Shown here: piece after piece, positions 1 to 34,848 of the stretch
Position numbering within the stretch: the stretch's first letter is position 1
Layout of the letters: each line of letters starts with the position of its first letter
Virus record (IMG/VR): IMGVR_UViG_2651869781_000011
Strand: one strand, 5' to 3'
DNA length: 34,848 nucleotides
Origin: a virus
Lineage: Duplodnaviria; Heunggongvirae; Uroviricota; Caudoviricetes
Notes under the pieces: generated by a model
What the model saw: the letters and a program-made list of their open reading frames with translations, nothing else
Database searches by the model: none
Told to the model about the DNA's origin: nothing
Made by a program: the position numbers and the translations under genes

Positions 1-528
1 CGGGCGCGGCGGCAGGTTACCCACCACTACCGAGGCCAGATACTGCGAGGTGGTTTTGCCCTTAATGGTGATGTCTTTTTCCGTCACCCAGCCACCGTTA
101 CGCTGTATCTGAACCAGCAGGCGAACTTCCGACGGATTCCGGTCCCCCTTTGAAGTGGTTTCCACCAGTGCCTGCACACCGAAGGTAAAGCGCAGACGGT
201 CGATGTTTGCCGACGTGATGGTCCGGGTGAGCGGATTGTCATATTTTAATTCTGCACCGATAACGGTTTCTGAACCGGAGGATTCAAATCCCTCCGGCGG
301 TGTCTGCTCCTGCTCACCTGCCCGGAACACCACCGTGACACCGGAGATATTGGTATTCCCCTCACTGTCCAGCACTGGCGTACTGTTCAGCAGCACACTT
401 TTTAATCCATCCACCGGACCTTCAATCGGCCCTTCACTGATGGCGTCTATCACGCTCAGCAGCTGGGATGATTTCAGGTTGTCCTTCGCTTCGCGCGGGG
501 TATGCCCCTTACTGCTGCCTTTACCCAT
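1..528 (-). CDS. J: Tail tip / host-specificity protein J, N-terminal part (gene continues past window start)
   Basis: Minus-strand ATG at 528-526; translation MGKGSSKGHTPREAKDNLKS... matches the lambda gpJ N-terminus as recalled; lies directly after I. The + ORF 155-544 in the track is antisense to it. Confidence 0.85.
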   Translation of the reverse strand, partial: MGKGSSKGHTPREAKDNLKSSQLLSVIDAISEGPIEGPVDGLKSVLLNSTPVLDSEGNTNISGVTVVFRAGEQEQTPPEGFESSGSETVIGAELKYDNPLTRTITSANIDRLRFTFGVQALVETTSKGDRNPSEVRLLVQIQRNGGWVTEKDITIKGKTTSQYLASVVVGNLPPRP

Positions 529-588
529 TCCTCACGCTCCATAAACGACAAAACCGCCCTGAGGCGGTTTCACATAAAACGTTTTTCA

Positions 589-1236
589 TCAACGACCAAT
601 CACCACAACCTGACCACCGTCCCCCTCGTCTGCCGTGCTAATCTCCTGAGAGACAACACGTGACCCCACGCGCATTTCACCGTACAGAACAGGCAGAACA
701 TTGCCCTGGGCAACCATGTTGTCCAGTGACGAGAAATACGTGTTCTGCTTACCGTTATCCGTTGTTTGTGTGCGGGGAGTTCTGGGTTTAGGGGCCAGCA
801 TCTGGGCCACACCGCCCAGGATCATACTGGCTCCTGCCGCATACATGCCCGATAAAGCCGCAGCACCCAGCCAGCCTGCAGGGTTCCACCATGCCACCGC
901 AATCAGCGCCGCCCCCAGCACAGCCTGAAATACGCCGCCACTTTTAGCCCCCGCCAGGCGCGGTACGATGTGGATCACGGCACCATTTGCCAGCGGCTCA
1001 TTAAGACGGGCAGATAATTCGGTTTCACCTGCATCACGCCCGGCAATGCGCACCTGATACCAGCCGTCATTCAGTTTCTGACGAAACGCCGGGACCTGTG
1101 TGGACAGTGCGCGGATGGCTTCAGCCCCCGTTTTCACACGAAGGTCGATGCGGCGGCCAAATCGTTGCAAATCCCCGTAAAGGCAGATGCGTGCCATGCC
1201 CGGTGACGCCAGAGGGAGTGTGTGCGTCGCTGCCAT
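589..1236 (-). CDS. I: Tail assembly protein I
   Basis: 215 aa, MAATHTLPLASPGMARICLYGDLQRFGRR..., lambda gpI-like; start overlaps the 3' end of K as in lambda. Confidence 0.9.
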   Translation of the reverse strand: MAATHTLPLASPGMARICLYGDLQRFGRRIDLRVKTGAEAIRALSTQVPAFRQKLNDGWYQVRIAGRDAGETELSARLNEPLANGAVIHIVPRLAGAKSGGVFQAVLGAALIAVAWWNPAGWLGAAALSGMYAAGASMILGGVAQMLAPKPRTPRTQTTDNGKQNTYFSSLDNMVAQGNVLPVLYGEMRVGSRVVSQEISTADEGDGGQVVVIGR

Positions 1237-1877
1237 TTGTCGGTATACCTCTCTCGTTTGCTCAGTTGTTCAGGAATATGGTGCAACAGCTCGCCGTCGC
1301 CGCAGTAAATGGCGGCATGATTCGGCACCGATGAACCAAAACAGCACAGCAGCACATCGCCCGGTTGTGCTGATGACAACGGCACCTGATACAGCCCTGT
1401 GGCCTCCAGATTATCCAAATAGAGATTCTGACCGTGACGCCACCAGTCATCCTCGCGATGAAAATCCGGCATCTCAATCCCCGCCAGATGATAAGCATCC
1501 CGGAACAGCGTGTAACAGTCCGTCACCCCGTGCTCAAAGCGCCGCCCGGTGAGATGCGGCACACAGCGGAACTTATGAATCGTCACCCGGCAGACCAGCC
1601 ACCACGGCAAATCACTCTGCACCTGCAGCCGCCGGTCGGCCTCACTCAGCCAGGGCAGACCACCGGGGTGGCTGTGGACCAGCGCCACAATCTCACCGTG
1701 CAGTGTTGCCTGCAGCCAGTCCTCCGGCGACATCCGGAAATAATCTTCCGGCTCACCGGAGATATTCACGCAGGGGAAATATCTTTTCCCCTCCGACGTT
1801 CTCACCACGAAGCCGCACGACTCCGCTGGCGCACATCGCCGGGCGTGCGCCAGAATCGCTGATTCTGTCTCTGTCAT
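1134..1877 (-). CDS. K: Tail assembly protein K (NlpC/P60 + JAB/MPN-like)
   Basis: 247 aa, ...HSHPGGLPWLSEADRR... and ...TDCYTLFRDAYH... motifs; sits between L and I. Confidence 0.9.
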   Translation of the reverse strand: MTETESAILAHARRCAPAESCGFVVRTSEGKRYFPCVNISGEPEDYFRMSPEDWLQATLHGEIVALVHSHPGGLPWLSEADRRLQVQSDLPWWLVCRVTIHKFRCVPHLTGRRFEHGVTDCYTLFRDAYHLAGIEMPDFHREDDWWRHGQNLYLDNLEATGLYQVPLSSAQPGDVLLCCFGSSVPNHAAIYCGDGELLHHIPEQLSKRERYTDKWQRRTHSLWRHRAWHASAFTGICNDLAAASTFV

Positions 1878-1882
1878 GGGAT

Positions 1883-2581
1883 TTACTGCGAAAGTTTGTT
1901 AATGGAAAGGAAGCCGCCAAAGTTGCCGACGTTATTGCGAAACTTACAGCCACTCAGGCATTTGCTACATTTATCCTTCGTGATATCGGACGTCGGCTGG
2001 TCATATTCATCCGCGACAGCCGGACCATTATAACCGCACTCATCACCGCGATAGGTCCAGGTGCAGGTGTTGGCCAGCATGATGCGCCCCGGAAAAACGG
2101 CACCATCCGTTTCCGTCGGTGTGGACAACACAAAGGAGGCACTGACCGCGCTCAGTTCGCTGCACTGCTCGACGCGCCAGCGGCTGATCACCTCCTGCTC
2201 CGGATCGGCGTCACTGTTTCCGTTGACGAAGTTCACCGCATCCAGAAAACGGGCGTAAACCTTACGCCTGACCACCGTTCCGCCGACCAGACTTTGCAGG
2301 TCTTCCGCCATCCCGGTGACCATGCCGTGCAGGTTAGAGACTTTCAGCGTTGGTCTTGCACTGGCTCCTTTGCCGTTCATCTCAAAGCCGCTTCCCTGAA
2401 TAGGGTACGCCTGATACTGTCGCCCCTGCCAGGTGACTGACTCACCTTTTTCGTTCTGCTCATTACAGAAAAAATAACGCTCGCCACCGACTTCGGTCAG
2501 ATCGACTTCCCAGAGCACGACCAGTGCGGATTGCTCCGCTTTTGTACACTCATTCAGTGTTTCCTGTTGTATATCCTGCAT
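1883..2581 (-). CDS. L: Minor tail protein L
   Basis: 232 aa with Cys-rich C-terminus (CSKCLSGCKF), lambda gpL-like; conserved M-L-K-I-J order. Confidence 0.9.
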   Translation of the reverse strand: MQDIQQETLNECTKAEQSALVVLWEVDLTEVGGERYFFCNEQNEKGESVTWQGRQYQAYPIQGSGFEMNGKGASARPTLKVSNLHGMVTGMAEDLQSLVGGTVVRRKVYARFLDAVNFVNGNSDADPEQEVISRWRVEQCSELSAVSASFVLSTPTETDGAVFPGRIMLANTCTWTYRGDECGYNGPAVADEYDQPTSDITKDKCSKCLSGCKFRNNVGNFGGFLSINKLSQ

Positions 2582-2880
2582 CAGTGAGTGACCTCTTCAA
2601 AGGTACAGTTAAAATCGGTATACATGGCATTATCCGAAGTACTCCACTCCCTGCAGACAACCCTGACAGTCCTGTTGTGTTTTGGCGGGCGCCACAAAAA
2701 AGCACGCATCCCGGCATGACGGGATAAAAAACTGTCCAGCGCGGCGCGGGAATATTCATCTGTGACACGAAATACCGGTTTAAAGGTTTTCAGATCCGCA
2801 TTCAGACCACCAGCCCGTCGCTGTTCATATCCGTCACCGAACTTTACTGTAATAACAGATGGCTTTCGTGTCGTCTCCAT
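2581..2880 (-). CDS. M: Minor tail protein M
   Basis: Track ORF 2581-2967; likely true start is ATG at 2880 (METTRKP...), preceded by a GAGGGG SD and lying after the H stop; lambda gpM-like (FGDGYEQR). Confidence 0.85.
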   Translation of the reverse strand: METTRKPSVITVKFGDGYEQRRAGGLNADLKTFKPVFRVTDEYSRAALDSFLSRHAGMRAFLWRPPKHNRTVRVVCREWSTSDNAMYTDFNCTFEEVTH

Positions 2881-2914
2881 CCCCTCGCGGGGGATCCAGT
2901 TAAAAACTTCAGAC

Positions 2915-5900
2915 TCAGGCACTGCATAATCCTCCGTCCCGACGTGATGACTGCATAATTGACACAACCCTGCTGTCGATCAGATCCACCAGCCCCCTGG
3001 CTGACTGCGTATCTATCTCGCCATTGCTCCCTTTATTCTGAATACTGATGTGATACACGGGAGAATAAACAAATCCCCCGCCACCATTCACATTGCCAAT
3101 GGCTCTGACCCCAAGAGAGCCGTCCGCTGCCCGTGTCAGTGGCATGATAGCTTCAGGCCCGGCCTCGCCCATCAGCCCGGCACCTTTCGCAAAAGCAAAA
3201 TACGTCGGTGTATCCACAATAGTGTTACTGTAAGCACTCAGATTTGCCGATGTGTAAACACCACCTTTTGCGTTTGCCACTGCACCGGAAAGCCAGTCGC
3301 CGACCGTACCAAGCCATCCTCCGGCACCGGACATGCTTTTGGAAAGTGACTTCAGCCCGTTAACGATGGCAGCGTTCATCAGAATTTTTGAAACTTCCTG
3401 GAGGATTGAACTCCCCCAGTTTCGCCAGTCCACAACATTTCCGGCCAGTGCATCGGAAATATTTGATACCAGCCCGTCCATAGTGGAAACGACAGCATCT
3501 GCCGCCTGCGAAGCATAATCGGTGGCACTGTCTGCCCAGTTCGTCAGCCCCTCCTGGAGTCCGGCATTCCAGTCACTGCGTAAAGCATCAGCCTTTGCAT
3601 AATAATCCTGCTGATCGCTGAGACGCTCTTCCAGATATTTTTCATTCAGCGATTTTTCCTGTTTCCACAGGGCTTCTTCAATTTCTCCGGCCTGATACTG
3701 TCTCAGCAGCTCGTTATTTTTCTGCTCAAACGCCTGCCGGATACTCCACATTTCCTGGAGTCGTTCACGCATCCGTGAGCCTTCACCATATCCCAGCAAC
3801 TGCGCGTCGTCAGATGCCCGGGCGCTGGCATTACTGTCCGCCAGACTGCTTTCATACGCGGCAAGCTGCTCACGAATCTTTTTCTGGTCGATGAGTGCCG
3901 CATTCTGTAAAAGCGTTTTTTTCTGCGCTTCTGACAGGGTTGATAATTCGCCCTGACTGACCTGATATTTCATCTTAGCCAGTTCAGTATTCTGACCTGC
4001 CAGTGCTATTTGTTCTTTTTGCTGTTTAATCAGCCGTTTATAAATATCTTCTGTTTTTTCCGCTTCGGTCTTTTTATGCGCTTTGGGTTTATTTGCCTGG
4101 TTATTTCGCCAGGCATCCAGTGAGTTATTGATATAATTCTGTCTGGCTGTCTGATACGCCTCTCCCACAAAGCCGAGATCATCCGCAGCATAACCCAGTC
4201 GGGCACGCTCACGGGCTTCCCCCTTCAGGCGGGACAGAGCCAGTTCGCGCTCGCTGTTATTCAGTGCGGTCTGCTGTTTATCATCCAGGGTGGCCTGTGG
4301 CAGCCGTAACGGTACATTCACCAGCCCCTGTCGCTGCTGAAGTAATTCATTACCAAGCCCGAGAAGGCGATTAAACTCGGTATGCTGCCCATTCATGATC
4401 AACATGGACTGATACGCTTTGTTTTGTTCCGCTGCCTGTTGACGGATCAACGCAACCCGCCGCTCCTCCAGCCCGGCAAGCACATCCTGAATGGATTGCG
4501 CTTTGTCCTGCATTTGAGTGAGGCGAGACTGTTCAACTGCCAGTTGATTTGTTGCTTCTGCAAGCCCTTCTGTGACAGTTTTTACCGACGTCATGTGGTT
4601 AATCATAAAACCGTTATCGGTTGTCCAGCCCGGGTTTGCCAGCACATACTGATAGCCAGCAATTTTTTCCTGTAAGGATTTAATCTTACTTTTCTGCTCG
4701 TCAATTAACCTGTTCTGCTCCTTCAGTGCCTGCCGCGTCTTTTCCTCATTATCTGACGCTTCAGGAAGCGACATTGCCGACGTTTTCTGGCGAATTTCGT
4801 CGATTGTTGCGGCATACTGGCGTGCAGATTCTCTGGCCTGCTCCTGATTCTGATACATCGTGTACCAGGCCGTCGCCCCCAGCATGACGAGTCCCGGCAC
4901 ACCACCAACCAACCCCAGCGCACCACTTAACAGACGACTCCCCACTGACGTGACAGTATTCAGCGTTGTCTGTGCCGCTGTTCTGGCCGTAATATTACGG
5001 GTAAGTGACGCCTGGGCAGCTGTCAGCTTCGCTTCTGCGGCTGCCTGCCTTTCGGTACCGCGAGCAGCAACAACCGCCTGTTGCGCACGATAAACCGCCG
5101 CACGCGCCCTGGCGGTTGCTATCTGTGTCCCCCGAAGTTGCGCTTCAGCAAGAGCCACTTCGTTTCTGGCTGCAGTAATTAATCCGGCAGTTGCAGATCC
5201 AGCAGAAGACGCCATATTGCCAAAATATCGGGCTACCCCGACGGCAACCAGAGCACCGGCAGCGGTTGCCACAGTGTCAATATTGCCTGCAATACCATTC
5301 AGCACACCAGAGAGCGTCTTTGTCACTCCGCTTGCCTCGTTCGCACCACCAACCCAGGCCATAAAGGCGTTTTCAACTTTGGTTGCAGAGGATGAAACCG
5401 TATCAGGCATTGCTGCATATTCATCACGCAACGCCCCAAGCTGACTAATCAGTGCAGGGACAACCTTATCGGCAGTCAGTTTTCCGTTATCCGCCATGGC
5501 CTTCAGATCCTTACGGGCAACACCCATTCCCGCAGCCAGCGCACGAATAACACGATCGCCGTTCTCATTCACAGAGTTAAATTCTTCACCACGCAGCACT
5601 CCCTGCGCCAGTGCCTGACTGAACTGCGTGATCACCGAACTGGCTTCTGCTGTACTGGCACCGGATAATTTCAGGCCCGTGGAGATCGCCTCGGTGACTT
5701 TCAGTACCTCCTCAGAACTGTAGCCATACTCCCGCATGGAAGCTGCAGAACGGGCAAAAAGGCTGGCGTTATCAGAAAACGCCGTCCCCGTTCTCTGGCT
5801 GATCGCCATTAATTCACGCTGTGATGCCTGAAAATCATCACTGGACTGTGAGGCCTGCTTCAGACGGGCATTTACTGAATTCCACTCATCGGCGAGAGAA

Positions 5901-6160
5901 ATAAGATGACCGGTAGCAAAAGCCCCGGCAAATGCCCCCGCCATATTCAGTGCCGAAGATTTAGCTGTATTTATCTGATCCGTCACTTCTGCCAGTGCAC
6001 GCCGCATTTCACGGGATGCAGCAGCGGACTGCCGGCCTCCGTTCTGCATGGTACGGTAGTAATCCTGCCCCATACGCGAAGCCCGGGAGATCTCTGACTG
6101 GAATGACCGGGAATTTGCCGAGATTTTAATAATCAGTTCACGTAATGTCGCCACACTCAT
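2915..6160 (-). CDS. H: Tail tape measure protein H
   Basis: 1081 aa, Ala/Gln-rich coiled-coil-like sequence with Gly-rich C-terminal part; located between T and M. Confidence 0.9.
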   Translation of the reverse strand: MSVATLRELIIKISANSRSFQSEISRASRMGQDYYRTMQNGGRQSAAASREMRRALAEVTDQINTAKSSALNMAGAFAGAFATGHLISLADEWNSVNARLKQASQSSDDFQASQRELMAISQRTGTAFSDNASLFARSAASMREYGYSSEEVLKVTEAISTGLKLSGASTAEASSVITQFSQALAQGVLRGEEFNSVNENGDRVIRALAAGMGVARKDLKAMADNGKLTADKVVPALISQLGALRDEYAAMPDTVSSSATKVENAFMAWVGGANEASGVTKTLSGVLNGIAGNIDTVATAAGALVAVGVARYFGNMASSAGSATAGLITAARNEVALAEAQLRGTQIATARARAAVYRAQQAVVAARGTERQAAAEAKLTAAQASLTRNITARTAAQTTLNTVTSVGSRLLSGALGLVGGVPGLVMLGATAWYTMYQNQEQARESARQYAATIDEIRQKTSAMSLPEASDNEEKTRQALKEQNRLIDEQKSKIKSLQEKIAGYQYVLANPGWTTDNGFMINHMTSVKTVTEGLAEATNQLAVEQSRLTQMQDKAQSIQDVLAGLEERRVALIRQQAAEQNKAYQSMLIMNGQHTEFNRLLGLGNELLQQRQGLVNVPLRLPQATLDDKQQTALNNSERELALSRLKGEARERARLGYAADDLGFVGEAYQTARQNYINNSLDAWRNNQANKPKAHKKTEAEKTEDIYKRLIKQQKEQIALAGQNTELAKMKYQVSQGELSTLSEAQKKTLLQNAALIDQKKIREQLAAYESSLADSNASARASDDAQLLGYGEGSRMRERLQEMWSIRQAFEQKNNELLRQYQAGEIEEALWKQEKSLNEKYLEERLSDQQDYYAKADALRSDWNAGLQEGLTNWADSATDYASQAADAVVSTMDGLVSNISDALAGNVVDWRNWGSSILQEVSKILMNAAIVNGLKSLSKSMSGAGGWLGTVGDWLSGAVANAKGGVYTSANLSAYSNTIVDTPTYFAFAKGAGLMGEAGPEAIMPLTRAADGSLGVRAIGNVNGGGGFVYSPVYHISIQNKGSNGEIDTQSARGLVDLIDSRVVSIMQSSRRDGGLCSA

Positions 6161-6199
6161 TCTCCGGACGAAAAAAACCGCCGAAGCGGTTATGTTGAC

Positions 6200-6511
6200 T
6201 CACTGAGACACTATTAAAAGCGCGTTTTCCAGTCCGGCAAATGGATCTGAGGCGCCTTCTGTCTGCTCTTGTTCCCACTGAAGAAGCGCATCATTCAGTG
6301 GTACTTTGACACCCTGCGCACCGTAAACCGCAGAAACTATCTGGGCAGCCCGGATATCAGCCCGCTCATCACCCAGCGGGCTGAACCTGTCAAATTCTGC
6401 CCACATCATGATTTCTGATGCGGACATTTCCCGGCGTAACTCTGACAATGTGCGCCCCATCCTGAGCGCCAGCATCATCAGAAAACGCATCCCCGGAAGC
6501 GCTACTTTTTT
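6200..6511 (-). CDS. T: T portion of the G-T tail assembly chaperone, reached by -1 frameshift from G
   Basis: ORF 6200-6490 is in the -1 frame relative to G; slippery heptamer A_AAA_AAG (minus strand, 6511-6505) ends the G frame just before its TAG. Confidence 0.75.
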   Translation of the reverse strand, partial: KKVALPGMRFLMMLALRMGRTLSELRREMSASEIMMWAEFDRFSPLGDERADIRAAQIVSAVYGAQGVKVPLNDALLQWEQEQTEGASDPFAGLENALLIVSQ

Positions 6512-6888
6512 TTAACCTCGCCGGCATCACTGATCAGTTCCAGAGACTGCCGAAGAAGCCGCGCATGCACCGGGCCATACACGGCAATCACCTGTTCACG
6601 ATCATCCTCTGAAAATACAGGTTGCAGTCCGGTATCACACAGAACATCAATGAACAGTTCAACATCTGCCTCCAGATTTCGGCGGGCGCGCTCCGCAACG
6701 GATAACGGTGTCTCATCATCTTTTGCTTTAACGATCTCCTGCCAGCGCAACCAGGCTTCTGCAGAAGGTTCCCGTAATACAACCGTTGCCCCTTCCCATT
6801 CAGGCACATCAACGGTTTTATGGCGAAACCCCGACATCGTTGCCAGTGCCAGATTACGGATATTTTTAGTCATCACATCTATCCTCAT
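6502..6888 (-). CDS. G: Tail assembly chaperone G
   Basis: 128 aa ending ...GEVKKK* on the slippery site; position between major tail gene and T. Confidence 0.85.
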   Translation of the reverse strand: MRIDVMTKNIRNLALATMSGFRHKTVDVPEWEGATVVLREPSAEAWLRWQEIVKAKDDETPLSVAERARRNLEADVELFIDVLCDTGLQPVFSEDDREQVIAVYGPVHARLLRQSLELISDAGEVKKK

Positions 6889-7592
6889 TAACTGACGGTA
6901 ACAGTGCAGGAAGTGGAGGTCACCTTGCTAACCGGGCTTGCTGAATCAGAAATCTCGCAGGTATACGCACCGGCATCACCGGATACTGCGGATGCCTTAC
7001 TGAACGTTGCCGCCGTCTGTCCGGAAACAGGAGAACCACCTTTCTTCCAGACATAAGAATAAGGCGGCACACCACCGGCAGCCTCAACCACCATTTCGAG
7101 TTTCGCTCCGGCAGAAACCTGCAGCGTGCTGTTTAAATCGACCTTCACTTTCAGTGGCTCTGTCGTCAGTACAGGTTTACCTTTCAGGCGCAGGGAAAAC
7201 GTTGCAGCCACAACTCCATTGGTTCCTGCAGACCAGGTATGCTGACGCACCTCTGCCATAAAGGTAAATCCGTTGCCTGACGGAAAAATAACTTTAAAGC
7301 CATACGTGGTGTCATTGTCATAGGCACTGCGCAACGCGTTCTGGGCAGCATTCAGATAAAAGTTGCCTGACATGGAAATCTCTGACGCGGCACCAAGACC
7401 GTTAATATTTTCCTGCTCAACAGAACACAGCGTGGTGACATCAATATCCTGTTTCTGCCCGGCGGTAAACTGAACCTCTTTAATCGTACAGCTCAGTTCA
7501 AGAAAACTGGCAGAACTCAGCGTTTCTGCCGTTACCGGTGCAGACGAGATCATGACTTTGGTCTGCTGAGAACGTTCAAAATTAGAGGACAT
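6888..7592 (-). CDS. V: Major tail protein with C-terminal Ig-like domain
   Basis: 234 aa; SD AGGAG upstream of ATG 7592; C-terminal Ig/Big_2-like segment (...GVPPYSYVWKKGG...GAYTCEISD...). Confidence 0.8.
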   Translation of the reverse strand: MSSNFERSQQTKVMISSAPVTAETLSSASFLELSCTIKEVQFTAGQKQDIDVTTLCSVEQENINGLGAASEISMSGNFYLNAAQNALRSAYDNDTTYGFKVIFPSGNGFTFMAEVRQHTWSAGTNGVVAATFSLRLKGKPVLTTEPLKVKVDLNSTLQVSAGAKLEMVVEAAGGVPPYSYVWKKGGSPVSGQTAATFSKASAVSGDAGAYTCEISDSASPVSKVTSTSCTVTVS

Positions 7593-7605
7593 ACTCGTCT
7601 CCTGA

Positions 7606-7632
7606 AAATAAAAAAACCCGCCAGCGGCGGGT
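7606..7632 (-). terminator. Hairpin plus T-run immediately upstream of the major tail gene
   Basis: CCCGCC-agc-GGCGGG stem followed on the minus strand by TTTTTTATTTT. Confidence 0.4.
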
Positions 7633-7652
7633 GGGTAAAATCATTAACGACC

Positions 7653-7997
7653 TCAGGCTATTACCTGAAATTCAAGCGTGGCTCTGCTCAGACGGGAATC
7701 AGGATCATAACCCTGCGTTTTAGAAATAACGGAGGGTGCCAGTTGCCTTACCGCATCAAGCGCCTGCTCACGGATATCATCTGCGTCATCAGGTACTGTC
7801 GCCCAGACATCGATCTGCACGGTAATTCTGGATTCAGCCTGACCATCAAGCACATCAGATGCCGTGTCAGACACCACAGAAAACACCAGCCACGGCGGAG
7901 ATACCGCAGGCTTTCCCTCCGTCAGCAGGACCACATAAGGATAAACCTGTCCTCCGGCCAGTTGAGACAGCAGGGAATACAGTGTGGCCTCTCTCAT
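7653..7997 (-). CDS. Tail terminator / tail completion protein (DUF3168-like)
   Basis: 114 aa directly upstream of the major tail gene; family assignment from recall. Confidence 0.55.
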   Translation of the reverse strand: MREATLYSLLSQLAGGQVYPYVVLLTEGKPAVSPPWLVFSVVSDTASDVLDGQAESRITVQIDVWATVPDDADDIREQALDAVRQLAPSVISKTQGYDPDSRLSRATLEFQVIA

Positions 7998-8443
7998 TTA
8001 CTTAAGACCTCATCAATAGCCTGATTCATTCGCTGTATGGCAATCTGTGCTGCCAGTTCCTCTGTCGTATCGAAAGCCGGGCGAATGAACGGATGCGCGG
8101 GCATGTTTATCGTTCCCAGCTCCACAAAGCGCCAGTAAAACGCATTTCGGGGATCACTGGCTTTCATGCTGTTATCACTGTTTCCGGTTCGCAGGCTCCG
8201 TCCGCGAATGTGGACACCCGAGATAATTTCCCCCCGACGCTTTGAACGCTGAGTGAGAACAACCACATTTTTTTTCAGTTTTCCGGTTCGCTCCGGCGCA
8301 CGTTCAACAACAGCATCCCGCATAACTTCAGCACCGGCACGGGTGGCATCGCGCAGTACCTTATTATTTTCTGCCCTGCTGAGCGTCTCCAGATCCCGTG
8401 CAATATCCGCCAGACCTGAAAAATCAAGACTGAAATCCATCAC
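7994..8443 (-). CDS. HK97 gp10-family tail component
   Basis: 149 aa; position and sequence character consistent with HK97 gp10-like proteins. Confidence 0.6.
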   Translation of the reverse strand: MMDFSLDFSGLADIARDLETLSRAENNKVLRDATRAGAEVMRDAVVERAPERTGKLKKNVVVLTQRSKRRGEIISGVHIRGRSLRTGNSDNSMKASDPRNAFYWRFVELGTINMPAHPFIRPAFDTTEELAAQIAIQRMNQAIDEVLSK

Positions 8444-8778
8444 ACATTCCCCTTCTGAGAACAGAGTATCTCAAGCCGGGTGGCACGGGCATCCGGTATC
8501 GGCGGACCGTCTATACTCAGAATCGCGCCTTTGAATGCACCAGTCAGCACTTTCAGACATGAAGTTGCTGTCACATCTCGCCGGAATCTCATCCAGACCC
8601 TCACTGTAGCCTGAGCAGTTTCTGCGCCTCCGGATATTCTCTCCCTGCCACTGATCCCCTTAACTTCTGCCCATATGGTTGCCCCCTCCGTCATTGTTTC
8701 CACAGGGTGCCCTGATGGAGACCGAACGGTGGTGGCATTCAGAATAACCACACGATCACGTAATCTTCCTGCCTGCAT
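8440..8778 (-). CDS. Head-tail adaptor / head closure protein
   Basis: 112 aa; 4-nt overlap with the next gene; position in connector gene set. Confidence 0.55.
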   Translation of the reverse strand: MQAGRLRDRVVILNATTVRSPSGHPVETMTEGATIWAEVKGISGRERISGGAETAQATVRVWMRFRRDVTATSCLKVLTGAFKGAILSIDGPPIPDARATRLEILCSQKGNV

Positions 8779-8786
8779 GAATCCTC

Positions 8787-9092
8787 CTATGTTCCGGGAT
8801 GAAACCGATACATCCGCAGTCCGGTATAGAAAAAATCAGGCACTGCATCCTGCATTTCCCTGTTCTCGTACCAGTAGCCAACCAGTTGCATAAGACGCAG
8901 CTTTATCAGAGGTGTTATTACAAGCCCGGTCGTATCCTGCTCAGAAACAGTTTCATCGTAAAGCGTCCGGTTTAAAAACTTTTCAGCCTCTTCCCTGGCA
9001 GCAGCCAGATACATCATAAGAAGAGAATTCTCCTGTTCATTGTCATCATCAATCCGGCACTGAACACGAAGCTCTTCCAGAGTGGGCATCAT
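8787..9092 (-). CDS. Head-tail connector protein (gp6-like)
   Basis: 101 aa, acidic N-terminus; position after capsid gene. Confidence 0.55.
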   Translation of the reverse strand: MMPTLEELRVQCRIDDDNEQENSLLMMYLAAAREEAEKFLNRTLYDETVSEQDTTGLVITPLIKLRLMQLVGYWYENREMQDAVPDFFYTGLRMYRFHPGT

Positions 9093-9103
9093 TTGGGCAA
9101 CCT

Positions 9104-9292
9104 CTATGAATGCTGTTTTTTAGACTTATCAGCCCCCCGCGCAACAGGTGTTCTCTTATCAGAGACAATCCCAGCTGCAGTGGCAATTTCGCGTACCCGT
9201 TCGGGTAATTCTTTATCTTCATACTCACCGGCCCGAATAATCTCAACACGCATACCGTCCGGTGACCATTTCAGATCTTGTTTCAGGATCAT
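9104..9292 (-). CDS. Hypothetical small protein (62 aa)
   Basis: ATG with AGGTGA SD; lies between major capsid and connector genes. Confidence 0.4.
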   Translation of the reverse strand: MILKQDLKWSPDGMRVEIIRAGEYEDKELPERVREIATAAGIVSDKRTPVARGADKSKKQHS

Positions 9293-9342
9293 GATTCTTT
9301 CACCTGTCAGAACAGGGGCGCACTTCTGCGCCCCCTGAATGA

Positions 9343-10548
9343 TTACGCCGCTGCAATCTTCAGCAGTTTGATGGCCTGCGAATCGACCAGCATGCCGCCG
9401 GTGCGCTTGGTGGTATAAAAACCGACAAACGGTTTATTGGTGTACGGGTCACGCAGAATGCGGGTACCGATACGGTCAACGATGGTGTAACCCCGTTTGA
9501 AGTTACCAAATGCAATGGCTTTCGCATCAGCGGCGATATCCGGCATCTGTTCGTTTTCAGCGATACCGTAACCCGCCAGAGAGGACGGCTGCCCCAGTTC
9601 CAACCCCGGACGCCACAGATAGTTACCCTCGCTGTCTTTAAGCAGACGGATGGCAAACAGGCTGTTGTTGTTCATCATGAACTTCGCGCCAGTGCGGTGT
9701 GCCTTACGCAGCGTGTAAATCAGTTTGATAATGGCGTCTGCGGTCACCGCCGTCGCTTCGCCGGATACAATATGCTGAAGTTTGCCGAACGCCCGGACCT
9801 TATCGGTTTCATCAGTGGATTCATACGCCAGGAACCCTTTCGGCTTCTTGGTACCATCGCCGGTGGTAAAGGCAATTTCTTCCTGTTCGGCAAATTCGGT
9901 TGCCAGCTCGCTGTTGATCCAGGCCTCCACGTTGAAAAAGGCATCATCCAGCATTTTCTGGGTGGCCTGCGGGTTACCGTAGATTTCCCCCATGAAAGGT
10001 TCAATCAGGCCCAGTTTTGAGGTGGCAGTCTGGGAGCGCGCGTCAGTCTCGCCAACCCATCCGGAAGCCGTGCCGCCCAGATTCACCAGTTTTTTGTAGT
10101 CGGAACCACCAACGGTGATCACCGTGGCTTCCTGGCGCATCACCACTTCATCTTTCAGCAGGGTGAGAATGTTGCGATCCAGTGCTTCCGGCACGGCATA
10201 GCCGCCGTCTTCATCGGTGCCCACCTGCAATGCCTTACGCTCCAGATCGCGCAGACCGTCTTCACGGCCTTTACGCAGGAAGCCCACAAACGCCTCTTTA
10301 TGCTCGGTGGCCAGTTTATTTTGCGCACCACCTGCCGGACGTTTCAGCTCAAGCAGCTCTTTTTCAAGATCGCTTTTGAGGTTTTCCAGCTCGCTGAGTT
10401 TCCCGTTCAGGGTTTCCACCTGCCCGGCAAGTTTGCCTTTTTCCTGCTCAATCGCATCCACGCGCTTGTCGTTCTTTGCTTTGAAGTCGTCAAACTTCTG
10501 CTGCAGCTCCTGCGCGACCTGTTCGACATCTTTAATATCAACCGCCAT
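9343..10548 (-). CDS. Major capsid protein, HK97 fold, with N-terminal scaffolding delta domain
   Basis: 401 aa; coiled-coil N-terminal ~100 aa then capsid body; follows prohead protease. Confidence 0.9.
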   Translation of the reverse strand: MAVDIKDVEQVAQELQQKFDDFKAKNDKRVDAIEQEKGKLAGQVETLNGKLSELENLKSDLEKELLELKRPAGGAQNKLATEHKEAFVGFLRKGREDGLRDLERKALQVGTDEDGGYAVPEALDRNILTLLKDEVVMRQEATVITVGGSDYKKLVNLGGTASGWVGETDARSQTATSKLGLIEPFMGEIYGNPQATQKMLDDAFFNVEAWINSELATEFAEQEEIAFTTGDGTKKPKGFLAYESTDETDKVRAFGKLQHIVSGEATAVTADAIIKLIYTLRKAHRTGAKFMMNNNSLFAIRLLKDSEGNYLWRPGLELGQPSSLAGYGIAENEQMPDIAADAKAIAFGNFKRGYTIVDRIGTRILRDPYTNKPFVGFYTTKRTGGMLVDSQAIKLLKIAAA

Positions 10549-10562
10549 CGTATTTCTCCTGA

Positions 10563-11213
10563 TTAGAAGTTCAGATTTTTCAGTGCATTCAGTGCAGAGC
10601 CCACATCCTCAGCGTCGCGCAGGGACAGTGCGCCATAGCCCCCGGCCATGAATGCTTTGGCCTGGGTACGGGAGAGTCCGACATCACGCAGGACTCTTTC
10701 GATTTTTTTCTGTTCGGGGATTTCCCCGCGGGCCAGCGCGTTCTTGACGTCGCTGATCCGCGCCTCGTCGTTAGACGGAAACGTCACCAGACTGACTTCC
10801 CAGAGGTCGATTTCTTTCAGCAGAAAGGCTTCTTTCGTCCGGTCGTATTCCCAGTCCTTCAGGACGTACCCAATAGAAAGGCCGGTTAACGAACCGGCCT
10901 TCATGTGTGCATGTGCGCGTTTTGCCAGAGGATCATCATCAATGAGCAACCGCCCCCTGACGTAAAGCCCGACATCGTCTTCCTTCATTTCGGTGTAAAC
11001 ACCGATGGGCTCATCCATGCGGTGCTGCCAGAGCAGCGCAGGTAACGCTTTTCTGTCACTCCACGCCCGCAGGGAAGCAGCAAATGCCCCGGACATCACC
11101 ACATCATCGTGGCTGTCCTTTACACCAAAGACGGAGCCATACCCTTCAAACTCACCGGAGTCACTGACAGATTTCAGACTCAGCGGTACATCAAGACGTT
11201 GTTTCGTCTGCAT
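10563..11213 (-). CDS. Prohead maturation protease (HK97 gp4-like)
   Basis: Track ORF 10563-11249; ATG at 11213 has a GAAGGA SD; lies between portal and capsid. Confidence 0.8.
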   Translation of the reverse strand: MQTKQRLDVPLSLKSVSDSGEFEGYGSVFGVKDSHDDVVMSGAFAASLRAWSDRKALPALLWQHRMDEPIGVYTEMKEDDVGLYVRGRLLIDDDPLAKRAHAHMKAGSLTGLSIGYVLKDWEYDRTKEAFLLKEIDLWEVSLVTFPSNDEARISDVKNALARGEIPEQKKIERVLRDVGLSRTQAKAFMAGGYGALSLRDAEDVGSALNALKNLNF

Positions 11214-12432
11214 TGGCGTTATCCTTCTGCTTACCGGCTTTACTGCCATCGGAGGGTTTCGTGGTCATGTTCATCGGTGTGAGATAGACATCCCCACCGG
11301 GACGCGGATTCATATCTTCCAGGTCGCGGCAGTCATTGGGAGAGTAAATTCCCCAGTTAATCCCGGTGGCGTAGGCTTCAAAACGGGACTTCATATCCCC
11401 GCGCAGTAACGCCCCGGCGTTAAATTTGGCGTAATAAACGCCCTGCTTACTTTTTCGTACCAGTCCGGTGTTGATCCGCTGTTCGATGCGGGTCAGATAC
11501 GGCACCAGTGAATAGTTGATAAATCCGAGCCCCAGTTCTTCGATATTGTTGAAGGTGGCGCGATCGGTGTTCTGCACCATGTGCAACGGTACCCGGAACA
11601 GACGACAGATTTCTTCAAGCTGAAACTTGCGGGTTTCCAGGAACTGGCTGTCCTCGGCATTCAGCGCCATCGACTTCCAGTCCAGCCCCATCTCAAGGAT
11701 CATCGGGCGGTGAGCATTGCCAAGCCCGGTGTGACGCTCCTCAAAATCTTTCTTCAGGCGCTCATAAGCATCATCCGACAGCGTCTGCTCTGTACGCAGC
11801 ACACCCGACGTCACCGCGCCATTGCCGAACAGTCTGGCCCCGTGCTCTTCGGTCGCTGCCGCCAGCGATATTGCCTCGCGGGCATAGGCGACGGGATTCA
11901 GCCCTACCAGTCCGTCCAGCGTCAGCGTGCGCACATGCCAGATATCTTCCTGGCTCAGTACATCCGTGGAGCCGTCCGGGAATGTGACCTGATAGACCGG
12001 CTCCCAGCGACTGTTAAGCTTCGGTACCACACAACCGGGGTCGACGGGCAGCAGTTCAGCCACTTCGCCAAATGCTTTCACTTTGTAGGCGTAAAAGTTT
12101 CCCCGCAGGCACAGACAGGTGACCACCAGCTCCCAGAACTCCTGCGGCGTCATATAGCCATTGGGATGCGAGGAGATCAGCTTATGCAGACGTTCGCCGG
12201 TCGCTCTCTGTTTCAGGCTGCCGTTCAGGCGATACAGATTGCAGGGCAACATCCCGACCGACTCTGCCAGCACCCTGACGCAGGAAAAAACCGCCGTCAG
12301 TCGCATGGCCCGCTGGCTGCTGATCTGCTTTCCGGTATAGGTGTCATATGACAGCCCGATAGCATCTGCCAGCTCTGCTGGCGTGGTCACCGGCGCGTCA
12401 CTTTTTCGTTGAAATAATCCCGAAAAGAACAC
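11191..12432 (-). CDS. Portal protein (HK97 family)
   Basis: 413 aa; apparent GTG start overlapping the stop of the small upstream ORF; follows TerL. Confidence 0.85.
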   Translation of the reverse strand: MFFSGLFQRKSDAPVTTPAELADAIGLSYDTYTGKQISSQRAMRLTAVFSCVRVLAESVGMLPCNLYRLNGSLKQRATGERLHKLISSHPNGYMTPQEFWELVVTCLCLRGNFYAYKVKAFGEVAELLPVDPGCVVPKLNSRWEPVYQVTFPDGSTDVLSQEDIWHVRTLTLDGLVGLNPVAYAREAISLAAATEEHGARLFGNGAVTSGVLRTEQTLSDDAYERLKKDFEERHTGLGNAHRPMILEMGLDWKSMALNAEDSQFLETRKFQLEEICRLFRVPLHMVQNTDRATFNNIEELGLGFINYSLVPYLTRIEQRINTGLVRKSKQGVYYAKFNAGALLRGDMKSRFEAYATGINWGIYSPNDCRDLEDMNPRPGGDVYLTPMNMTTKPSDGSKAGKQKDNANADETTS

Positions 12433-12614
12433 TATTTACCTCCGCTGACAGACGGCAATGTACGGTCGAGATATCGCGCCACCAGCCACGACCAGAACAG
12501 GCACAGCCCCCCGGCAACAACAAAACCCGCAGGGGGATAAATCAGCCAGGCACCATACGCCAGCAAAAGCGCACCCAGCACGCCCACCAGTGGCGCGAGA
12601 ATTATCAGAAACAT
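12432..12614 (-). CDS. Small hydrophobic protein (60 aa, predicted 2 TM helices)
   Basis: [49 protein letters not shown]...; GAGG SD; starts 12 nt after TerL stop, stop overlaps portal start. Confidence 0.4.
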
Positions 12615-12625
12615 AATGACCTCGG

Positions 12626-14383
12626 TTAAAGCGAGCGGATGCCCACGCTGACCAAATGTTCAGACAGATCCGGCTCCGGTTCACCACCATTGACCAGCAT
12701 CCGGCTCATTGCTGTAAACATCGCAACAGGGCCATCGATTTTGGCTTCCGGCGTGGATTTATTCGGGAAGATATTGTCGTTTTTGTCCGGTTTTACCGTA
12801 ACGTTAGACATCATCCAGTTCATGACCGGATGATTGCTGTGATGGAAACGCCCGGCATAGACCAGTGATTCCGTTTCCTTCATGGCCTCTGACAGATTGC
12901 GGACCGTCTGCGGAACCTCCACCAGAGGTATCCCTTCTTCAGCCAGTGCAAGGCTGAACTGCATCGCGCTCCACGGGTCAAATCCCAGCTCCCTGAGGTT
13001 TTCACCACCAATCCATTCCAGTAAATCACTTTTTATCTGAGCATGATCGATAACATCACCATCCGTCAGGATAAGCTTATCCATCTCCGCCCATTTCCGG
13101 TAAAGCTCCGCCATCTGCCGCGAGCACCGCTCCAGCCGTCCTTCCGGAAGCCAGAATTTAAAATCGGCATGAACATGTCCGTTATCGGTTCGCCAGAGTT
13201 TTGCCGCCGCACAGATATCAATCTTATGAGCAAGGTCTACACCGACCCACATGGGATATGTTTTCAGCTCATGCTGTGGAGCAATGTATTCGCACATCTC
13301 CCACTTAATCATGTCCATCCAGGCAGATTCGGCAGTGACCCACACATTCATGTGTTTCGTGAAAAAATTCACCCGCGCCGAGACCTGCTCCTTCGCCTTT
13401 TTCGCCAGACGACGCAGATCATCCCAGCGCTTACAGATGCCCAGGCCCGGATTCGCTTTCTGCCAGACCGTTTCATCAAACGGATCATCTCCCTCATCGA
13501 GGGTGTAAATAATCGCAAAGTAGGAATCGTCTTTTACCGCGCCCTCCACGTCGCTGTTATATCCTCGCAATACCTTGATGGCGTAATCGCGTTGCTCGTA
13601 ACAAATCCCTTCCTTGTTAAAGCCAGCCGTGGTGATACCAAATAAAAGGGACTGCAGACGGGCACCGGTTGCCGTTTCCAGAACGTCCCACACGTCGCGG
13701 GTTTTATGTGCATGCAGCTCATCAATAATGGCGCAGTGGATGTTCAGACCGTCCAGGTTGTTTGCATCCGAGGAAAGCGGTTCAAATTTTGATGCGCTCT
13801 GCTCCTGGTAAATCGCCAGCTTGTTGAAATCAAACAACCGCCCGAGTGTCGACCGGGCTTTTCTGACCATATTTTTGGCGTCTTCAAACACGATTCTGGC
13901 CTGGTCACGCGTGGTTGCGGCTGAATACACCTCAGCACCGCCTTCACCATCTGCCCCCGTCATATAAAGACCGATACCCGATGACAGGGTTGATTTTGCG
14001 TTTTTACGGGCGACTTCGTTGTACGCCGTCCGGAACCGGCGCACCATCACCGGGCGTCCGCTGCCATCGCTGCGCATGACAACTTCCCCGGTCTCTTCAT
14101 TCACCAGCGGAATGACAAAACCAAAAATATTAATGAGGATAAATACATGCCAGTCCATCAACTCAATGGGCTGGCCTGCCAGCGCCCCTTTTACATGAGG
14201 CACAAATTTATAGAAATTCAGGATGTGTTGTGCACGGGGTTCACTGAAATAAATCCCCCGCTCTTCGCCGTACTTCAGATCATCAAGAAAACGCTGGCAG
14301 GCCAGACGGACAAATTCGCCAGCAACAATTTCTCCTGCAACAACACGTTCGGCGTAGCGGATCCCGTCAGCCACTTTTGCCAT
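12626..14383 (-). CDS. Terminase large subunit
   Basis: 585 aa; TerL-like sequence; start overlaps TerS end. Confidence 0.9.
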
Positions 14384-14865
14384 CAGTCTCTCGCTTTTAA
14401 AAGCTCTGCCAGTGGATCAACATCATCCGGTCCGGCGGTATTTACTTTCGCCCGGCTTGCCGGTGACATACCAAACTCTGCAAGCATCGCCCGGATCCGC
14501 TTCCAGGCATCCGCCTTCATCGCCGCAGCCGGATGTGCCTTGATCATCACATCGCCATTCTGCGTTTCCGTGCGGTAGGTATAACCCTCAACATCGAGTG
14601 TTTCGCAGTGATGTCGGTATTCGGTGTAGGCTTCCACCAGTAACTCGAGTGCACGCGCATCAAGCTGAGAAATGATCCCTTCCGCATTCAATTCTTCCGC
14701 CATTCGCCTGAACCAGTACTTCCCCTGTGCCCCTAAATGTTGCGGAATTTTAGGGAGACCTTTTTCATCCTTTTTAGCGGTTTTTTTGGGGTCTTTAACG
14801 GGGCGCTTTGAGGGGTTGCCTCGTATCAAATGCAGGCGTGGCGGGGTTTTCGGGGGTCCTGACAT
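14383..14865 (-). CDS. Terminase small subunit
   Basis: 160 aa, basic N-terminus (PKTPPRLHLIRGNPSKRP...); immediately upstream of TerL. Confidence 0.8.
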   Translation of the reverse strand: MSGPPKTPPRLHLIRGNPSKRPVKDPKKTAKKDEKGLPKIPQHLGAQGKYWFRRMAEELNAEGIISQLDARALELLVEAYTEYRHHCETLDVEGYTYRTETQNGDVMIKAHPAAAMKADAWKRIRAMLAEFGMSPASRAKVNTAGPDDVDPLAELLKARD

Positions 14866-15011
14866 AATCGGTCTTACCTATCAATCGTTTGTTCACATTT
14901 CCAAAAAAGTTTTCGAACCTGCGGCGATGCGAGGAAAGGTCAGGCGGCGGTCCTGAGCAGCCTGGGTTGCAGAGATTTGACCCGCCCCTCCCCCACAGAT
15001 GAGAACAGTTA

Positions 15012-15362
15012 TCAGTTGATGCGTTCGCGCGCTGTTTTTGCTTTATGGCAGGACCAGCACAGACTCTGCAGGTTACTGTCTGCATCCGTGCCACCATGAG
15101 CTTTCGGAATGATGTGGTCCACAGTTCTGGCTTCAACGGCTCTCCCATTGCGCAGGCAGTTCTGACACAGATGATTATCACGCTTCAGTATGCGCGCACG
15201 TATGGTATCCCATTTCGAACCATATCCACGCTGGTGGCGGCTCAGTCCGCGTTGATGCTGTACCCATCCTTCGCCACGATGTGTATCACAGTAACCAGAA
15301 CTGTCTGTGGTTGTATCTGCACATCCACGCTTACGACAGGCGCGTGGGATTCGTGATGGCAT
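15012..15362 (-). CDS. HNH endonuclease (packaging-associated)
   Basis: 116 aa, Cys-rich with ...HIIPKAHGGTDADSNLQSLCWSCH...; sits just upstream of terminase as in HK97-like cos phages. Confidence 0.85.
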   Translation of the reverse strand: MPSRIPRACRKRGCADTTTDSSGYCDTHRGEGWVQHQRGLSRHQRGYGSKWDTIRARILKRDNHLCQNCLRNGRAVEARTVDHIIPKAHGGTDADSNLQSLCWSCHKAKTARERIN

Positions 15363-15382
15363 GGAATTTCGTTCTCCGGCTA

Positions 15383-15679
15383 TTAAAGCGCTTGTCCCTC
15401 GGGGAGGATACAGATCACCCCCAACCCCGCAGCCACGGCGTACTGATTATGTTCATCGACAAGATTTATTGTGCTATCAAGTAACTCACGACAGTGGCTT
15501 ACATTCGTTTCAATGCTCAACACCAGTGAATAAGCACTATTCAACTCCTGACCTGATAAGAACGGAGAATCAGCAGAAACAATTTCCGATTTTATTTTTC
15601 GCAGAGCGCAAAGATTTTCTTCAATGCATTTTCTCAGGACAACGCAACGCCCAATCGCCTCATAGTTTTGCTCAGACAT
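15383..15679 (-). CDS. Hypothetical protein (98 aa)
   Basis: Track ORF begins at a TTG; first ATG at 15679 (MSEQNYEAIG...); no signal peptide; between Rz and HNH. Confidence 0.4.
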   Translation of the reverse strand: MSEQNYEAIGRCVVLRKCIEENLCALRKIKSEIVSADSPFLSGQELNSAYSLVLSIETNVSHCRELLDSTINLVDEHNQYAVAAGLGVICILPEGQAL

Positions 15680-15704
15680 TTCACCCACCTGTTTCAAAAG
15701 TACT

Positions 15705-16169
15705 CTACTTAATGCACTGATCGCGGATATATTCCTGCAATCCCCTGATCATTTTTTCGCTGGTTGCAGCTCGCTCTCTGAGGATGAAATAATCCCGTTG
15801 AGCGGAGTCAGTAAGTCCGGGGCTGGCTGCATCATCCACGCCGGAGGAGGCGGTGGCTTCACGCACGGCTGGACAGACTGCTCTGATGCGCAACCGACGA
15901 CGACCAGCGGCAATATCATCACGCAGAGCATCATTTTCAGCTTTCGCATCAGCTAATTCCTTTGAATATTTTGCATCGAGTGCAGCAACGTCACGCTGGC
16001 GCACCTGCATATCAGTAATGATCGCCTCTGCCAGTTTCAGCTCTCTGGCATTGTCATCGCGTTGTGTTTTGTAGGTAATGGCGTTATCGCGGTAATGCTC
16101 TGTTGCCAGCCACAGAGCACTACAGACCATCAGCAGGACAATAATCACGCCATACAGAATTCGGTTCAT
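15705..16169 (-). CDS. Rz: Rz i-spanin
   Basis: From ATG 16169: MNRILYGVIIVLLMVCSALWLATEHYRDNAITYK...; close to lambda Rz as recalled; N-terminal TM anchor. Confidence 0.85.
   Translation of the reverse strand: MNRILYGVIIVLLMVCSALWLATEHYRDNAITYKTQRDDNARELKLAEAIITDMQVRQRDVAALDAKYSKELADAKAENDALRDDIAAGRRRLRIRAVCPAVREATASSGVDDAASPGLTDSAQRDYFILRERAATSEKMIRGLQEYIRDQCIK
15749..15949 (-). CDS. Rz1: Rz1 o-spanin lipoprotein, embedded in Rz in another frame
   Basis: 66 aa MRKLKMMLCVMILPLVVVGCASEQ...PPPPPAWMMQP...; lipobox VVGC, Pro-rich; fully inside Rz. Confidence 0.8.
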   Translation of the reverse strand: MRKLKMMLCVMILPLVVVGCASEQSVQPCVKPPPPPAWMMQPAPDLLTPLNGIISSSESELQPAKK

Positions 16170-16343
16170 TTCACCACCAGCGTATCTGACCGATGAAATA
16201 ACCGGAGCCCATAACCACAAACACCAGCCAGATAAGGATGAACTTCCAGATGGATAATTTTTCAGCCATCACTCGAATCTCCAGAATCAGTTTGCTAAAA
16301 TCAAACACGTTTTCTCCTTTAGCTTTCCCATGGGCAGAAAACA

Positions 16344-16380
16344 AAACCCCGCTTGCTGCCAACAAACGGGGTTTTTGCTT
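16344..16380. terminator. Bidirectional stem-loop with flanking T/A runs between endolysin and Rz
   Basis: AAACCCCG...CGGGGTTT stem followed by TTTTGCTTTTATT on +, and by a T-run on the minus strand. Confidence 0.35.
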
Positions 16381-16465
16381 TTATTCACTTACCTTTTGCC
16401 AGTTTGCAGAATATCGTGCTATCCGCTTGTGTGAGCAAACGGCATTTTTCAGCAAAATATTCTGC

Positions 16466-16999
16466 TTATCTGTCGATCCCCCAGCACACCAGCGCACTCT
16501 CCTGGTCACGACGAATAACCTGACCGTAACAGTTATTTGAACGAATGCGGCAATCACGGCCACCGTCCTTAATCCACCAGCGAATCGCCTCGCATGCGCC
16601 TTTGCGATCACCGGCATTCAGCCGCTTATAAAACGTCGACGGGAAACACTTACCGGGGCCAATGTTATAGGGACAAAATGACGCAATACCTGCTTTTTGT
16701 GGTTCGGTCAGTGGTACTTTTATATTGCGATCCACCCATGCCAGCGCCTTATCACGTTCAATAGCGTTAACCTGGTCGCATTTTTCCTTCGACAGCTTCA
16801 TTCCCGGTATGACGGGCTTACCATCCACCATTGTGGCACCACGACAGATGGTCCATATGCCAGAACCATCACGGTATGCCGTTGTGTGGTTACCTTCTTT
16901 TTCATCCAGAAACTGGTCAAGTATTTGAGGAGCAGACGCGCCTGCAGCAATCAGCGCCAGAACGGCAGCTGACAGGCCGTATTTGATTTTTGCGTTCAT
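16466..16999 (-). CDS. R: SAR endolysin (T4-lysozyme-like, GH24)
   Basis: 177 aa; N-terminal Ala/Gly-rich signal-anchor-release segment (YGLSAAVLALIAAGASAP); resembles Stx-phage-type endolysins as recalled. Confidence 0.9.
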   Translation of the reverse strand: MNAKIKYGLSAAVLALIAAGASAPQILDQFLDEKEGNHTTAYRDGSGIWTICRGATMVDGKPVIPGMKLSKEKCDQVNAIERDKALAWVDRNIKVPLTEPQKAGIASFCPYNIGPGKCFPSTFYKRLNAGDRKGACEAIRWWIKDGGRDCRIRSNNCYGQVIRRDQESALVCWGIDR

Positions 17000-17062
17000 G
17001 GATATTTATCAGAATTTACCGGTTTCTGCCCATGGACAGGTTTATCTGTTCCGGTCAGTGGC

Positions 17063-17413
17063 TTAAGGTTGCGATTCCGGAGGAGTCTTCAGAGAACAAG
17101 TAATTCTTCCCGGTAGCTTTCCTTTGTAGGTTACCCACACATTCTGCGCCTCAAAAATTATGGGGCGTTTTTCTGGCGACGGCTCATCCCATTCACATAA
17201 CCTGGCAGCAACATCCAGAAATACCTGTCTGATTCTCCTTCTGGCTGCTGCCTCATAAAACTCCAGCGCAGCACCTTCAACACGGTCCATGGTGATGTCC
17301 AGGTCAAAAATTTCACCGTCAAAGCGTTCTTTGTTCCGTAAGGCTAAAGTTACCGCAACTTTATTCTCAAAATTGCGGACTCCCTTAACAACCAGTTCAT
17401 AGTTTTGAGTCAT
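17063..17413 (-). CDS. Hypothetical cytoplasmic protein (116 aa) inserted between holin and endolysin
   Basis: ATG 17413 lies 4 nt after the holin stop with a GGGAGAG SD; no TM segment or signal peptide. Confidence 0.55.
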   Translation of the reverse strand: MTQNYELVVKGVRNFENKVAVTLALRNKERFDGEIFDLDITMDRVEGAALEFYEAAARRRIRQVFLDVAARLCEWDEPSPEKRPIIFEAQNVWVTYKGKLPGRITCSLKTPPESQP

Positions 17414-17417
17414 TAAA

Positions 17418-17633
17418 TTACTCTCCCCGCGCAGCCTTACGCTTGTCTTCTCTGATTTTGAAGTACAGATTTGTCAGATAAGTCAGGAAGCCCAGAACCA
17501 GACTCCCCAGCACACCAATCGCAGCCCACTGTGACGGACTGACCTGATCAAGCCACTGTAAAAACCAGTAGCCAGCACTGCCTGCGGAGGTGCCGTAGGC
17601 AATGCCAGTTGAAATTTTGTCCATGGATTTCAT
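17418..17633 (-). CDS. S: Pinholin (phage 21 S-type holin)
   Basis: 71 aa [27 protein letters not shown]...; near-identical to S21 as recalled; pairs with the SAR endolysin. Confidence 0.85.
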
Positions 17634-17689
17634 AGCCTCACCTCCGCAAATAACGGATGGCGTAGTTTTACACTGAGAGATGAAAGGGA

Positions 17690-17720
17690 TTTGAAAAGAA
17701 AAGCCCGCAAAAGCGGGCGA
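17690..17720 (-). terminator. Hairpin plus T-run between the tRNAs and the holin gene
   Basis: GCCCGC-aaaa-GCGGGC stem; minus strand continues TTTTCTTTTC. Confidence 0.4.
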
Positions 17721-17924
17721 AATTGGATCTACAGTCAGGAAAGCACTCTATCCAACAAACCACCCACAGTTAATCGGAATAAAAGCAGAGTGCTTATGAA
17801 TGATCGCCTGCCCGAAGGTTGTTATTCCTGCACAGCAATTTTGCAAAAAAGACGCTCATTCATAACCCAAACGTCTTTCAGTCACTCCGGGCTTTCCCAT
17901 CATCGCAGACTGAAAGACTCTAAC

Positions 17925-17999
<75 letters not shown>

Positions 18000-18002
18000 A
18001 TA

Positions 18003-18078
<76 letters not shown>

Positions 18079-18268
18079 ATTGGTTCTTCGGGTGTGAATG
18101 AGATGCCCGGATACATAATTTACCCTTCCCTCGGAACCGCAGAGATAATACAAATAAATAACCAGAATTCAATATTTGCTTATTCGTCTGTCGAAAAAAC
18201 CAGCAAGATGAAAGAACCGTATTCGCAACCACCAGCGTGTTTAATGTACCGTACCGCTTTTCGGGCAT

Positions 18269-18296
18269 AAAAAAACCCGCTTGGAGGCGGGCTGTA
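18269..18296 (-). terminator. tR'-like intrinsic terminator downstream of Q
   Basis: CCCGC-ctccaa-GCGGG stem followed by T7 on the minus strand, about 80 nt after the Q stop. Confidence 0.5.
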
Positions 18297-18341
18297 AAAA
18301 TTCTTCTAACGTCAGGCACAAAACGCCCATCGTTAGATGCA

Positions 18342-18369
18342 AATTTACCACAGATTCGGGAAAAATCAA
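18342..18369 (-). promoter_or_regulatory. Candidate late promoter PR' (TTGATT-N16-TAAATT) with presumed Q-utilisation region
   Basis: Sigma70-like hexamers on the minus strand just after the Q stop and before the terminator. Confidence 0.35.
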
Positions 18370-18374
18370 CAACA

Positions 18375-19196
18375 CTATCGCGTTACCCTTTTTAACTGCC
18401 GCTCCGCCCATGCCTCTTCAATGTCAAACCGAACCACCAACGTATCGTAAAAGCGTTTCACTGATTTTTTCCACGTATCAAGCGTGATAGCACTCGTCAC
18501 TTTGCATATGGCATTAAATGCCTCCGTTGATGGCAGTCTTTCATAGCCCCGACCACCACAACGCTGGCAGTTCCTGATTACAGGCATACCCTGTTTTTCC
18601 GACTCTTTACGATGAATGGCAACACCACGCCCACGGCAGTCTTTACAGGCAGTGGAAATCTCCCCCTTCCCTTTACATTCAGGACAGGAAACTTTCACCA
18701 CCTCCCGGATTTTTTTCCATTCTTCCCAGTAAGACGGATACACACCCTTCGTACACTTTGCCCATACTGGCGGCTTGCCATCCGGATACTGAACCTTGTT
18801 TGTAAAAACTTCGCTTTCAATAAATTTTTCCCCATGGCAACAAGGGCACTGCTTTTTACTCGCTGCGCTGCGGGCATAATCCTCAAAAGCATACGAAGCC
18901 ATAATGCGCATCACTGCCGGTTTTATTTCTGCCGGAAGTTTTCTTAACGCCGCCACGCGATCGCACTGACTTAATGCATAATCTGCCAATAATTCTGTTG
19001 CCCGCGCCCTGTCATTCATACTAATGCCCATTTTCCCCAGGAACGCAGAAAATCCCATCTCAGCCCGGTTTTGTGTCATACCCTGCGCAGCCATCACATC
19101 AGTGATACTCAGCGCATCTTTTGACGTCGAGACGGATGCATCAGTCAGGCCAGGCGATTTTGGGGAGTAGTATTTCGGTAAATCTTCCAGCTTCAT
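18375..19196 (-). CDS. Q: Late antiterminator Q (lambda Q family, Zn-binding)
   Basis: 273 aa; shares HSPKSP, DVMAAxGM, Cys clusters and C-terminal ...YDxLVV... with lambda Q as recalled; precedes PR'/tRNAs/lysis genes. Confidence 0.8.
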   Translation of the reverse strand: MKLEDLPKYYSPKSPGLTDASVSTSKDALSITDVMAAQGMTQNRAEMGFSAFLGKMGISMNDRARATELLADYALSQCDRVAALRKLPAEIKPAVMRIMASYAFEDYARSAASKKQCPCCHGEKFIESEVFTNKVQYPDGKPPVWAKCTKGVYPSYWEEWKKIREVVKVSCPECKGKGEISTACKDCRGRGVAIHRKESEKQGMPVIRNCQRCGGRGYERLPSTEAFNAICKVTSAITLDTWKKSVKRFYDTLVVRFDIEEAWAERQLKRVTR

Positions 19197-19573
19197 TTGT
19201 TGGCCTGCCCGTCATGCATTATTTCGTAAATCTTCACGCCCAGTCGCCCACCAGGAACGAGCTGACCGCGCACTATATTGATTTCATCAAACTGCTCATC
19301 GTCGATAAGCAGTCCTGCATGTGTCAGTGCATCCAGTGGTGCCTTCAGGATATTGTCCAGGTCGCGGCGGCGATTATCCGGTGGCTCTGCAATAATCCTG
19401 ATTGCCAACCTACCGGACAGATTTAATTTCAGTCGCTGCTGGCGAACAATAAGCTCCACATCATGGCGATAACGCTCACCAGCTTTTGATACAAAATATG
19501 TACTACCACGACGGCGCCAGTAGGTGTTCACCGTCGGCGGGTAAGGCAAAACAAACTCTATGCATTCTGTCAT
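19193..19573 (-). CDS. rusA: Holliday junction resolvase RusA
   Basis: 126 aa MTECIEFVLPYPPTVNTYWRRRG...; typical RusA N-terminus; nin-region position. Confidence 0.85.
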   Translation of the reverse strand: MTECIEFVLPYPPTVNTYWRRRGSTYFVSKAGERYRHDVELIVRQQRLKLNLSGRLAIRIIAEPPDNRRRDLDNILKAPLDALTHAGLLIDDEQFDEINIVRGQLVPGGRLGVKIYEIMHDGQANK

Positions 19574-20629
19574 TTATGCTTTCCACTTCAGGACGCCCGA
19601 ATTTCTCGCGTGCATTAAAAAACGAATCAGCAACAACAACTGGCTACCGTGTTTGTCTTCAAAATCTTTTACTCCGGCGTGTAGTTCGTTATGGCATTTA
19701 CGACACAGCGGAATAACAAACAAATCATCAGCCTTTGTTCCCATTCCTCCCAGTCCATGACCAATGATGTGATGCGGATCATCTGCCTGATTACCGCACG
19801 TCATGCATTTCTGCGTTTTTACCCAGCGCGTGTATACAGGCATCTCTTCCCGTTGTGGTTTCTGGCGCTGGAGATACTGAGCCGGTGACTCCGGATCAAC
19901 GGCAATGCTGACCACCGTCTTTTCCTGTGGCGGGTTTTGCTGGTGGGCGTGAGGCAGCGGCGCAAGATTTTTTGTGCGCTGCTTCAGTATGCTGGTGGCG
20001 GTCTGCTCTCCCGGTACGATGTCGCTTTCGCGGTACACCGAGCGGATTTTTTCCGCACGCAATCCCAGAGAACGACGTAATACTGCCTCCGGCAATACGT
20101 CCGCTACCTGATTGCAGACCGCCCACCAGGATAATTCAGCCAGCGATAACTCCCGCTCCTGTGTACCGTTTATTGCGTGGCGGATGACGTCAATCATCCA
20201 GGATGTCAGGTTTTGTTGAGCAAGTTGCCCGAGTGATTCTGAAGTCTGGTCGCGTAACTGATTATCACAGTGCCAGCACAATACCATCGCGCCGGTACCG
20301 TAACGATGTATGACGGTTTCACTGTGGTGGTAGTCACCATGAGGCCACTGGCAGGATTTAACATGGCGTAACAGCCAGTCAGACAATGCGCCAGCGCCGC
20401 CAGCAGCACGAATCACCCGCTCATCGCTGAAAAATGGCAGTAATGATTTATCTTCCGCGAGCGGCTGGCGCACGGCAGGAACAGCTCCTGACGGCAGACC
20501 GCGCATGCTTTTCGGTTCCGGCTCCACCAGCACCCGGGGATTATGAAATGCCTGCATGGATTCACGGCCCGGCTTAAGGACCACCAGCCCGAGTTCCGGT
20601 ACCAGAACAGGTCGAAGTAATACCCGCAC
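19574..20629 (-). CDS. DUF968 / YdfU-like protein with C-terminal HNH-like Cys/His motif
   Basis: 351 aa, GTG start; C-terminus CMTCGNQADDPHHIIGHG...CRKCHNELH; same position as ydfU in Qin (recall). Confidence 0.55.
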   Translation of the reverse strand: MRVLLRPVLVPELGLVVLKPGRESMQAFHNPRVLVEPEPKSMRGLPSGAVPAVRQPLAEDKSLLPFFSDERVIRAAGGAGALSDWLLRHVKSCQWPHGDYHHSETVIHRYGTGAMVLCWHCDNQLRDQTSESLGQLAQQNLTSWMIDVIRHAINGTQERELSLAELSWWAVCNQVADVLPEAVLRRSLGLRAEKIRSVYRESDIVPGEQTATSILKQRTKNLAPLPHAHQQNPPQEKTVVSIAVDPESPAQYLQRQKPQREEMPVYTRWVKTQKCMTCGNQADDPHHIIGHGLGGMGTKADDLFVIPLCRKCHNELHAGVKDFEDKHGSQLLLLIRFLMHARNSGVLKWKA

Positions 20630-20630
20630 G

Positions 20631-20909
20631 TTACCTCCAGATACGCTGCTGGAATGTGCGGGACGGACGCGGTGGGCGTTCAGAGTAAGGCAGTCTGACT
20701 GAGATTATCCAGTGTCGGAAGTCGAAGCTGAGGTCTTTCTGAAACTCGTAACCACGTCTGCGGTAGTTCTGAATTAGCCACTCTGCCTGCTCTTCAGTAC
20801 ATGGATCATGCTGGAACCAGTCAGATTTGAATGCATGAGAACGCCGCCCGTGCCTGCTGGCAAAGACGGCTGAATTATCAGAATTGTGTTGTCTGGAATT
20901 TTGCGCCAT
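20631..20909 (-). CDS. Hypothetical protein (92 aa)
   Basis: Stop abuts the DUF968 start; no recognisable motifs. Confidence 0.4.
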   Translation of the reverse strand: MAQNSRQHNSDNSAVFASRHGRRSHAFKSDWFQHDPCTEEQAEWLIQNYRRRGYEFQKDLSFDFRHWIISVRLPYSERPPRPSRTFQQRIWR

Positions 20910-20975
20910 CGGCTTTCTCCGGTGGCACAGTGTTACTCAACAGGGGTTCAGCCCTACGCTGAATTGTAGATGAAT

Positions 20976-21233
20976 TCACTCATCTTCAAAAGCAGAAAAA
21001 CCAGCCTTAATCCCAGCTTCTTTCAGAGACGGCAACGATGTGACAAATTCATTTGCACGCAAAATAAAACCATCCGTCACAAGCCCATCCACCAAATGAA
21101 TTAACGCAGCTCCACTCTTCCTTTGTTGAGACTGTAAACATTTAATACGGCAGTGGCTGACAATAGCGCCATTCTCAACGCGCACAGTATAGAGGCCATC
21201 CTCACTAAAAATTTCACGTAATTCTTCGATTTT
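20976..21233 (-). CDS. Hypothetical protein (85 aa from ATG 21233)
   Basis: Track ORF 20976-21284; ATG with GGAAGGA SD at 21233; AT-rich; candidate TTGAAG-N18-TAGAAT promoter upstream. Confidence 0.4.
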   Translation of the reverse strand, partial: KIEELREIFSEDGLYTVRVENGAIVSHCRIKCLQSQQRKSGAALIHLVDGLVTDGFILRANEFVTSLPSLKEAGIKAGFSAFEDE

Positions 21234-21360
21234 CATCAACAGAATCCTTCCAGATAAATAGCACTCCCCCTGTTCGGGGTCCATCCCTCTTCTCCCTGCG
21301 CGCTACTTAAGTATTTTTGATTCTATTCTGGCACCGTCCAAAACTTCAAACACGTTGAAA

Positions 21361-21390
21361 ATAAAAACAAAAAACCCGCCGAAGCGGGTA
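21361..21390 (-). terminator. Intrinsic terminator after the HTH-peptidase gene
   Basis: CCCGC-cgaa-GCGGG stem followed on the minus strand by TTTTTTGTTTTTATTTT, 4 nt after the stop. Confidence 0.55.
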
Positions 21391-21393
21391 TAC

Positions 21394-22500
21394 TCAAACA
21401 ATCTGGAAAATATTTCTTGGATTTGTAATAGGTCTGTTGATGGAGAACAACTCACGAATTAAATCTTGGCTCAAGCCAGTTTTCATAAGAATTCTTAGCC
21501 AGGTTGCATCATCCAGCATTTCAATCGCCTCGGCCAGCATGCCGGGTTCTTCAGGGCGCAAAAGTTCATCACCAGGTTCAACTCTCGTATACCCTCTGGA
21601 ATTAAGATGCATATAGCCAGTTCTTGCCTGTTCCTGGGTCAATAAGCCTAATGCGCTGGCTCGATAAATACACATTTTAAGGCTGATTTTCCATCTAAGT
21701 TTAAATTCAACCAGAGCATTCCAGTCGAATTGCTTACCTCGTATTCGAGGAAATTCTTTAATGAAAGATAACCTGGGAACTAATAAGGCGCTCGAAAAGT
21801 GATCGGCTTGTGATTCCGTAAGTTTATCACCTGTCGTTATGCCCTCATGCATTACTAAATGCCCTAATTCATGACCTAAATCAGAGCGAAATCTACATAT
21901 GCTTTTTTTAACATTGTTCCTGATGATAACAGGCCTGTTATTGTGAACAGTAAAAGCATCAACACGATCATCGACTCCCGTAACATGCGCAACGATTACC
22001 CCTAAACTCTCCGCCAATTTAACCATTGATGATATAGGGCCAAGACCTAAATTCCAGGCACGGCGACAATCTTCTGCCACTCGCTCAATATCATTCGGAG
22101 TAAGTAATTCAGCCCCTGGGTGCTCCGGTATGTTAACGTCAGGAAATTCGATTTCACCTTCAACAGCAGAAATTATAATATTAAGAATCTCAGCCCTGGC
22201 CAATACACTATTAGTCAGCGTTTGAGTCCTGGACTTCTTACTCCGAAAATGGCAGACATCACTTTCCAGAGCGTATTTTCGTTCAGTAAAAAGAAAACTG
22301 GACTTAATCATAAGCGCTGAAGATATTAACTCAAGACATTGCTCCGATGGCCTGCACCCCTTCTCCAGTTTGCTAACGAATTGCTTTGTCTTGCCAATTT
22401 TTTCGGCTAACTCTTCACAAGAAAGCCCAACAGCCATTCTCGCTAGTTTGAGCTTATCACCCCGATACTCAGTGAAGTTATTCACCTGATGTTCCATCAC
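21394..22500 (-). CDS. XRE-family HTH fused to ImmA/IrrE-type zinc metallopeptidase (COG2856-like)
   Basis: 368 aa; N-terminal HTH (KLKLARMAVGLSCEELAEKIGKTKQFVSKLEKG); HEXXH motif HELGHLVMHE; AT-rich; start overlaps upstream gene by ~20 nt. Confidence 0.75.
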   Translation of the reverse strand: MMEHQVNNFTEYRGDKLKLARMAVGLSCEELAEKIGKTKQFVSKLEKGCRPSEQCLELISSALMIKSSFLFTERKYALESDVCHFRSKKSRTQTLTNSVLARAEILNIIISAVEGEIEFPDVNIPEHPGAELLTPNDIERVAEDCRRAWNLGLGPISSMVKLAESLGVIVAHVTGVDDRVDAFTVHNNRPVIIRNNVKKSICRFRSDLGHELGHLVMHEGITTGDKLTESQADHFSSALLVPRLSFIKEFPRIRGKQFDWNALVEFKLRWKISLKMCIYRASALGLLTQEQARTGYMHLNSRGYTRVEPGDELLRPEEPGMLAEAIEMLDDATWLRILMKTGLSQDLIRELFSINRPITNPRNIFQIV

Positions 22501-23128
22501 TGCTCACATCCAAATCTTTATCCTTCGTACGCCGACGAAGAGGCACCTTATTAATCTCCGCTTCGTCAGGGAGTGTGTTATAATCAAGAGGCATAAGCGG
22601 CATCGATGCTGTAGATTGATGAGAAACTATACTAATCTGAGCACCATAAGTATTAAATCCAACAAGAGCTACCTCCCAACGAGGCAGTGTGGACTCTAAT
22701 TCACCATCGCCCTCTTCGGATAAAAAAGGCTCAGCTATGACTCGCCATGTAATATCTTGCTCAGCCTCAACATCACCAAACAATGAGAGCTGCTCATACT
22801 CTACTTTATTTCGACGCAGACGATGTTTCTTTTTGGGGTTATTAATGCAATCTTTGGTAAATTGTAGCGGAACTTTATTTAAAGCAACTACATAGTCCAA
22901 CCCCTTGGAAATCATCTCAAGGCCAGGAATTGCATCTTCATTTTGAATAAGATGATTTCTGACCCAATCATAAGCCCTTACACCTTCAGACCAGTTGCTG
23001 TCTAATGCGTGCTTATGATAGTACAGCTGCTCAAGTACGTTAGCGATCTCCGCCAACAAGTGGCGAACATAGTTTTCAGCAAGATAAGGTTGAAATTCCC
23101 AACAAGGAGCTAACTGATTTTCATTCAT
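22478..23128 (-). CDS. Unknown protein (216 aa), first gene of the two-gene cassette
   Basis: ATG at 23128; acidic, probably disordered C-terminus; no motif I recognise; AT-rich. Confidence 0.6.
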   Translation of the reverse strand: MNENQLAPCWEFQPYLAENYVRHLLAEIANVLEQLYYHKHALDSNWSEGVRAYDWVRNHLIQNEDAIPGLEMISKGLDYVVALNKVPLQFTKDCINNPKKKHRLRRNKVEYEQLSLFGDVEAEQDITWRVIAEPFLSEEGDGELESTLPRWEVALVGFNTYGAQISIVSHQSTASMPLMPLDYNTLPDEAEINKVPLRRRTKDKDLDVSSDGTSGE

Positions 23129-23202
23129 TTCAAGTTTCGCTTTTTTTAGAATTCGTAAACCACATATTTTCGCATTTTTCTATTTTTGTCAACCAGACTA
23201 AT

Positions 23203-23225
23203 GCAAAAACCCGCCGAAGCGGGTT
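23203..23225 (-). terminator. Terminator hairpin downstream of hok
   Basis: CCCGC-cgaa-GCGGG stem followed on the minus strand by TTTTTGC. Confidence 0.5.
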
Positions 23226-23293
23226 AAGTGCGGGTGCGTTGAGGATGCCTGGCACATCAGAGGTGGCGGGAGATTACTCCCCCGCCGGGTCTC

Positions 23294-23449
23294 TTACTCC
23301 TCAGGTTCGTAAGCTGTGAAGACAGCGACCTCCGTCTGGCCGGTTCGGATTCGTACCTCGCAGAGGTCTTTCCTCGTTACCAGTGCCGTCACTATGACGG
23401 TTAAACAGATGACGATCAGGGCGATTAACATCGCCTTTTGCTGCTTCAT
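23294..23449 (-). CDS. hok: Hok/Gef-family type I toxin (HokD/RelF-like)
   Basis: 51 aa MKQQKAMLIALIVICLTVIVTALVTRKDLCEVRIRTGQTEVAVFTAYEPEE, checked codon by codon; below the 60-aa cutoff of the ORF track; AAGGAG SD. Confidence 0.85.
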   Translation of the reverse strand: MKQQKAMLIALIVICLTVIVTALVTRKDLCEVRIRTGQTEVAVFTAYEPEE

Positions 23450-23738
23450 AGCCTGCTTCTCCTTGACCTTTCGGTCCGTAAGAGGCTAATCTCTATGTGT
23501 CGCATAGATATGGCCTCAGATTAATGTTAAGCGTCTTGCAGGACGCGTAATGTTAACTGGGGCTTTTCTCTATCTGCCGTTGGTGTTCATGCCTGAGGCA
23601 GATAGCCTCAAGCACCCGCAGCAATTCTACTTAACTCTCCTTTTCCCGCAAATCGTTTTTATCCCCAGCGGCAAATCGAATACACCACCAGCGCCACCGC
23701 CATTGCAATTCCCATCGTTGCGAATGCTTCAGGCCAGG

Positions 23739-24404
23739 TCATTGACTCACCTCCAGCGGCGGTTCTGGTAGCGGCATCCAGTGAGTTACTTGCCCAAGGT
23801 CATTACCCGGACTAACTGCTATACCTCCGCGTCGGAACGTGTCTCCGATATAGCGTGCGGAATATATTAATGGCCCAGCCTCGCTGTCGATATTCACCGA
23901 AATAAGCACGTTCTGGCTCTTTTCAGGCATTCGCTCACTGCAGCTTATCCAACTATCCGGAGCTCCCGGAGAGTTGCCCGACAGCTCGTTCAACTTGTAA
24001 GTCTGGCTTACAGGCTCGTCACCATTAAGCATGGCGTTGCTCCGCTCTATACCATCCAGCGCGATTCGCAGTGCCTGAATTGTGGTAGTGCTATCGTTTG
24101 GGGCTATTCCATATCGCTCGAATACAGCGATATGACCGCGCATAATCTCAGGTGTAAGTTCTTTGTAAGCATAAGCAAGAGACGCTGATGCATTATCCGG
24201 CACAACCGACGCAGGCGCGGCAGCATAAACAGGAATAACGTCCGCTTGCTCTTTATTGCTTTCATCCGTTAAAGCCCAGAATAATTTCCCGGCTGGATGT
24301 TTGAAAATATAAGCAATTGGTTCTGCTTCCAGCGATGCCAGAGCAATTTTGAATAACTCACCCTCTACTCGTGCCCCCCCCTGAATTGGGGTGGCATTTC
24401 GCAA
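23739..24404 (-). CDS. Hypothetical phage protein; likely N-terminally split by a C8 homopolymer frameshift
   Basis: Track ORF starts at a TTG; an ATG at 24459 opens a 33-codon ORF that would fuse in frame if the 24374-24381 C-run were 7 rather than 8. Confidence 0.5.
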   Translation of the reverse strand: MRNATPIQGGARVEGELFKIALASLEAEPIAYIFKHPAGKLFWALTDESNKEQADVIPVYAAAPASVVPDNASASLAYAYKELTPEIMRGHIAVFERYGIAPNDSTTTIQALRIALDGIERSNAMLNGDEPVSQTYKLNELSGNSPGAPDSWISCSERMPEKSQNVLISVNIDSEAGPLIYSARYIGDTFRRGGIAVSPGNDLGQVTHWMPLPEPPLEVSQ

Positions 24405-24617
24405 TCGCTATTTTTAATTTAGCTTCTTCGATTAATTGCTCTTTTGTTAATTCAGTCATTTTTCATTACCGCCCTTTCGGGCGGCCTCCTGATGTTTTGA
24501 GGGGGCAGGAATCCCTCCTGTTAAGGATTAAATTTTATTTACAGTGCTGAGATTAATTATTCAGATTTGGATTATGTTTTCTCTTTCACTTCACGCAGTC
24601 CTGATTGTTAATTTGGC

Positions 24618-25034
24618 TCACAGTATCACCTCCTGCAAACTTCCCTTCCAGAAAGCCAGCACCCGTTGCATAGCTTCGCTCTGGCGGCACTCGCGACAAA
24701 TTATGTTCTGTCGTCTGTTGTAGCGACGTATTTCGCCATCTGGCAATGAATAAATCAGGTCAGGGTCGCTCTTCTTTTTCACTGCCGCTCTCGACATTTT
24801 TTTGCAGGCTTTTATCCAGTCCTTACGAGCCTGCTTCGAAGGAAATATTCCATGTCCTGAACCATATACTGCGCCACTAACTACCAGCTCTTTCGCCAGA
24901 ACTTCTATCAGGTGCCTCGTTGCTCCGGTTTCATCCTCCAGTTGCTTACGTGTTTTCCGCCCATCCCGCTGTACCAGCTCCACAATGCGCGCCTTCAGTT
25001 GCTTCCTGTATTCAGGTGTAAAAACGTTTCCCAT
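24618..25034 (-). CDS. Hypothetical phage protein (138 aa from ATG 25034)
   Basis: Track ORF 24618-25091; first ATG (MGNVFTPEYRKQ...) avoids overlap with the upstream gene; basic, Cys motif CRECRQ. Confidence 0.45.
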   Translation of the reverse strand: MGNVFTPEYRKQLKARIVELVQRDGRKTRKQLEDETGATRHLIEVLAKELVVSGAVYGSGHGIFPSKQARKDWIKACKKMSRAAVKKKSDPDLIYSLPDGEIRRYNRRQNIICRECRQSEAMQRVLAFWKGSLQEVIL

Positions 25035-25041
25035 AAACGCC

Positions 25042-25731
25042 TCACTTTTCCGATACAACGCGACTGGTGGAATCGACAATCTGTCGGACAATATCCCGGT
25101 GTTTATTCAGCTCCCGCAGTGCTGCGCAGACGCGCTCCCACTTCTGGACACGGTTTTTTGCCCGGCGCAGTTCGCGGTTTGCCAGATGCAGCGATGGTAA
25201 AGTCAGGTCATCGGCTCGCGTTTTGGTGAACGATGGCAACGACTGCACAATGTCCGCCACAGTTTCTGTTTTAATTTCTTCCTGTATTGCAGCTTTCGGC
25301 TCTGCTGGTAAATTATCGTCCGGCATGCAGTAACGAAATTTACCGTTCTGATTTACGCGAATCAGGCGACCTTTGCTGATTGCCTGAGCCAGCGTTGAAG
25401 CCACTTTGCGTGATGTGGTACCGAACAACGTAGCCAGTTCATCCGCCGTTTGTGGTCCGCGTTGTTCAATCGTCGCGGTTAAATCGCACTCTGAGATTTT
25501 CGCTACTGTTGCTGTGGTGGTTTCTTCCGGCAGTTCTGCCTGCGCTGGCTGTTCCTGCTGAACGTTGTTATCAGCCACACGCCAGGTGTACGCGCTTTTA
25601 TCAACAAAACCAGCATTTTTCAGTTCCCATAGTTCGTTAAGCACTTCTTCACGACTGATATCAAGTCGCGCCGCAAGTTCTATGGATGTGGCTTTTCCCA
25701 TTGCTTTCAGTGCGTCAAAAACAGTCTCCAT
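25042..25731 (-). CDS. Hypothetical protein with probable N-terminal winged-helix domain
   Basis: Track ORF 25042-25782; likely start [30 protein letters not shown]...; downstream of the DnaC-like gene. Confidence 0.45.
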
Positions 25732-25753
25732 TAAATTTTTCTCCCGGTAAAAA

Positions 25754-26500
25754 TCACTTCGTGATTCCTGGCTGGACGACATTCGGGCGCCAGCTTTCCC
25801 AGTTAAAATTCACCCAGCGTCCGCCGTTCATGGTCATGCGATCCATAATCCGCTCACCGAGCAATGTTTTCATGGCCTCATAGTTCAGGTTTGTCAGCAT
25901 TCCCACGCTACGCATCGACGCTGTCCGTCGATCAATAATCTGGTGCAGTACCACCTGCTCGTTTTTCGTCTCACGCTGAATGCCAATTTCATCAAGAACC
26001 AGCAGATCCACTTCGCACAGTTCCTGCAAAAATTTTTCGCCTGACTGCCCGTCGTCATAGCTGGCGTGCAGGGCACTCATAACATCAGCCACAGTAACCA
26101 CTATCACTGTCTGGCCGTCTTTCAGCAGGCGATTTCCGATAGCCGCCGCCAGATGGTTTTTCCCGGTACCAGGTTTTCCACTGAACGCGAAATTTGTACA
26201 CCCGGTCATCAGTTCATCGGCGATGGATTTTGCCTGGCTTAACGCGTATCGCTGACCGTCGTTCTGCACCTGGTAATTCGCAAACGAACATTTGCGGTGC
26301 AACGGCTGGATGCCTGAGCGATTCAGAATTTTTTCCACCCGCAACTGACGATTCAGGCGGTTGATCTCCTCGCTACGTTTCTGGCCTTCGGCAAGCTGCC
26401 ACTCGCGCCACTCCGCCACCGTTCTGTATGGAGCGGTTACATGTGGCGGGGTCAGTCTGCGGAGGCGTTCCAGAACACCACCTGTCGCAATATTTTTCAC
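25754..26500 (-). CDS. DnaC-like replicative helicase loader (IstB-like AAA+)
   Basis: 248 aa; Walker [14 protein letters not shown], Walker B LLVLDEIG; follows the O-like gene. Confidence 0.85.
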
Positions 26501-26506
26501 AGTTCG

Positions 26507-27472
26507 TTACCCCCTGAACCCCGGCGGAATTTCGGTGTCCGGTTCAGAAATGTGATTCACACAACGCTGTACAGGCGAACGCCCCAGACGGATAACCAGC
26601 TCATCCCATTTTTCGCGAAGCTTTGACGGGCTCATGACGTTTTTTACCCAGAATGGATCCCGCTGTACCCGACCAAACATTTCGCAAATTTGCCTGTGAG
26701 TTCTGCCATCCAGCATCCGCATTGTGCGCACGTCATTGGCCCACACGGTCCAGTTTGGTTCTTTCGGTCGCATGATCTCGCCATCATCGCTGGCAGCCTG
26801 CTCGTAAAGACTCACGATTCGTCCCCAGATCCACTGCGCACAAGCTAAATCTTCCTGGCTACCCCACTGGCGTTTTTTCGCACTGAACACAACCGCGTCA
26901 GGGTGTCGGGTTAAAAAATCCTGTTCAGCCGTCTGCATGTCCGGTTGCGAAGCTTCCGGACGAGAAGTGTTTTTATTCTCTGTAGTAATCTCTGTTGTAT
27001 TCTCTGTAAGATCATCGGGCCATTTTGACCCGATGACATTGGGTCGTTTTGAACCAATGGAGCGTGCCATTTTGACCTCTTCCATCGTGTCATTTTGACC
27101 TGATGGAGCGGCGCATTTTGACCTGATGGATTCGCTCACTTTGCCACCATCTAAAAGCTCACTCTCGTAATTAATCGTGTAAAAATTAGTCATGTCACGC
27201 TTTGATTTGTTGAGCTTTTCGCAACGCAAAAGCCCCAGCGTTTTCAGACTTGCAAATGCGCGTTTTAACGTTGACTCTGACCAGAACGGGAACTGTTCCA
27301 GCCATTGTTCTGTTGTGTTATAAATCCAGCGAACCCCGTTACATTCCATGCCGGAATTAGTATCTCTCAACCAGTAATGCAGCTGCTGCAGTACAATGGC
27401 TTCATTCAGGCCAATTTTCATCGCCAGCTGCGTGTTAATAACCAGTGGGCGTTCAGCAAAAAGAAGACTCAT
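26507..27472 (-). CDS. Replication initiator (lambda O-like), ori iterons inside the gene
   Basis: Track ORF to 27526 begins at TTG; ATGs at 27514 and 27472; N-terminal DNA-binding-like region, acidic repeat linker, C-terminal domain; contains the iteron array. Confidence 0.75.
   Translation of the reverse strand: MSLLFAERPLVINTQLAMKIGLNEAIVLQQLHYWLRDTNSGMECNGVRWIYNTTEQWLEQFPFWSESTLKRAFASLKTLGLLRCEKLNKSKRDMTNFYTINYESELLDGGKVSESIRSKCAAPSGQNDTMEEVKMARSIGSKRPNVIGSKWPDDLTENTTEITTENKNTSRPEASQPDMQTAEQDFLTRHPDAVVFSAKKRQWGSQEDLACAQWIWGRIVSLYEQAASDDGEIMRPKEPNWTVWANDVRTMRMLDGRTHRQICEMFGRVQRDPFWVKNVMSPSKLREKWDELVIRLGRSPVQRCVNHISEPDTEIPPGFRG
27021..27147. repeat. Origin iterons: CATTTTGACC-type repeats at ~23-bp spacing
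   Basis: Four exact CATTTTGACC copies (27021, 27068, 27091, 27114) plus two degenerate ones; three 12-bp TCTCTGT-containing repeats just upstream (26974-27009); AT-richer stretch follows. Confidence 0.7.
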
Positions 27473-27974
27473 AATTCCATCCGGCTTTTTGTTGATATTG
27501 CTGACGATACGCATGCTTGAAAGCAATAGCTTTTTCTATAAGCTCGTCAGTCTCACGCTCCACAACAGCGGGATCTGCCAAAAGCAGACCGGACTCCACC
27601 ACATCGCCATATTCTTTGTTTAACCCGGCGATCATGTACGTAATGCTTTTTCCGTCAGTAATTTCACAATACAACCTGAAATCGCTGATCCGGATAGCCT
27701 CCATAATTGCCGGAATCAGCGCCGTGAATTTTTCCCGCTTATCCCTGGTGTCGATAGCTTTCCAGCGTTCGAATATCTTCACCCGGTTAACGCCCAACGC
27801 CCGTTGATCAACCTCGCCATCATTAAACGTGACGCGTTGAACATCGATGTTCGGGCGTTCTTTCAGAGCCCAGAATGCTTCCGTGATTAATATCGTCGCC
27901 TGCTCCTGTGTCATTCCTGGTCGGCATACCCAGGCATCCAGAGCCTCACAAACCTGTTCAGGGGTGATTTTCAT
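27453..27974 (-). CDS. Hypothetical protein at the cII position (possibly YdaT-like)
   Basis: 173 aa between the Cro-like gene and the O-like gene; family assignment uncertain. Confidence 0.35.
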   Translation of the reverse strand: MKITPEQVCEALDAWVCRPGMTQEQATILITEAFWALKERPNIDVQRVTFNDGEVDQRALGVNRVKIFERWKAIDTRDKREKFTALIPAIMEAIRISDFRLYCEITDGKSITYMIAGLNKEYGDVVESGLLLADPAVVERETDELIEKAIAFKHAYRQQYQQKAGWNYESSFC

Positions 27975-28185
27975 TGTTCAACCGCCCCGCCCGCTTTGCC
28001 TTACGATATTCGTCATAAACTTTGGGGTCGTACTGAAGTTCCCCGCCGGATGCCTCTTGCAGGCGCATCGCGCGACCTTCAGGAACCAGTTCCCCCCATT
28101 GAGAAACAGCAGATGGATCAACACCAGCAGCTTTCGCTACTTTGGCTTTCGTCCCATAAAAATTAATTACGTCTGATTTAAACAT
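27958..28185 (-). CDS. dicC: Cro-like regulator (DicC/YdaS family)
   Basis: 75 aa from ATG 28185 with GGAGGGG SD; divergent from the repressor gene; HTH-like N-terminus. Confidence 0.7.
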   Translation of the reverse strand: MFKSDVINFYGTKAKVAKAAGVDPSAVSQWGELVPEGRAMRLQEASGGELQYDPKVYDEYRKAKRAGRLNNENHP

Positions 28186-28262
28186 CACCCCTCCAAAGTT
28201 GAGTTTTCTCAATAGTAATCACTCAAGGAATCTCAAGTCAAGGGTTATTAAGATATCTAAAT
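28186..28262. promoter_or_regulatory. Divergent promoter/operator region between dicC-like and dicA-like genes
   Basis: TTGAGTTTTCTCA at 28199-28211, CTCAAG direct repeats at 28222-28237; candidate minus-strand promoter TTGACT-N18-TACTAT; no SD before the dicA ATG. Confidence 0.5.
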
Positions 28263-28670
28263 ATGAACGAGAAAACTTTAGGTCAACGAATTAGAGAAAG
28301 ACGCAAACAGGTTGGTTTAAGTCAAAACGATTTAAGCAAAGCCGCTGGCGTATCTGGCTCATCAATTTCACTATGGGAAAGCGACCATACAGCCCCGCGC
28401 GGGCAAAATTTGCATCGCCTGGCTGAGGTATTGCAATGTTCACCAACTTGGATACTGTTTGGTGACGAGGATAAAACACCAGATCCACCAGTTGCACTCA
28501 ACAGCGCCTTAGACTTATCGGAAGATGAGTTGGAGATGTTGCGATTGTATCGCGCACTTCCAAAATCAGAGCAGCAAGCACAAATCAGCGAACTCCGTGC
28601 CCGCGTTGAGAATTTTAATCGCCTATTCACCGAGCTACTAGAAGCTCGCAAACGTAACAAACATCAGTAA
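28263..28670 (+). CDS. dicA: XRE-family repressor (DicA-like, CI analogue)
   Basis: 135 aa; HTH LSQNDLSKAAGVSGSSISLWE; ...VLQCSPTWILFGDEDK... matches DicA as recalled. Confidence 0.8.
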   Translation: MNEKTLGQRIRERRKQVGLSQNDLSKAAGVSGSSISLWESDHTAPRGQNLHRLAEVLQCSPTWILFGDEDKTPDPPVALNSALDLSEDELEMLRLYRALPKSEQQAQISELRARVENFNRLFTELLEARKRNKHQ

Positions 28671-28731
28671 CCCCCTTCACAAATTTTAAAGCCTTACATT
28701 TCAATGTATTGGCTTTATTTTGCATTAATTA

Positions 28732-28783
28732 TTGAGTTTTCTCATTAAAAACACTTGACCAATATTCATGAGAAAACTAAATT
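28732..28783 (+). promoter_or_regulatory. Candidate repressor-controlled promoter for the ydfA-dicF-dicB operon
   Basis: TTGACC-N17-TAAATT (28755-28783) flanked by TTGAGTTTTCTCA (28732-28744, identical to the 28199 site) and an inverted near-copy at 28769-28780. Confidence 0.45.
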
Positions 28784-28860
28784 ACCACCCATCAAGACAC
28801 CGCACGGTGTTCTCAGCAAACAGTTCCGCTACCCCGGCGTTAAGGGGAAATGAGGTCAAC

Positions 28861-29016
28861 ATGGATACTATCGATCTTGGCAACAACGAATCTCTGGTGT
28901 ACGGCGTGTTTCCCAACCAGGACGGCACATTCACCGCGATGACGTATACCAAAAGAAAAACGTTTAAAACCGAAAATGGTGCCCGTCGCTGGCTGGAAAG
29001 AAACTCAGGTGAGTGA
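28861..29016 (+). CDS. ydfA: YdfA-like small protein (51 aa)
   Basis: ATG 28861 with GAGG SD; same size and position as Qin ydfA (recall). Confidence 0.55.
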   Translation: MDTIDLGNNESLVYGVFPNQDGTFTAMTYTKRKTFKTENGARRWLERNSGE

Positions 29017-29017
29017 T

Positions 29018-29146
29018 ATGGATTTCGACACAATCATGGAAAAGGCTTACGAAGAATACTTCGAAGGCCTTGCCGAAGGCGAAGAAGCTCTCAGCTTCAG
29101 TGAGTTTAAACAGGCGCTTTCCAGCTCGGCAAAATCTAACGGCTGA
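29018..29146 (+). CDS. ydfB: YdfB-like small acidic protein (42 aa)
   Basis: MDFDTIMEKAYEEYFEGLAEGEEALSFSEFKQALSSSAKSNG; starts 1 nt after the previous stop; below the ORF-track cutoff. Confidence 0.5.
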   Translation: MDFDTIMEKAYEEYFEGLAEGEEALSFSEFKQALSSSAKSNG

Positions 29147-29175
29147 TAAGCGAAGCAGCACCGCGAGGAATCAGT

Positions 29176-29394
29176 ATGCAGAAACGAGAACCCGTCATCA
29201 TCGCGCCAGACTATACCGATGATGAACTTTATGAGTGGATGCACCAGAAAATTAATGCAGCGCAGGATCTGAAATGGGCCAATGAAGCCAGGGCTAAGCA
29301 GGCTGAAAATCTGTCCGCTCTGGAGCAGGATATCACCAATCTGGAAAAAGCAGCGGCATTAAGCATTGCCAGAATGATTACATACCCGCGTTAA
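29176..29394 (+). CDS. ydfC: YdfC-like protein (72 aa)
   Basis: 72 aa; same size and position as Qin ydfC (recall). Confidence 0.5.
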   Translation: MQKREPVIIAPDYTDDELYEWMHQKINAAQDLKWANEARAKQAENLSALEQDITNLEKAAALSIARMITYPR

Positions 29395-29416
29395 TAGCTA
29401 ACCAACGAGGCTAATA

Positions 29417-29824
29417 ATGGAATTTAAAGATTTACCAAAAGAAATCCAGACAATTGCTGCAACGACTCTCGGTGATAGTCTGGTGAAAATTGACCCGGCA
29501 TACACCAAAAAAGAAACCATCGATAATATGGTTCGTAATGTGCGCAATGCTTTTTCTGGGCTATATGGTTCTGATAATCAAAAGCAGGAAAGCGATGTTA
29601 ATAAACGGGTAATTTCTGTTTGCGTGAATGGCCATGTTCTTTCATCAATCAAAACAGAAACGGCGACAGTCTTCGATTGCCTTTGCATTGTACAGAGCCT
29701 TGTTGATGCCCTGTTTCGTTCAGTGAATTTAGAAAATGATGCAAATCTGCGAGGGCGCACAATAGCACATCCATATGCACATACTTTAGGCTCTGTGGAT
29801 ATCAAAGATCCCACAAATCTTTAA
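29417..29824 (+). CDS. Hypothetical protein (135 aa), AT-rich
   Basis: ATG 29417 with GAGG SD at 6-nt spacing; no recognisable motif. Confidence 0.5.
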   Translation: MEFKDLPKEIQTIAATTLGDSLVKIDPAYTKKETIDNMVRNVRNAFSGLYGSDNQKQESDVNKRVISVCVNGHVLSSIKTETATVFDCLCIVQSLVDALFRSVNLENDANLRGRTIAHPYAHTLGSVDIKDPTNL

Positions 29825-30035
29825 TGAAATAGTTAACGCGAATTGTACTTGCTCTTTCAGTTGCTTTCAGAATACGCGTTGAAACTGCTGGCGGTAATTT
29901 GGTATTCCATTTATTAAAATCATGCCCGGGAAAGTACTCTTCGAAAATACTTTTAACTGCAGACTCGCCTATTGAAATGCTGCTTACCATGCGATTTTGA
30001 TAAAGGCATTTAGCAATAAGAGTTGATTTTAACAT
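29802..30035 (-). CDS. Hypothetical protein (77 aa), convergent with the 135-aa ORF
   Basis: ATG 30035 with strong AGGAGG SD; 3' end overlaps the 135-aa ORF by 23 bp; AT-rich. Confidence 0.5.
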   Translation of the reverse strand: MLKSTLIAKCLYQNRMVSSISIGESAVKSIFEEYFPGHDFNKWNTKLPPAVSTRILKATERASTIRVNYFIKDLWDL

Positions 30036-30368
30036 TCACCCTCCTGAGGGTTGGTAATTAAGGAGTTCTCCACGGGTGAAATGGAGTGCGTGCGCCGGAC
30101 ACGGGTGAACATCCGGCACTGACAGTTTACTGAAAGGATATTTCTCTGAAAAGTCAGAGCATAACGCGAAAGCGCACGGCGAGGTTGCTGGTTCATAGAT
30201 AGCCTGTCGTTAAATTTTCGTCGACCGTGCGCTTCCGGTTGTGGCACTCCGCGAAATGGCGCGGCGGTAAGTATGGCGGGGTTATTCCTTCCCCCGTTGA
30301 GGACACCGGGTTGTCAGGTTGACCATACGCTTAAGTGACAACCCCGCTGCAACGCCCTCTGTTATCAA

Positions 30369-30425
30369 TTTTCTGTGACGTTTGGCGGCATCTGTTTGCC
30401 CATGAACTGATGTCCGCCCTTTTTA
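30369..30425 (+). ncRNA. dicF: DicF-like small RNA with intrinsic terminator
   Basis: TTTTCTGTGACGTTTGGCGG...CCGCCCTTTTT resembles Qin DicF as recalled; GGCGGCATC/GATGTCCGCC stem then T5; immediately upstream of dicB. Confidence 0.65.
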
Positions 30426-30593
30426 AAGTGAATTTTGTGATGCGGTGAATGCGGCTAAGCGCACGCGGAACAGTTAAAGCTAAAAACAGTGTTATGGGTG
30501 GATTCTCTGTATCCGGCGTTAATTGTTAACTGGTTAACGTCACCTGGAGGCACCAGGCACCGCATCACAAAACTCATTGTTGAGGACGCGATA

Positions 30594-30782
30594 ATGAAAA
30601 CGTTATTACCAAACGTTAATACGTCTGAAGGTTGTTTTGAAATTGGTGTCACTATCAGCAATCAGATATTTACTGAAGATGCCATTAATAAAAGAAAACA
30701 CGAACAGGAACTGCTAAATAAAATATGCATTGTTTCGATGCTGGCCCGTTTACGTCTGATGCAAACAGGATGCAGGCAATGA
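30594..30782 (+). CDS. dicB: Cell division inhibitor DicB
   Basis: 62 aa MKTLLPNVNTSEGCFEIGVTISN...ICIVSMLARLRLMQTGCRQ; GAGGA SD; matches DicB as recalled. Confidence 0.85.
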   Translation: MKTLLPNVNTSEGCFEIGVTISNQIFTEDAINKRKHEQELLNKICIVSMLARLRLMQTGCRQ

Positions 30783-30969
30783 ATACGGCATTTGTACTCG
30801 TTCTGACTGTTTTTTTGTTTCTGGTGAACCGATTGATCTTGTTATTGACATACATGACTCAATGGAAGAATGCATGACTGCCGCGGCAGAGCAAAAAATT
30901 CCCGGGAACTGTTATCCTGTCGACAAAATTATTCGCATGAACAATAACGAAATCCCGGCAGGCCTTTAA
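30779..30969 (+). pseudogene. ydfD: ydfD-like gene interrupted by a frameshift at a T7 tract
   Basis: ATG overlaps the dicB stop; frame stops after 32 codons; one extra T in the 30810-30816 run would give a continuous 63-codon ORF. Confidence 0.5.
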
Positions 30970-31061
30970 AACAGCCCCATAATAAATATCCGGTTTTATT
31001 TTTATATGTCAGCAATGGCAGGGATTTGTCCACCCTTAAATCTGTAATGAGGTAAAACAAA

Positions 31062-33542
31062 ATGAGTAAAGTCTTTATTTGCGCCGCCATTCCGGACGAA
31101 CAGGCAACAGCAGAAGGCGCCAAACCTGTGGCCACTGCCATTGAAGCAGGCGACGAACGCCGGGCAAGAGCCAAATTTAGCTGGTTATTTCTGGAACAAT
31201 ACCCGGAAGCTCAGGACTGTGCTTATAAATTTCTTGTCTGCGAGGATAAACCCGGCATGGCCCGCCCTGCTCTCGATTCCTGGGATTCCGAATATATGCA
31301 GGAAAACCGCTGGAATGAGGAGTCGGCTTCCTTTGTTCCGGTCGACCCTGAACCGGACGCAGAAATTGTTAACTTTAATCAGTTATCTGACGACAAGCGG
31401 GCTGCTGTCCTTGTCAGGTTCGGTACACATGAAAACATCACCGTGGATATGGTCATCAATGCAAGCGGGCTTCTCGGCGATGACGAGATGACGACTTTTG
31501 ATGGACACCTCGCTGAAGCAATTATCCGGACCAGAGAAATTAACGCCATGTATCCAGAGCGTCAGATTGAGTACATCAACGATGCCAGACGTGATTTAAA
31601 ACCAACAGCCAAATGGCCCGACGTTCAGGCGTATTTTCTCGAACGTAAAAAACGCATGGAAAAGGAGCGCAAAGAAGGTGGCGCATATAATTCCGTCGTC
31701 GATCTTGCCCGCGCCAGAGTCAACCGGCAAGGCACTGAAAACTCTGCAGGAAAAACTGACTCCGTAACTGCTGTCATTCGTCGCGAATACAGGCAGACAT
31801 GGAAAACACTGGATGAAGAACTGGCCTACGCTTTCTGGCCTGGTGATATTGATGCCGGAAACATTGACGGCAGCATCCATCGCTGGGCAAAAAATGAAGT
31901 TATCGACAAAGATCGCGAAGACTGGAAGCGTATTTCCGCATCAATGCGCAAACAACCTGATGCCGTTCGCTACGACCGTCAGACTATTTTTGGCCTTGTC
32001 CGTGAGCGTCCGATCGACATTCACAAAGATCCCGTGGCGCTGAACAAATACATCACTGAATACCTGGCGACAAAGGGCGTGTTTGAGGATGAAGAAACAG
32101 ACCAGAGCACTGCTGATATTCTCCAGCCGTCAGCAGCACAAACTGATGCAGTGGAAACTGAAGTATCTGATACCCAAAAAAATGAAAGCGCGCTGGAAAC
32201 TGAACCATCTGTAGAGCGTGAGGGGCCGTTCTACTTCCTCTTCACCGATAAGGATGGCGAAAAATATGGTCGTGCAAACAAACTTTCTGGTCTGAATAAG
32301 GCGCTGGCTGCCGGGGCTACTGAAATCACGAAAGAAGAATATTTTGCCCGTAAAAACGGCACGTACTCAGGTTCACAACAAAATACTGGTGCATCTGACA
32401 CGACCGCACAACCAGAGCCGGTAAAAGTTACCGCTGACGAAGTAAACAAAATTATGCAGGCAGCCAATATCAGCCAGCCTGACGCCGATAAGTTGCTTGC
32501 TGCCTCTCGCGGAGAATTTGTTGCAGGGATTAGCGACCCGAATGATCCGAAATGGGTGAAGGGGATTGAAACCCGCGATTCTGTAAACCAGAACCAGCAA
32601 GAATCGGAACAGAACGACCAGAAAGCGGAACAAAACAGCCAAAATGCGTTACAAAACGAGCCAGAAACGAAACAACCTGAGGCAGTAGCGCAACAGGAAC
32701 CGGAAAAAGTCTGCACCGCCTGCGGTCAGAGCGGTGGCGGCAACTGCCCTGATTGTGGCGCGGTGATGGGCGACGCAACATACCAGGAAACATTCGATGA
32801 AGAGAATCAGGTTGAAGTTCAGGAAAATGATCCGGAGGAAATGGAAGGCGCTGAACATCCACACAAGGAGAATGCTGGCAGCGCTCAGGACCACGCCAGC
32901 GATAATGAAACTGGTGAGACGGCAGATCCCTTAATTGTGGTGAACGGTCATCACGTTATCACATCCACCAGCAGAGTGTGGTACCACCTGATGATCGACC
33001 TTGAAACAATGGGAACCAACACCAATGCGCCCATCGTGGTTATTGGTGCGGTTTTCTTCGACCCACAAACAGGGGAAATCGGGCCAGTATTTTATATCGT
33101 TATCAGTCTGACTGACGCAATGAATACAGGGGCTGCTCCTGACGGTGGAACCATCAAATGGTGGCTGAAGCAGTCCAGTGAAGCCAGAGCTGCCATTTTA
33201 ACAGACCAGGTAAAACTGAAGGATGCCCTTTCGCGGTTTCGGGAGTTCATCAACGAATACTCAGATGAAAAATTCGTTCAGGTATGGGGTAATGGTGCAA
33301 CTTTCGATAACGCAATTTTGCGCACCTCATACGAACGTCTGGACATCCCCTGCCCGTGGCGCTACCACAACGATCGCGATGTACGCACAATCGTTGAGCT
33401 GGGAAAAACAATCGACTTTGATGCTAGAACCGTTATTCCATTCGAAGGCGTTCGCCACAATGCACTGGATGACGCCCGTCACCAGGCAAAATACGTTTCA
33501 GCAATCTGGCAAAAACTGATCCCGAATCCGGTTGATTTTTAA
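31062..33542 (+). CDS. RecE-like large protein with C-terminal DEDDh 3'-5' exonuclease domain
   Basis: 826 aa; GAGG SD; C-terminal motifs MIDLETMG, WGNGATFDNAIL, HNALDDARH; central ...KLLAASRGEFVAGISDPNDPKWVKG... recalls RecE; Cys cluster CTACGQSGGGNCPDCG. Confidence 0.8.
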   Translation: MSKVFICAAIPDEQATAEGAKPVATAIEAGDERRARAKFSWLFLEQYPEAQDCAYKFLVCEDKPGMARPALDSWDSEYMQENRWNEESASFVPVDPEPDAEIVNFNQLSDDKRAAVLVRFGTHENITVDMVINASGLLGDDEMTTFDGHLAEAIIRTREINAMYPERQIEYINDARRDLKPTAKWPDVQAYFLERKKRMEKERKEGGAYNSVVDLARARVNRQGTENSAGKTDSVTAVIRREYRQTWKTLDEELAYAFWPGDIDAGNIDGSIHRWAKNEVIDKDREDWKRISASMRKQPDAVRYDRQTIFGLVRERPIDIHKDPVALNKYITEYLATKGVFEDEETDQSTADILQPSAAQTDAVETEVSDTQKNESALETEPSVEREGPFYFLFTDKDGEKYGRANKLSGLNKALAAGATEITKEEYFARKNGTYSGSQQNTGASDTTAQPEPVKVTADEVNKIMQAANISQPDADKLLAASRGEFVAGISDPNDPKWVKGIETRDSVNQNQQESEQNDQKAEQNSQNALQNEPETKQPEAVAQQEPEKVCTACGQSGGGNCPDCGAVMGDATYQETFDEENQVEVQENDPEEMEGAEHPHKENAGSAQDHASDNETGETADPLIVVNGHHVITSTSRVWYHLMIDLETMGTNTNAPIVVIGAVFFDPQTGEIGPVFYIVISLTDAMNTGAAPDGGTIKWWLKQSSEARAAILTDQVKLKDALSRFREFINEYSDEKFVQVWGNGATFDNAILRTSYERLDIPCPWRYHNDRDVRTIVELGKTIDFDARTVIPFEGVRHNALDDARHQAKYVSAIWQKLIPNPVDF

Positions 33543-33608
33543 TGTTCAACCCTGATCGCCGTCTCCGAATTATATTGGCGGCGGTCATGCTGTAAGGCAC
33601 GTGACCAC

Positions 33609-33860
33609 ATGTACGAATTAACTCTATCGCCAGCAGAGATTCAAGAGATCACGAAATACGAGCGATACACAAAACAGCAACACCAGTTAAGGCTGCACGG
33701 TATCCCATTTGTAATCGGTCCTAAAAACGAACCAATAGTTCTTCGCAGGGATATTCCACACGGACTGACTACGATGCCAAAAGCACCTGAACTGGTTTCC
33801 GCTGAACCCGATTTTGAGGCGCTGAACAATGGGAAGACCAAGAAAAAACAAAAAAGATAA
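33609..33860 (+). CDS. xis: Excisionase (lambda Xis-like)
   Basis: 83 aa MYELTLSPAEIQEI... with basic tail; 3' end overlaps the integrase start. Confidence 0.55.
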   Translation: MYELTLSPAEIQEITKYERYTKQQHQLRLHGIPFVIGPKNEPIVLRRDIPHGLTTMPKAPELVSAEPDFEALNNGKTKKKQKR

Positions 33861-34848
33861 TGCACTACCACCGCGTGTTAGATCGAATGGTTACAGTTAC
33901 GTGTGGAAACCCGAAGGAAGCACAAGAACTATAGGGCTCGGAAGAGTACGGGAAACCAGCGTAGCTAAAGTCTGGCAAAATTATGAACTGGAAAAAGCAA
34001 AACTCCACAACATAATGACCGTCGCTAAATTATGGCACATGTTTATGGACTCCCCTGCATTTACAGAACTGGCACCCCGAACCCAAAAAGATTATCGACA
34101 ACATCAGAGGGCGTTGCTGGCGGTATTCGGTAAAGTGCTTGCTGATAATGTAAAAATTGAGCAAGTAAGAATTTTCATGGATAAGCGGGGACTTGAGAGC
34201 AAGACCCAGGCAAACCATGAGCTGGCAAGCCTGAGTCGCGTATACGGATGGGGATATGAGCGTGGGTATGTGAAAAATAATCCATGCAAAGGCGTCAGAA
34301 AATTCACGCTTAAAGCCCGCACTGTTTACATAACCGATGAACAGTATGCGGCGATATACGCGGAAGCAATTCCACAGTTACGCATTGCAATGGAGATTTC
34401 CTATCTTTGTGCGGCAAGGCTCGGTGATGTTCTCGAGCTGAAATGGCAGGATATTATGGATAAAGGGATCTACATTGAGCAAAACAAAACAGGCACCAAA
34501 CAAATCAAGGAATGGTCTCCGCGATTACGTACGGCGATCCAGTTAGCCCGAAATGTATCTTCCGGCATATGCGAGTATGTGATCAGCACAACCAAAGGCG
34601 GGAAAGTCATCGCTAAAACGCTGAACAACTGGTGGAATCAGGCTAAACGCGCAGCCGAGCAAAAAGCAGGCGTTCCGTTCGGATGTAATTTTCATGACAT
34701 AAAAGCCAAAGGGATTTCAGATTATGAAGGCAGCAGCCGCGACAAACAAATTTTCAGTGGGCATAAAACAGAAAACCAGGTGTTGATTTATGATCGCAAA
34801 ACAAAAATCACCCCAACACTGGATTTGCCGCTTGTGGTCAGTAAGTAG
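33829..34848 (+). CDS. int: Tyrosine integrase (lambda Int family), complete
   Basis: 339 aa MGRPRKNKKDNALPPRVRSNGYSYVW...; C-terminal ...GHKTENQVLIYDRK with catalytic Tyr; stop at the last base of the window. Confidence 0.9.
   Translation: MGRPRKNKKDNALPPRVRSNGYSYVWKPEGSTRTIGLGRVRETSVAKVWQNYELEKAKLHNIMTVAKLWHMFMDSPAFTELAPRTQKDYRQHQRALLAVFGKVLADNVKIEQVRIFMDKRGLESKTQANHELASLSRVYGWGYERGYVKNNPCKGVRKFTLKARTVYITDEQYAAIYAEAIPQLRIAMEISYLCAARLGDVLELKWQDIMDKGIYIEQNKTGTKQIKEWSPRLRTAIQLARNVSSGICEYVISTTKGGKVIAKTLNNWWNQAKRAAEQKAGVPFGCNFHDIKAKGISDYEGSSRDKQIFSGHKTENQVLIYDRKTKITPTLDLPLVVSK

What the first reader, a model, noticed from the sequence alone, without database searches (positions are those of the whole stretch)
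24360..24462. C8 homopolymer splits a phage ORF from its probable true start
The 221-aa minus-strand ORF has no ATG start in its own frame (track start is a TTG). An ATG at 24459 opens a frame reading MTELTKEQLIEEAKLKIAIAKCHPNSGG, which joins the long ORF exactly if the run at 24374-24381 had 7 C rather than 8. This is a possible slipped-strand on/off switch or a homopolymer error.
Basis: seen in the sequence. Interest (0 to 1): 0.45.

Follow-up and report, generated by a model that had tools for sequence, protein, structure and literature searches.

The report
Slippery G-run frameshifts a prophage gene
A run of eight G:C pairs has gained one extra base and cut a prophage accessory gene of unknown function off from its real start codon; the same run is found as 6, 7, 8 or 9 bases in otherwise identical Escherichia prophages, so it is a genuine, recurrent slippage hot spot rather than a one-off sequencing error, but nothing shows it is a purpose-built switch.

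Summary
On the minus strand, G8 (24381-24374) separates a 33-codon ORF opened by the ATG at 24459 from the 221-codon DUF551 ORF (23739-24404). Deleting one G gives a 239-aa protein identical to a database protein (P0121/WP_059271481.1). Relatives annotated from the same ATG confirm it as the true start.

The tract is young. Most relatives carry GGGATGG, GGGTTGG or GGGGTGG, always 7 nt. One sublineage, E. albertii and some E. coli, changed that codon to GGG and made G7. Public assemblies of that sublineage hold G6, G7, G8 and G9. Carriers of different lengths can have identical flanks: 0 mismatches in 5.9 kb for G6 versus G7, and 0 in 3.9 kb for G7 versus G8.

G8 occurs in at least three datasets besides the probable source, one of them on a diverged haplotype. 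The tract is the window's only indel against near-identical prophages. A private sequencing error is therefore unlikely.

Best reading: a heritable +1 slippage frameshift allele, probably null or weakly expressed, at an accidental hot spot in a dispensable prophage gene. A selected on/off switch is not excluded and not supported. The alternative-frame start codons predate the tract. Interest is low to moderate.

The parts
24374..24381 (-). Homopolymer: G8 on the coding strand (C8 on +). This is the slippage site and carries one base more than the in-frame G7 allele.
   Evidence: Relatives have G7 (in frame), G6, G9, or interrupted 7-nt versions.
24457..24459 (-). Authentic ATG start codon of the DUF551-family gene.
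   Evidence: RefSeq CDSs of relatives start at the homologous ATG: L001 3102, L003 1601, L004 1575. The restored product equals P0121.
24358..24459 (-). Truncated 33-codon reading frame left by the frameshift. The first 28 residues are the true N-terminus, followed by GTSRG and a stop.
   Evidence: No gene with this product is on record.
23739..24404 (-). 221-codon remainder of the gene in the +1 frame. It is callable only from a TTG with no evident Shine-Dalgarno sequence.
   Evidence: The product is deposited as WP_241955521.1 / P0122.
23739..24459 (-). The whole disrupted gene. It is a lambdoid-prophage accessory gene with a variable N-terminal helical hairpin, a conserved central region and a C-terminal DUF551 domain.
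23757..23954 (-). DUF551 (PF04448) domain.
   Evidence: E = 5e-21, 75.7 bits against a cut-off of 22; residues 151-216 of the 221-aa ORF.
24395..24397 (-). ATG in the third frame (AAATGCC). Annotators use it as the start in G6 and G9 alleles (MPPQFRG...). It leads nowhere in this G8 allele.
   Evidence: It is present in all alleles, including those without the tract.
24373..24395 (-). Quasi-palindrome GCCACCCC-AATTCA-GGGGGGGGC that contains the tract. It is a perfect 8-bp inverted repeat in the GGGGTGG allele.
24468..24486 (-). G+C-rich hairpin (GCCGCCC-GAAA-GGGCGGU) just upstream of the start codon, in the intergenic region after the DUF977 gene.
   Evidence: It is conserved in relatives.

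Best explanation
The window carries a real, heritable +1G frameshift allele of a lambdoid-prophage accessory gene. The intact form is 239 aa, with an N-terminal helical hairpin, a conserved core and a DUF551 domain. Its biochemical function is unknown.

Shown: In one sublineage of Escherichia prophages, codon 28 changed by point substitution through the allelic series ATG, GTG, GGG (Met, Val, Gly). This fused flanking G's into an uninterrupted G7. The run has since changed length repeatedly, and G6, G7, G8 and G9 alleles all exist.

Inferred: The length changes arise by slipped-strand mispairing during replication.

Inferred: In this G8 allele, ribosomes starting at the true ATG (24459) terminate after 33 codons. 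The remaining 211 codons can be reached only from a TTG without a ribosome-binding site, or by rare +1 slippage on the G run. The gene is therefore effectively off or strongly reduced.

Inferred: The tract behaves as an accidental mutational hot spot in a gene the lysogen can do without. It is not an evolved switch.
For: - **Frame and start.** Deleting one G gives exactly P0121. H1, which matches the 861-nt query at 99.9% and is 99.6-99.8% identical over about 12.6 kb, has G7 and an intact annotated 239-aa CDS. More distant relatives are annotated from the same ATG.
- **Origin of the tract.** In an unbiased IMG/VR pattern scan of 34 loci, 22 were GGGATGG, 3 GGGTTGG, 6 GGGGTGG, 2 G7 and 1 G6. 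All interrupted versions were 7 nt long. All listed matches among the 267 complete E. coli genomes with the module span 150 nt for the 151-nt query.
- **Real and heritable.** The exact 221-aa product, which only G8 can encode, is on 6 contigs. These include GCA_001265575.1 (100% identical over 6.6 kb, probably the window's source), GCA_027564875.1 (2 mismatches in 6.6 kb), SRR22016571, and SRR12769693 (7 mismatches in 1.75 kb, a different haplotype). G8 was verified in the DNA of all four.
- **Recurrent.** Products of G7 (P0121 and P0124, 42 index blocks each), G6 (P0135, 61 blocks, plus P0002, P0136, P0137 and P0129) and G9 (P0141) are all deposited and verified in DNA. Carriers of different lengths have identical flanks. 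G6 versus G7 shows 0 mismatches in 5900 nt. G7 versus G8 shows 0 in 3896. G7 versus G9 shows 0 in 3553. The haplotype table points to at least four independent length changes.
- **No general homopolymer noise.** The tract is the only indel against L015 across 12.2 kb, apart from a 72-bp block. It is also the only indel in 7.3 kb against H1. About 18 other runs of 6 nt or more lie in that stretch.
- **Mutational expectation.** Indel rates in E. coli rise exponentially with run length, and 7-8-bp G.C runs are recognised hot spots (PMC8510543).
Against: - No reads were inspected. A systematic platform error at this run cannot be formally excluded, and the single G9 record could be one.
- About half of the tract-bearing database entries are out of frame with the true ATG (G6 roughly equals G7 in abundance). 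All keep a downstream ORF identical to the in-frame protein. That would also fit a reversible switch held by selection, or a functional truncated product from the alternative ATG.
- Index 'blocks' are not independent lineages.
- Whether any of the identical-flank pairs are the same strain sequenced twice is unknown.
- Expression of the G8 allele was not measured.
Confidence: 0.72

Rival explanations
1. Selected phase variation (a contingency locus). The G run is kept because reversible 6/7/8/9 switching turns the DUF551 gene on and off, or between long and N-terminally truncated forms, and this benefits the prophage or lysogen.
For: Tract length is polymorphic on identical haplotypes. Out-of-frame alleles are common and carry no secondary damage. 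All three frames have a potential start upstream of the run: ATG 24459, ATG 24397 and TTG 24404. This recalls the multi-start phase-variable genes of Haemophilus, which I cite from my own knowledge.
Against: The tract is missing from most relatives and was created by a point change in one codon. The alternative-frame ATG and TTG are ordinary by-products of the Lys-Cys and Ala-Ile-Ala codons and exist in all alleles without the tract, so they are not adaptations to it. The run is 6-9 nt in mismatch-repair-proficient Escherichia, shorter than classical contingency tracts. A C8/G8 is not over-represented relative to shuffles. The alternative starts have no visible ribosome-binding site. No phenotype is known for DUF551 proteins beyond correlative notes (PMC10834534, PMC4776307).
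Confidence: 0.12
2. Sequencing or assembly error. The true sequence is G7, and the extra base is a homopolymer miscall in this assembly.
For: Eight-base homopolymers are the classic error site of flow-based and nanopore chemistries. The tract is the only difference from several G7 relatives. No read data are available here.
Against: The same G8 appears in at least three further datasets, two of which differ from the window at other positions. About 18 other runs of 6 nt or more in the 12 kb shared with L015 agree perfectly. G6 alleles are present in finished E. albertii chromosomes and in dozens of assemblies.
Confidence: 0.1
3. Programmed recoding. The G8 arrangement is decoded into the full-length protein by +1 ribosomal slippage of tRNA-Gly on GGG GGG G, or by RNA-polymerase slippage on the run.
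For: A +1 shift of the tRNA on the second GGG re-pairs perfectly and would give exactly the G7 protein (...SGGARVEG...), as the sequence shows. A hairpin can form across the run.
Against: The out-of-frame arrangement is not conserved, and relatives are in frame. There is no stop or rare-codon pause signal at the shift site. Documented slippage by E. coli RNA polymerase concerns A/T runs of about 7 or more (PMC6260861; PMC1088944). At most this would give trace read-through.
Confidence: 0.04
4. Two genuine genes: a 33-aa peptide and a separate 221-aa DUF551 protein started at TTG, as deposited in RefSeq (WP_241955521.1).
For: Automatic annotation calls the 221-aa product as intact.
Against: The first 10 residues of that product (MRNATPIQGG) are out-of-frame translation of the conserved N-terminal module. 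No relative has this arrangement except other G8 alleles. There is no ribosome-binding site before the TTG. The 33-aa ORF is on record nowhere.
Confidence: 0.02

Closest known systems
Homopolymeric-tract 'microevolution' and phase variation as surveyed in Bordetella pertussis (Gogol et al. 2007, PMC1891110)
   Same: An intragenic G/C run differs by single bases among very closely related strains and shifts the reading frame.
   Different: In Bordetella the tracts were longer than chance expectation, and some varied within single cultures. Here the run is not longer than chance allows, within-culture variation is untested, and the host has intact mismatch repair as far as is known.
Poly-G contingency loci of Campylobacter, Neisseria and Haemophilus, including multi-start genes such as lic1A (my own knowledge)
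   Same: A poly-G run lies near the 5' end of an ORF. Start codons are available in more than one frame. On, off and altered products depend on run length.
   Different: Those tracts are usually 8-13 nt or longer, or are tetranucleotide repeats. They are conserved as tracts across strains and switch at 1e-2 to 1e-4 per generation. This tract is 6-9 nt and was born recently from an interrupted sequence. Its alternative starts predate it.
Indel hot spots at 7-8-bp G.C runs in E. coli mutation-accumulation data (PMC8510543)
   Same: Same organism group, same run length and base composition, same plus-or-minus 1 changes.
   Different: Those data come from mismatch-repair-defective laboratory lines. 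Here the events are seen as natural polymorphism in prophages.
DUF551 proteins of lambdoid and cryptic prophages: YfdS of CPS-53 and Ea22 variant V2 of Stx phages (PMC4776307, PMC10834534)
   Same: A C-terminal DUF551 domain, a mosaic N-terminal region, and a location among early or accessory prophage genes.
   Different: None of those is reported to carry a variable homopolymer. Function is equally unknown.

Membership tests
DUF551 (PF04448) domain proteins | Match to the Pfam model above the gathering score | tested here: met
   75.7 bits against a cut-off of 22, E = 5e-21, profile positions 1-67 of 68.
Frameshifted allele (pseudogene) of an intact gene | Intact, collinear orthologues exist, and a single indel accounts for the disruption | tested here: met
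   Removing one base gives a protein identical to P0121.
Simple-sequence contingency (phase-variable) locus | Repeat tract inside the ORF whose length sets the reading frame | tested here: met
Simple-sequence contingency (phase-variable) locus | Tract length polymorphic among closely related strains | tested here: met
   G6, G7, G8 and G9 occur on identical or near-identical flanks.
Simple-sequence contingency (phase-variable) locus | Tract maintained as a tract across relatives, or longer than chance expectation | tested here: not met
   Most relatives have interrupted 7-nt versions. A C8/G8 occurs in 44 of 100 shuffles.
Simple-sequence contingency (phase-variable) locus | High-frequency, reversible switching within a clonal population | not testable with these tools
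   This needs read-level or single-colony data.
Programmed frameshift or transcriptional-slippage gene | The out-of-frame arrangement is conserved among homologues | tested here: not met
   Homologues are in frame.
Programmed frameshift or transcriptional-slippage gene | A recognised slippery motif with a stimulatory element | tested here: inconclusive
   The G run permits perfect +1 re-pairing, and a local hairpin is predicted. No known stimulator such as a stop codon or a correctly spaced Shine-Dalgarno sequence was identified.

The most novel reading that the evidence does not exclude
The G run is a bona fide phase-variation switch in an Escherichia (mainly E. albertii) lambdoid prophage. 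It toggles a DUF551 accessory protein between full-length (G7), N-terminally truncated (G6/G9 from the alternative ATG) and off (G8) states. This would be a rare example of simple-sequence contingency behaviour in a mismatch-repair-proficient enterobacterium, and carried by a phage.
Probability: 0.12. Interest if true: 0.5.

Novelty: new member of a known kind. Interest (0 to 1): 0.25.

Why it matters
- **Annotation.** The G8, G6 and G9 alleles are deposited as 'intact' DUF551 proteins with spurious N-termini: 221 aa from TTG, then 218 and 219 aa starting MPPQFRG. These should be read as frameshift variants of one 239-aa gene that starts at the ATG.
- **Biology.** This is a clean natural example of a single codon substitution creating a homopolymer that then becomes an indel hot spot. 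Length changes outpace any substitution in about 6 kb of flank.
- **If switching proved fast or selected.** It would be an unusual phage-borne contingency locus in Escherichia and would give a handle on the unknown function of DUF551 proteins.
- **Otherwise.** It is ordinary prophage gene decay.

Tried and rejected
- **Species-representative genomes.** A pattern scan for the module and tract found 0 hits.
- **Metagenome contigs.** A scan for the uninterrupted tract found 0 hits, so there is no environmental sampling of tract lengths.
- **The 33-aa ORF as a called gene.** It is not on record.
- **P0139 look-up.** This was a possible further tract allele, but it is not on record.
- **Neighbour-joining tree of flanks.** Mosaicism and short contigs distorted it. 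I replaced it with a haplotype table and closest-pair comparison.
- **Solved-structure search.** Nothing significant was found.
- **AlphaFold2 model.** It was too poor (mean pLDDT 48.8) for a fold search. Only the N-terminal helical hairpin was moderately confident.
- **PHROGs.** Only families of unknown function matched.
- **Tandem-repeat search at the 72-bp indel.** None was found. It is a deletion between short direct repeats.
- **Promoter and terminator scan.** It gave nothing above shuffle expectation.
- **Downstream 27-aa ORF.** I rejected the idea that it is a remnant of the gene that follows DUF551 in other prophages. There is no similarity.

Full report
**1. The observation**

The window's minus strand reads ...AAATGCCACCCCAATTCA-GGGGGGGG-CACGAGTAGAGGGTGA.... 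The run is G8, at 24381-24374, which is C8 on the plus strand.
- An ATG at 24459 opens a 33-codon frame, MTELTKEQLIEEAKLKIAIAKCHPNSGGGTSRG, that stops at 24360-24358.
- The long ORF 23739-24404 (221 aa) is in the +1 frame and has only a TTG start. It carries a C-terminal DUF551 domain.
- Deleting one base of the run gives a 720-nt ORF whose 239-aa product is identical to a database protein, P0121.
- The run is the only G/C homopolymer longer than 6 in the window. A C8/G8 somewhere in 35 kb is still not unusual, since 44 of 100 shuffles contain one.

**2. The true start**
- The closest complete-genome relative is E. coli PS1Thumoskin9 (H1). It matches the 861-nt query at 99.9%. It is 99.8% identical over window 23034-32633 and 99.6% over 19882-22892.
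- H1 has G7 and an annotated intact 239-aa 'DUF551 domain-containing protein', WP_059271481.1, starting at the homologous ATG.
- Three more distant prophage contexts (L002-L004) share the N-terminal module. The two with a called CDS there are annotated from the same ATG.
- The module is present in 267 of 5426 complete E. coli genomes. All listed matches span 150 nt for the 151-nt query, so all have the 7-nt version.
- In a 41-sequence family alignment nearly all members carry an N-terminal extension of about 30-60 residues ahead of the conserved core that starts at 'IALASLEAEP'.

Neither is met.

**3. Origin of the tract**

An unbiased pattern scan of IMG/VR returned 34 loci.

| Sequence at the tract position | Loci | Encoded residues |
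|---|---|---|
| GGGATGG | 22 | Ser-Gly-Met-Ala |
| GGGTTGG | 3 | |
| GGGGTGG | 6 | Gly-Val |
| GGGGGGG (G7) | 2 | Gly-Gly |
| GGGGGG (G6) | 1 | out of frame |

All interrupted versions are exactly 7 nt. The homopolymer was therefore created in one sublineage by point substitution in codon 28, through the allelic series ATG, GTG, GGG.

In the GTG allele, GCCACCCC-AATTCA-GGGGTGGC is a perfect 8-bp inverted repeat. The ATG-to-GTG step could therefore be a quasi-palindrome-templated change. That is inference only.

**4. Real allele or error**
- The exact 221-aa TTG product can be encoded only by G8. It is on 6 contigs.
- I verified G8 in the DNA of four of them:
  - GCA_001265575.1, 100% identical over 6.6 kb at matching coordinates, is probably the window's source.
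  - GCA_027564875.1 has 2 mismatches in 6.6 kb.
  - SRR22016571 is identical over 1.3 kb.
  - SRR12769693 has 7 mismatches in 1.75 kb, so it is another haplotype.
- Against L015 (12.2 kb, 7 substitutions) the tract is the only indel apart from a 72-bp block.
- Against H1 the tract is the only indel in window 23034-30373.
- About 18 other runs of 6 nt or more in the stretch shared with L015 agree.

A private homopolymer miscall is therefore unlikely. No reads could be examined.

**5. The tract varies repeatedly**

The protein clusters around the gene contain products of every tract length. They come mostly from Escherichia albertii, with some from E. coli.

| Tract | Product | Database entries |
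|---|---|---|
| G7 | 239 aa | P0121 and P0124, 42 index blocks each |
| G6 | 218 aa, 'MPPQFRGARVEG...' from an ATG in the third frame (window 24397-24395) | P0135, 61 blocks including finished chromosomes; also P0002, P0136, P0137, P0129 |
| G8 | 221 aa from TTG | P0122 |
| G9 | 219 aa, 'MPPQFRGGARVEG...' | P0141, one contig |

All lengths were verified in the DNA. Removing two bases from the window reproduces P0135 exactly.

Carriers of different lengths can have identical flanks.

| Pair | Tract lengths | Mismatches in flanks |
|---|---|---|
| L015 vs L044 | G7 vs G6 | 0 in 5900 nt |
| L015 vs L041 | G7 vs G8 | 0 in 3896 nt |
| L059 vs L066 | G7 vs G9 | 0 in 3553 nt |

- The haplotype table shows G7 with G8 on one haplotype, G7 with G6 on a second and G7 with G9 on a third. 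G8 also appears on a fourth, diverged haplotype, and G6 on several more.
- That means at least four independent length changes among sequences that differ by less than 1%.
- The tract therefore mutates at least as fast as all the roughly 6000 flanking sites together.
- This is what is expected of a 7-8-bp G.C run in E. coli, where indel rates rise exponentially with run length and such runs are known hot spots (PMC8510543).

**6. How it most likely works**
- *Shown:* the frame relationships, the origin of the tract, its polymorphism and its heritability.
- *Inferred:* in the G8 state, ribosomes that start at ATG 24459 stop after 33 codons.
- The body of the gene has no canonical in-frame start after the tract until well inside the ORF.
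- The TTG at 24404 has no Shine-Dalgarno-like sequence ahead of it.
- The allele is therefore probably null or very weakly expressed.
- A +1 slip of tRNA-Gly on the second GGG would re-pair perfectly and recreate the G7 protein. This could give trace read-through but is untested.
- The N-terminal 44 residues are modelled, with moderate confidence only, as a helical hairpin with the tract codons at the turn. The G6/G9 'products' would lack the first helix.

**7. Switch or accident**

*For a switch.* Out-of-frame alleles are about as common as in-frame ones. They carry no secondary lesions, and all three frames have a start codon upstream of the run.

*Against a switch.*
- The tract is absent from most relatives and is only one substitution away from an interrupted sequence.
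- The alternative ATG and TTG exist in all alleles without the tract, so they are by-products of the coding sequence.
- The run is short for a mismatch-repair-proficient host and not over-represented.
- The abundance order (G6 about equal to G7, both far above G8, G8 above G9) fits neutral, length-dependent slippage. This is inference.

I put a selected switch at about 0.12, sequencing error at about 0.10, programmed recoding at about 0.04, and two genuine genes at about 0.02.

**8. Comparison with known systems**
- The protein is a member of the DUF551 family (criterion met). This is a portable domain of unknown function also found in YfdS of prophage CPS-53 and in an Ea22 variant of Stx phages (PMC4776307, PMC10834534).
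- PHROGs, PDB sequence search and the AF2 model add no function.
- Mechanistically the locus works like homopolymeric-tract variation as described for Bordetella (PMC1891110), and like the poly-G contingency genes of Campylobacter, Neisseria and Haemophilus.
- It fails one defining feature of a contingency locus, namely a tract maintained across relatives or longer than chance. The key feature, the switching rate, could not be tested.
- It fails the conservation criterion for programmed frameshifting.
- Documented transcriptional slippage by E. coli RNA polymerase concerns A/T runs (PMC6260861).

**9. Verdict**

This is a correctly spotted, real frameshift at a young homopolymer in a prophage accessory gene. 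The novelty is modest: a new, well-documented example of a known kind.

The practical consequence is annotational. RefSeq and GenBank list G6, G8 and G9 alleles as intact proteins with spurious N-termini.

Interest is 0.25. It would rise to about 0.5 if fast, reversible switching were demonstrated.

Noticed in passing
window 24373-24395 (- strand): GCCACCCC-AATTCA-GGGG(T/G)GGC. In the GGGGTGG allele this is a perfect 8-bp inverted repeat around a 6-nt loop. The commoner GGGATGG allele has one mismatch. The ATG-to-GTG change that preceded the homopolymer may have been templated by the quasi-palindrome.
   Followed up: partly
window ~25288-25304 (DUF1627 gene, 25042-25782, - strand); L015 6929-6985: A 72-bp in-frame indel (24 codons) is bounded by GCCG(A/G)AAGCTGCA direct repeats. 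The window and H1 have the short form (229-aa gene call). L015, L044 and many E. albertii loci have the long form (253 aa). It looks like a deletion between short direct repeats, not a tandem repeat.
   Followed up: partly
window 23659-23742 (- strand): A 27-codon hydrophobic ORF (MTWPEAFATMGIAMAVALVVYSICRWG) has an ATG that overlaps the DUF551 stop codon (ATGA). This suggests translational coupling, so the frameshift upstream could be polar on it. It is not annotated in the RefSeq relative and is unrelated to the gene that follows DUF551 in other prophages.
   Followed up: partly
RefSeq/GenBank proteins WP_241955521.1 (221 aa), P0135/P0002 group (218 aa), P0141/WP_080846972.1 (219 aa): Frameshift alleles of one gene are deposited as intact DUF551 proteins. 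Their N-termini (MRNATPIQGG..., MPPQFRG...) are out-of-frame translations of the conserved N-terminal module.
   Followed up: yes
E. albertii CP099877.1: L064 (2.97 Mb) and L068 (1.97 Mb): One finished chromosome carries two related prophages with this gene. One has G6 and the other the interrupted GGGGTGG allele. This gives scope for gene conversion between copies.
   Followed up: no
L047, L049, L052, L053, L071 (about 270 nt downstream of the DUF551 stop): An IS element (rve-family transposase, 348 aa) is inserted between the DUF551 gene and the hok toxin gene in several E. albertii prophages. It is absent from the window.
   Followed up: no
window 23294-23449 (- strand), 21394-23128 (- strand): A HokD-type type I toxin gene is followed by a 216-aa ORF of unknown function (phrog_5786). 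That ORF overlaps a 368-aa HTH plus M78-peptidase (ImmA/IrrE-like) regulator. In H1 the 216-aa ORF is reduced to a 101-aa remnant.
   Followed up: partly
L005 (NZ_CP180607.1) 5004-7588 and 33203-33393: The G7 reference prophage itself has an annotated frameshifted portal gene and a frameshifted DUF1482 gene. That record is therefore not free of frameshifts, real or technical, elsewhere.
   Followed up: no
window 24468-24486 (- strand): A conserved G+C-rich hairpin (GCCGCCC-GAAA-GGGCGGU) lies 9 nt upstream of the true ATG and has no T-run. It may be an mRNA 5' structure or processing or attenuation element between the DUF977 and DUF551 genes.
   Followed up: no

What the first reader, a model, noticed from the sequence alone, without database searches (positions are those of the whole stretch)
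26974..27150. Replication origin iterons embedded in the initiator gene
Six CATTTTGACC-type repeats at ~23-bp periodicity, preceded by three 12-bp direct repeats and followed by an AT-richer segment, lie within the linker region of the O-like ORF. This is the lambda ori layout; together with an intact DnaC-like loader it suggests a replication-competent prophage, unlike the defective Qin element whose immunity genes it shares.
Basis: partly seen in the sequence, partly recalled or inferred. Interest (0 to 1): 0.4.

Follow-up and report, generated by a model that had tools for sequence, protein, structure and literature searches.

The report
Replication origin inside phage initiator gene
The repeats are real and are almost certainly the replication origin of an E. 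coli lambdoid prophage, lying inside its own initiator gene as in phage lambda; it is an ordinary kind of element, though from an uncatalogued initiator family found across many bacterial phyla.

Summary
Window 27013-27151 holds six 23-bp units: four exact CATTTTGACC cores (0.07 expected), one with 2 mismatches and one decayed. Three 12-bp repeats lie at 26974-27009. All sit in the linker of a 321-aa initiator gene (26507-27472, minus strand).

The repeats are constrained as DNA, not as peptide. The core is read in all three frames. Across 35 relatives the codon-position pattern of diversity vanishes in the array (pi 0.09/0.09/0.10, against 0.09/0.04/0.30 in the N-domain).

The same cassette recurs in 55-65 of 78 loci from Proteobacteria to Firmicutes. 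It consists of a winged-helix N-domain, then 21-24-bp semi-palindromic A-tract iterons whose arms change by lineage, then ACAGAGAnTAC 11/12-mers.

In gene orientation the order is iterons, AT/purine-rich block, C-domain, as in lambda.

The DnaC-like loader is optional in the family. Origin function is inferred, not tested. I rate it a new variant of a known kind, of moderate interest.

The parts
26507..27472 (-). Initiator gene (321 aa). It has an N-terminal winged-helix domain, an origin-encoded linker and a lambda-O-like C-domain.
   Evidence: ORF list. PGAP CDS WP_052931679.1 is annotated 'hypothetical protein' in the 100%-identical record. PHROG 391 'replication initiation O-like', E=1.3e-95. 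No Pfam hit.
27155..27472 (-). N-domain coding part (aa 1-106), the predicted origin-binding winged helix-turn-helix.
27129..27151 (-). Iteron 6, the unit farthest from the 12-mers. It is decayed in this window.
   Evidence: Core on the sense strand is TGGCAAAGTG, 3/10 mismatches. Relatives have GAGGTCAAAGTGA at the same position.
27106..27128 (-). Iteron 5. Sense strand CATCAGGTCAAAATGCGCCGCTC; read as R-S-K-C (frame 1).
27083..27105 (-). Iteron 4. Sense strand CATCAGGTCAAAATGACACGATG, a near-perfect palindrome; read as G-Q-N-D (frame 0).
27060..27082 (-). Iteron 3. Sense strand GAAGAGGTCAAAATGGCACGCTC; read as E-V-K-M (frame 2).
27037..27059 (-). Iteron 2. Sense strand CATTGGTTCAAAACGACCCAATG (core has 2 mismatches, palindromic arms kept); read as G-S-K-R.
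27013..27035 (-). Iteron 1, next to the 12-mers. Sense strand CATCGGGTCAAAATGGCCCGATG, with 7-nt inverted arms around TCAAAATGG.
   Evidence: inverted repeat I2, 91% complementary.
26969..27012 (-). AT-rich, purine-rich block: GATC followed by three 12-mers (TTACAGAGAATA CAACAGAGATTA CTACAGAGAATA) and AAAA. Candidate DNA-unwinding element, at the position of lambda's AT-rich region.
   Evidence: GC 0.28-0.31 and sense-strand purine 0.67. The motif ACAGAGAnTAC is clustered in 65/78 loci, with third codon positions 96-99% fixed and 10 copies in other frames. Third-position pi is 0.013, against 0.299 in the N-domain. Lambda has the same position and composition.
27169..27208 (-). It codes for the conserved KSKRDMTNFYTINY end of the N-domain and is an alternative unwinding site.
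   Evidence: GC 0.28. Across the family there is a GC dip of -0.09 at -180..-141 relative to the 12-mers.
26507..26926 (-). C-domain coding part (aa 183-321). It is homologous to the lambda O C-terminal domain and is the presumed helicase/loader recruitment domain.
   Evidence: tblastn: residues 183-294 are 40.2% identical to lambda O, E=9e-18. The same C-domain is joined to a different N-domain and different linker repeats in VIT_AJPSC and 733R5.
26510..26566 (-). C-terminal tail (...SEPDTEIPPGFRG). It travels with the DnaC-like gene as one recombination module.
   Evidence: 68% identical to the last 19 aa of Rac YdaU. Rac DNA homology (93%) runs over 25483-26543. Weak match to the last 20 aa of the DnaT model, E=0.0045.
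25754..26500 (-). ydaV, a DnaC-like AAA+ helicase-loader gene (248 aa).
   Evidence: NCBIfam PRK12377 E=1.5e-153. The DnaC equivalog model scores 304 bits, below its 357 cut-off. Pfam IstB_IS21. 94% identical to Rac YdaV.
27453..28670 (.). Upstream control region: cII-like/YdaT-family gene (27453-27974, -), cro/DicC-like gene (27958-28185, -) and cI/DicA-like repressor (28263-28670, +). The initiator lies in the rightward early operon.
   Evidence: Pfam and PHROG hits. PGAP annotation. Comparison with Qin.

Best explanation
This is the vegetative replication origin of a lambdoid prophage, built into the linker-coding part of its own initiator gene.

Inferred mechanism. The initiator's N-terminal winged-helix domain binds, probably as dimers, to the five or six 23-bp semi-palindromic iterons (arms converging on TCAAAATG). 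The phased, A-tract-bent array forms an O-some-like nucleoprotein complex. This destabilises the adjacent AT-rich, purine-rich block of three ACAGAGAnTAC 12-mers (26969-27012), which melts. The lambda-O-like C-domain and its C-terminal tail then bring in DnaB, through the phage DnaC-like YdaV or, in the many relatives that lack it, through host DnaC. Transcription from the cro-side early promoter runs through the origin, as in lambda.

Shown: the anatomy; DNA-level rather than protein-level constraint; family-wide conservation with lineage-specific iteron arms; domain homologies and fold.

Inferred by analogy with lambda O/ori-lambda and pSK41 RepA/ori: binding, bending, melting at the 12-mers and helicase loading.
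For: (1) The clustering is non-random: 4 exact 10-mers against 0.07 expected, at spacings of 23/23/23/24.

(2) The repeat is a DNA repeat. A 23-bp period shifts the reading frame, so the core GGTCAAAATG is translated as SKC, GQN, VKM, SKR and SKW.

(3) Selection acts on the DNA. In 35 unique relatives, diversity by codon position is 0.092/0.039/0.299 in the N-domain but flat (0.092/0.088/0.098) in the iteron region. It is 0.013-0.035 at third positions of the 12-mers. Cores (pi 0.057) are more conserved than inter-core spacers (0.113).

(4) The cassette is conserved across the family. Of 78 non-redundant loci from Enterobacterales, Pseudomonas, Comamonas, Bacillaceae, Staphylococcus, Lactobacillales and others, 65 have clustered ACAGAGAnTAC copies. 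Of those 65, 55 have at least 3 iterons just upstream. Spacings are 23 (117 times), 22 (26), 24 (20) and 21 (6), and the units fall in all three frames in 42 loci.

(5) Change is concerted. All units within a locus share arms that differ between lineages (GGTCAAAATGACC, GGACAAnTTGTCC, GGGCAAnTTGCMC, TGTTCAAAATGAACA, GGATCAAAATGATCC), while the centre CAAAWTG stays. This is the signature of sites co-evolving with a cognate binding domain.

(6) Module boundaries fit. Kp4886-3 and yong2 keep the N-domain, iterons and 12-mers but have another C-domain. VIT_AJPSC and 733R5 keep the C-domain but have another N-domain and other linker repeats.

(7) The layout matches two validated origins. In lambda, iterons lie at O nt 349-433, followed by an AT-rich (GC 0.27), purine-rich (0.71) block (PMC7466680). 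In pSK41, four 23-bp Rep boxes GTGTCAAAAGGACAC lie centrally in rep, followed by 3 x 15-bp AT-rich repeats (PMC5703833).

(8) RepA_N iterons are described as semi-palindromic direct repeats whose inverted repeats converge on a poly-A tract (PMC7145576), which is exactly the form seen here.

(10) Isolated or induced phages (mEp460_ev081, HannyBb, PhiR42_1) carry a 91% nt / 95% aa identical gene with the same iterons.

(11) The iteron nearest the 12-mers is the best palindrome and the farthest is the decayed one. [quoted passage not shown]
Against: There is no experimental evidence for binding, unwinding or autonomous replication for any member of this family in the literature I could search. 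PMC12315714 states that O-only lambdoid replication modules have never been studied.

The N-domain has no significant sequence similarity to lambda O or pSK41 RepA. The link to RepA_N rests on a predicted fold with modest TM-scores (0.56).

Both flanks of the array are AT-rich, so the site of melting is not determined.

Of the 12-mer copies, 170 of 180 are in one reading frame (T-E-x-T), so some peptide-level contribution cannot be fully excluded.

The prophage's portal gene is annotated as frameshifted in the identical genome, so this copy may never complete a lytic cycle.
Confidence: 0.85

Rival explanations
1. The repeats are coding-driven. On this reading they form a low-complexity, repetitive linker peptide that arose by slippage or duplication, with no role as DNA.
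For: The repeats lie in an inter-domain linker that tolerates variation. The 12-mers are in frame and encode TENT-TEIT-TENK. Of the 12-mer copies in the family, 170 of 180 are in frame 0.
Against: The 23-bp period puts the same core in three frames encoding unrelated tripeptides. The codon-position diversity pattern disappears in the array and third positions are about 3-fold more conserved than in the N-domain. In the 12-mers the Thr and Glu third positions are fixed as ACA and GAG in 96-99% of 180 copies, from hosts that include Pseudomonas and Staphylococcus. Ten copies occur in frames +1 or +2, encoding R-D-Y instead. Units fall in all three frames in 42 loci.
Confidence: 0.02
2. The units are initiator-binding sites, but their main role here is regulatory (autorepression, copy control by handcuffing, or exclusion of related phages), or they are a vestigial origin in a defective prophage. 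Replication of this element would not start here.
For: Iterons in plasmids commonly double as control elements (general knowledge of iteron plasmids). Cloned lambda origin iterons exert an inhibition phenotype on rep-lambda phages (PMC3349717 abstract). The portal gene is annotated as a pseudogene. The sixth unit has decayed.
Against: The gene is full length, as in 74 of 78 close relatives. The array and the 12-mers match the consensus of phages deposited as isolated or induced. The conserved adjacent AT-rich 12-mer block has no obvious role in a purely regulatory array. The layout equals two experimentally proven origins.
Confidence: 0.08
3. This is an origin as described, but strand opening occurs in the upstream AT-rich flank (27151-27230, the first reader's segment) rather than in the 12-mer block. 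The 12-mers would then be a second protein-binding site, for example for a host factor or for the initiator on double-stranded DNA.
For: 27169-27208 has GC 0.28, as low as the 12-mer block. A GC dip of -0.09 at this position is family-wide. A true unwinding element need not be sequence-conserved, whereas the 12-mers are conserved like a recognition site.
Against: The upstream flank encodes near-invariant N-domain residues (D93, T95, Y98, I100). Its composition is therefore at least partly explained by the protein, and its third positions vary normally (pi about 0.12-0.19 in nt 241-315). In lambda and pSK41 the AT-rich or short-repeat block lies downstream of the iterons. The best iteron is the one next to the 12-mers.
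Confidence: 0.2

Closest known systems
Phage lambda ori-lambda with the O initiator, including the six-iteron origins of Stx phages 933W and P27
   Same: The origin lies in the middle of the initiator gene, between a DNA-binding N-domain and a recruitment C-domain. There are 4-6 dyad-symmetric iterons with a central A-tract (lambda ATCCCTCAAAACGAGGGA; here CATCGGGTCAAAATGGCCCGATG) at 20-24-bp spacing and read in different frames. In the direction of transcription they are followed by an AT-rich block that is purine-rich on the sense strand. The relative position in the gene is the same (0.39-0.48 against 0.33-0.48). The C-domain is 40% identical. The gene sits in the cro-cII-O early operon (PMC7466680).
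   Different: The N-domain is not Pfam Phage_rep_O and shows no profile similarity to the lambda O N-domain. The units are 23 bp rather than 18-19 bp, and the iteron sequence differs. The AT-rich block is made of sequence-conserved 12-mers instead of a plain A-rich tract. The partner is a DnaC-like AAA+ protein (or none), not lambda P.
RepA_N theta replicons of Gram-positive plasmids (pSK41 and pTZ2162 RepA), and PLE RepA of Vibrio cholerae
   Different: There is no sequence-level match to Pfam RepA_N PF06970 or to RepA chains in the PDB. The C-domain here is lambda-O-like rather than the DnaG-binding C-domain of pSK41. The element is a lambdoid prophage of a Gram-negative host, where RepA_N proteins are said to be rare (PMC7145576). 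The ACAGAGAnTAC motif is absent from pSK41 rep.
Rac prophage ydaU-ydaV module (and oriJ) of E. coli K-12
   Same: The DnaC-like gene is 94% identical. The 3' end of the initiator gene and its C-terminal tail are shared as one DNA module, with Rac homology over 25483-26543.
   Different: YdaU is a DUF1376 protein unrelated over the rest of its length, so it has a different origin-binding part. I did not examine Rac's origin. That Rac carries an origin called oriJ is from my own knowledge, not tested here.
O-only replication modules of lambdoid phages (phage LLS and 34 of 314 Enterobacterales lambdoid phages; PMC12315714)
   Same: Most close relatives of this initiator (62 of 76 loci; in PhiR42_1, whose neighbourhood was read, no loader gene follows it either) have no helicase or loader gene after it. 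This fits the class that the paper calls never studied and not understood.
   Different: The window's copy does carry a DnaC-like gene. I did not verify that the LLS O homolog belongs to this N-domain family.

Membership tests
Lambda-type origin / O initiator | Origin located inside the initiator gene, between the DNA-binding N-domain and the C-domain | tested here: met
   Iterons lie at gene nt 321-459 of 966, between the N-domain (aa 1-106) and the C-domain (aa 183-321).
Lambda-type origin / O initiator | Four or more phased iterons with dyad symmetry and a central A-tract | tested here: met
   Five good units plus one decayed unit, spacing 23-24 bp, with arms CATCRGG/CCYGATG around TCAAAATG.
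Lambda-type origin / O initiator | AT-rich region next to the iterons, downstream in the direction of O transcription | tested here: met
   26969-27012: GC 0.28-0.31, sense-strand purine 0.67. Lambda: GC 0.27, purine 0.71.
Lambda-type origin / O initiator | N-domain belongs to Pfam Phage_rep_O (PF04492) or is homologous to the lambda O N-domain | tested here: not met
   No Pfam family at E<=0.01 for the whole protein. Phage_rep_O is not among the 25 most frequently matched families listed (of 41 matched) for 35 family members at E<=10. hhalign against lambda O 1-132 gives probability 0.06%.
Lambda-type origin / O initiator | C-domain homologous to the lambda O C-terminal domain | tested here: met
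   Residues 183-294 are 40.2% identical to lambda O, E=9e-18.
Lambda-type origin / O initiator | Partner is a lambda P-type helicase loader encoded directly downstream | tested here: not met
   The downstream gene is a DnaC/IstB-like AAA+ protein. Most relatives have no loader gene.
Lambda-type origin / O initiator | Initiator binds the iterons and the region supports autonomous replication | not testable with these tools
   This needs EMSA or footprinting and a plasmid replication assay.
RepA_N replicons (pSK41 type) | N-terminal domain matches Pfam RepA_N (PF06970) | tested here: not met
   No hit for the protein or among the 25 most frequently matched families listed (of 41 matched) for the 35 members. 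A profile search of PDB sequences finds no RepA chain. hhalign against pSK41 RepA 1-131 gives probability 0.1%.
RepA_N replicons (pSK41 type) | N-terminal domain has the RepA_N/DnaD-like winged-helix fold | tested here: met
RepA_N replicons (pSK41 type) | Origin lies centrally within rep, and the central part of the protein is an origin-encoded linker | tested here: met
   The position is the same as the pSK41 Rep boxes (rep nt ~409-500 of 960, against nt 321-459 of 966 here) (PMC5703833).
RepA_N replicons (pSK41 type) | [quoted passage not shown] | tested here: met
   GGTCAAAATGACC-type units here and in 55 related loci. The criterion is as stated in PMC7145576.
DnaC helicase loader (for ydaV) | Reaches the NCBIfam DnaC equivalog cut-off | tested here: not met
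   NF005931 scores 304 bits against a 357 cut-off. The best model is the PRK12377 'ATP-binding protein' subfamily (509 bits, cut-off 389). It is DnaC-like, not DnaC.

The most novel reading that the evidence does not exclude
The window is one instance of an uncatalogued origin cassette spread across phyla. The cassette is a RepA_N-like winged-helix domain with no Pfam model, followed by 21-24-bp A-tract palindromic iterons, followed by an 11/12-mer ACAGAGAnTAC array.

The 11/12-mer array is conserved as DNA sequence from Firmicutes to Gammaproteobacteria, while the iteron arms and the C-domains change freely. A melting region conserved to the base implies that it is read sequence-specifically. 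The most likely reader is the conserved part of the N-domain acting on one strand, in the manner of DnaA-trios or plasmid Rep proteins on unwinding-element 13-mers, rather than the block being merely AT-rich.

The cassette would also supply the origin for the 'O-only' lambdoid phages, whose replication is stated to be not understood.
Probability: 0.35. Interest if true: 0.6.

Novelty: new variant of a known kind. Interest (0 to 1): 0.4.

Why it matters
For this window, the result locates the prophage's replication origin to about 180 bp. It also shows that the replication module (initiator, origin, loader) is intact. Its relative Qin has lost all three.

More generally, the gene is present in about a third or more of complete E. 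coli genomes (1734 of 5426 with a near-full match), where PGAP annotates it as 'hypothetical protein'. Its N-domain has no Pfam or NCBIfam model. Recognising it as an origin-binding domain with a built-in origin would improve prophage annotation and origin prediction.

The family ties lambda-type origins of Gram-negative phages to RepA_N-type plasmid origins of Gram-positives through a shared architecture, down to the 23-bp period.

It also offers a candidate sequence-specific unwinding element (ACAGAGAnTAC) that could be tested directly. Finally, it gives a concrete starting point for the 'O-only' lambdoid replication modules that have not been studied.

Tried and rejected
- Pfam, NCBIfam and PDB-sequence searches of the initiator and of a 35-member N-domain profile gave only sub-threshold generic winged-helix hits such as PadR, MarR, Cdc6_C and DnaD_N.
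- hhalign of the profile against the pSK41 RepA N-terminal domain and the lambda O N-domain gave nothing. Homology to either is therefore not claimed at sequence level.
- Tandem Repeats Finder detects only 2.3 copies of the 23-mer and 2.7 of the 12-mer.
- Counting the core with one mismatch over the whole window is not significant. Only the exact count and the clustering are.
- The first viral-contig scan with a single protein returned only 97-100% identical loci. These were useful for population variation but not for co-variation, so a profile scan of genome contigs was needed.
- The search for homologous proteins with the 110-aa N-domain returned only short or partial proteins without Pfam domains. 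I used them only as the alignment for structure prediction.
- A fixed-centre search (CAAAATG) missed the Pantoea and Pseudomonas iteron types and was replaced by a seed-free unit finder.
- A full-text search for the 12-mer sequences found no origin-related paper. Searching 'RepA_N' together with 'lambdoid' found nothing relevant. Weaver et al. 2009 (PMC2652615) is not held.
- There are no DnaA boxes or IHF consensus sites in 26400-27700 apart from one weak TTTTTCACA at 26493, so I dropped a DnaA-dependent origin model.
- I considered a pac site or a recombination hotspot as explanations for the repeats. I rejected both because the repeats co-vary with the N-domain and match proven origin layouts.
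Full report
1. What is in the sequence.

Window 26974-27151 contains two kinds of direct repeat. The first kind is five clear 23-nt units at 27013-27128 (spacing 24, 23, 23, 23), plus a sixth, decayed unit in register at 27129-27151. The second kind is three 12-nt repeats at 26974-27009.

The 10-mer CATTTTGACC occurs four times exactly, all in this array and nowhere else in the 34.8-kb window. Dinucleotide-preserving shuffles give 0.07 expected, and 0 of 100 shuffles reach 4. A fifth core has 2 mismatches and the sixth has 3.

All of this lies inside an ORF on the minus strand, 26507-27472, 321 aa. The window is 100% identical to an E. coli chromosome (NZ_CP180607.1), where it is part of a lambdoid prophage next to yccA. 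There the ORF is annotated 'hypothetical protein'.

2. The repeats are constrained as DNA, not as peptide.

A 23-bp period is not a multiple of three. On the sense strand the core GGTCAAAATG is read as S-K-C, G-Q-N, V-K-M, S-K-R and S-K-W in successive units.

I compared 35 unique relatives that share the N-domain and linker without indels: E. coli-type IMG/VR loci, plus Citrobacter, Klebsiella, Enterobacter, Raoultella and Izhakiella loci. Diversity at codon positions 1/2/3 is 0.092/0.039/0.299 in the N-domain, the usual signature of selection on protein. Across the iterons it is flat at 0.092/0.088/0.098. At third positions of the 12-mers it is 0.013-0.035. Iteron cores (0.057) are more conserved than the spacers between them (0.113).

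The number of units is fixed. 74 of 78 complete near-identical genes are exactly 966 nt.

3. What the gene is.

PHROGs places the protein in 'replication initiation O-like' (phrog_391, E=1.3e-95). Pfam gives nothing, and NCBIfam gives only a weak match of the last 20 residues to the end of DnaT.

tblastn against phages shows that the protein is modular:
- Residues 183-294 are 40% identical to the C-terminal domain of lambda O (E=9e-18).
- Residues 1-~125 match 'DnaD-like' or 'replication initiation' proteins of Staphylococcus, Bacillus, Listeria, Pseudomonas and Hafnia phages.
- Klebsiella phage Kp4886-3 and Hafnia phage yong2 keep the N-domain and the linker repeats but carry a different C-domain.
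- Shigella phage VIT_AJPSC and E. coli phage 733R5 keep the C-domain but carry another N-domain and different linker repeats (DxSKSD-coding).

So the N-domain, the iterons and the 12-mers are inherited as one module. This is the behaviour expected of a specificity domain and its sites.

At sequence level there is no significant relation to RepA_N, to lambda O or to any PDB chain.

4. Family-wide anatomy.

A profile scan of one genome per species returned 80 loci. Together with the phage loci this gives 78 non-redundant genes. They come from Enterobacterales, Pseudomonas, Comamonas, Acinetobacter, Hydrogenimonas, Bacillaceae, Staphylococcus, Lactobacillales and some MAGs.

In 65 of the 78 genes, the motif ACAGAGAnTAC occurs in 2-5 clustered copies (spacing 12 in 105 cases, 11 in 8, 13 in 2). 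The cluster sits directly after the N-domain linker.

In 55 of those 65, three or more iteron units lie just upstream. Spacings are 23 (117 times), 22 (26), 24 (20) and 21 (6). The units fall in all three frames in 42 loci.

The centre of the iteron, CAAAWTG, is kept, while the palindromic arms change by lineage:
- GGTCAAAATGACC in Escherichia, Citrobacter, Klebsiella, Edwardsiella, Xenorhabdus and some staphylococci.
- GGACAAnTTGTCC in Hafnia, Mixta and some Pantoea.
- GGGCAAnTTGCMC in Pantoea and Pseudomonas.
- TGTTCAAAATGAACA in Anoxybacillus and Bacillus.
- GGATCAAAATGATCC in Limosilactobacillus.

Within a locus all units carry the same arms. Because the units encode different amino acids, this concerted change cannot be protein-driven.

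The 11/12-mer is conserved to the base. Positions C2 A3 G4 A5 G6 A7 T9 A10 are 92-100% invariant over 180 copies. These include the third positions of the Thr (ACA, 99%) and Glu (GAG, 96%) codons. Ten copies lie in frames +1 or +2, where they encode R-D-Y rather than T-E-T. A full-text search for these 12-mers found no origin-related paper.

5. Comparison with proven origins.

Lambda. The four annotated iterons occupy O nt 349-433 (frames 0, 2, 2, 1; spacing 20-24). They have the form ATCCCTCAAAACGAGGGA. They are followed by a block with GC 0.27 and sense-strand purine 0.71. The literature places the lambdoid origin in the middle of O. It reports 4 iterons in lambda and 6 in Stx phages. It also reports that the iterons next to the AT-rich tract are bound best (PMC7466680).

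This window. The iterons occupy nt 321-459 and are followed by a block with GC 0.28-0.31 and purine 0.67, namely the 12-mers. The iteron next to that block is the best palindrome and the farthest one is decayed.

pSK41. The review PMC5703833 states three things. The N-terminal 120 residues of Rep bind four Rep boxes located centrally within rep. The central part of the protein is an origin-encoded linker. The C-domain is host-specific. In the pSK41 sequence I find four 23-bp units (GTGTCAAAAGGACAC cores) followed at once by three 15-bp AT-rich direct repeats. This is the same plan and the same period as here. PMC7145576 describes RepA_N iterons as semi-palindromic direct repeats whose inverted repeats converge on a poly-A tract, which also fits.

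6. Which flank melts?

Both flanks of the array are AT-rich in the window (27169-27208 and 26970-27009, each GC 0.28). The same holds across the family, with dips of -0.09 and -0.10 to -0.12 relative to each gene's mean.

The downstream 12-mer block is conserved as DNA and sits where lambda and pSK41 have their AT-rich repeats. I therefore favour the 12-mers as the unwinding element, at about 0.6. I keep the other flank as a rival.

7. Surroundings and the claim of replication competence.

Upstream lie a cII-like/YdaT-family gene, a cro/DicC-like gene and a divergent cI/DicA-like repressor.

Comparison with K-12 Qin:
- cI is 56% identical to DicA and cro is 71% identical to DicC.
- The YdaT-like protein is 90% identical to the truncated YdfX.
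- ydfA-C are 97.6% identical at DNA level.
- Qin's homology ends at window 27695.

Qin therefore lacks the rest of that gene, the initiator with its origin, and the loader.

Downstream, ydaV (25754-26500) is a DnaC-like AAA+ protein. It matches NCBIfam PRK12377 at E=1.5e-153 but falls below the DnaC equivalog cut-off. It is 94% identical to Rac YdaV. Rac DNA homology extends 36 nt into the initiator's 3' end, so the last 19 residues match the tail of YdaU.

The loader is optional. Only 14 of 76 near-identical loci have it directly downstream. The phage records mEp460_ev081, HannyBb and PhiR42_1 all carry the initiator match. PhiR42_1 is the only one whose neighbourhood I read, and there the initiator is followed by lygF and a methyltransferase gene instead. 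PMC12315714 notes that 34 of 314 lambdoid phages have an O homolog but no helicase or loader, and that none has been studied.

The replication module of this prophage looks intact. However, PGAP marks the portal gene of the identical prophage as frameshifted, so the element may still be defective for particle production.

8. Verdict.

The finding is real. It is best explained as the prophage's replication origin embedded in its initiator gene (confidence 0.85 for origin identity). The steps of binding, bending, melting and helicase loading are inferred from lambda and pSK41, not shown.

It belongs to the well-known 'origin inside the initiator gene' kind. It is not a member of the lambda O N-domain family or of Pfam RepA_N by sequence, although it works like both and has a lambda-O-type C-domain.

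Three things go beyond the textbook:
- the uncatalogued N-domain family, RepA_N-like in fold and spread across phyla;
- the base-level conservation of the ACAGAGAnTAC block;
- the link to the unstudied O-only lambdoid modules.

I rate it a new variant of a known kind, with interest 0.4.

Noticed in passing
window ~2583-5167 (minus strand) = NZ_CP180607.1 2069003-2071587: PGAP annotates the prophage's portal gene as a frameshifted pseudogene in the 100%-identical chromosome. A DUF1482 gene near window ~30782-30972 is also marked frameshifted. The prophage may be defective for morphogenesis even though its replication module is intact.
   Followed up: no
window 26510-26566; L172 (Rac ydaU 3' end); phage loci L004-L009: Initiators with quite different C-domains end in a similar tail: ...D(Y/V)S..(I/V)P(A/P)GFR(G/S/T). 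These include the lambda-O-like type, the 'conserved phage C-terminal domain' type of Kp4886-3 and yong2, and YdaU/DUF1376. The tail also matches the last 20 residues of the DnaT model (E=0.0045). In the window and in Rac it lies just upstream of a DnaC-like gene, and dnaT lies directly upstream of dnaC in E. coli (the dnaT-dnaC arrangement is from my own knowledge). It may be a docking peptide for DnaC or DnaB.
   Followed up: partly
IMG/VR loci L010-L089 and genome loci L090-L169: Only 14 of 76 near-identical E. coli-type loci, and 9 of 77 distant loci, have a DnaC-like gene directly after the initiator. Most are 'O-only' modules, a class that PMC12315714 says has never been studied.
   Followed up: partly
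L018 (IMGVR_UViG_2563366940_000001) and one other IMG/VR locus, gene nt ~480: The initiator gene is interrupted inside the 12-mer block by an inserted element beginning TGTGAACCGCCCCGGGAATCCTGGAG (it looks like an IS3-family end). This truncates the ORF to 510 nt.
   Followed up: no
L092 and L010 (12-mer block): The copy number or sequence of the 12-mers varies slightly among near-identical genes. L092 has four 12-mers (326-aa protein). L010 has the middle unit converted to ACAGAGAATAC. The number of 23-bp iterons never varies in 74 genes.
   Followed up: partly
L092 ('Veillonella parvula' MAG), L093 ('Bacillota' MAG), L142 ('Collinsella' MAG): These metagenome-assembled genomes of Firmicutes or Actinobacteria carry a 97-98% identical E. 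coli-type initiator gene. This is most likely binning contamination, so I excluded them from the non-redundant set.
   Followed up: no
window 27695 (inside the cII-like/YdaT-family gene 27453-27974): This is the end point of DNA homology with K-12 Qin. Qin's YdfX (96 aa) is the N-terminal remnant of this 173-aa gene (90% identical), which marks the deletion that removed Qin's replication genes.
   Followed up: yes
window 27010-27013: A single GATC (Dam site) sits exactly at the junction between the last iteron and the first 12-mer. Many enterobacterial relatives have GATC at the same junction (GATGATCTT, CCGATCTT, CTGATCTT). No DnaA box or IHF consensus lies within the origin.
   Followed up: partly
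L173 (pSK41) 13613-13754: In pSK41 rep, the four 23-bp Rep boxes are followed immediately by three 15-bp AT-rich direct repeats (TGATACTGATTTTAT, coding DTDFI). They are the structural counterpart of the 12-mers here. I do not know whether their role has been tested.
   Followed up: partly
window ~16954-17205 (minus strand): The prophage carries three tRNA genes (Arg, Arg, Ile) between the Q antiterminator region and the lysis genes, according to the annotation of the identical record.
   Followed up: no
plasmid records H107, H110, H111, H119 and others: The same N-domain occurs on about 40-55-kb non-mobilizable 'plasmids' of E. coli, Bacillus cereus, Limosilactobacillus and Levilactobacillus. 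These are probably phage-plasmids. In one it is annotated 'replication protein', which suggests the cassette also maintains extrachromosomal prophages.
   Followed up: no

What the first reader, a model, noticed from the sequence alone, without database searches (positions are those of the whole stretch)
28186..28790. Immunity switch with three copies of a TTGAGTTTTCTCA operator-like motif and a probably leaderless repressor mRNA
The identical 13-mer occurs between dicC and dicA (28199-28211) and again after dicA (28732-28744). An inverted near-copy (28769-28780) overlaps the -10 of a good TTGACC-N17-TAAATT promoter facing the ydfA-dicF-dicB operon. This is an OR/OL-like arrangement in which the DicA-like repressor would control both its antagonist and the cell-division-inhibitor operon. 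No SD precedes the dicA ATG, as for lambda cI transcribed from PRM.
Basis: partly seen in the sequence, partly recalled or inferred. Interest (0 to 1): 0.45.

Follow-up and report, generated by a model that had tools for sequence, protein, structure and literature searches.

The report
Operators of a DicA-type prophage switch
The repeated 13-mer is real and marks the operator sites of a prophage repressor related to E. coli DicA but with a different DNA specificity, so it is a new member of an immunity switch described since the 1980s rather than a new kind of system.

Summary
TTGAGTTTTCTCA is exact at 28199-28211 and 28732-28744, and a one-mismatch inverted copy lies at 28769-28781. The functional unit is a 14-18 bp palindrome, TTGAG-N4-CTCAA. 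One copy abuts the -10 of the leftward cro/dicC-like promoter. Two copies bracket the -35 and cover the spacer and -10 of the rightward TTGACC-N17-TAAATT promoter.

Evidence that these are operators:
- They are spared by substitutions in 49 haplotypes.
- They sit at the same positions in eight other genera that have the same recognition helix.
- Repressors with other helices have different palindromes at those positions.
- A matrix built only from foreign sites ranks the four window sites 1-4 of 34,831 positions.

The layout copies K-12 Qin dicC-dicA-dicBp, where DicA repression is shown by experiment. The repressor is 56% identical to DicA, and its operator differs from K-12 Oc, so it should be heteroimmune.

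The leaderless call is well supported. There is no SD, a TAAGAT lies 8 nt before the ATG, and K-12 dicA has a mapped 3-nt leader.

Verdict: a correct reading of an ordinary feature, and a new member of a known kind.

The parts
27958..28185 (-). cro/dicC-like gene (75 aa)
   Evidence: It is 71% identical to K-12 DicC. It matches Pfam P22_Cro at 1.1e-17 and is annotated as a Cro/CI family regulator in RefSeq.
28190..28194 (-). Shine-Dalgarno (GGAGG) of the cro-like gene
   Evidence: Read from the sequence. Anti-SD pairing is -9.8 kcal/mol.
28199..28212 (.). O_R1: perfect palindrome TTGAGTTTTCTCAA (first copy of the 13-mer). It spans about -7 to +7 of the leftward promoter.
   Evidence: Shown. 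It is nearly invariant in 49 haplotypes. nTGAGTTTTCTCAA is found at the same position in 8 other genera. Its PWM score is 23.6, rank 2 of 34,831. It occupies the same position as K-12 Oc (PMC3441716).
28212..28241 (-). PR-like promoter for the cro-like operon: -35 TTGACT (28241-28236), 18-nt spacer, -10 TACTAT (28217-28212). The predicted TSS is near 28205.
   Evidence: Found by the promoter scan. It is homologous to K-12 TTGACT-N17-TATCTT, which abuts Oc. The TSS is inferred.
28223..28236 (.). O_R2 candidate (weak): TCAAGGAATCTCAA, 24 bp from O_R1. Only the right half-site is good.
   Evidence: Found. Its PWM score is 4.8, rank 16. It is conserved across genera but overlaps promoter elements. 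It is a better palindrome (ATGAGGAATCTCAG) in E. asburiae L106. Status is uncertain.
28248..28261 (.). O_R3: TTAAGATATCTAAA (18-bp form TATTAAGATATCTAAATA, 28246-28263). It lies over the repressor gene's -10, TSS and start codon, 25 bp from O_R2 and 49 bp from O_R1.
   Evidence: Found. Its PWM score is 17.7, rank 4, and the next best hit scores 8.9. It is invariant in 49 haplotypes. It is palindromic, which a promoter need not be. It corresponds in position to K-12 'Oa'.
28249..28254 (+). -10-like hexamer TAAGAT of the repressor promoter (PRM analogue). The predicted TSS is near A28261, giving a leader of about 2 nt. No clear -35 is present.
   Evidence: A TAnnAT lies 6-9 nt before the ATG in all 20 family loci. 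K-12 has TAGCAT, then 6 nt, then a mapped TSS 3 nt before the ATG. The window's TSS is inferred.
28263..28670 (+). DicA-like repressor, 135 aa, with recognition helix GVSGSSISLWESD and no S24 cleavage domain
   Evidence: Shown. The N-terminal 72 residues match the P22 c2 N-terminal domain (1ADR, 2e-15).
28687..28723 (+). Terminator-like hairpin plus U-tract after the repressor gene
   Evidence: Folding gives -12.3 kcal/mol and z = -4.05, with 0 of 200 shuffles as stable. It is almost invariant in 49 haplotypes. The simple terminator scan did not report it.
28732..28745 (.). O_L2: TTGAGTTTTCTCAT (second copy of the 13-mer), just upstream of the -35
   Evidence: Shown. Its PWM score is 24.3, rank 1. 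The left half is invariant and the right half tolerates a few changes. It is conserved in 8 other genera, 35-36 bp from O_L1.
28755..28783 (+). PL/dicBp-like promoter TTGACC-N17-TAAATT. The TSS is predicted near 28790.
   Evidence: Found by the promoter scan. It aligns with K-12 dicBp, cacTTGACC-N17-TAATCT.
28768..28781 (.). O_L1: ATGAGAAAACTAAA (the inverted near-copy). It covers the 3' half of the spacer and the first 4 bases of the -10. Its right half is CTAAA rather than CTCAA because it doubles as the -10.
   Evidence: Shown. Its PWM score is 20.7, rank 3. It is nearly invariant, while the 5' half of the same spacer (28761-28767) is hypervariable.
28791..28860 (+). Conserved structured leader of the early-left operon. 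It is not part of the switch proper.
   Evidence: It is nearly identical in heteroimmune K-12 Qin. Two hairpins are kept with compensatory changes across genera. Function is unknown.
28861..29016 (+). ydfA, the first gene of the repressed operon. It is followed by ydfB, ydfC, a DicF-like RNA at 30370-30419 and dicB at 30594-30782.
   Evidence: ydfA matches Pfam DUF1391 at 1.8e-27. The gene order follows the RefSeq annotation. DicF scores 41.1 bits, E = 6e-7.
20976..21239 (-). Rem-like putative antirepressor, the likely inducer of the switch
   Evidence: tblastn gives 70% identity to K-12 Rem over residues 1-83, E = 1e-34. Rem derepresses dicBp in K-12 (PMC10448788).

Best explanation
This is the immunity switch of a lambdoid (mEp460-like) E. 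coli prophage. It belongs to the DicA/DicC family and has its own operator specificity.

**The repressor.** It is 135 aa long. It has a P22-c2-like HTH domain joined to a short C-terminal domain and has no RecA-cleavage module. It most likely binds as a dimer to 14-18 bp palindromes of consensus (T)(A)TTGAG-W4-CTCAA(T)(A).

**At the right-hand operator region.**
- O_R1 (28199-28212) spans about -7 to +7 of the leftward TTGACT-N18-TACTAT promoter. It blocks transcription of the cro/dicC-like gene and of the YdaT and replication genes behind it.
- O_R3 (28248-28261) lies over the repressor gene's own -10 and start. It is the likely site for autorepression or for shut-off by the Cro-like protein.
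- A weak O_R2 lies between them. The spacings are 24 and 25 bp.

**At the left-hand operator region.** O_L2 (28732-28745) and O_L1 (28768-28781) bracket the -35 and occupy the spacer and -10 of TTGACC-N17-TAAATT. They shut off ydfABC-dicF-dicB, the cell-division inhibitors.

**The repressor transcript.** The repressor mRNA starts about 2 nt before its AUG, so it is effectively leaderless. It ends at a hairpin terminator before O_L2.

**Promoter overlap.** The two divergent promoters overlap, with predicted TSSs about 56 bp apart. Repression at O_R1 probably also frees the repressor promoter.

**Induction.** This is probably by an antirepressor (the Rem homologue at 20976-21239), not by RecA cleavage.

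**Shown here:**
- the sequence anatomy;
- conservation of the sites;
- covariation of the operator with the recognition helix;
- homology to the experimentally studied Qin locus.

**Inferred:**
- actual binding;
- which protein binds which site;
- the TSSs;
- the promoter-interference step.
For: **Anatomy.**

**Chance.** A shared 13-mer between the two intergenic regions has P = 0.001.

**Homology.**
- The repressor is 56% identical to DicA and the Cro-like protein 71% identical to DicC.
- The closest solved structure is the P22 c2 N-terminal domain.
- Pfam gives P22_Cro, HTH_3, YdaT and DUF1391.

**Same layout as K-12.** Oc abuts the dicC -10, and two palindromes sit around dicBp. DicA repression of dicC and dicBp, and binding to Oc, are experimental (PMC3441716, PMC10448788).

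**Footprinting.**
- In phage mEp460, whose immunity region is 91% identical, substitutions flank every site but never hit one.
- In 49 haplotypes from 80 IMG/VR loci, the mean minor-allele count is 0.43 inside the three sites and 2.2 outside (P = 0.002).
- In the OL region alone it is 0.54 against 5.6 (P = 2e-5).

**Cross-genus conservation.** Eight loci carry the same helix type. They come from Buttiauxella (2), Citrobacter koseri, Scandinavium, Enterobacter ludwigii, E. asburiae, Salmonella and Yokenella. All carry nTGAG-N4-CTnAn at the same three positions in otherwise diverged DNA.

**Position-weight matrix.** A matrix built from those 24 foreign sites ranks the window's four sites 1-4 of 34,831 positions, with scores of 24.3, 23.6, 20.7 and 17.7. 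The next best hit scores 8.9.

**Specificity covariation.**
- Helices ending in SQW go with TGTTAG or ATTAGC operators.
- Helices ending in SLW go with T(G)TTGAG operators.
- His or Tyr at residue 32 goes with G at operator position 8.

**Leaderless mRNA.** There is no SD (-2.2 kcal/mol). A TAnnAT lies 6-9 nt before the ATG in all 20 loci. The K-12 dicA TSS is 3 nt before the ATG, and dicA is listed among known leaderless genes.

**Other parts.** The terminator is supported and the Rem homologue. No S24 domain was found.
Against: - No binding, footprint or TSS data exist for this immunity type, so every functional statement rests on homology and conservation.
- In K-12, the sites analogous to O_R2 and O_R3 (Om and Oa) did not bind DicA when tested alone in vivo (PMC3441716, data not shown there). 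O_R3 may therefore be a Cro-only site, may need cooperativity, or may be conserved only as promoter core.
- The TTAAGATATCTAAA element is also conserved in groups with other O_R1 sequences. This fits a promoter or TSS role as well as an operator role.
- O_R2 scores poorly (rank 16).
- The repressor promoter has no recognisable -35.
- With 8 nt between the -10 and the ATG, the mRNA may carry a 2-3 nt leader rather than none.
- The 35-36 bp spacing of O_L2 and O_L1 is not an integral number of helical turns. Cooperative binding there cannot be assumed.
Confidence: 0.85

Rival explanations
1. The sites are bound mainly or only by the Cro/DicC-like protein, or some by one protein and some by the other, rather than being shared operators of the DicA-like repressor.
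For: The Cro-like protein also differs from K-12 DicC in its N-terminal HTH part, so it too could track the operator change. K-12 Om and Oa did not bind DicA in isolation (PMC3441716). O_R3 carries TTAAG and TTTAG halves that differ from the main TTGAG motif.
Against: In K-12, the site homologous to O_R1 (Oc) is bound by DicA, and dicBp is derepressed 22-fold by deleting dicA but not dicC (PMC3441716, PMC10448788). In the lambda and P22 paradigm both proteins share the operators. The covariation seen here is with repressor helix residues.
Confidence: 0.1
2. The O_L2 and O_L1 pair is an 18-nt inverted repeat (28731-48 and 28765-82). It acts as an RNA or DNA hairpin, for example a second terminator for read-through from the repressor gene, rather than as protein-binding sites.
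For: The arms are 89% complementary and 16 nt apart (I1).
Against: Each arm is itself a palindrome, and a third copy sits 530 bp away at the other promoter. In L103 and L105 the central bases of the two sites are not complementary to each other, yet both palindromes are kept. No U-tract follows the repeat. A separate good terminator already lies at 28687-28723.
Confidence: 0.03
3. The repeats are chance, or simply promoter-associated AT-rich sequence with no specific binding role.
For: The whole-window shuffle test is weak: 7 of 100 shuffles give 3 or more matches at up to 2 mismatches. The relaxed pattern TTGAGN4CTCAA at up to 2 mismatches is not enriched window-wide, with 12 found against 16.9 expected.
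Against: The exact 13-mer shared by the two intergenic regions has P = 0.001. The sites are conserved in nine genera within diverged flanks. The matrix scores show a gap from 17.7 to 8.9. The operator changes together with the recognition helix.
Confidence: 0.02
4. The repressor is translated from a longer, leadered transcript, and the lack of an SD is compensated in some other way. Such a transcript might start at an upstream promoter, or arise as antisense read-through across the cro-like gene.
For: No TSS data exist for this prophage. There is no clear -35 for the proposed promoter. Reg-Seq found no active RNAP site in the K-12 dicA promoter fragment (PMC7567609).
Against: The K-12 dicA TSS was mapped 3 nt before the ATG by dRNA-seq and checked by RLM-RT-PCR (PMC4681348). 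The -10-to-ATG spacing is conserved in 20 loci. In K-12 the promoter needs DicA for activity (PMC3441716), which explains the Reg-Seq failure.
Confidence: 0.1

Closest known systems
dicC-dicA-dicBp locus of the cryptic prophage Qin, E. coli K-12 (Bejar et al. 1986/1988; Yun et al. 2012, PMC3441716; Ragunathan et al. 2023, PMC10448788)
   Same: - The gene order is the same: a P22_Cro-type gene, a divergent 135-aa repressor, and then ydfABC-dicF-dicB.
- One strong palindrome abuts the -10 of the leftward TTGACT promoter.
- Two palindromes 35-36 bp apart lie around cacTTGACC-N17-TAAnnT.
- A palindrome lies over the repressor's own start.
- The repressor gene has no SD, and in K-12 its mRNA is shown to be leaderless.
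- The repressor has no S24 domain, and a Rem-type antirepressor gene is present in the same prophage.
- The leader downstream of the left promoter is nearly identical.
   Different: - The repressor is only 56% identical, with a different recognition helix (VSGSSISLWESD against ISHVSVSQWERG).
- The operator is TTGAG-TTTT-CTCAA instead of TTGTTAGT-CATA-ACTAACAA, so the two should be heteroimmune.
- A hairpin terminator follows the repressor gene here.
- The prophage in the window looks complete, with tail, lysis, replication and integrase genes, whereas Qin is a remnant.
Phage P22 immC (c2 repressor, Cro, OR/OL)
   Same: - The repressor's N-terminal domain aligns residue for residue with the P22 c2 N-terminal domain (1ADR and 2R1J, E about 1e-15).
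- The Cro-like protein is in the Pfam P22_Cro family.
- From memory of the P22 literature, its operators are also 18-bp palindromes with a 4-bp centre and half-sites ending in TTAAG. O_R3 here (TATTAAGATATCTAAATA) has that P22-like form.
   Different: - There is no C-terminal S24 or RecA-cleavage domain: 135 aa here, against the 216 aa for P22 C2 given in PMC10448788.
- The main half-site is TTGAG, not TTAAG.
- Residues 32, 33, 34 and 37 are G, S, S and L here, against N, V, A and Q in P22.
- Only two clear OL sites are present.
Lambda cI/cro switch with leaderless cI mRNA from PRM
   Same: - The repressor and cro genes are divergent.
- The candidate OR sites are tripartite, with 24-25 bp spacing.
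- OL lies at the early-left promoter, downstream of the repressor gene and in the same orientation.
- The repressor mRNA lacks an SD.
   Different: - The proteins are unrelated in detail, and the repressor cannot be cleaved.
- The predicted PR and PRM starts are about 56 bp apart, against 82 bp in lambda (figure from memory). The two promoters therefore overlap.
- O_R2 sits over the -35 region of the repressor promoter rather than at about -42. Lambda-style contact activation cannot be assumed.
Gifsy-type short repressors controlled by antirepressors (Lemire et al. 2011, as cited in PMC10448788)
   Same: The repressor is short and non-cleavable, and an antirepressor gene lies elsewhere in the prophage.
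   Different: No LexA box was linked to the Rem-like gene here, and the condition that induces Rem is unknown even in K-12.

Membership tests
DicA/DicC immunity locus (Qin type) | A 135-aa DicA-homologous HTH repressor without a cleavage domain | tested here: met
   The repressor is 56% identical over 128 aa, E = 2e-51. Only HTH families match in Pfam, with no S24 domain.
DicA/DicC immunity locus (Qin type) | A divergent DicC (P22_Cro-type) gene followed by ydaT-like and replication genes | tested here: met
   The protein is 71% identical to DicC. Pfam gives P22_Cro at 1.1e-17 and YdaT_toxin. The annotation agrees.
DicA/DicC immunity locus (Qin type) | The repressor controls a downstream ydfABC-dicF-dicB operon from a dicBp-type promoter | tested here: met
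   The promoter aligns with K-12 dicBp. ydfA, ydfB, ydfC and dicB are annotated. DicF scores 41.1 bits, below the gathering score of 48. Control itself is inferred.
DicA/DicC immunity locus (Qin type) | Same operator sequence and immunity as Qin (Oc = TTGTTAGTCATAACTAACAA) | tested here: not met
   The window has TTGAGTTTTCTCAA at the homologous position. It is therefore a family member of a different immunity type.
DicA/DicC immunity locus (Qin type) | The repressor binds the operators, represses both promoters and activates its own | not testable with these tools
   This needs EMSA, footprinting or reporter assays.
Lambdoid CI/Cro bistable switch | Multiple related palindromic operators at OR overlapping two divergent promoters, and at OL | tested here: met
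   O_R1, O_R3, O_L1 and O_L2 rank 1-4 with a matrix built from foreign sites. O_R2 is weak.
Lambdoid CI/Cro bistable switch | RecA-stimulated autocleavage (S24 peptidase C-terminal domain) | tested here: not met
   No S24 hit was found. The protein is 135 aa long.
Leaderless mRNA | No Shine-Dalgarno sequence upstream of the start codon | tested here: met
   Anti-SD pairing is -2.2 kcal/mol, against -5.7 to -9.8 for neighbouring genes.
Leaderless mRNA | The transcript 5' end lies at, or within a few nt of, the start codon | not testable with these tools
   This is predicted from TAAGAT lying 8 nt before the ATG, and from the mapped 3-nt leader of K-12 dicA.
P22 c2-type repressor | A c2-like N-terminal HTH domain | tested here: met
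   1ADR matches at 2e-15 over residues 1-72 without gaps.
P22 c2-type repressor | Full-length architecture with a C-terminal oligomerisation and cleavage domain | tested here: not met
   The protein is only 135 aa long, and the C-terminal 60 aa are unrelated to S24.

The most novel reading that the evidence does not exclude
The DicA family may be a natural specificity-swap series with a readable code. Residue 37 of the recognition helix covaries with operator position 5 (Gln with A, Leu with G). Residue 32 covaries with position 8 (His or Tyr with G; Gly, Asp, Glu or Asn with a base other than G). The promoter framework stays fixed throughout. Separately, the repressor promoter lies inside the footprint of the divergent lytic promoter, with TSSs about 56 bp apart. 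The self-activation reported for DicA at Oc could then be relief of promoter occlusion rather than a lambda-style contact with RNA polymerase.
Probability: 0.35. Interest if true: 0.4.

Novelty: new member of a known kind. Interest (0 to 1): 0.22.

Why it matters
- **Where the module occurs.** It sits in several hundred complete E. coli genomes: 767 of 5,426 carry at least 80% of the 1.3-kb region. It is also found in functional temperate phages (mEp460_ev081, HannyBb) and in prophages of at least eight other enterobacterial genera.
- **Practical uses of the operator sequence.** Knowing the operator and its heteroimmunity with Qin would allow three things:
  - prediction of which co-resident dicA-type prophages cross-regulate, since O157-type strains carry several;
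  - design of reporters and operator mutants;
  - a set of orthogonal repressor-operator pairs with one promoter framework.
- **Limits.** It does not change the understanding of how such switches work.

Tried and rejected
- **In-coding GAGAAAACT (28269-28277).** It looked like a fifth site. It scores -1.8 (rank 91) and is absent from the same codons in other genera, so it is chance.
- **O_R2 as a full operator.** Only the right half is good. I kept it as 'weak/uncertain'.
- **RNA hairpin formed by O_L2 and O_L1.** Rejected, because L103 and L105 break arm-to-arm complementarity.
- **Is the conserved PL leader a put-type antiterminator?** The HK022 putL region and the annotated HK639 putL-like RNA show no sequence resemblance. 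Rfam gives no hit. RNAalifold on a MAFFT alignment returned only a 4-bp invariant helix. Single-sequence folds do show the two hairpins. The question is left open.
- **LexA boxes near the Rem-like gene.** Two perfect CTGT-N8-ACAG sites exist (16100 and 21935), but neither is adjacent to the gene. I did not pursue them.
- **Genome-contig scan with the family alignment.** It returned only 17 loci. I added ten exact-protein look-ups.
- **Bejar et al. 1986 (PMC311701).** The paper is not held. The original Oc/Om/Oa definitions are therefore taken second-hand from PMC3441716 and PMC10448788.
- **Literature search for the 13-mer.** No paper in the held library contains it.
Full report
**1. Observation**

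The 13-mer TTGAGTTTTCTCA occurs exactly at 28199-28211 and 28732-28744. Its reverse complement occurs with one mismatch at 28769-28781. There are no other matches at up to 2 mismatches in the 34.8-kb window.

The whole-window shuffle test is weak: 0.98 matches are expected, and 7 of 100 shuffles reach 3. The relevant test is stronger. The two short intergenic regions that flank the repressor gene (77 and 190 bp) share an exact run of 13 or more in only 0.1% of 3000 dinucleotide shuffles.

The promoter scan finds two promoters:
- TTGACC-N17-TAAATT at 28755-28783 (+), whose -10 overlaps the third copy;
- TTGACT-N18-TACTAT at 28241-28212 (-), whose -10 abuts the first copy.

The repeat is better described as a palindrome, TTGAG-N4-CTCAA. 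It is perfect at 28199-28212.

**2. Context**

The window is an E. coli lambdoid prophage. The genes around the finding are:

| Coordinates | Strand | Gene |
|---|---|---|
| 25754-26500 | - | DnaC-like |
| 26507-27526 | - | replication-initiator-like |
| 27453-27974 | - | YdaT-family |
| 27958-28185 | - | P22_Cro-family, 71% identical to DicC |
| 28263-28670 | + | 135-aa HTH_3 repressor, 56% identical to DicA |
| 28861 onward | + | ydfA, ydfB, ydfC |
| 30370-30419 | + | DicF-like RNA (41.1 bits, below the Rfam gathering score of 48) |
| 30594-30782 | + | dicB |

These assignments rest.

The repressor's first 72 residues align without gaps to the P22 c2 N-terminal domain (1ADR, E = 2e-15). There is no S24 cleavage domain.

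Two functional temperate phages, mEp460_ev081 and HannyBb, carry a 91%-identical immunity region. PMC10448788 already notes mEp460_ev081 as a functional phage with dicAC, dicBF and rem.

**3. Comparison with the characterised K-12 locus**

In Qin, the DicA-binding operator Oc (TTGTTAGTCATAACTAACAA, PMC3441716) abuts the -10 of a TTGACT-N17-TATCTT dicC promoter. Two related palindromes lie 35 bp apart. One is upstream of the -35 of dicBp (cacTTGACC-N17-TAATCT), and the other covers its spacer and -10.

The window has the same framework with different palindromes. Sequence downstream of about 28791 is again nearly identical to K-12. This is the classic mosaic boundary of an immunity module.

PMC10448788 states that both the dicA-dicC and dicA-dicBp intergenic regions contain operator sequences like lambda OR and OL. 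It also shows that deleting dicA derepresses dicBp 22-fold.

**4. Evidence that the sites are functional operators of this repressor**

(a) *mEp460.* Substitutions fall immediately on both sides of each site and in the 5' half of the PL spacer, but never inside a site.

(b) *Population variation.* Eighty IMG/VR loci encode a repressor 99-100% identical to the window's, and they give 49 haplotypes.
- The mean minor-allele count is 0.43 per column inside the three sites and 2.2 in the rest of the non-coding DNA (P = 0.002).
- In the OL region alone it is 0.54 against 5.6 (P = 2e-5).
- O_L2's right half tolerates a few variants. O_R1 and O_L1 are almost invariant.

(c) *Other genera.* Eight loci have repressors only 67-76% identical to the window's but with the same helix type (GVS[GDEN]S[ST][IV]SLWE[SG]D). 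They come from Buttiauxella (2), Citrobacter koseri, Scandinavium, Enterobacter ludwigii, E. asburiae, Salmonella and Yokenella. All carry nTGAG-N4-CTnAn at the same three positions in otherwise unalignable intergenic DNA.

(d) *Matrix scan.* A half-site matrix built only from those 24 foreign sites ranks four window positions far above everything else:

| Position | Site | Score |
|---|---|---|
| 28730-47 | O_L2 | 24.3 |
| 28197-214 | O_R1 | 23.6 |
| 28766-83 | O_L1 | 20.7 |
| 28246-63 | O_R3 | 17.7 |
| next best hit | none | 8.9 |

(e) *Other helices.* Family members with other recognition helices have other palindromes at the same positions:
- Helices ending in SQW go with TGTTAG (K-12, Citrobacter, Buttiauxella, Rahnella, Symbiopectobacterium) or ATTAGC (Serratia).
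- Helices ending in SLW go with T(G)TTGAG or TGTTRAG.
- His or Tyr at residue 32 goes with G at operator position 8. Gly, Asp, Glu or Asn goes with a base other than G.

This covariation ties the sites to the repressor's DNA-reading surface.

**5. The fourth site, and a weak fifth**

TTAAGATATCTAAA at 28248-28261 lies over the repressor gene's -10, predicted TSS and start codon. Its 18-bp form is TATTAAGATATCTAAATA, which is 16/18 palindromic. It lies 49 bp from O_R1.

A weak candidate, TCAAGGAATCTCAA at 28223-28236, sits between them. The three spacings of 24 and 25 bp resemble the tripartite lambda OR. O_R2 has only one good half and ranks 16. In E. asburiae it is a better palindrome at the same 24-bp spacing.

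Two caveats apply:
- The O_R3 element is also conserved in groups with other O_R1 sequences, so promoter-core conservation may explain part of it.
- In K-12, the analogous Om and Oa did not bind DicA when tested alone (PMC3441716).

O_R3 may therefore be mainly a Cro site, or it may need cooperativity.

**6. Leaderless call**

Anti-SD pairing in the 20 nt before the ATG is -2.2 kcal/mol, against -5.7 to -9.8 for neighbouring genes. TAAGAT (28249-28254) lies 8 nt before the ATG.

All 20 family loci examined have a TAnnAT 6-9 nt before the ATG and no SD. For K-12 dicA, the TSS was mapped 3 nt before the ATG and the gene was classed as leaderless (PMC4681348, Table S3). It is also listed among known leaderless genes in PMC8794815.

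By the same -10-to-TSS distance, the window's TSS is predicted at about A28261, giving a 2-nt leader. This is inference, not measurement.

**7. Mechanism proposed**

*Shown by sequence, with function inferred.*
- O_R1 occupies about -7 to +7 of the leftward promoter. Repressor bound there would block transcription of the cro-like and replication genes.
- O_L1 occupies the spacer and -10 of the ydfA promoter, and O_L2 lies just upstream of its -35. Together they would block the division-inhibitor operon.
- O_L1's right half is CTAAA rather than CTCAA because it doubles as the TAAATT -10. The same compromise is seen in every family member.

*Inferred.*
- The predicted TSSs of the two divergent promoters are about 56 bp apart. 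RNA polymerase at the leftward promoter would cover the repressor promoter. The self-activation of dicA by DicA at Oc reported in PMC3441716 could therefore be relief of occlusion.
- The repressor transcript probably ends at the hairpin at 28687-28717 plus its U-tract (-12.3 kcal/mol, z = -4.05).
- Induction probably uses the Rem homologue at 20976-21239 (70% identical). Rem derepresses dicBp in K-12 (PMC10448788).

**8. Rivals**

- *Cro-only binding* is possible for O_R3 but unlikely for O_R1, O_L1 and O_L2.
- *An RNA hairpin role for the O_L2/O_L1 inverted repeat* is contradicted by L103 and L105, where the two centres are not complementary.
- *Chance* is excluded by the comparative data.
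- *A leadered repressor transcript* is unlikely given the K-12 mapping.

**9. Novelty and score**

The kind of system is well described:
- the DicA/DicC/dicBp immunity-like locus with OR- and OL-like operators;
- a leaderless dicA mRNA;
- Rem antirepression.

What is new is the operator sequence of this immunity type, which was not found in the held literature. Also new are its fourth site and the family-wide correlation between helix and operator. This is a new member of a known kind.

Noticed in passing
window 28791-28860 (also L002, L086, L088, L089, L092-L095, L097, L101-L106, L108-L111): The roughly 70-nt leader between the PL-like promoter and the first gene is conserved across heteroimmune DicA-family prophages of many genera, whatever gene follows it. 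It has three parts: hairpin 1 (ACACCG..CGGTGT in E. coli, AATCAC..GTGATT elsewhere); a conserved single strand, ACTCAG..AAAA.GTTCCGC; and hairpin 2. Hairpin 2 shows compensatory stems (CCCC/GGGG, GCC/GGC, GCCA/TGGC, CCCT/AGGG, GCCT/AGGC) around a conserved loop, GGCG(A/T)TAA. It has no Rfam hit and no resemblance to HK022 putL or the HK639 putL-like RNA. It could be a cis-acting antitermination or processing element, but its function is unknown.
   Followed up: partly
window 20976-21239 (-): This ORF is 70% identical to K-12 Rem, the antirepressor that derepresses dicBp in Qin (tblastn E = 1e-34). It is the likely inducer of this switch. No regulatory site for it was identified.
   Followed up: partly
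window 30370-30419 (+) and 30431-30571 (+): A DicF-like RNA scores below the Rfam gathering threshold (41.1 against 48 bits, E = 6e-7). An adjacent STnc100-like match is also sub-threshold (38.7 against 47 bits). The DicF copy here is diverged.
   Followed up: no
window 23447-23617 (-); 17928-17999 and 18006-18078 (-): A sok antitoxin RNA (102.9 bits) lies next to hokD, and two tRNA genes lie inside the prophage.
   Followed up: no
window 21935-21950 and 16100-16115: Two perfect CTGT-N8-ACAG (LexA-box-like) matches are present, against 0.48 expected by chance. Neither is adjacent to the Rem-like gene.
   Followed up: no
L103 (E. ludwigii), 41 nt past the repressor stop; L106 (E. asburiae), about 42 nt before the repressor ATG: In E. 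ludwigii an extra motif copy (CATTGAGGTTTCTTACGC) lies 24 bp upstream of O_L2 and may be a third OL site. In E. asburiae, O_R2 is a good palindrome (ATGAGGAATCTCAG) 24 bp from O_R1. This suggests that the number of operators varies within one immunity type.
   Followed up: no
window 28269-28277: GAGAAAACT, the 9-nt core of the motif, recurs inside codons 3-5 of the repressor gene. It scores poorly as a full site and is not conserved in other genera, so it is probably chance.
   Followed up: yes
L092, L093, L095, L108, downstream of the PL leader: Some family members carry a GC-rich hairpin followed by GCTCTTTAA (GCTCTTTAACAA in L092 and L093), which resembles boxA, downstream of the conserved leader. 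This looks nut-like but with the hairpin and boxA in reversed order. It was not seen in the part of the window I examined.
   Followed up: no

Follow-up and report, generated by a model that had tools for sequence, protein, structure and literature searches.

Two small genes that face each other in the window, the 34,848-nt stretch of caudoviral DNA analysed here (IMG/VR record IMGVR_UViG_2651869781_000011), belong to two protein families that are, to judge by their homologues, almost always found together and constitute a conserved two-gene module of lambda-like prophages. One of them, gene A, encodes 77 amino acids (aa) on the minus strand; its partner, the B domain, is the C-terminal part of a 135-aa open reading frame (ORF) on the plus strand, and the two coding sequences share their last 23 bp. 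We give a probability of roughly one half to the reading that A and B are a switch-coupled antagonistic pair, in which obligatory convergent transcription would impose reciprocal expression on the two genes.

The gene pair and its early operon

The order of features in the window (repressor, promoter and operators, ydfA/ydfB/ydfC, DicF, DicB) matches that of a dicBF (Qin-type) early operon; the names ydfA, ydfB and ydfC are taken from strain CAU16175, which is 99.1% identical. The features on which the following analysis draws are these:

28263-28670: dicA-like repressor gene
28755..28783, plus strand: dicB-type (PL-like) promoter found by promoter scan, TTGACC-17-TAAATT, with operator-like repeats flanking it
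29417..29824, plus strand: 135-aa ORF with ATG start, from the ORF listing
29417..29587, plus strand: N-terminal domain of the 135-aa ORF, ~57 aa (MEFKDLPKEIQ...), a predicted helical hairpin
29588..29824, plus strand: B domain, phrog_23433 family, convergent partner of A and early gene of the dicB/PL-type operon
29802..29824, no strand assigned: 3' overlap TCAAAGATCCCACAAATCTTTAA, a 23-bp near-palindrome read from the sequence
29802..30035, minus strand: gene A, 77-aa ORF with ATG start, encoding a predicted soluble five-helix protein of the phrog_10348 family, antisense to the early operon
30036..30045, minus strand: translation-initiation region of A, read from the sequence as AGGAGG (30040-30045), 4 nt, then the ATG
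30080..30109, minus strand: inverted repeat GTGCCGGA..TTCACC..TCCGGCGC, homologous in alignments to the repeat that embraces the A promoter -35 in other genera
30124..30152, minus strand: weak sigma70-like candidate promoter, the sole one upstream of A in the window, TTTTCA-17-TAAACT, 8/12 matches in our own scan
30370-30419: DicF-like RNA, RF00039, E 4.9e-7, 41.1 bits, below the gathering score of 48
30594-30782: DicB, Pfam match 5.9e-39

The predicted promoter at 28755..28783 would serve ydfA-ydfB-ydfC, then the 135-aa ORF and then, across the antisense gene A, dicF and dicB; repeats resembling TGAGTTTTCTCA can be read at 28199 and 28733. The 135-aa ORF has its own Shine-Dalgarno site, a GAGG 6 nt ahead of its ATG, and the base composition of the region differs from that of its neighbours, with a GC content of 37.5-42.5% over 29400-30000 against 47-55% in the flanks. 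The ORF listing, the sequence and these GC figures bear out the initial annotation, which had described an AT-rich, convergent pair of real genes, overlapping at their 3' ends by 23 bp and each provided with a Shine-Dalgarno site; its statement that the minus-strand gene runs against the dicA-controlled operon also agrees, in part of that operon, with the positions and strands in the window.

No RNA family reached its gathering score in the window, the only matches being sub-threshold ones to DicF and to the STnc100 sRNA family, the latter at 30431-30571 in the dicF-dicB leader (38.7 bits against 47). The DicF copy is a variant whose loop and terminator-hairpin 3' arm differ from those of K-12 dicF. 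The homologue of ydfD (DUF1482, lysis protein) at 30779-30969 is split by a frameshift at a T-run around 30813-30819 into pieces at 30779..30877 and 30862..30969, and the same gene is annotated as 'frameshifted' in the near-identical strain CAU16175.

Protein families, selection and domain structure

At informative divergences, pairwise dN/dS was 0.06-0.26 for A and 0.15-0.36 for the B domain; on this comparison of codons both ORFs are genuine protein genes and not chance ORFs. Since both strands code for proteins under purifying selection, neither can be regarded as a plain antisense RNA.

A profile search with A against 1.84 billion representatives returned 161 clusters, nearly all of them stand-alone proteins of 74-80 aa, and its predicted structure is a compact, soluble five-helix bundle (pLDDT 96.5) that appears to be a new small fold. 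In PHROGs, A falls into phrog_10348 (1.1e-47 over residues 1-77 of 77), while the 135-aa protein matches phrog_1363 (3.8e-47 over residues 1-130) and, through its B domain, phrog_23433 (1.4e-9, residues 55-128); all three families are annotated 'unknown function', and A and B proteins are otherwise annotated only as hypothetical. The AlphaFold2 model of the 135-aa protein has a moderate pLDDT of 72 and places helices at residues 8-23 and 32-50, a disordered linker at 50-61 and then B, as a beta-hairpin with two helices; a structure search with this model gave no informative match. Searches of both proteins against Pfam, NCBIfam, PADLOC and the PDB, the last by sequence and by profile, returned nothing significant. 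In a literature search no paper was found to mention the accessions or PHROG identifiers, and the dicBF papers that it returned are without a description of either ORF.

One public source labels A a 'dGTP triphosphohydrolase'. We rejected this label, for which 77 aa is far too short and for which no domain or profile evidence was found, and likewise rejected a relationship to the T7 gp1.2 dGTPase inhibitor, with which A has no similarity (hhalign probability 0.2%).

Convergent genes with overlapping 3' ends in a prophage recall the type I toxin-antitoxin systems txpA/RatA and bsrG/SR4, and the initial annotation had called such genes typical of toxin/antisense or regulator/effector morons. In such an addiction module, one product or an antisense RNA would neutralise a toxic partner and thereby stabilise the prophage. 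The neighbourhood fits, inasmuch as the early genes dicB, dicF and ydfD are toxic, the products of dicF and dicB stopping cell division (PMC5069750). We nevertheless consider a toxin-antitoxin module highly unlikely, having found no support for one: searches of PADLOC, Pfam and NCBIfam matched neither A nor the 135-aa protein to any known toxin, antitoxin or defence family; neither protein contains a membrane-like segment or resembles a hydrophobic peptide, the maximum 19-residue Kyte-Doolittle mean being 0.59 for A and 1.58 for the 135-aa protein (<1.6); selection has conserved the proteins of both strands; the genes are convergent in every locus, as opposed to the co-directional genes of type II systems; and the operon to which B belongs is repressed in the lysogen.

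Alignment with other genera divides the 135-aa ORF in two. Residues ~58-135, including the tail, share 37-43% identity with stand-alone proteins of 77-80 aa from Serratia, Klebsiella and Dickeya, whereas the 57-aa N-domain is confined to E. coli and Salmonella and is missing from the stand-alone partners in other genera. By these alignments the 135-aa ORF is a fusion in which the true partner of A is only the C-terminal ~78 residues, and the N-domain is not part of the ancestral pair. At least five families (124-212 aa; P0076-P0085), all from E. coli or Salmonella, begin with the same N-domain (MEFKDLPKEIQ...) and continue into C-termini that are unrelated to one another; the domain may be an adaptor common to them or a recombination linker.

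A profile search with B found 76 relatives, other relatives being stand-alone or bearing different N-terminal additions. One such addition is seen in Citrobacter (L019/L020, 3501-3920; P0113, P0140-P0142), where a ClpX-type C4 zinc finger (PF06689, 9.6e-10) precedes B in the same fused protein. The invariant N-terminus of A, MLKSTLIAKCL, bears what we take to be a loose resemblance to N-terminal ClpX recognition tags.

The slot is occupied differently in three E. coli loci (L003-L005, 4385-4779), in which the B protein is 73 residues longer, at 201 aa in total, and an unrelated 63-aa gene (phrog_2605) stands in the place of A. This gene is also convergent, also overlaps its partner by 23 bp, and has the same leader and ribosome-binding site as A. 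Because the stand-alone Serratia, Klebsiella and Dickeya partners are homologous to the C-terminal half of the 135-aa protein, tail included, the form with 201-aa and 63-aa proteins is, by homology, the derived variant.

Distribution, overlap and the absence of the pair from Qin

Homologues of both ORFs are found in other genera at 35-72% identity, those of A at 55-72% in Klebsiella, Serratia, Dickeya, Xenorhabdus, Yersinia, Morganella and Salmonella. The module as such is present in Escherichia, Serratia, Klebsiella, Dickeya, Citrobacter, Hafnia, Proteus and Photorhabdus and in a Bryobacterales metagenome-assembled genome (MAG), with overlaps of 23-51 bp. The convergent partner of A in Serratia, Klebsiella and Dickeya prophages is always a gene for 77-79 aa, and the overlap is the same 23 bp as in the window; across the survey, which comprised 106 A-hit rows from 103 loci, this overlap was found in 88 rows, the remaining lineages having 26 bp (Hafnia), 30 bp or 51 bp. 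Our HMM survey of the fetched loci detected a convergent, overlapping B-family ORF at every A locus except two: L026, from Psychrosphaera, where an A-like gene stands alone without B, and L090, which is cut by a contig end. Counted from the B side, A is convergent in 65 of 69 viral contigs, most loci being redundant copies from E. coli. Near-identical prophages of this species make up the bulk of the co-occurrence sample, which contains only 35 distinct protein pairs; its lineages nevertheless cover very different prophage backbones. Wherever A and B occurred together in the non-E. coli loci examined, they were convergent and overlapping, which strongly upholds the earlier proposal that the two genes belong together. 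Within E. coli, A is carried by 650 of 5426 complete genomes (~12%), including O157:H7 EDL933 and TW14359 and strains of O26 and O111.

Several individual loci deserve mention. The Bryobacterales MAG contig, from a GC-rich Acidobacteriota (L024, 2995-3700), encodes an A homologue of 51% identity with a convergent B-like ORF, a 30-bp overlap and adjoining HTH genes, and represents either very wide transfer or a mis-binned contig. In Hafnia (L016, 4144-4224) the position that the dicF leader takes in E. coli, between A and the early-left genes that come next, is occupied by a tRNA gene (RF00005, 45.6 bits); an RNA-family search of the other-genus loci found no DicF-like RNA adjoining A. Between the early-left operators and B, Serratia and Citrobacter prophages share a near-identical leader of ~70 nt (L006/L008, ~5470-5545; L013/L015, ~3405-3480), although their A and B have diverged to 35-40% identity; this leader is without an Rfam match.

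The TCAAAGATCCCACAAATCTTTAA overlap is near-palindromic, so that both window proteins end in IKDxxxL*. The tail of B within the overlap varies freely and is dictated by the conserved C-terminus of A, with its invariant FIKDLW codons; the overlap may thus be a packing accident. In Serratia (L006, 5212-5234) the overlap palindrome is AAAGATCTTT, which contains GATC and codes for KDL in both genes.

A variable tail set by the codons of A is also what would be expected if A and B were accessory genes of no relation to one another that are simply inherited together, packed tail to tail where recombination is scarce, their overlap a frozen accident and their functions uncoupled. Other observations point in the same direction: E. 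coli A proteins that differ by 1 aa are paired with two B-domain variants only 76% identical, in the 201-aa variant another small gene has taken the place of A, L167 has lost A and kept B, and the A-like gene of L026 has no partner at all. The almost identical A with divergent B domains, the swap and the lone gene weaken the case for a strict protein-protein dependence. However, despite the high mosaicism of lambdoid genomes, the two genes have remained neighbours, convergent and with overlapping ends, in sources that range from E. coli to Proteus and the Bryobacterales MAG, while their flanks change; moreover, in Citrobacter a divergent B is accompanied by a divergent A (35% identity, E 3e-17), with an overlap of 51 bp. 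We consider mere co-travelling unlikely.

The dicBF operon of K-12 Qin (dicA/dicC, ydfA-ydfB-ydfC-dicF-dicB-ydfD; layout as described in PMC5069750) shares its backbone, gene order and repressor-controlled promoter with the window, and the flanks align on both sides of the pair. It differs in that ~631 bp, corresponding to ~29413-30043 of the window and comprising exactly both ORFs, are missing, so that ydfC joins the sequence after 30044; what is left in Qin is the flank upstream of A, homologous to the A-proximal inverted repeat. The window DicF, for its part, is the sub-threshold variant. No microhomology or diagnostic repeats that might indicate the direction of the change are evident at the junctions in the alignment of the window with Qin. 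Proteus, too, shows a ydfC-like gene followed by B and then by convergent A. Because Qin has kept the upstream flank of A and Proteus has the same order of ydfC-like gene, B and A, a loss in Qin is likelier than a gain here, and K-12 Qin probably lost the module rather than this prophage having acquired it. The initial annotation was thus right that both ORFs are absent from K-12 Qin; its further suggestion, an insertion between ydfC and dicF, holds as far as this absence goes and fails as a local insertion peculiar to this prophage, the module being old and widespread.

Transcription of the two strands and possible function

B lies in the same early-left operon in other genera as it does in the window, with A antisense to that operon. 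What precedes B is either a cI-like repressor gene or a YdfC-like gene. Sequence words shared with the cI-cro operator region recur in the gap between repressor and B in 5 of the 6 non-E. coli loci examined, and in Klebsiella this gap contains a PL-like promoter with 10/12 matches; these operator words and the PL-like promoter indicate that B opens the early-left operon or follows a YdfC-like gene as its second member. In Dickeya (L012), the sole word shared with the repressor-cro operator region sat upstream of A. We also considered a rex-like position for B, with expression in the lysogen, and rejected it because of the operator-like repeats and PL-like promoter between the repressor and B.

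The extended -10 motif TGnTAnnnT is found at -35 to -43 from the ATG of A in 19/19 non-E. coli loci, most of which also have TT(C/A)ACC 16-17 nt ahead of it, inside an inverted repeat. Outside E. coli, A has, by this motif, its own extended -10 promoter-like element. The window sequence upstream of A (30046-30130) shows homology to the promoter region that A has in other genera, with a -10 element that reads GTGGAGAACT and not GTGGTATCTT; the corresponding promoter-like region in Klebsiella or Serratia is TGGTATCTT. TGnTAnnnT is absent from both E. coli types examined, the window included. With the ancestral -10 replaced and only a weak candidate promoter at hand, A may be poorly expressed in E. 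coli.

The inverted repeat around the -35 of A, of the form GCC(G/T)G..N10-12..C(A/C)GGC, lies upstream of A in loci L006-L105 and is also found in K-12 (L002, ~2610-2640). Between lineages it is preserved with a single compensatory change, and it may serve as an operator or form an RNA hairpin in the early transcript.

If its promoter had decayed, the minus-strand gene of E. coli would be a silent relic, and only the fused plus-strand ORF would be expressed, as a further early gene of the dicB operon. The missing extended -10 motif, with only an 8/12 candidate promoter left, would fit such a relic, as would the frameshifts in A in L102/L104 and the longer, 93%-identical copy of A in one complete genome (H67). 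Against this, of the 650 complete E. coli genomes with A, 646 have an intact copy of at least 99% identity, a level that recent spread may partly explain; the strong AGGAGG site has been kept; and the alternative 63-aa gene reuses the same leader, which argues that the leader is functional. A silent relic seems to us distinctly improbable.

In scans of the window and of the Klebsiella and Serratia loci, no terminator-like site was found between the genes or just past either stop codon. The 23-bp overlap itself leaves no space for an intervening terminator, and in Serratia the first terminator for the A strand is the bidirectional one beyond PL. Sharing a 23-bp end without a separating terminator, the genes would yield transcripts that are each antisense to the opposite gene over its full length, the A transcript to B and the early transcript to A.

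The reading of A and B as a switch-coupled antagonistic pair builds on points that are directly established, namely that both genes are real and linked, that their geometry is conserved, where B lies with respect to operators and promoter, and that a promoter motif precedes A outside E. coli. The repressor would keep the leftward operon of B (in the window dicBp-ydfABC-B-dicF-dicB) silent in the prophage, in which state A would be made. Upon derepression, B and the downstream dicF and dicB would be made, and strong early transcription would override A through collision and antisense pairing. A and B would then act as antagonists, on each other or on one pathway; A might, for example, be a factor of the prophage state and B an early lytic protein by which that factor is neutralised. 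A further effect in E. coli could be that the A unit lowers read-through into dicF and dicB. A more specific form of this scheme, which we regard as doubtful and which would make the pair a kind of prophage switch not described before, has A as a new-fold factor made only in the repressed prophage, for example for exclusion or modification of the host, with B as the first early lytic protein disarming it and convergent transcription through the shared 3' end enforcing their exclusivity and, in E. coli, gating read-through into dicF/dicB.

The layout is an unusual one for a lambdoid prophage, with a conserved protein gene placed antisense within the early-left operon and tail to tail with an early gene, and it makes a simple system in which reciprocal expression through convergent transcription can be tested. 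As the products of dicF and dicB stop cell division, an antisense gene between them and their repressor-controlled promoter could set the leakiness or inducibility of these division inhibitors. The earlier idea that antisense transcription modulates dicF/dicB fits the gene geometry, with the qualification that the ancestral -10 element of A has not been kept in E. coli.

Morons, as conceived for HK97 and HK022, are additional genes, equipped with a promoter and terminator of their own, that have been inserted between otherwise conserved lambdoid phage genes. The module resembles them in its presence or absence at one position in related prophages, its lower GC content and the orientation of A, on the opposite strand with a promoter-like motif outside E. 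coli. Unlike a moron, it lacks its own terminator, A cannot be separated from its partner in the early operon, and the whole is old and widespread rather than sporadic and autonomous.

txpA/RatA and bsrG/SR4 are type I toxin-antitoxin systems of Bacillus prophages with convergent, 3'-overlapping transcripts. The likeness lies in small convergent prophage genes whose 3' ends overlap; the present pair differs in that it has no hydrophobic toxin peptide and no similarity to toxin or antitoxin families, and in that its 'antisense' strand is a conserved protein gene.

Prophage exclusion genes with an escape function are known from near the immunity region, as lambda rexAB and P22/lambda sieB-esc. 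These are likewise small accessory genes close to the repressor and the early-left promoter, and the proposed pairing of a prophage-state factor with a factor that spares the phage's own growth would be analogous; no similarity of sequence or fold to them was found, and our genes are convergent rather than nested or co-directional.

Control by convergent promoters and antisense transcription is found in temperate phages, in coliphage 186 at pR/pL and in lambda at cII/oop. In these, as in the arrangement proposed here, a repressor-controlled lytic promoter faces a second promoter, the transcripts are mutually antisense and the geometry favours reciprocal expression. The module differs from both in that its opposing transcript codes for a conserved 77-aa protein and in that the 3' ends of two protein genes overlap. 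Transcriptional interference has been modelled (PMC5001618), and among the systems compared it is these convergent-promoter devices of temperate phages that the module, by analogy, would work most like.

Follow-up and report, generated by a model that had tools for sequence, protein, structure and literature searches.

DicF is a textbook prophage small RNA that blocks cell division through ftsZ. What should be made of a prophage locus that keeps the seed and the surroundings of DicF and has exchanged the part that is complementary to ftsZ? And what is the long untranslated RNA from which such an element would be released? We address these questions in one stretch of 34,848 nucleotides of caudoviral DNA (IMG/VR record IMGVR_UViG_2651869781_000011), which we call the window. 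Judged by its sequence, the segment at positions 30036-30425 is the long untranslated part of an early-left operon of the dicBF type in an E. coli lambdoid prophage, and the system itself is the well-known dicBF locus. A preliminary description of this DNA had read a DicF-like sRNA behind a structured, non-coding leader. It did not contain two of the findings reported here: that the allele is of the known O157:H7 type and that the leader holds a separately conserved RNA domain supported by covariation. Our preferred model, which we consider likely, is a dicBF operon with a processed leader and a hairpin-swapped DicF that acts through its seed, with no extended antisense to ftsZ.

Where does the segment sit? 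From 29800 to 30800 the window aligns at 97-99.7% identity to many chromosomal prophage loci of E. coli that have an annotated dicB. In the best match, NZ_CP047378, a DicA-like HTH repressor, DUF1391/ydfA, ydfB and ydfC are annotated in sequence. Next come a pair of hypothetical ORFs on opposite strands and a gap without annotation, and after the gap dicB, DUF1482/ydfD (frameshifted) and an exonuclease. The order in K-12 Qin is identical minus both hypothetical ORFs, and the gap is annotated there as dicF. RefSeq features of the 99.7%-identical locus (L001) were transferred to the window by an offset of 26799. Identity and synteny, like the folds, the covariation and the predicted pairings given below, are direct results. 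The gene order in the window is ydfA-ydfB-ydfC, two extra ORFs, leader, dicF and dicB, and the genes and the promoter-like site are as follows.

28263-28670: dicA-like repressor gene
28755-28783, + strand: promoter-like site TTGACC-17-TAAATT from a consensus scan, candidate dicBp equivalent, positioned as K-12 dicBp (dicA-ydfA gap)
28861-29016, + strand: DUF1391/ydfA-like ORF (RefSeq mapping, ORF list)
29018-29146, + strand: ydfB (RefSeq mapping, ORF list)
29176-29394, + strand: ydfC (RefSeq mapping, ORF list)
29417-29824, + strand: extra ORF of 135 aa, missing from K-12 Qin
29802-30035, - strand: extra ORF of 77 aa, missing from K-12 Qin, convergent with operon transcription
30594-30782, + strand: dicB, cell-division inhibitor (Pfam DicB PF05358, E 5.9e-39; RefSeq annotation)

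The dicF of the window lies between ydfC and dicB in the long UTR of a lambdoid prophage immunity-region operon, which is the location characteristic of DicF. Once the DicA-like repressor is relieved, transcription would start at a promoter upstream of ydfA, for which the site at 28755-28783 is the putative dicBp equivalent, and would run through ydfABC and the two extra ORFs into the leader. The extra-ORF segment (29417-30035) has 39% GC, and a Pfam search with the 135-aa and 77-aa ORFs found no family. Both ORFs are also carried by O157:H7. The 77-aa ORF has a strong AGGAGG ribosome-binding site on the - strand at 30040-30045, which overlaps the first bases of the leader as it was earlier called. 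The extra 640 nt and the convergent 77-aa ORF in the ydfC-leader gap could alter transcription into the leader relative to K-12.

Three observations concern other parts of the prophage. ydfD/DUF1482, 3' of dicB (30779-30969), is present as two ORFs, 30725-30877 and 30862-30969, split near a T-run, and RefSeq records a frameshift in its equivalent in the closest relative. At 23447-23617 on the - strand there is a full-length match (102.9 bits) to the Rfam sok antitoxin RNA, and the prophage therefore holds a hok/sok-type toxin-antitoxin locus. Two adjacent phage-borne tRNA genes, tRNA-Thr (UGU) and tRNA-Gly (UCC), lie at 17925-18078 on the - strand.

Is the element in front of dicB a DicF?

30370-30424, + strand: DicF allele, with seed 30370-30383, terminator hairpin 30384-30418 (O157/Rac/Stx type) and U-run 30420-30424

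The preliminary description had reported a DicF-like 5' sequence and a terminator hairpin with a T-run, and both the fold and the Rfam alignment confirm them at 30370-30424. The 5' sequence, UUUCUGUGACGUUU, occupies 30370-30383. The allele folds into an unpaired 5' stretch, a bulged hairpin and a U-run, the form of a rho-independent terminator, and the hairpin at 30384-30418 reaches -17.3 kcal/mol (z = -3.8), a value that 0 of 200 shuffles equalled. A simple terminator scan misses this hairpin because of its bulges. Alignment to Rfam DicF (RF00039), the check that the preliminary description had proposed, runs end to end over 30370-30419 (model positions 1-52) with 41.1 bits and an E-value of 2.2e-7 in a 901-nt search, below the gathering score of 48 bits; K-12 DicF scores 76.7 bits. 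Since the window allele falls below gathering, it goes unreported in a default Rfam scan and is unannotated in RefSeq. Indeed, a scan of the whole window at the gathering threshold reported no DicF, and a permissive scan was required. The Rfam alignment, the ydfC-leader-dicF-dicB synteny and the 96% identity of the flanks to K-12 Qin together back the assignment as DicF-like.

How does the allele differ from that of K-12? The first 19 nt are those of K-12 except for one deleted G in the seed, where O157 keeps GG. The single-stranded 5' region used for xylR-type targets, UUUCUGGUGACGUUU, is present with this one G deleted. The hairpin base GGCGG/CCGCC and the U-tail are common to both alleles, and the base, the U-run and the next 169 nt are 96-100% identical. 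Between the arms of the base, the hairpin interior (30389-30414) shares 13 of 26 bases with K-12, which bears out the earlier remark that the central part is unlike K-12 DicF, and the flanks of this swapped interior retain 96% identity. The substitutions are mutually compensating (GGCGGUAUCAG...CUGCUCUGCCGCC to GGCGGCAUCUG...CUGAUGUCCGCC), and the terminators have similar stabilities, -17.3 kcal/mol in the window and -15.9 kcal/mol in K-12. We surveyed 5,426 complete E. coli genomes for these alleles. The exact 71-nt sequence of the window allele occurs in 2 records; 288 further records are 95-99% identical and have the same hairpin with the seed GG intact, O157:H7 included; K-12-type dicF is found in about 3,700 records. 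The one-base seed deletion is private to the window allele, and the hairpin swap and the sub-threshold score go beyond routine annotation. Rac-SA53 and Stx phage 75/02 also have the stem GGCGGCAUC.G / CUGAUGUCCGCC, in the terminators that precede kil. Because of this shared stem, the window allele looks like a recombinant, in which a DicF seed has been joined to a Rac/Stx-type terminator.

An alternative is that the element is a decaying remnant that serves as an intrinsic terminator only and has no trans-acting role, because its seed has lost a base and its ftsZ-complementary part is gone. The rarity of the exact sequence with the G deletion, the frameshift in the neighbouring ydfD and the sub-threshold Rfam score are all consistent with decay. 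However, the compensating changes of the hairpin swap maintain a stable stem, about 290 genomes, O157:H7 among them, retain this hairpin together with an intact seed, the seed of the window allele still pairs over 9 bp with xylR (see below), and the flanks, at 96% identity, are undecayed. We therefore regard a remnant as improbable and favor the reading of a seed-acting sRNA.

What would such an sRNA regulate? Published genetics established that K-12 DicF uses its 3' region to pair with the ftsZ ribosome-binding site and its 5' end to pair with xylR, and that regulation of xylR requires a 10-codon segment (PMC5069750). We compared the alleles by thermodynamic co-folding, so the ftsZ and xylR figures that follow are predictions rather than measurements. 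RNAduplex, which was run without intramolecular structure, gave unrealistically long duplexes and was replaced by co-folding. For ftsZ, K-12 DicF has a predicted ddG of -16.3 kcal/mol with 37 intermolecular bp across -28..+25, and O157-type DicF has -7.6 kcal/mol without extended pairing. The window allele reaches -5.5 kcal/mol, which is equalled by 95 of 100 shuffled sRNAs, in a control that is not stringent in that 7 of 100 shuffles match or beat even K-12 DicF. In these co-fold predictions the 3' region of the window allele lacks complementarity to the ftsZ ribosome-binding site, the function from which the DicF family takes its name. For xylR, the DicFs of K-12 and O157 both pair over 11 bp at +10..+20 (-15.8 kcal/mol), a predicted site that falls within the published 10-codon segment. 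The window allele keeps 9 of these 11 pairs (+10..+18; -11.7 kcal/mol).

These results bear out the earlier suggestion that the target range of this allele could differ. The extended anti-ftsZ pairing of K-12 is predicted to be lost in the window allele, and the xylR seed pairing is predicted to be kept but weakened. With a seed kept except for one G and a hairpin of the O157/Rac/Stx type, the allele should therefore regulate xylR-like targets by way of its 5' seed and not act as an extended antisense to the ftsZ ribosome-binding site. Inhibition of cell division by the operon of the window would then fall to DicB.

How would the sRNA be released? The RNA between the antisense ORF and DicF comprises the following parts.

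30047-30162, + strand: 5' part of the leader, type-specific, containing the hairpins 30094-30117 and 30119-30157; common to K-12 Qin, replaced in 'type II' leaders
30170-30234, + strand: long stem-loop AAGCGCACGGCGA / UCGACCGUGCGCUU whose inner hairpin varies, a predicted substrate of RNase III
30238-30353, + strand: conserved four-way-junction ('cloverleaf-like') RNA domain of about 116 nt (covariance model R1, 168.6 bits)
30354-30369, + strand: single-stranded linker ending AUCAAU/UUUC, identical to K-12, the break being the RNase E site by K-12 homology

The preliminary description had the leader begin at 30040. That a leader precedes DicF is upheld, with a later start: the conserved leader begins at about 30047, because 30036-30046 belong to the ribosome-binding-site region of the antisense ORF. 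Similarly, the hairpin GCCGGA...TCCGGC, which had been placed at 30092-30115, is present at 30094-30117. The hairpins reported for the leader are real, and the GC-richness reported with them is only mild (54% compared with 50% for the window, rising to 60% in the 3' third). From 30047 to 30369 the leader matches the K-12 ydfC-dicF UTR at 309 of 322 positions (96%). The segment 30047-30162 is specific to Qin-type loci, and other dicF loci have unrelated sequence in its place. The arms of the long stem (30170-30182/30221-30234) are kept in both leader types, and this stem folds at -28.7 kcal/mol (z = -2.2).

In K-12, DicF is cut out of a polycistronic transcript and has no internal promoter (PMC10448788, PMC5069750). 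A 190-nt precursor owes its 5' end to an RNase III cut at +813/814 of the transcript (PMC10448788), and that of the 53-nt DicF is due to RNase E (PMC10448788, PMC5069750). Both species accumulate in stationary phase (PMC10448788, PMC5069750), and the 190-nt RNA accumulates upon RNase E inactivation (PMC10448788). Counted back 190 nt from the K-12 DicF 3' end, the precursor would start at L002:2746 of the K-12 locus, which aligns to 30232 of the window, in the 3' arm of the conserved long stem. This predicted start coincides with the beginning of the conserved domain. The stem and linker sequences that bear the K-12 cleavage sites are conserved in the window; the experiments themselves were done in K-12. 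That the leader is a processing substrate, as the preliminary description had proposed, is thus published for the near-identical K-12 RNA (PMC10448788, PMC5069750), and the stem is conserved here.

From these K-12 experiments we infer the cleavage sites, Hfq dependence and regulation at the locus of the window. RNase III would cut the long stem at 30170-30234 and yield an RNA of about 190 nt, made up of the four-way-junction domain (30238-30353), the linker and DicF. RNase E would then cut the AU-rich linker at about 30369/30370, to make the DicF 5' end and release an Hfq-type sRNA of about 50-55 nt. The 3' end of DicF would come from intrinsic termination at 30420-30424, and polymerases that read through would proceed to dicB.

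What is the domain that makes up most of the precursor? Its helices are these.

30238-30245/30346-30353: P0
30249-30253/30260-30264: H1
30277-30281/30292-30296: H2
30308-30316/30336-30344: H3
30271-30276 with 30323-30328: pseudoknot, GUAUGG with CCAUAC of the H3 loop

We gathered copies of the domain by its loop motif in IMG/VR and by a two-part pattern in one genome per species, built covariance model R1 from them and aligned 78 copies. Because the collecting scans required the loop motif (CAGGUUGACCAU.CGC or GACCAU.CGC), part of the invariance seen in the H3 loop stems from the collection itself. Across the 78 copies, 95.4% of cells hold standard pairs, compared with 34-54% when partners are slid by 1-3 columns, and 11 pairs are changed on both sides, a number reached by 0 of 500 shuffles. 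The alignment was not fitted to P0 and the pseudoknot, because neither was part of model R1. Compensatory changes are found in each of several elements. In H3, GGGUUGUCA/UGACAACCC becomes GGGUAACCA/UGGUUACCC in Izhakiella, GAGUUGCCA/UGGCAACUC in P1-type copies and GGAUUGUCA/UGGCAAUCC in Citrobacter. H2 changes from CGGGG/CCCCG to CAGGG/CCCUG, CUGGG/CCCAG or CCCGGG/CCCGGG, the pseudoknot from GUAUGG/CCAUAC to GCAUGG/CCAUGC in P1, and P0 from C-G to U-A in cdtI-type copies. The minimum-free-energy fold of the single sequence 30232-30424 recovers P0, H1, H2, H3 and the terminator, with an unexceptional energy (z = -1.0). Comparative sequence evidence from Escherichia, Citrobacter, Trabulsiella, Erwinia, Izhakiella and phage P1 thus describes 30238-30353 as a covarying four-way junction with a pseudoknot, common to a family of seed-plus-terminator cassettes. 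At 30291-30295, in the 3' arm of H2, the copies are split about in half between CCCC and CCCCC, a difference that affects only the size of the H2 loop.

Does the domain belong to a catalogued family? An Rfam search of 29800-30700 with E-values up to 10 found no family that matches 30238-30353 and no tRNA match. A tRNA or tRNA-like element was considered and rejected, as ARAGORN finds tRNAs only at 17925-18078; the domain resembles tRNA only in having a four-helix junction and a tertiary pairing between loop and junction. Model R1 found no second copy of the domain within the window, for example on the PR side. In the accessible literature we found neither a secondary-structure model nor a comparative analysis of the K-12 ydfC-dicF UTR.

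The aligned copies also bear on whether the leader encodes a protein on the opposite strand, either a 72-aa ORF at 30029-30247 or, in K-12-type copies, a frame that is open for up to 109 codons. Most copies do have a long antisense frame free of stops. However, the variable sites of this frame are distributed over the codon positions as 35/35/29, with no third-position excess, so the leader carries no coding signal by this measure. Moreover, about half of the copies are put out of frame by the common 1-nt indel in H2 (CCCC vs CCCCC), other loci have unrelated sequence in place of the 5' half of the leader, and no gene is annotated at the leader in K-12 or the RefSeq relatives. The codon-position counts and the frame-breaking indel rule out a protein-coding reading for practical purposes; we consider an antisense protein highly improbable. 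The earlier statement that the leader has no convincing ORF holds, and we continue with the leader as a structured, processed RNA.

How widely is the domain distributed, and what follows it? Copies occur in Escherichia, Shigella, Citrobacter, Trabulsiella, Erwinia, Izhakiella and phage P1. In a BLAST search against phages, 30238-30361 occurs alone in phage cdtI, Stx2c phages and phage P1. A GC-rich hairpin with a T-run lies 21-75 nt 3' of the domain in 73 of the 78 copies by a strict rule and in 77 by eye. These copies have 26 distinct hairpins, most of which begin UUUGGCGG, and several unrelated spacers. The commonest cassette is the DicF seed with the K-12 hairpin; others combine the DicF seed with a short hairpin or have different spacers (cdtI type, P1 type and CCAUGUUGAUUACC type). 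In P1, the domain lies directly after the C1-controlled Pban promoters, in the 'dicF-like region' of the record, ahead of tRNAs, tciABC and ban. It begins about 20 nt past the predicted Pban start, and the T-run ends about 180 nt from this start. Because the domain lies so close to a C1-controlled promoter, P1 would make its domain RNA of about 180 nt as a primary transcript. This length matches the 190-nt product of K-12, and RNase III in Qin-type operons thus appears to recreate a unit that others transcribe directly. In the cdtI prophage the domain directly follows cI, and in the cdtI, Citrobacter and Erwinia prophages examined no other element separates it from the cI-like repressor gene, and xis/int or recombination genes come after it. 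The arrangement of the Izhakiella locus is less clear-cut.

Several individual copies deserve mention. One IMG/VR copy (L016; 1628-1760) is missing about 75 nt between two CGCGAAA repeats, so that the 5' leader is fused directly to H1. A Shigella flexneri copy (L135; 1450-1581) keeps the domain and the DicF seed with a decayed terminator hairpin that lacks a clean U-run. In Erwinia, Izhakiella and Trabulsiella (L147:4659-4760, L148:2500-2610, L145), a terminator hairpin of 65-70 nt encloses GGAG followed by AUG, which could be the sequestered ribosome-binding site of a small ORF. The record PP818812, 'Actinobacillus phage vB_Apl-pPE4' (L154; 2479-2940), is assigned to an Actinobacillus host and has an enterobacterial-type dicA-domain-kil region in which the spacer-plus-terminator cassette is tandemly duplicated. 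The scan pattern was also found in metagenome-assembled genomes labelled Bacillota, Veillonella, Clostridia and Collinsella (L137, L139, L142 and L144). L137, L139 and L144 also match the domain model; L139 and L144 are identical to Escherichia copies and L137 to a P1-type copy, and all three most likely reflect binning contamination; L142, a match to the pattern only, is probably a chance hit.

Why should a structured domain stand so regularly before a terminator? One alternative is that it is mainly a cis transcription element, a put-type antiterminator or a riboswitch-type attenuator, that decides whether polymerases stop at the terminator at 30384-30424 or read on to dicB, the exonuclease, xis and int, and that the released sRNA is secondary. 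The near-constant hairpin and T-run after the domain and its place at the head of the P1, cdtI, Citrobacter and Erwinia transcription units are what such an element would show. Moreover, no N-like gene is annotated in the operon, yet the genes past the terminator must be expressed, and both a terminated (1146-nt) and a read-through (1608-nt) transcript have been reported in K-12 (PMC10448788). Other results speak against this alternative. The promoter of Qin-type operons is 0.8-1.4 kb away from the domain, and in Rac-SA53 and Stx 75/02 phages the terminator and the leader that follows it are retained although the domain is missing. No covarying alternative pairing joins the domain to the terminator, and the one K-12-type candidate is weak and not conserved across cassette types: pairing of the linker with the 5' arm of the terminator gives an alternative antiterminator hairpin in K-12-type copies and fails for the window allele and the other cassettes, so we rejected it. 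No result suggests a ligand or a factor. Model R1 has no match at E-values up to 10 in 22000-32000 of HK022, which carries putL and putR. Homology to the HK022 put RNAs was rejected on this result together with the lack of an Rfam put family and an inverted-repeat search of HK022 that did not return putL/putR; the domain may be analogous to put. Overall, we consider it unlikely that the domain is mainly a cis-acting switch.

Under the preferred model of a processed leader, the conservative reading of the domain is that it is a stable 5' scaffold of the precursor that may position RNase E, which fits the accumulation of the 190-nt RNA in K-12. A bolder proposal is that 30238-30353 represents an uncatalogued RNA family, a chassis for exchangeable seed-plus-terminator cassettes with an activity of its own. 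We put this forward tentatively, as a possibility that we would not yet bet on. If it were true, DicF would be one of a dozen or more cassettes in at least six Enterobacterales genera and P1-like phages, and the window allele would be one case of cassette swapping that retargets a phage sRNA. Candidate activities of the domain would include guiding RNase E, holding a factor and setting read-through of the adjacent terminator in early-left operons that lack N.

The RNA between dicF and dicB is conserved as well.

30425-30593, + strand: conserved structured dicB leader, 163 of 169 bases as in K-12

Part of it (30431-30571) aligns with model positions 21-154 of 206 of Rfam STnc100 (RF02076) at 38.7 bits, below the gathering score of 47, and its K-12 equivalent scores 34.1 bits. 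A 72-nt form of DicF has been described (PMC5069750), and a long-range stem, 30439-30446/30561-30568, lies where the RNase III cut for this form would fall. The sequence is nearly invariant upstream of kil, an FtsZ inhibitor gene, in Rac-SA53, Stx phage 75/02 and pPE4. The segment 30425-30593 therefore looks like a shared leader of prophage cell-division-inhibitor genes.

Why does this locus matter? In about 5% of complete E. coli genomes, including O157:H7, the ftsZ-complementary part of DicF has been exchanged while the seed and both flanks are almost unchanged, and therefore 'DicF' copies of pathogens may not be functionally equivalent. Genome annotation misses the hairpin-swapped allele because its score lies under the Rfam threshold. 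The domain in turn raises the questions of why the precursor of about 190 nt is stable and what role a covarying four-way junction has at the head of early phage operons, before a terminator. Parts of the findings on the allele and the domain may already be in print.

How does the locus compare with known systems? The closest is DicF of K-12 Qin (RF00039), which has the same operon position, the same 5' 19 nt (minus the G), the GGCGG/CCGCC base, the U-tail and 96% identical flanks. It differs in the hairpin interior (13/26), in its Rfam score (76.7 vs 41.1 bits) and in the predicted ftsZ pairing, which is lost in the window. The prophage dicF of O157:H7 has the hairpin variant, the leader and the two extra ORFs of the window, and its seed keeps GG; EHEC is reported to carry four dicF copies (Melson and Kendall 2019, as cited in PMC7873438 and PMC9438474). 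The K-12 ydfC-dicF UTR with its 190-nt precursor (Faubladier 1990; Ragunathan 2023, PMC10448788) is 96% identical to the leader, with the RNase III stem and the RNase E linker conserved, and its 3' 116 nt can now be seen as a covarying four-way junction with a pseudoknot.

Farther away, the 'dicF-like region' of the P1 ban operon (NC_005856) carries the domain, too (94.4 bits), and a terminator after it, and its H2, H3 and pseudoknot differ by compensatory changes; its spacer and hairpin, by contrast, are unrelated to DicF and lack the UUUCUGGUGACG seed. The put RNAs of HK022 are likewise structured, protein-independent, located near the start of early operons and placed ahead of terminators (PMC9378689), a parallel under which antitermination by the domain would be hypothetical. 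Unlike the domain, they consist of two stem-loops with a triplex in about 70 nt, and model R1 does not detect them. Finally, the locus resembles the RNase E-processed Hfq sRNAs. In a review of these RNAs we found no large, covarying and separately mobile 5' domain of this kind in other members (PMC9438474). What they share with the locus of the window is a short seed-plus-terminator RNA cut from a longer precursor, and DicF is the founding example (PMC9438474).

Follow-up and report, generated by a model that had tools for sequence, protein, structure and literature searches.

The ydfD-like gene directly after dicB in the lambdoid prophage analysed here (the window, 34,848 nucleotides of DNA) is a member of the YdfD/DUF1482 family that a frameshift has turned into a pseudogene, and RefSeq already labels its allele a pseudogene. 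We consider it very probable that this DUF1482 gene was inactivated by the loss of a single T. The initial annotation had described an intact dicB followed by a ydfD-like gene frameshifted at a T homopolymer, leaving open whether this was a pseudogene, a phase-variable slippage site or a sequencing error. The description is accurate in all its coordinates and agrees with the RefSeq/PGAP annotation of identical alleles, and the first of the three options is supported. The pseudogene is of a known and ordinary kind, and its weight lies mainly in correct annotation: the proper label is frameshifted DUF1482/ydfD pseudogene, and the ORFs of 32 aa and 31 aa which the lesion leaves behind should not be called genes.

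The pseudogene extends over positions 30779-30969 on the plus strand and carries a 1-nt deletion. Its ATG at 30779 overlaps the stop codon of dicB in the arrangement caATGAat. As claimed initially, the ORF that starts on this ATGA overlap ends after 32 codons, which could be read directly at 30779-30877 (+) as well as from the ORF list; the product is MNTAFVLVLTVFLFLVNRLILLLTYMTQWKNA and the TGA lies at 30875-30877. The deletion site is a tract of exactly seven T at 30810-30816 (+), with G on either flank. The predicted repair also held, since inserting one T into this tract restores an ORF of 63 codons with the product MNTAFVLVLTVFFVSGEPIDLVIDIHDSMEECMTAAAEQKIPGNCYPVDKIIRMNNNEIPAGL, and the size given for YdfD was correct, K-12 YdfD also having 63 aa. 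A second ORF of 31 aa at 30874-30969 (+) encodes residues 33-63 of the intact protein; it begins with an ATG that overlaps the TGA of the 32-aa ORF, creating a second ATGA at 30874-30877 with GGAAG before it.

The repaired translation matches the Pfam DUF1482 (PF07358) profile along positions 1-57 of 57 (E 6.1e-23; 80.9 bits, cut-off 25), shares 73% identity with K-12 YdfD, and agrees in every residue with a public protein present on 123 contigs. Because of these three matches, the frameshift reading cannot be a chance ORF artefact. The profile match, the size of about 63 aa and the position directly downstream of dicB with a stop-start overlap make the gene a member of the YdfD/DUF1482 family, and the open reading frame of a functional member is interrupted in the window, where the frame shifts at T7 and stops after 32 codons. 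Among known systems, the gene is closest to that of the 63-aa lysis protein YdfD from the K-12 Qin prophage, which likewise directly follows dicB with an ATGA overlap within a dicF-dicB-ydfD-ydfE operon. However, the frame in the window is broken after codon 12 by the 1-nt deletion, and K-12 has TTTTTCTT with Leu13 where the lineage of the window has a pure T run.

In the 32-aa ORF, residues 1-12 are certainly native, and Leu13 coincides with the K-12 residue. A collection of 15 billion proteins contains no called protein with exactly this 32-aa sequence. The sole Pfam match of the 32-aa product was to PspB (E 0.0034; 17.9 bits, cut-off 25.6), an identity that we rejected as a chance match below the threshold. 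Gene callers predict the 31-aa fragment, with its match to Pfam DUF1482 (PF07358), in the source genome as well as in further T7 loci, and the exact 31-aa C-terminal sequence, which serves as a marker of the T7 allele, is found on 34 contigs.

The neighbouring dicB gene (30594-30782, +) is complete, as the initial annotation had stated. It starts with ATG at 30594, its stop ends at 30782, and the encoded 62-aa protein matches the Pfam DicB (PF05358) profile in full length (1-62/62, E 5.9e-39). Exactly the same DicB protein is present in public collections as WP_052931686.1. The sole difference from close relatives is residue 2 (E2K), where Lys2 is the K-12 residue: at position 30597, the window and K-12 encode Lys2 (AAA), and nearly all close relatives encode Glu2 (GAA). 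DicB with Lys2 accompanies at least four distinct haplotypes downstream (L024-L027), and this scatter suggests either gene conversion from K-12-like paralogous prophages or a recurrent G-to-A change.

Upstream of dicB, a DicF-like small RNA at 30370-30419 (+) matches the Rfam model DicF (RF00039) at positions 1-52 of 52 with 41.1 bits and an E-value of 2.4e-7. As this score is lower than the Rfam gathering score of 48, a default Rfam scan misses the RNA. In K-12 Qin, dicF occupies the equivalent place upstream of dicB in the same early-left operon. The DicF block (about 30374-30413) occurs as two alternative alleles among the relatives, and a sub-threshold Rfam match to STnc100 (E 1e-6; 38.7 bits, gathering score 47) covers the dicF-dicB spacer and leader at 30431-30571 (+). 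The next operon gene after the pseudogene (31062-33542, +) encodes an intact exonuclease of 826 aa, which matches the Pfam Rv2179c-like 3'-5' exoribonuclease family (E 1.7e-69); the families YdfE_N and YdfE_C match the identical exonuclease gene in the locus L023. Whereas K-12 ydfE is a pseudogene, an N-terminal remnant truncated by IS2, the 826-aa exonuclease of the window is its intact full-length counterpart.

We compared the T tract in related prophages, as the initial annotation had proposed, by exact-pattern scans that allowed 5-11 bases between the flanks and by exact-protein look-ups. Besides the window, the T7 allele is present in 16 other loci. These are in the RefSeq complete genomes CAU16175, PS1Thumoskin9 and EPSSH018, each labelled 'DUF1482 family protein, frameshifted' by PGAP, in three IMG/VR contigs, in one MEGAHIT metagenome contig (L024), and in nine further genome or metagenome assemblies, which were recovered via the look-up of the 31-aa fragment. 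The pseudogenes of the three complete genomes have the same T7 allele and local haplotype as the window, with 99.3% identity over 441 bases, albeit with a few SNPs, one of which gives their DicB Glu2 rather than Lys2. Intact close relatives have a T8 tract. The T8 alleles of E. coli DCE7 (WP_001090221.1) and E. albertii NBRC 107761 encode a protein equal to the repaired ORF of the window and are embedded in closely related flanks, but their one additional T keeps the 63-aa ORF intact.

K-12 has the codons GTT TTT CTT GTT at the tract, and one locus identified by the pattern scan carries TTTTGTTT. The metagenome and GTDB-representative scans returned one match each, both T8, which are uninformative on allele frequency. 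About 4000 E. coli genomes have an annotated DUF1482 gene at the position downstream of dicB. The initial annotation had raised the question of whether the 32-aa product could be the conserved form in relatives. It is not, as most relatives carry T8 or TTTTTCTT with an intact 63-aa ORF. The operon has also decayed elsewhere among the relatives: dicB is frameshifted in E. coli Z1323CEC0009, a 1-nt deletion directly before the ydfD stop codon produces a 67-aa form present on 204 contigs, and in L036 two separate ORFs make up the exonuclease gene. The coordinates listed for such decay are L007 1535-1722, L003 1720-1923 and L036 1575-4030.

The T7 allele is inherited. A site-by-site table revealed that 15 of the 16 other T7 loci share the ydfD haplotype of the window (about 30600-31350), and the shared T7 haplotype spans ydfD and about 400 bases beyond. 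The immunity modules or upstream neighbours of the T7 prophages differ and are of at least three kinds, namely P22_Cro/YdaT, YdaS/HTH or DUF977. In an average-distance tree of 2.2 kb, the T7 loci do not form a single cluster. We rejected the polyphyly of T7 suggested by this tree, which mostly reflects a block swap in the DicF region upstream and mosaicism downstream; the ydfD haplotype itself is shared, except in L024. The pattern of the 15 loci fits one old deletion that may have spread through mosaic recombination, as is typical among lambdoid prophages. The T7 alleles contain no secondary stops or indels, with one substitution at 30833 in some alleles only, and because of this the lesion is considered recent on an evolutionary scale.

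The exception, L024 (ENA ERZ27281226 k141_102567), has a T7 tract, although it matches the T8 locus L020 from E. albertii NBRC 107761 with 99.7% identity over 3.3 kb. Its identity to the window is only 91.5%, and its background is of the E. albertii type, so a single T7 origin fails to account for every case unless a short recombination tract is assumed. Since substitutions private to L024 are located 36 bases before codon 2 of dicB and 153 bases past the tract, its T7 could represent either another, independent deletion or a conversion tract of less than about 400 bases. L024 is the only sign of the T8 tract being hit more than once. The T8 tract may thus have been hit twice, which would make it a modest hot spot.

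We propose that the ancestral Leu codon CTT, as in the K-12 sequence, was changed to the Phe codon TTT, which would have created the uninterrupted T8 tract. Replication slippage could then have deleted one T, presumably in the direction from T8 to T7, shifting the frame after codon 12 and letting the TGA end the ORF after 32 codons. The broken allele has been passed on and recombined into prophages with various immunity modules in many Escherichia strains. The gene would exemplify how a synonymous-looking substitution from CTT to TTT builds a homopolymer and thereby predisposes a gene to inactivation.

The consequences for function can be estimated from the K-12 protein, the only YdfD for which division-dependent lysis and IspG binding are known (PMC8835842). 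[quoted passage not shown] The T7 product keeps about 12-13 native N-terminal residues, followed by an out-of-frame tail. Because the 73%-identical K-12 homologue needs both ends, the lysis activity of the T7 product is most likely lost or greatly reduced. Residues 33-63 could in principle be made separately, at best, by re-initiation at the ATG at 30874 via the ATGA overlap.

The window keeps its own lysozyme and Rz lysis genes. The loss of YdfD would probably have little cost for a phage with its own lysozyme/Rz cassette, and it may even benefit the lysogen by removing a toxic gene. Because these lysis genes are kept and dicB occurs in isolated phages both with and without a ydfD-like gene next to it, ydfD fits the role of accessory cargo. 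Furthermore, the persistence of the broken allele in complete-looking lambdoid prophages with several immunity modules suggests that ydfD-type genes are dispensable and not needed for phage release.

Phase variation, the second option of the initial annotation, would make the tract a contingency switch between T8 (ON) and T7 (OFF) that toggles a toxic lysis gene at high frequency. The tract length does vary among near-identical sequences, as T7 and T8 are both found on an otherwise identical local haplotype (T7 in the clade of the window, T8 in L018 and L025), and the T7 on the distinct E. albertii-type L024 suggests more than one slippage event. We nevertheless regard such a switch as very unlikely. 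T7 and T8 are the only two tract lengths in 33 distinct loci, and neither T6 nor T9 was found in the IMG/VR, metagenome and GTDB pattern scans, even though 5-11 bases were allowed between the flanks. Descent with recombination, rather than frequent switching, predicts a distribution like the one observed, in which 15 of the 16 other T7 loci sit on one haplotype; L024 could be a second event or a short conversion tract. Moreover, the interrupted TTTTTCTT carried by most of the family is unable to switch, and in an enterobacterium proficient in mismatch repair, eight bases make a short run for a contingency locus. The loci compared gave no evidence of frequent or bidirectional switching between T7 and T8, and phase variation is therefore not supported.

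We give even less credence to a variant in which the C-to-T change turned ydfD into a mutational hot spot that was hit repeatedly, and perhaps reversibly, in the lineage of the window and in L024. The tract would then act as a crude switch of a toxic lysis gene, with traces of the full-length protein still being produced via -1 slippage on T_TTT_TTG.

A further reading, which we judge to be very unlikely, holds that the frameshifted gene is down-tuned rather than dead and maintains a low set level of full-length YdfD, either through a -1 shift of the ribosome on T_TTT_TTG or through transcriptional slippage on U7. Like contingency loci and the programmed -1 sites of dnaX and IS911/IS3, the window has a mononucleotide run within the coding sequence that sets the frame, and a formal X_XXY_YYZ heptamer is present. 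The heptamer T_TTT_TTG, in the -1 slippery form, lies at 30811-30817 (+) in the zero frame GTT TTT TTG, phased from the ATG at 30779. A slip by -1 would produce ...TVFLVSGEP..., which equals K-12 YdfD over this stretch, plus the native C-terminus. However, RNA polymerase slippage is efficient on runs of at least nine, and the run of seven is shorter. The known sites also differ from the window, which lacks stimulatory elements and has an unconserved arrangement with two tract lengths, one of them almost always on a single haplotype. The 84 nt downstream have no stable structure (MFE -13.2 kcal/mol, z +0.69; 153 of 200 shuffles fold as well or better), and there is no Shine-Dalgarno-like stimulator (GGAG/AGGA) in the 30 nt upstream.

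The motif itself is also weak: the A-site tetramer U_UUG is barely above background slippage in E. coli, and U_UU.U_UU.G is missing from the heptamers listed with more than 0.1% frameshifting without stimulators in E. coli (PMC4066793). Furthermore, the frameshifted arrangement is not conserved, since the homologues are in frame (T8 or TTTTTCTT), and it bears no sign of selection for frameshifting. We thus set aside programmed frameshifting because of the missing structure, the weak motif and the missing conservation. Any recoding rescue of the T7 allele would be adventitious and very low.

The possibility that the true genome has T8 and an intact gene, the T7 being a sequencing or assembly error, is extremely improbable. 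Homopolymers are classic error sites, and the window derives from a draft WGS assembly, so that the T count is known from the assembly alone. However, T7 with the same flanking haplotype was found in 15 other loci from different laboratories and sample types, and T7 occurs across RefSeq complete genomes, drafts and metagenome assemblies, while near-identical T8 relatives were correctly assembled in the same collections. Given its recurrence in 16 further loci, the T7 allele is no artefact of the assembly behind the window, and the error option of the initial annotation is effectively excluded for the allele.

The least credible reading of all is that the frameshift created new functional products, a hydrophobic 32-aa membrane peptide, a coupled 31-aa C-terminal fragment or both: the 32-aa product is indeed strongly hydrophobic (AFVLVLTVFLFLVNRLILLLTY) and its stop overlaps the in-frame ATG of the C-terminal part with GGAAG upstream, but its sequence is limited to the T7 allele and is no called gene in the protein collection, out-of-frame T-rich sequence is expected to read as hydrophobic, the PspB match is sub-threshold, the internal ATGs are the native Met29 and Met33 of the intact protein and hence nothing new, and N-terminal deletions of K-12 YdfD abolish killing (PMC8835842).

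The frameshift pseudogene resides in a complete-looking lambdoid prophage. Its late genes on the minus strand comprise those for the tape measure, capsid, portal, large terminase, Rz, lysozyme and Q antiterminator. The early-left operon on the plus strand contains the dicA-like repressor gene, ydfA/B/C, a two-ORF insert, the DicF-like small RNA, dicB, the broken ydfD, and the exonuclease and integrase genes. The window matches the contig JHRR01000004.1 of GCA_001265575.1 with 100% identity over 6189 bases, and its early region shares 99.1% identity over 10.8 kb with the prophage adjoining yccA in E. coli PS1Thumoskin9. The two-ORF insert, located between ydfC and dicF, consists of convergent, overlapping ORFs of 135 aa (29417-29824, +) and 77 aa (29802-30035, -), the former without a Pfam match. 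Both are hypothetical in RefSeq relatives, and the insert is missing from K-12 Qin. On the minus strand, a sok antitoxin RNA (23447-23617, 102.9 bits) is part of a hok/sok type I toxin-antitoxin locus, and two phage-borne tRNA genes at 17925-18078, for tRNA-Gly(TCC) and tRNA-Thr(TGT), lie directly downstream of the Q antiterminator gene.

What the first reader, a model, noticed from the sequence alone, without database searches (positions are those of the whole stretch)
31062..33542. RecE-like protein carrying a DnaQ-type DEDDh exonuclease domain, with no RecT annealase nearby
The C-terminal ~200 aa carry the three DEDDh motifs of 3'-5' exonucleases, not the PD-(D/E)XK nuclease fold known for Rac RecE. 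The central region resembles RecE and contains a four-Cys cluster. The next genes are xis and int, so there is no RecT-like partner. This suggests a different recombination or defence-related nuclease architecture at the exo position.
Basis: partly seen in the sequence, partly recalled or inferred. Interest (0 to 1): 0.55.

Follow-up and report, generated by a model that had tools for sequence, protein, structure and literature searches.

The report
RecE-scaffold prophage exonuclease with DEDDh head
This is an intact copy of a very common but never characterised E. coli prophage gene (the YdfE family), which joins the front part of the RecE recombination exonuclease to a T4 DexA-like 3'-5' exonuclease and, unlike RecE, never has an annealing partner next to it.

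Summary
ORF 31062-33542 (+) encodes 826 aa. Its last ~185 aa are a DEDDh exonuclease (Pfam Rv2179c-like, E=1.7e-69; D646, E648, D749, H799, D804). The closest solved structure is T4 DexA. Residues 262-626 are homologous to RecE 278-592, including the CxxC-x7-CxxC cluster. There is no PD-(D/E)XK domain. No RecT, Red-beta, Erf or Gam was found anywhere in the window, and xis and int follow directly.

The architecture is not new to databases. Identical proteins are named "exonuclease" or "3'-5' exoribonuclease". PHROG 2082 covers the full length, and newer Pfam lists YdfE_N and YdfE_C. K-12 Qin ydfE is a truncated copy. The DEDDh head DNA occurs in 4205 of 5426 complete E. coli genomes, against 1743 for the RecE head.

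New here: the heads are swapped at a conserved linker. In my sample, 125 non-redundant DEDDh loci had no annealase, and all 7 PD-(D/E)XK loci had recT directly downstream.

I found no published function. My best guess is an annealase-independent 3'-5' DNA-end exonuclease made during lytic growth. It is a moderately interesting, catalogued but uncharacterised variant.

The parts
31062..33542 (+). Whole gene, 826 aa: YdfE-family prophage exonuclease (RecE-type scaffold plus DEDDh head)
   Evidence: ORF listing. PHROG 2082 'exonuclease' matched 1-826 over 1-823/823. A 100% identical protein, P0001, carries precomputed Pfam PF27430, PF16473 and PF27432. PF27430 and PF27432 are named YdfE_N and YdfE_C.
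31062..31676 (+). YdfE_N domain (aa 1-205), a confidently folded alpha/beta domain of unknown function
   Evidence: AF2 pLDDT ~95. 67% identical to the K-12 Qin pseudogene ydfE over aa 1-256. No PDB relative by profile search. Not homologous to the RecE N-terminus by hhalign, which matches only from aa ~180 onward.
31794..32081 (+). Helical middle domain (aa 245-340), shared with RecE
   Evidence: AF2 pLDDT ~96. hhalign probability 95.6% against RecE aa 198-337. BLASTP against RecE 278-337.
32220..32357 (+). Small beta-hairpin/helix domain (aa 387-432, GPFYF...GRANK...EEYxARKNG)
   Evidence: AF2 pLDDT ~93. dN/dS 0.03-0.05 against mEp460 and Tritos. Conserved in proteins with other C-terminal heads.
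32373..32969 (+). Acidic, Q/E/N-rich, mostly disordered linker (aa 438-636). Its DNA (32486-32938) is the segment shared with recE, and the head exchange occurs at its end.
   Evidence: pLDDT below 50 over most of it. Composition. blastn: window gene nt 1425-1877 matches K-12 recE nt 1365-1775 at 77%, and homology stops at RecE aa 592. The chimeric gene in L009 overlaps both parents here.
32712..32756 (+). CxxC-x7-CxxC zinc-knuckle-like cluster (C551, C554, C562, C565)
   Evidence: Read from the sequence. Conserved in RecE. Weak NCBIfam zinc-ribbon match, E=0.0094. pLDDT 65-73.
32979..33527 (+). DEDDh 3'-5' exonuclease domain (aa 640-822). Catalytic codons: D646 32997-32999, E648 33003-33005, D749 33306-33308, H799 33456-33458, D804 33471-33473.
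   Evidence: Pfam PF16473, E=1.7e-69. phmmer against PDB finds T4 DexA 8kel at E=7.9e-8. AF2 pLDDT ~97. Foldseek top hits are 8kel/8ken at E~1e-9, then REXO2, RNase T and Orn. The five catalytic residues are kept in 78-81 of 88 aligned sequences; 8 rows lack the domain. dN/dS ~0.15 at dS ~1.15.
33609..33860 (+). Excisionase-type gene (DUF4224), immediately downstream
   Evidence: Pfam PF13986, E=1.8e-9. Annotated as such in identical and related prophages.
33829..34848 (+). Tyrosine integrase, the last gene of the prophage arm
   Evidence: Pfam PF00589. In NZ_CP125889 and NZ_CP180607 the next gene is chromosomal yccA.
30594..30782 (+). dicB (cell-division inhibitor), upstream on the same strand
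   Evidence: Pfam DicB, E=3e-38. The order dicA, ydfA/B/C, dicB, ydfD, exonuclease, xis, int is conserved in phages mEp460 and Tritos and in K-12 Qin.
28263..28670 (+). DicA/CI-type repressor, the first gene on this strand of the arm
   Evidence: Pfam HTH_3, E=1.2e-16, and Phage_CI_repr. Annotated dicA or CI repressor in relatives.

Best explanation
The gene encodes a modular phage exonuclease of the YdfE family.

Shown here:
- A folded N-terminal module comprises YdfE_N, a helical domain shared with RecE, and a small beta domain.
- A ~200-residue acidic, largely disordered linker carrying a four-Cys knuckle tethers this module to an intact DEDDh (DnaQ-like) exonuclease head.
- The closest solved relative of the head is the T4 DNA exonuclease DexA.
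- The gene is a mosaic relative of recE. The two share the centre and linker, and the nuclease head, together with everything downstream, has been exchanged at the end of the conserved linker.
- The PD-(D/E)XK head comes with recT. The DEDDh head is followed directly by xis and int.

Inferred:
- The gene is transcribed with dicB from the repressor-controlled early operon, so the protein is made after induction or infection and not in the lysogen.
- The head removes nucleotides from free 3' ends by two-metal catalysis. DNA is the more likely substrate because DexA is the nearest relative.
- The N-terminal module supplies targeting or assembly.
- It works without a phage annealase, so it is not a RecET or Red-type two-component recombinase.
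- Its likeliest job is trimming or degrading 3' DNA ends during lytic DNA metabolism, either alongside host recombination functions or against competing linear DNA.
For: Domain identity:
- Pfam hit and catalytic motifs.
- PDB sequence hit to DexA.
- AF2 model and Foldseek search.
- Catalytic residues kept across the family.
- Purifying selection on the head, dN/dS ~0.15.

RecE relationship and exchange point:
- BLASTP against RecE and hhalign.
- DNA chimera analysis.
- Module map: P0124 is RecE aa 1-455 (99% and 91% identity) plus a DEDDh head. P0157 and P0139 are scaffolds with a PD-(D/E)XK head.
- dS is ~0.2 in the middle of the gene and ~1.0 at both ends.

Annealase coupling:
- 154 DEDDh loci (125 non-redundant) have no RecT, Red-beta or Erf. 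All 7 PD-(D/E)XK loci have recT directly downstream.
- Individual contexts agree.
- recE and recT are annotated together under the RecE-head matches listed.
- The window itself has none.

Operon position. No promoter-like site lies between 30877 and 31062 on the + strand.

The gene is intact in the isolated phages mEp460 and Tritos.

DexA is a 3'-5' DNA exonuclease (T4 record annotation; PMC12153337).
Against: - No experiment on this protein was found. Searches for ydfE, Rv2179c-like and PF16473 returned nothing functional.
- The Pfam family is named after an RNase (M. tuberculosis Rv2179c), and DEDDh enzymes often accept both RNA and DNA, so the substrate is not settled.
- Expression from the early operon rests on gene order and a consensus scan only.
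- The annealase panel covered RecT, Red-beta and Erf by tblastn. Sak, Sak4 and gp2.5-type annealases were not searched in the survey loci. Those loci are mostly E. coli prophages with heads at least 70% identical to this one.
- Copies are often broken: K-12 ydfE by an IS2 insertion, and the PPompW copies by a frameshift. The gene is therefore dispensable for the host.
Confidence: 0.6

Rival explanations
1. It is a defence or inter-phage competition nuclease. Like the E. coli DexA homologue EcD (the 'HREX' proposal), the head would selectively digest the modified DNA of incoming T-even-type phages, or other foreign linear DNA.
For: PMC12153337 reports that EcD digests 5hmC T4 DNA, does not digest unmodified dsDNA, and protects against T4 when plasmid-borne. 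EcD matches a stand-alone 189-aa protein of the same family, collinear with this head and 38% identical. The window's prophage carries other defence-type cargo, an RmrT-like ORF and hok/sok.
Against: - The gene lies downstream of dicB in the repressor-side operon, with no promoter-like site in front. This fits poorly with protecting a lysogen.
- The residues the paper ties to 5hmC recognition and dimer state differ. DexA D90 corresponds to D721 here (EcD has Ala), W152 to H769, and D169 to T783; the last alignment is uncertain.
- PADLOC gives only a generic Cas-associated DEDDh match at E=3.7e-5.
Confidence: 0.15
2. It is an RNA exonuclease, like RNase AS (Rv2179c), oligoribonuclease or ISG20. 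It would trim host or phage RNA 3' ends or short oligonucleotides during phage development, or restrict RNA phages.
For: The Pfam family is named after the Rv2179c exoribonuclease. After DexA, the Foldseek neighbours are REXO2, RNase T, Orn and ERI. A 2026 preprint reports prophage-borne DEDDh exonucleases that block RNA phages (PMC13344964).
Against: The nearest relative by both sequence and fold is the DNA exonuclease DexA. The head is interchangeable with a DNA exonuclease on the same scaffold. The preprint's set was limited to proteins under 500 aa and was not shown to include this family.
Confidence: 0.12
3. It is still a recombination exonuclease of a two-component system. The annealase would be supplied in trans by another prophage such as Rac, or would be an unrecognised activity of the N-terminal module.
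For: - The scaffold is shared with RecE.
- E. coli genomes carry a median of 2 copies of the head, and 1743 of 5426 genomes also carry recE-recT.
- The same YdfE_N/YdfE_C scaffold is fused to a third C-terminal domain. That domain has sub-threshold Rad52_Rad22 hits in 5 of 5 members, and one locus has a weak Gam match upstream.
Against: A 3'-5' exonuclease leaves 5' overhangs, not the 3' tails that RecT or Red-beta load onto (established mechanism of lambda Exo and RecE; review PMC11611040). None of 125 non-redundant loci has an annealase in cis. Fold and profile tests did not confirm the third domain as an annealase.
Confidence: 0.08
4. It is a decaying passenger gene with no current function, retained only by linkage to xis and int.
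For: Copies are often disrupted, in K-12 Qin ydfE and in the PPompW frameshifts.
Against: This copy is intact. The head shows dN/dS ~0.15 at dS ~1.15, and the catalytic residues are conserved. The gene is intact in the isolated phages mEp460 and Tritos. The head DNA is present at 9002 places in E. coli genomes.
Confidence: 0.05

Closest known systems
RecE (exonuclease VIII) of the Rac prophage, with RecT
   Same: It sits in the same slot in the prophage arm, between the division-inhibitor genes and xis-int. It shares the helical middle domain and the acidic linker with the four-Cys cluster: aa 262-626 align with RecE 278-592, with near-identity from aa ~470. Natural chimeras exist that join RecE aa 1-455 to the DEDDh head.
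   Different: The nuclease head is DEDDh (3'-5' type), not PD-(D/E)XK (5'-3'). The N-terminal domain is YdfE_N, not Exonuc_VIII. There is no recT, ralR or rcbA downstream. The NCBIfam ExoVIII equivalog score is 279.9 against a cut-off of 1269.
Bacteriophage T4 DexA (exonuclease A; PDB 8KEL/8KEN)
   Same: It is the closest solved relative by sequence (E=7.9e-8) and by fold (Foldseek E~1e-9). All five DEDDh catalytic residues align.
   Different: Identity is only 28-31%. DexA is a 227-aa stand-alone protein of a virulent phage. Here the domain is the C-terminal head of an 826-aa protein of a temperate phage. DexA W152 and D169 are not conserved.
EcD / 'HREX' E. coli DexA homologue (PMC12153337)
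   Same: It belongs to the same Rv2179c-like/DexA family and is collinear with this head. The 189-aa protein matching the published EcD primer and its Ala78 is 38% identical.
   Different: EcD is a stand-alone protein. This head has Asp at the Ala78 position and His at the Trp132 position. EcD's identification rests on the forward primer and Ala78 only; the reverse primer did not match exactly.
YdfE of the K-12 Qin cryptic prophage (Pfam YdfE_N, YdfE_C; PHROG 2082)
   Same: It is the same gene family in the same position, after dicB and ydfD. Identity is 67% over aa 1-256. The Pfam families are precomputed on the identical protein. PHROG 2082 matches the full length.
   Different: K-12 ydfE is a pseudogene truncated by IS2 and so lacks the linker and the DEDDh head. 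The window's copy is complete.
Mycobacterium tuberculosis Rv2179c (RNase AS), name-giver of Pfam PF16473
   Same: It belongs to the same Pfam family (E=1.7e-69 to the family model).
   Different: That enzyme is a small bacterial exoribonuclease (my own knowledge, not tested here). It did not appear in the PDB sequence search at E<=0.01 or among the 50 best fold matches.

Membership tests
DEDDh (DnaQ-like) 3'-5' exonucleases / Pfam PF16473 Rv2179c-like | Family model matched above the curated cut-off | tested here: met
   233.5 bits against a cut-off of 27, E=1.7e-69, aa 642-816 covering model positions 2-177 of 177.
DEDDh (DnaQ-like) 3'-5' exonucleases / Pfam PF16473 Rv2179c-like | Exo I (DxE), Exo II (D) and Exo III (H-x4-D) catalytic residues | tested here: met
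   D646, E648, D749, H799 and D804 align with DexA D7, E9, D119, H186 and D191. They are conserved in 78-81 of 88 aligned sequences.
DEDDh (DnaQ-like) 3'-5' exonucleases / Pfam PF16473 Rv2179c-like | RNase H-like alpha/beta fold of DEDD exonucleases | tested here: met
   AF2 pLDDT ~97 for aa 640-822. Foldseek matches DexA, REXO2, RNase T, Orn and ExoX at probability 1.00.
DEDDh (DnaQ-like) 3'-5' exonucleases / Pfam PF16473 Rv2179c-like | 3'-5' exonuclease activity and its substrate (DNA or RNA) | not testable with these tools
   Needs purified protein and end-labelled substrates.
RecE / exodeoxyribonuclease VIII (NCBIfam NF007259 equivalog) | Whole-protein score above the equivalog cut-off | tested here: not met
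   279.9 bits against a cut-off of 1269. Only aa 240-626 match, to model positions 263-603 of 877.
RecE / exodeoxyribonuclease VIII (NCBIfam NF007259 equivalog) | C-terminal PD-(D/E)XK nuclease domain (Pfam DUF3799; RecE aa ~564-866) | tested here: not met
   No Pfam DUF3799 hit. BLASTP homology to RecE stops at RecE aa 592. tblastn of RecE 593-866 against the window gives nothing better than E=0.69. No PD-(D/E)XK structure appears among the fold matches.
RecE / exodeoxyribonuclease VIII (NCBIfam NF007259 equivalog) | Homologous middle domain and linker with the four-Cys cluster | tested here: met
Two-component phage recombinase (exonuclease plus annealase, RecET/Red type) | A single-strand annealing protein encoded next to the exonuclease | tested here: not met
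   None in the window. None in 125 non-redundant DEDDh-head loci, against 7 of 7 PD-(D/E)XK-head loci. The panel was limited to RecT, Red-beta and Erf.
Two-component phage recombinase (exonuclease plus annealase, RecET/Red type) | 5'-3' dsDNA exonuclease that leaves 3' tails | not testable with these tools
   The fold predicts the opposite polarity. Polarity itself needs an assay.
YdfE family (Pfam PF27430 YdfE_N + PF27432 YdfE_C; PHROG 2082) | Matches to the family models, and homology to K-12 YdfE | tested here: met
   The 100% identical protein P0001 carries precomputed PF27430 and PF27432 (names). PHROG 2082 matches the full length at E=0. Identity to K-12 ydfE is 67%. The local Pfam copy lacks these two models, so I did not rescore them myself.
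HREX / EcD-type 5hmC-DNA-specific exonuclease (PMC12153337) | Non-Asp residue at DexA D90 (dimer state), Trp at DexA W152 and an acidic residue at D169 (5hmC recognition) | tested here: not met
   D721, H769 and T783 occupy those alignment columns. The W152 column is well anchored by the flanking N-x-RD-xRT motif. The D169 column is in a variable loop and is uncertain.

The most novel reading that the evidence does not exclude
The RecE/YdfE scaffold is a general platform that carries interchangeable catalytic heads: a PD-(D/E)XK 5'-3' exonuclease, a DEDDh 3'-5' exonuclease, and a third conserved ~280-aa domain. On this reading the DEDDh-headed form defines an annealase-independent phage DNA-end-processing pathway that has never been studied. 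Its head DNA is found in about three quarters of complete E. coli genomes, more than carry RecET.
Probability: 0.3. Interest if true: 0.65.

Novelty: new variant of a known kind. Interest (0 to 1): 0.42.

Why it matters
RecET is a mainstay of recombineering, yet the function of RecE's N-terminal ~600 residues is still listed as unknown (PMC11611040).

This gene shows that the same scaffold naturally carries a nuclease head of a different fold, whose family degrades DNA or RNA from the 3' end. The annealase comes and goes with the head. The DEDDh form is also the commoner one in E. coli.

That makes two questions directly testable. What does the scaffold do, independent of the head? Why do so many temperate phages keep a 3'-5' exonuclease where lambda keeps exo-bet-gam?

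The practical value is modest: correct annotation ('exodeoxyribonuclease VIII' is wrong for these genes) and a possible new enzyme for DNA-end engineering.

Tried and rejected
1. EcD is not this protein. I asked whether the 'EcD' of PMC12153337 is simply the head of this protein. The published forward primer (MIDTET...) finds a stand-alone 189-aa gene with Ala78, 38% identical to this head. No locus carried both primers exactly. Rejected: EcD is a paralogue.

2. HREX-type 5hmC specificity does not transfer. The key residues are not conserved.

3. The third C-terminal head (P0153, P0162, P0164, P0215, P0227) is not confirmed as a Rad52/Red-beta-type annealase.
- For: sub-threshold Pfam Rad52_Rad22 hits in 5 of 5 members (best E=0.0026), a KKSLTDAxKKALSxLGF motif, and one locus with a weak Gam match upstream and Sipho_Gp157 downstream.
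- Left as an unconfirmed lead.

4. No own promoter was found. No promoter-like site precedes the gene, and the region has no more sites than shuffled sequence.

5. PADLOC gave only a generic Cas-associated DEDDh match.

6. The N-terminal module has no PDB relative by profile search.

7. Literature searches for ydfE, Rv2179c-like, PF16473, DUF5051 and RecE with DEDDh found no functional study of this family.

I reran it without that row.
Full report
**1. The observation**

- **C-terminal domain.** Pfam places an Rv2179c-like 3'-5' exoribonuclease domain (PF16473) at aa 642-816, with E=1.7e-69 and 233.5 bits against a cut-off of 27. There is a weak RNase_T match over the same stretch.
- **Catalytic motifs.** They are DLETMG (D646, E648), GATFDNAIL (D749) and HNALDD (H799, D804).
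- **RecE-like centre.** BLASTP against K-12 RecE aligns aa 262-626 with RecE 278-592 (E=2e-64). From aa ~470 the match is near-identical and includes the CxxC-x7-CxxC cluster. It ends where the RecE nuclease domain begins.
- **Not a RecE equivalog.** The NCBIfam exodeoxyribonuclease VIII model is matched only over its positions 263-603 of 877, at 279.9 bits against a cut-off of 1269.
- **No annealase in the window.** The next ORFs are a DUF4224 excisionase-type gene and a tyrosine integrase. Pfam scans of 20 ORFs between 18.4 and 34.8 kb find no annealase. tblastn of RecT, Red-beta, Erf, Gam, lambda Exo and the RecE nuclease domain against the whole window finds nothing better than E=0.05.

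Every factual part of the finding is confirmed.

**2. Where the window comes from, and how common the gene is**

The window is one arm of a lambdoid prophage of Escherichia.

- The gene is 100% identical in E. coli EPSSH018. The 20-34.8 kb stretch is 99.3% identical in strain PS1Thumoskin9, where integrase is followed by chromosomal yccA.
- The gene order on this strand is: DicA-type repressor, ydfA/B/C, a 135-aa ORF, dicB, a ydfD remnant, the exonuclease, xis, int.
- The same order occurs in the isolated phages mEp460 and Tritos, in the PPompW prophages, and in K-12 Qin.
- In Qin the gene at this position is the IS2-truncated pseudogene ydfE, which is 67% identical to aa 1-256 here.

The family is already catalogued.

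- The identical protein in the public collection is named 'exonuclease' and carries precomputed Pfam PF27430, PF16473 and PF27432. Close relatives are named '3'-5' exoribonuclease'. Another tool names the two new models YdfE_N and YdfE_C.
- PHROG 2082 ('exonuclease') matches the full length.
- The DNA of the DEDDh head alone is found in 4205 of 5426 complete E. coli genomes, at 9002 places, with a median of two per genome.
- The RecE PD-(D/E)XK head is found in 1743 genomes.

The protein is not rare. By genome count its head is commoner in E. coli than the textbook RecE head.

**3. Anatomy**

An AlphaFold2 model was built on 88 aligned sequences (mean pLDDT 77.9). It resolves the following parts:

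| Part | Residues | pLDDT |
|---|---|---|
| YdfE_N | 1-205 | ~95 |
| Helical domain | 245-340 | ~96 |
| Small beta-hairpin/helix domain | 387-432 | ~93 |
| Four-Cys knuckle | ~550-570 | 65-73 |
| DEDDh domain | 640-822 | ~97 |
| Disordered stretches | 346-383, 438-456, 490-546, 571-636 | below 50 |

- The helical domain is homologous to RecE 198-337 (hhalign probability 95.6%). YdfE_N is not homologous to the RecE N-terminus.
- YdfE_N has no relative in the PDB by profile search.
- Foldseek of the model against the PDB is led by T4 DexA (8KEL/8KEN, E~1e-9). REXO2, RNase T, oligoribonuclease and ERI enzymes follow, with ExoX lower down. No PD-(D/E)XK nuclease appears.
- phmmer against PDB sequences also finds only DexA (E=7.9e-8).
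- The five catalytic residues align with DexA D7, E9, D119, H186 and D191. They are conserved in 78-81 of the 88 aligned sequences, of which 8 lack the domain.
- The head evolves under purifying selection, with dN/dS ~0.15 at dS ~1.15 against mEp460, Tritos and a RecE-N chimera.

**4. A mosaic with interchangeable heads**

A search of 1.84 billion representative proteins, followed by a BLAST module map, shows the parts recombine freely.

- The N-terminus is either YdfE_N or the RecE-type Exonuc_VIII domain.
- The middle and linker are shared.
- The C-terminal head is DEDDh, PD-(D/E)XK (Pfam DUF3799), or a third conserved ~280-aa domain.
- P0124 is 99.6% and 91.5% identical to K-12 RecE over aa 1-277 and 278-455 respectively, and then carries a DEDDh head.
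- At the DNA level, nt 1-1820 of the P0124 gene match K-12 recE nt 1-1772. Its nt 1386-2466 match the window's gene through the stop codon and beyond. The two homologies overlap in the linker.
- The window's own homology to recE ends at RecE aa 592.
- Within the gene, dS is ~0.2 in the middle and ~1.0 at both ends. That is the signature of intragenic exchange.

The conserved but structurally disordered linker therefore looks like a recombination joint as much as a functional element. That last reading is inference.

**5. The annealase travels with the head**

I fetched loci by the shared linker and by the DEDDh head from species-representative genomes and from IMG/VR. I then scanned them by tblastn.

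| Head | Loci | RecT, Red-beta or Erf found |
|---|---|---|
| DEDDh | 154 (125 non-redundant) | 0 |
| PD-(D/E)XK | 7 | 7, all with recT directly downstream |

- After the DEDDh head there is a median of 1.4 kb to the contig end, which is room for xis and int only.
- Individual contexts agree:
  - A Rac-like arm (sieB, kilR, ydaE) with the RecE-N plus DEDDh gene runs straight into xis-int.
  - More distant DEDDh-headed genes (56-61% identical heads) are followed by an Exc-family excisionase. In the longer locus an integrase follows.
  - Scaffolds with a PD-(D/E)XK head are followed by RecT or a RecT-like protein (PHROG 561, E=3.5e-101).
- Limits: the annealase panel had only three families, and the sample is dominated by E. 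coli prophages.

**6. How it most likely works**

Shown:
- An intact, conserved DEDDh active site.
- A nearest relative that is a DNA 3'-5' exonuclease.
- A position at the exo slot of the repressor-side arm.
- No annealase.
- An intact gene in the isolated phages mEp460 and Tritos.

Inferred:
- Expression is with dicB after induction. No promoter-like site lies between 30877 and 31062, and the consensus scan is at background level.
- Nucleotides are removed from free 3' ends by two-metal catalysis.
- The N-terminal module supplies targeting or assembly through the long flexible linker.

A 3'-5' exonuclease leaves 5' overhangs, not the 3' tails used by RecT or Red-beta. The protein is therefore unlikely to be one half of a RecET/Red-type recombinase.

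T4 DexA is described as scavenging host DNA and acting in intron homing (PMC12153337; T4 record note). By analogy, I favour 3'-end trimming or degradation of linear DNA during lytic DNA metabolism. This would use host recombination functions, and the prophage supplies RusA.

My confidence is ~0.9 in the identity and architecture, and ~0.45 in this functional reading.

**7. Rivals**

(a) Defence or competition nuclease.
- PMC12153337 reports that the E. coli DexA homologue EcD digests 5hmC DNA and protects against T4.
- From the paper's primers, EcD corresponds to a stand-alone 189-aa protein with Ala78, 38% identical to this head.
- In this head the corresponding residues are D721, H769 and T783, not Ala, Trp and an acidic residue.
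- The gene's position in the operon argues against expression in lysogens.

(b) RNA exonuclease.
- The Pfam name and several structural neighbours are RNases.
- A 2026 preprint describes prophage DEDDh exonucleases active against RNA phages (PMC13344964).
- However, DexA is the nearest relative, and the head swaps with a DNA exonuclease.

(c) Annealase supplied in trans or hidden in the scaffold. This is possible but unsupported.

(d) Decaying passenger. The selection data contradict it.

**8. Comparison with known families**

- The protein is a member of the DEDDh/Rv2179c-like/DexA family and of the YdfE family.
- It is homologous to RecE in its middle and linker. It fails the RecE membership tests on whole-protein score, nuclease fold and RecT partner.
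- The annotation 'exodeoxyribonuclease VIII', still attached to several phage records, is therefore misleading.

**9. Novelty and verdict**

- The sequence family and its domain composition are already in the databases, so the architecture as such is not a discovery.
- I found no functional study.
- I believe three points have not been described: the strict coupling between head type and annealase, the exchange point in the conserved linker, and the numerical dominance of the DEDDh form over RecE in E. coli.
- I rate it a variant of a known kind, with moderate interest (0.42).

Noticed in passing
window 21394-23128 (-): A 216-aa ORF (22478-23128) has no Pfam match but matches PADLOC RmrT (E=4.6e-25). 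It is followed by a 368-aa HTH_3 plus Peptidase_M78/IrrE protein (21394-22500). This is a candidate toxin-antitoxin or defence pair in the nin region. In the 99%-identical prophage, PGAP calls only a 101-aa hypothetical protein there.
   Followed up: partly
proteins P0153, P0162, P0164, P0215, P0227; loci L190 5001-7337 and L191 5001-7226: A third kind of C-terminal head sits on the same YdfE_N/YdfE_C scaffold. It is a conserved ~280-aa domain (PHROG 2489/7838, labelled 'exonuclease') with the motif KKSLTDAxKKALSxLGF and sub-threshold Pfam Rad52_Rad22 hits in 5 of 5 members. A Sipho_Gp157 gene follows it, and in L190 a weak Gam match precedes it. Fold, PDB and hhalign tests did not confirm an annealase.
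   Followed up: partly
window 31062-33542, compared with L004, L005 and L009: Synonymous divergence is very uneven along the gene: ~1.0 in YdfE_N and in the DEDDh head, and ~0.2 in aa 245-636. This indicates recent exchange of the middle segment between otherwise diverged genes.
   Followed up: yes
window 23447-23617 (-): The sok antitoxin RNA (Rfam RF01794, 102.9 bits) lies next to a hok-type gene. The related prophage annotates hokD there.
   Followed up: no
window 17928-18078 (-): Two tRNA genes lie just beyond the 273-aa ORF with the antitermination protein Q domain (18375-19196). The related prophage has tRNA-Arg, tRNA-Arg and tRNA-Ile at the corresponding place.
   Followed up: no
window 29400-30900 (+): dicB is present (30594-30782). 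No DicF RNA reached the Rfam gathering score anywhere in the window, although Tritos and K-12 Qin have DicF between ydfC and dicB. Here a 135-aa ORF of unknown family (29417-29824) and an opposite-strand 77-aa ORF lie in part of that interval. The ydfD (DUF1482) reading frame upstream of the exonuclease is annotated as frameshifted in the identical prophages.
   Followed up: no
loci L194, L199, L209, L210, L212, L215 (IMG/VR contigs): These carry a stand-alone 189-aa DEDDh gene (MIDTETLGNG...) that matches the published EcD forward primer and Ala78. The published reverse primer differs by one base from the 3' end inferred from the protein sequence (not checked against the locus DNA), so the cloned variant or its C-terminus differs slightly.
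   Followed up: partly
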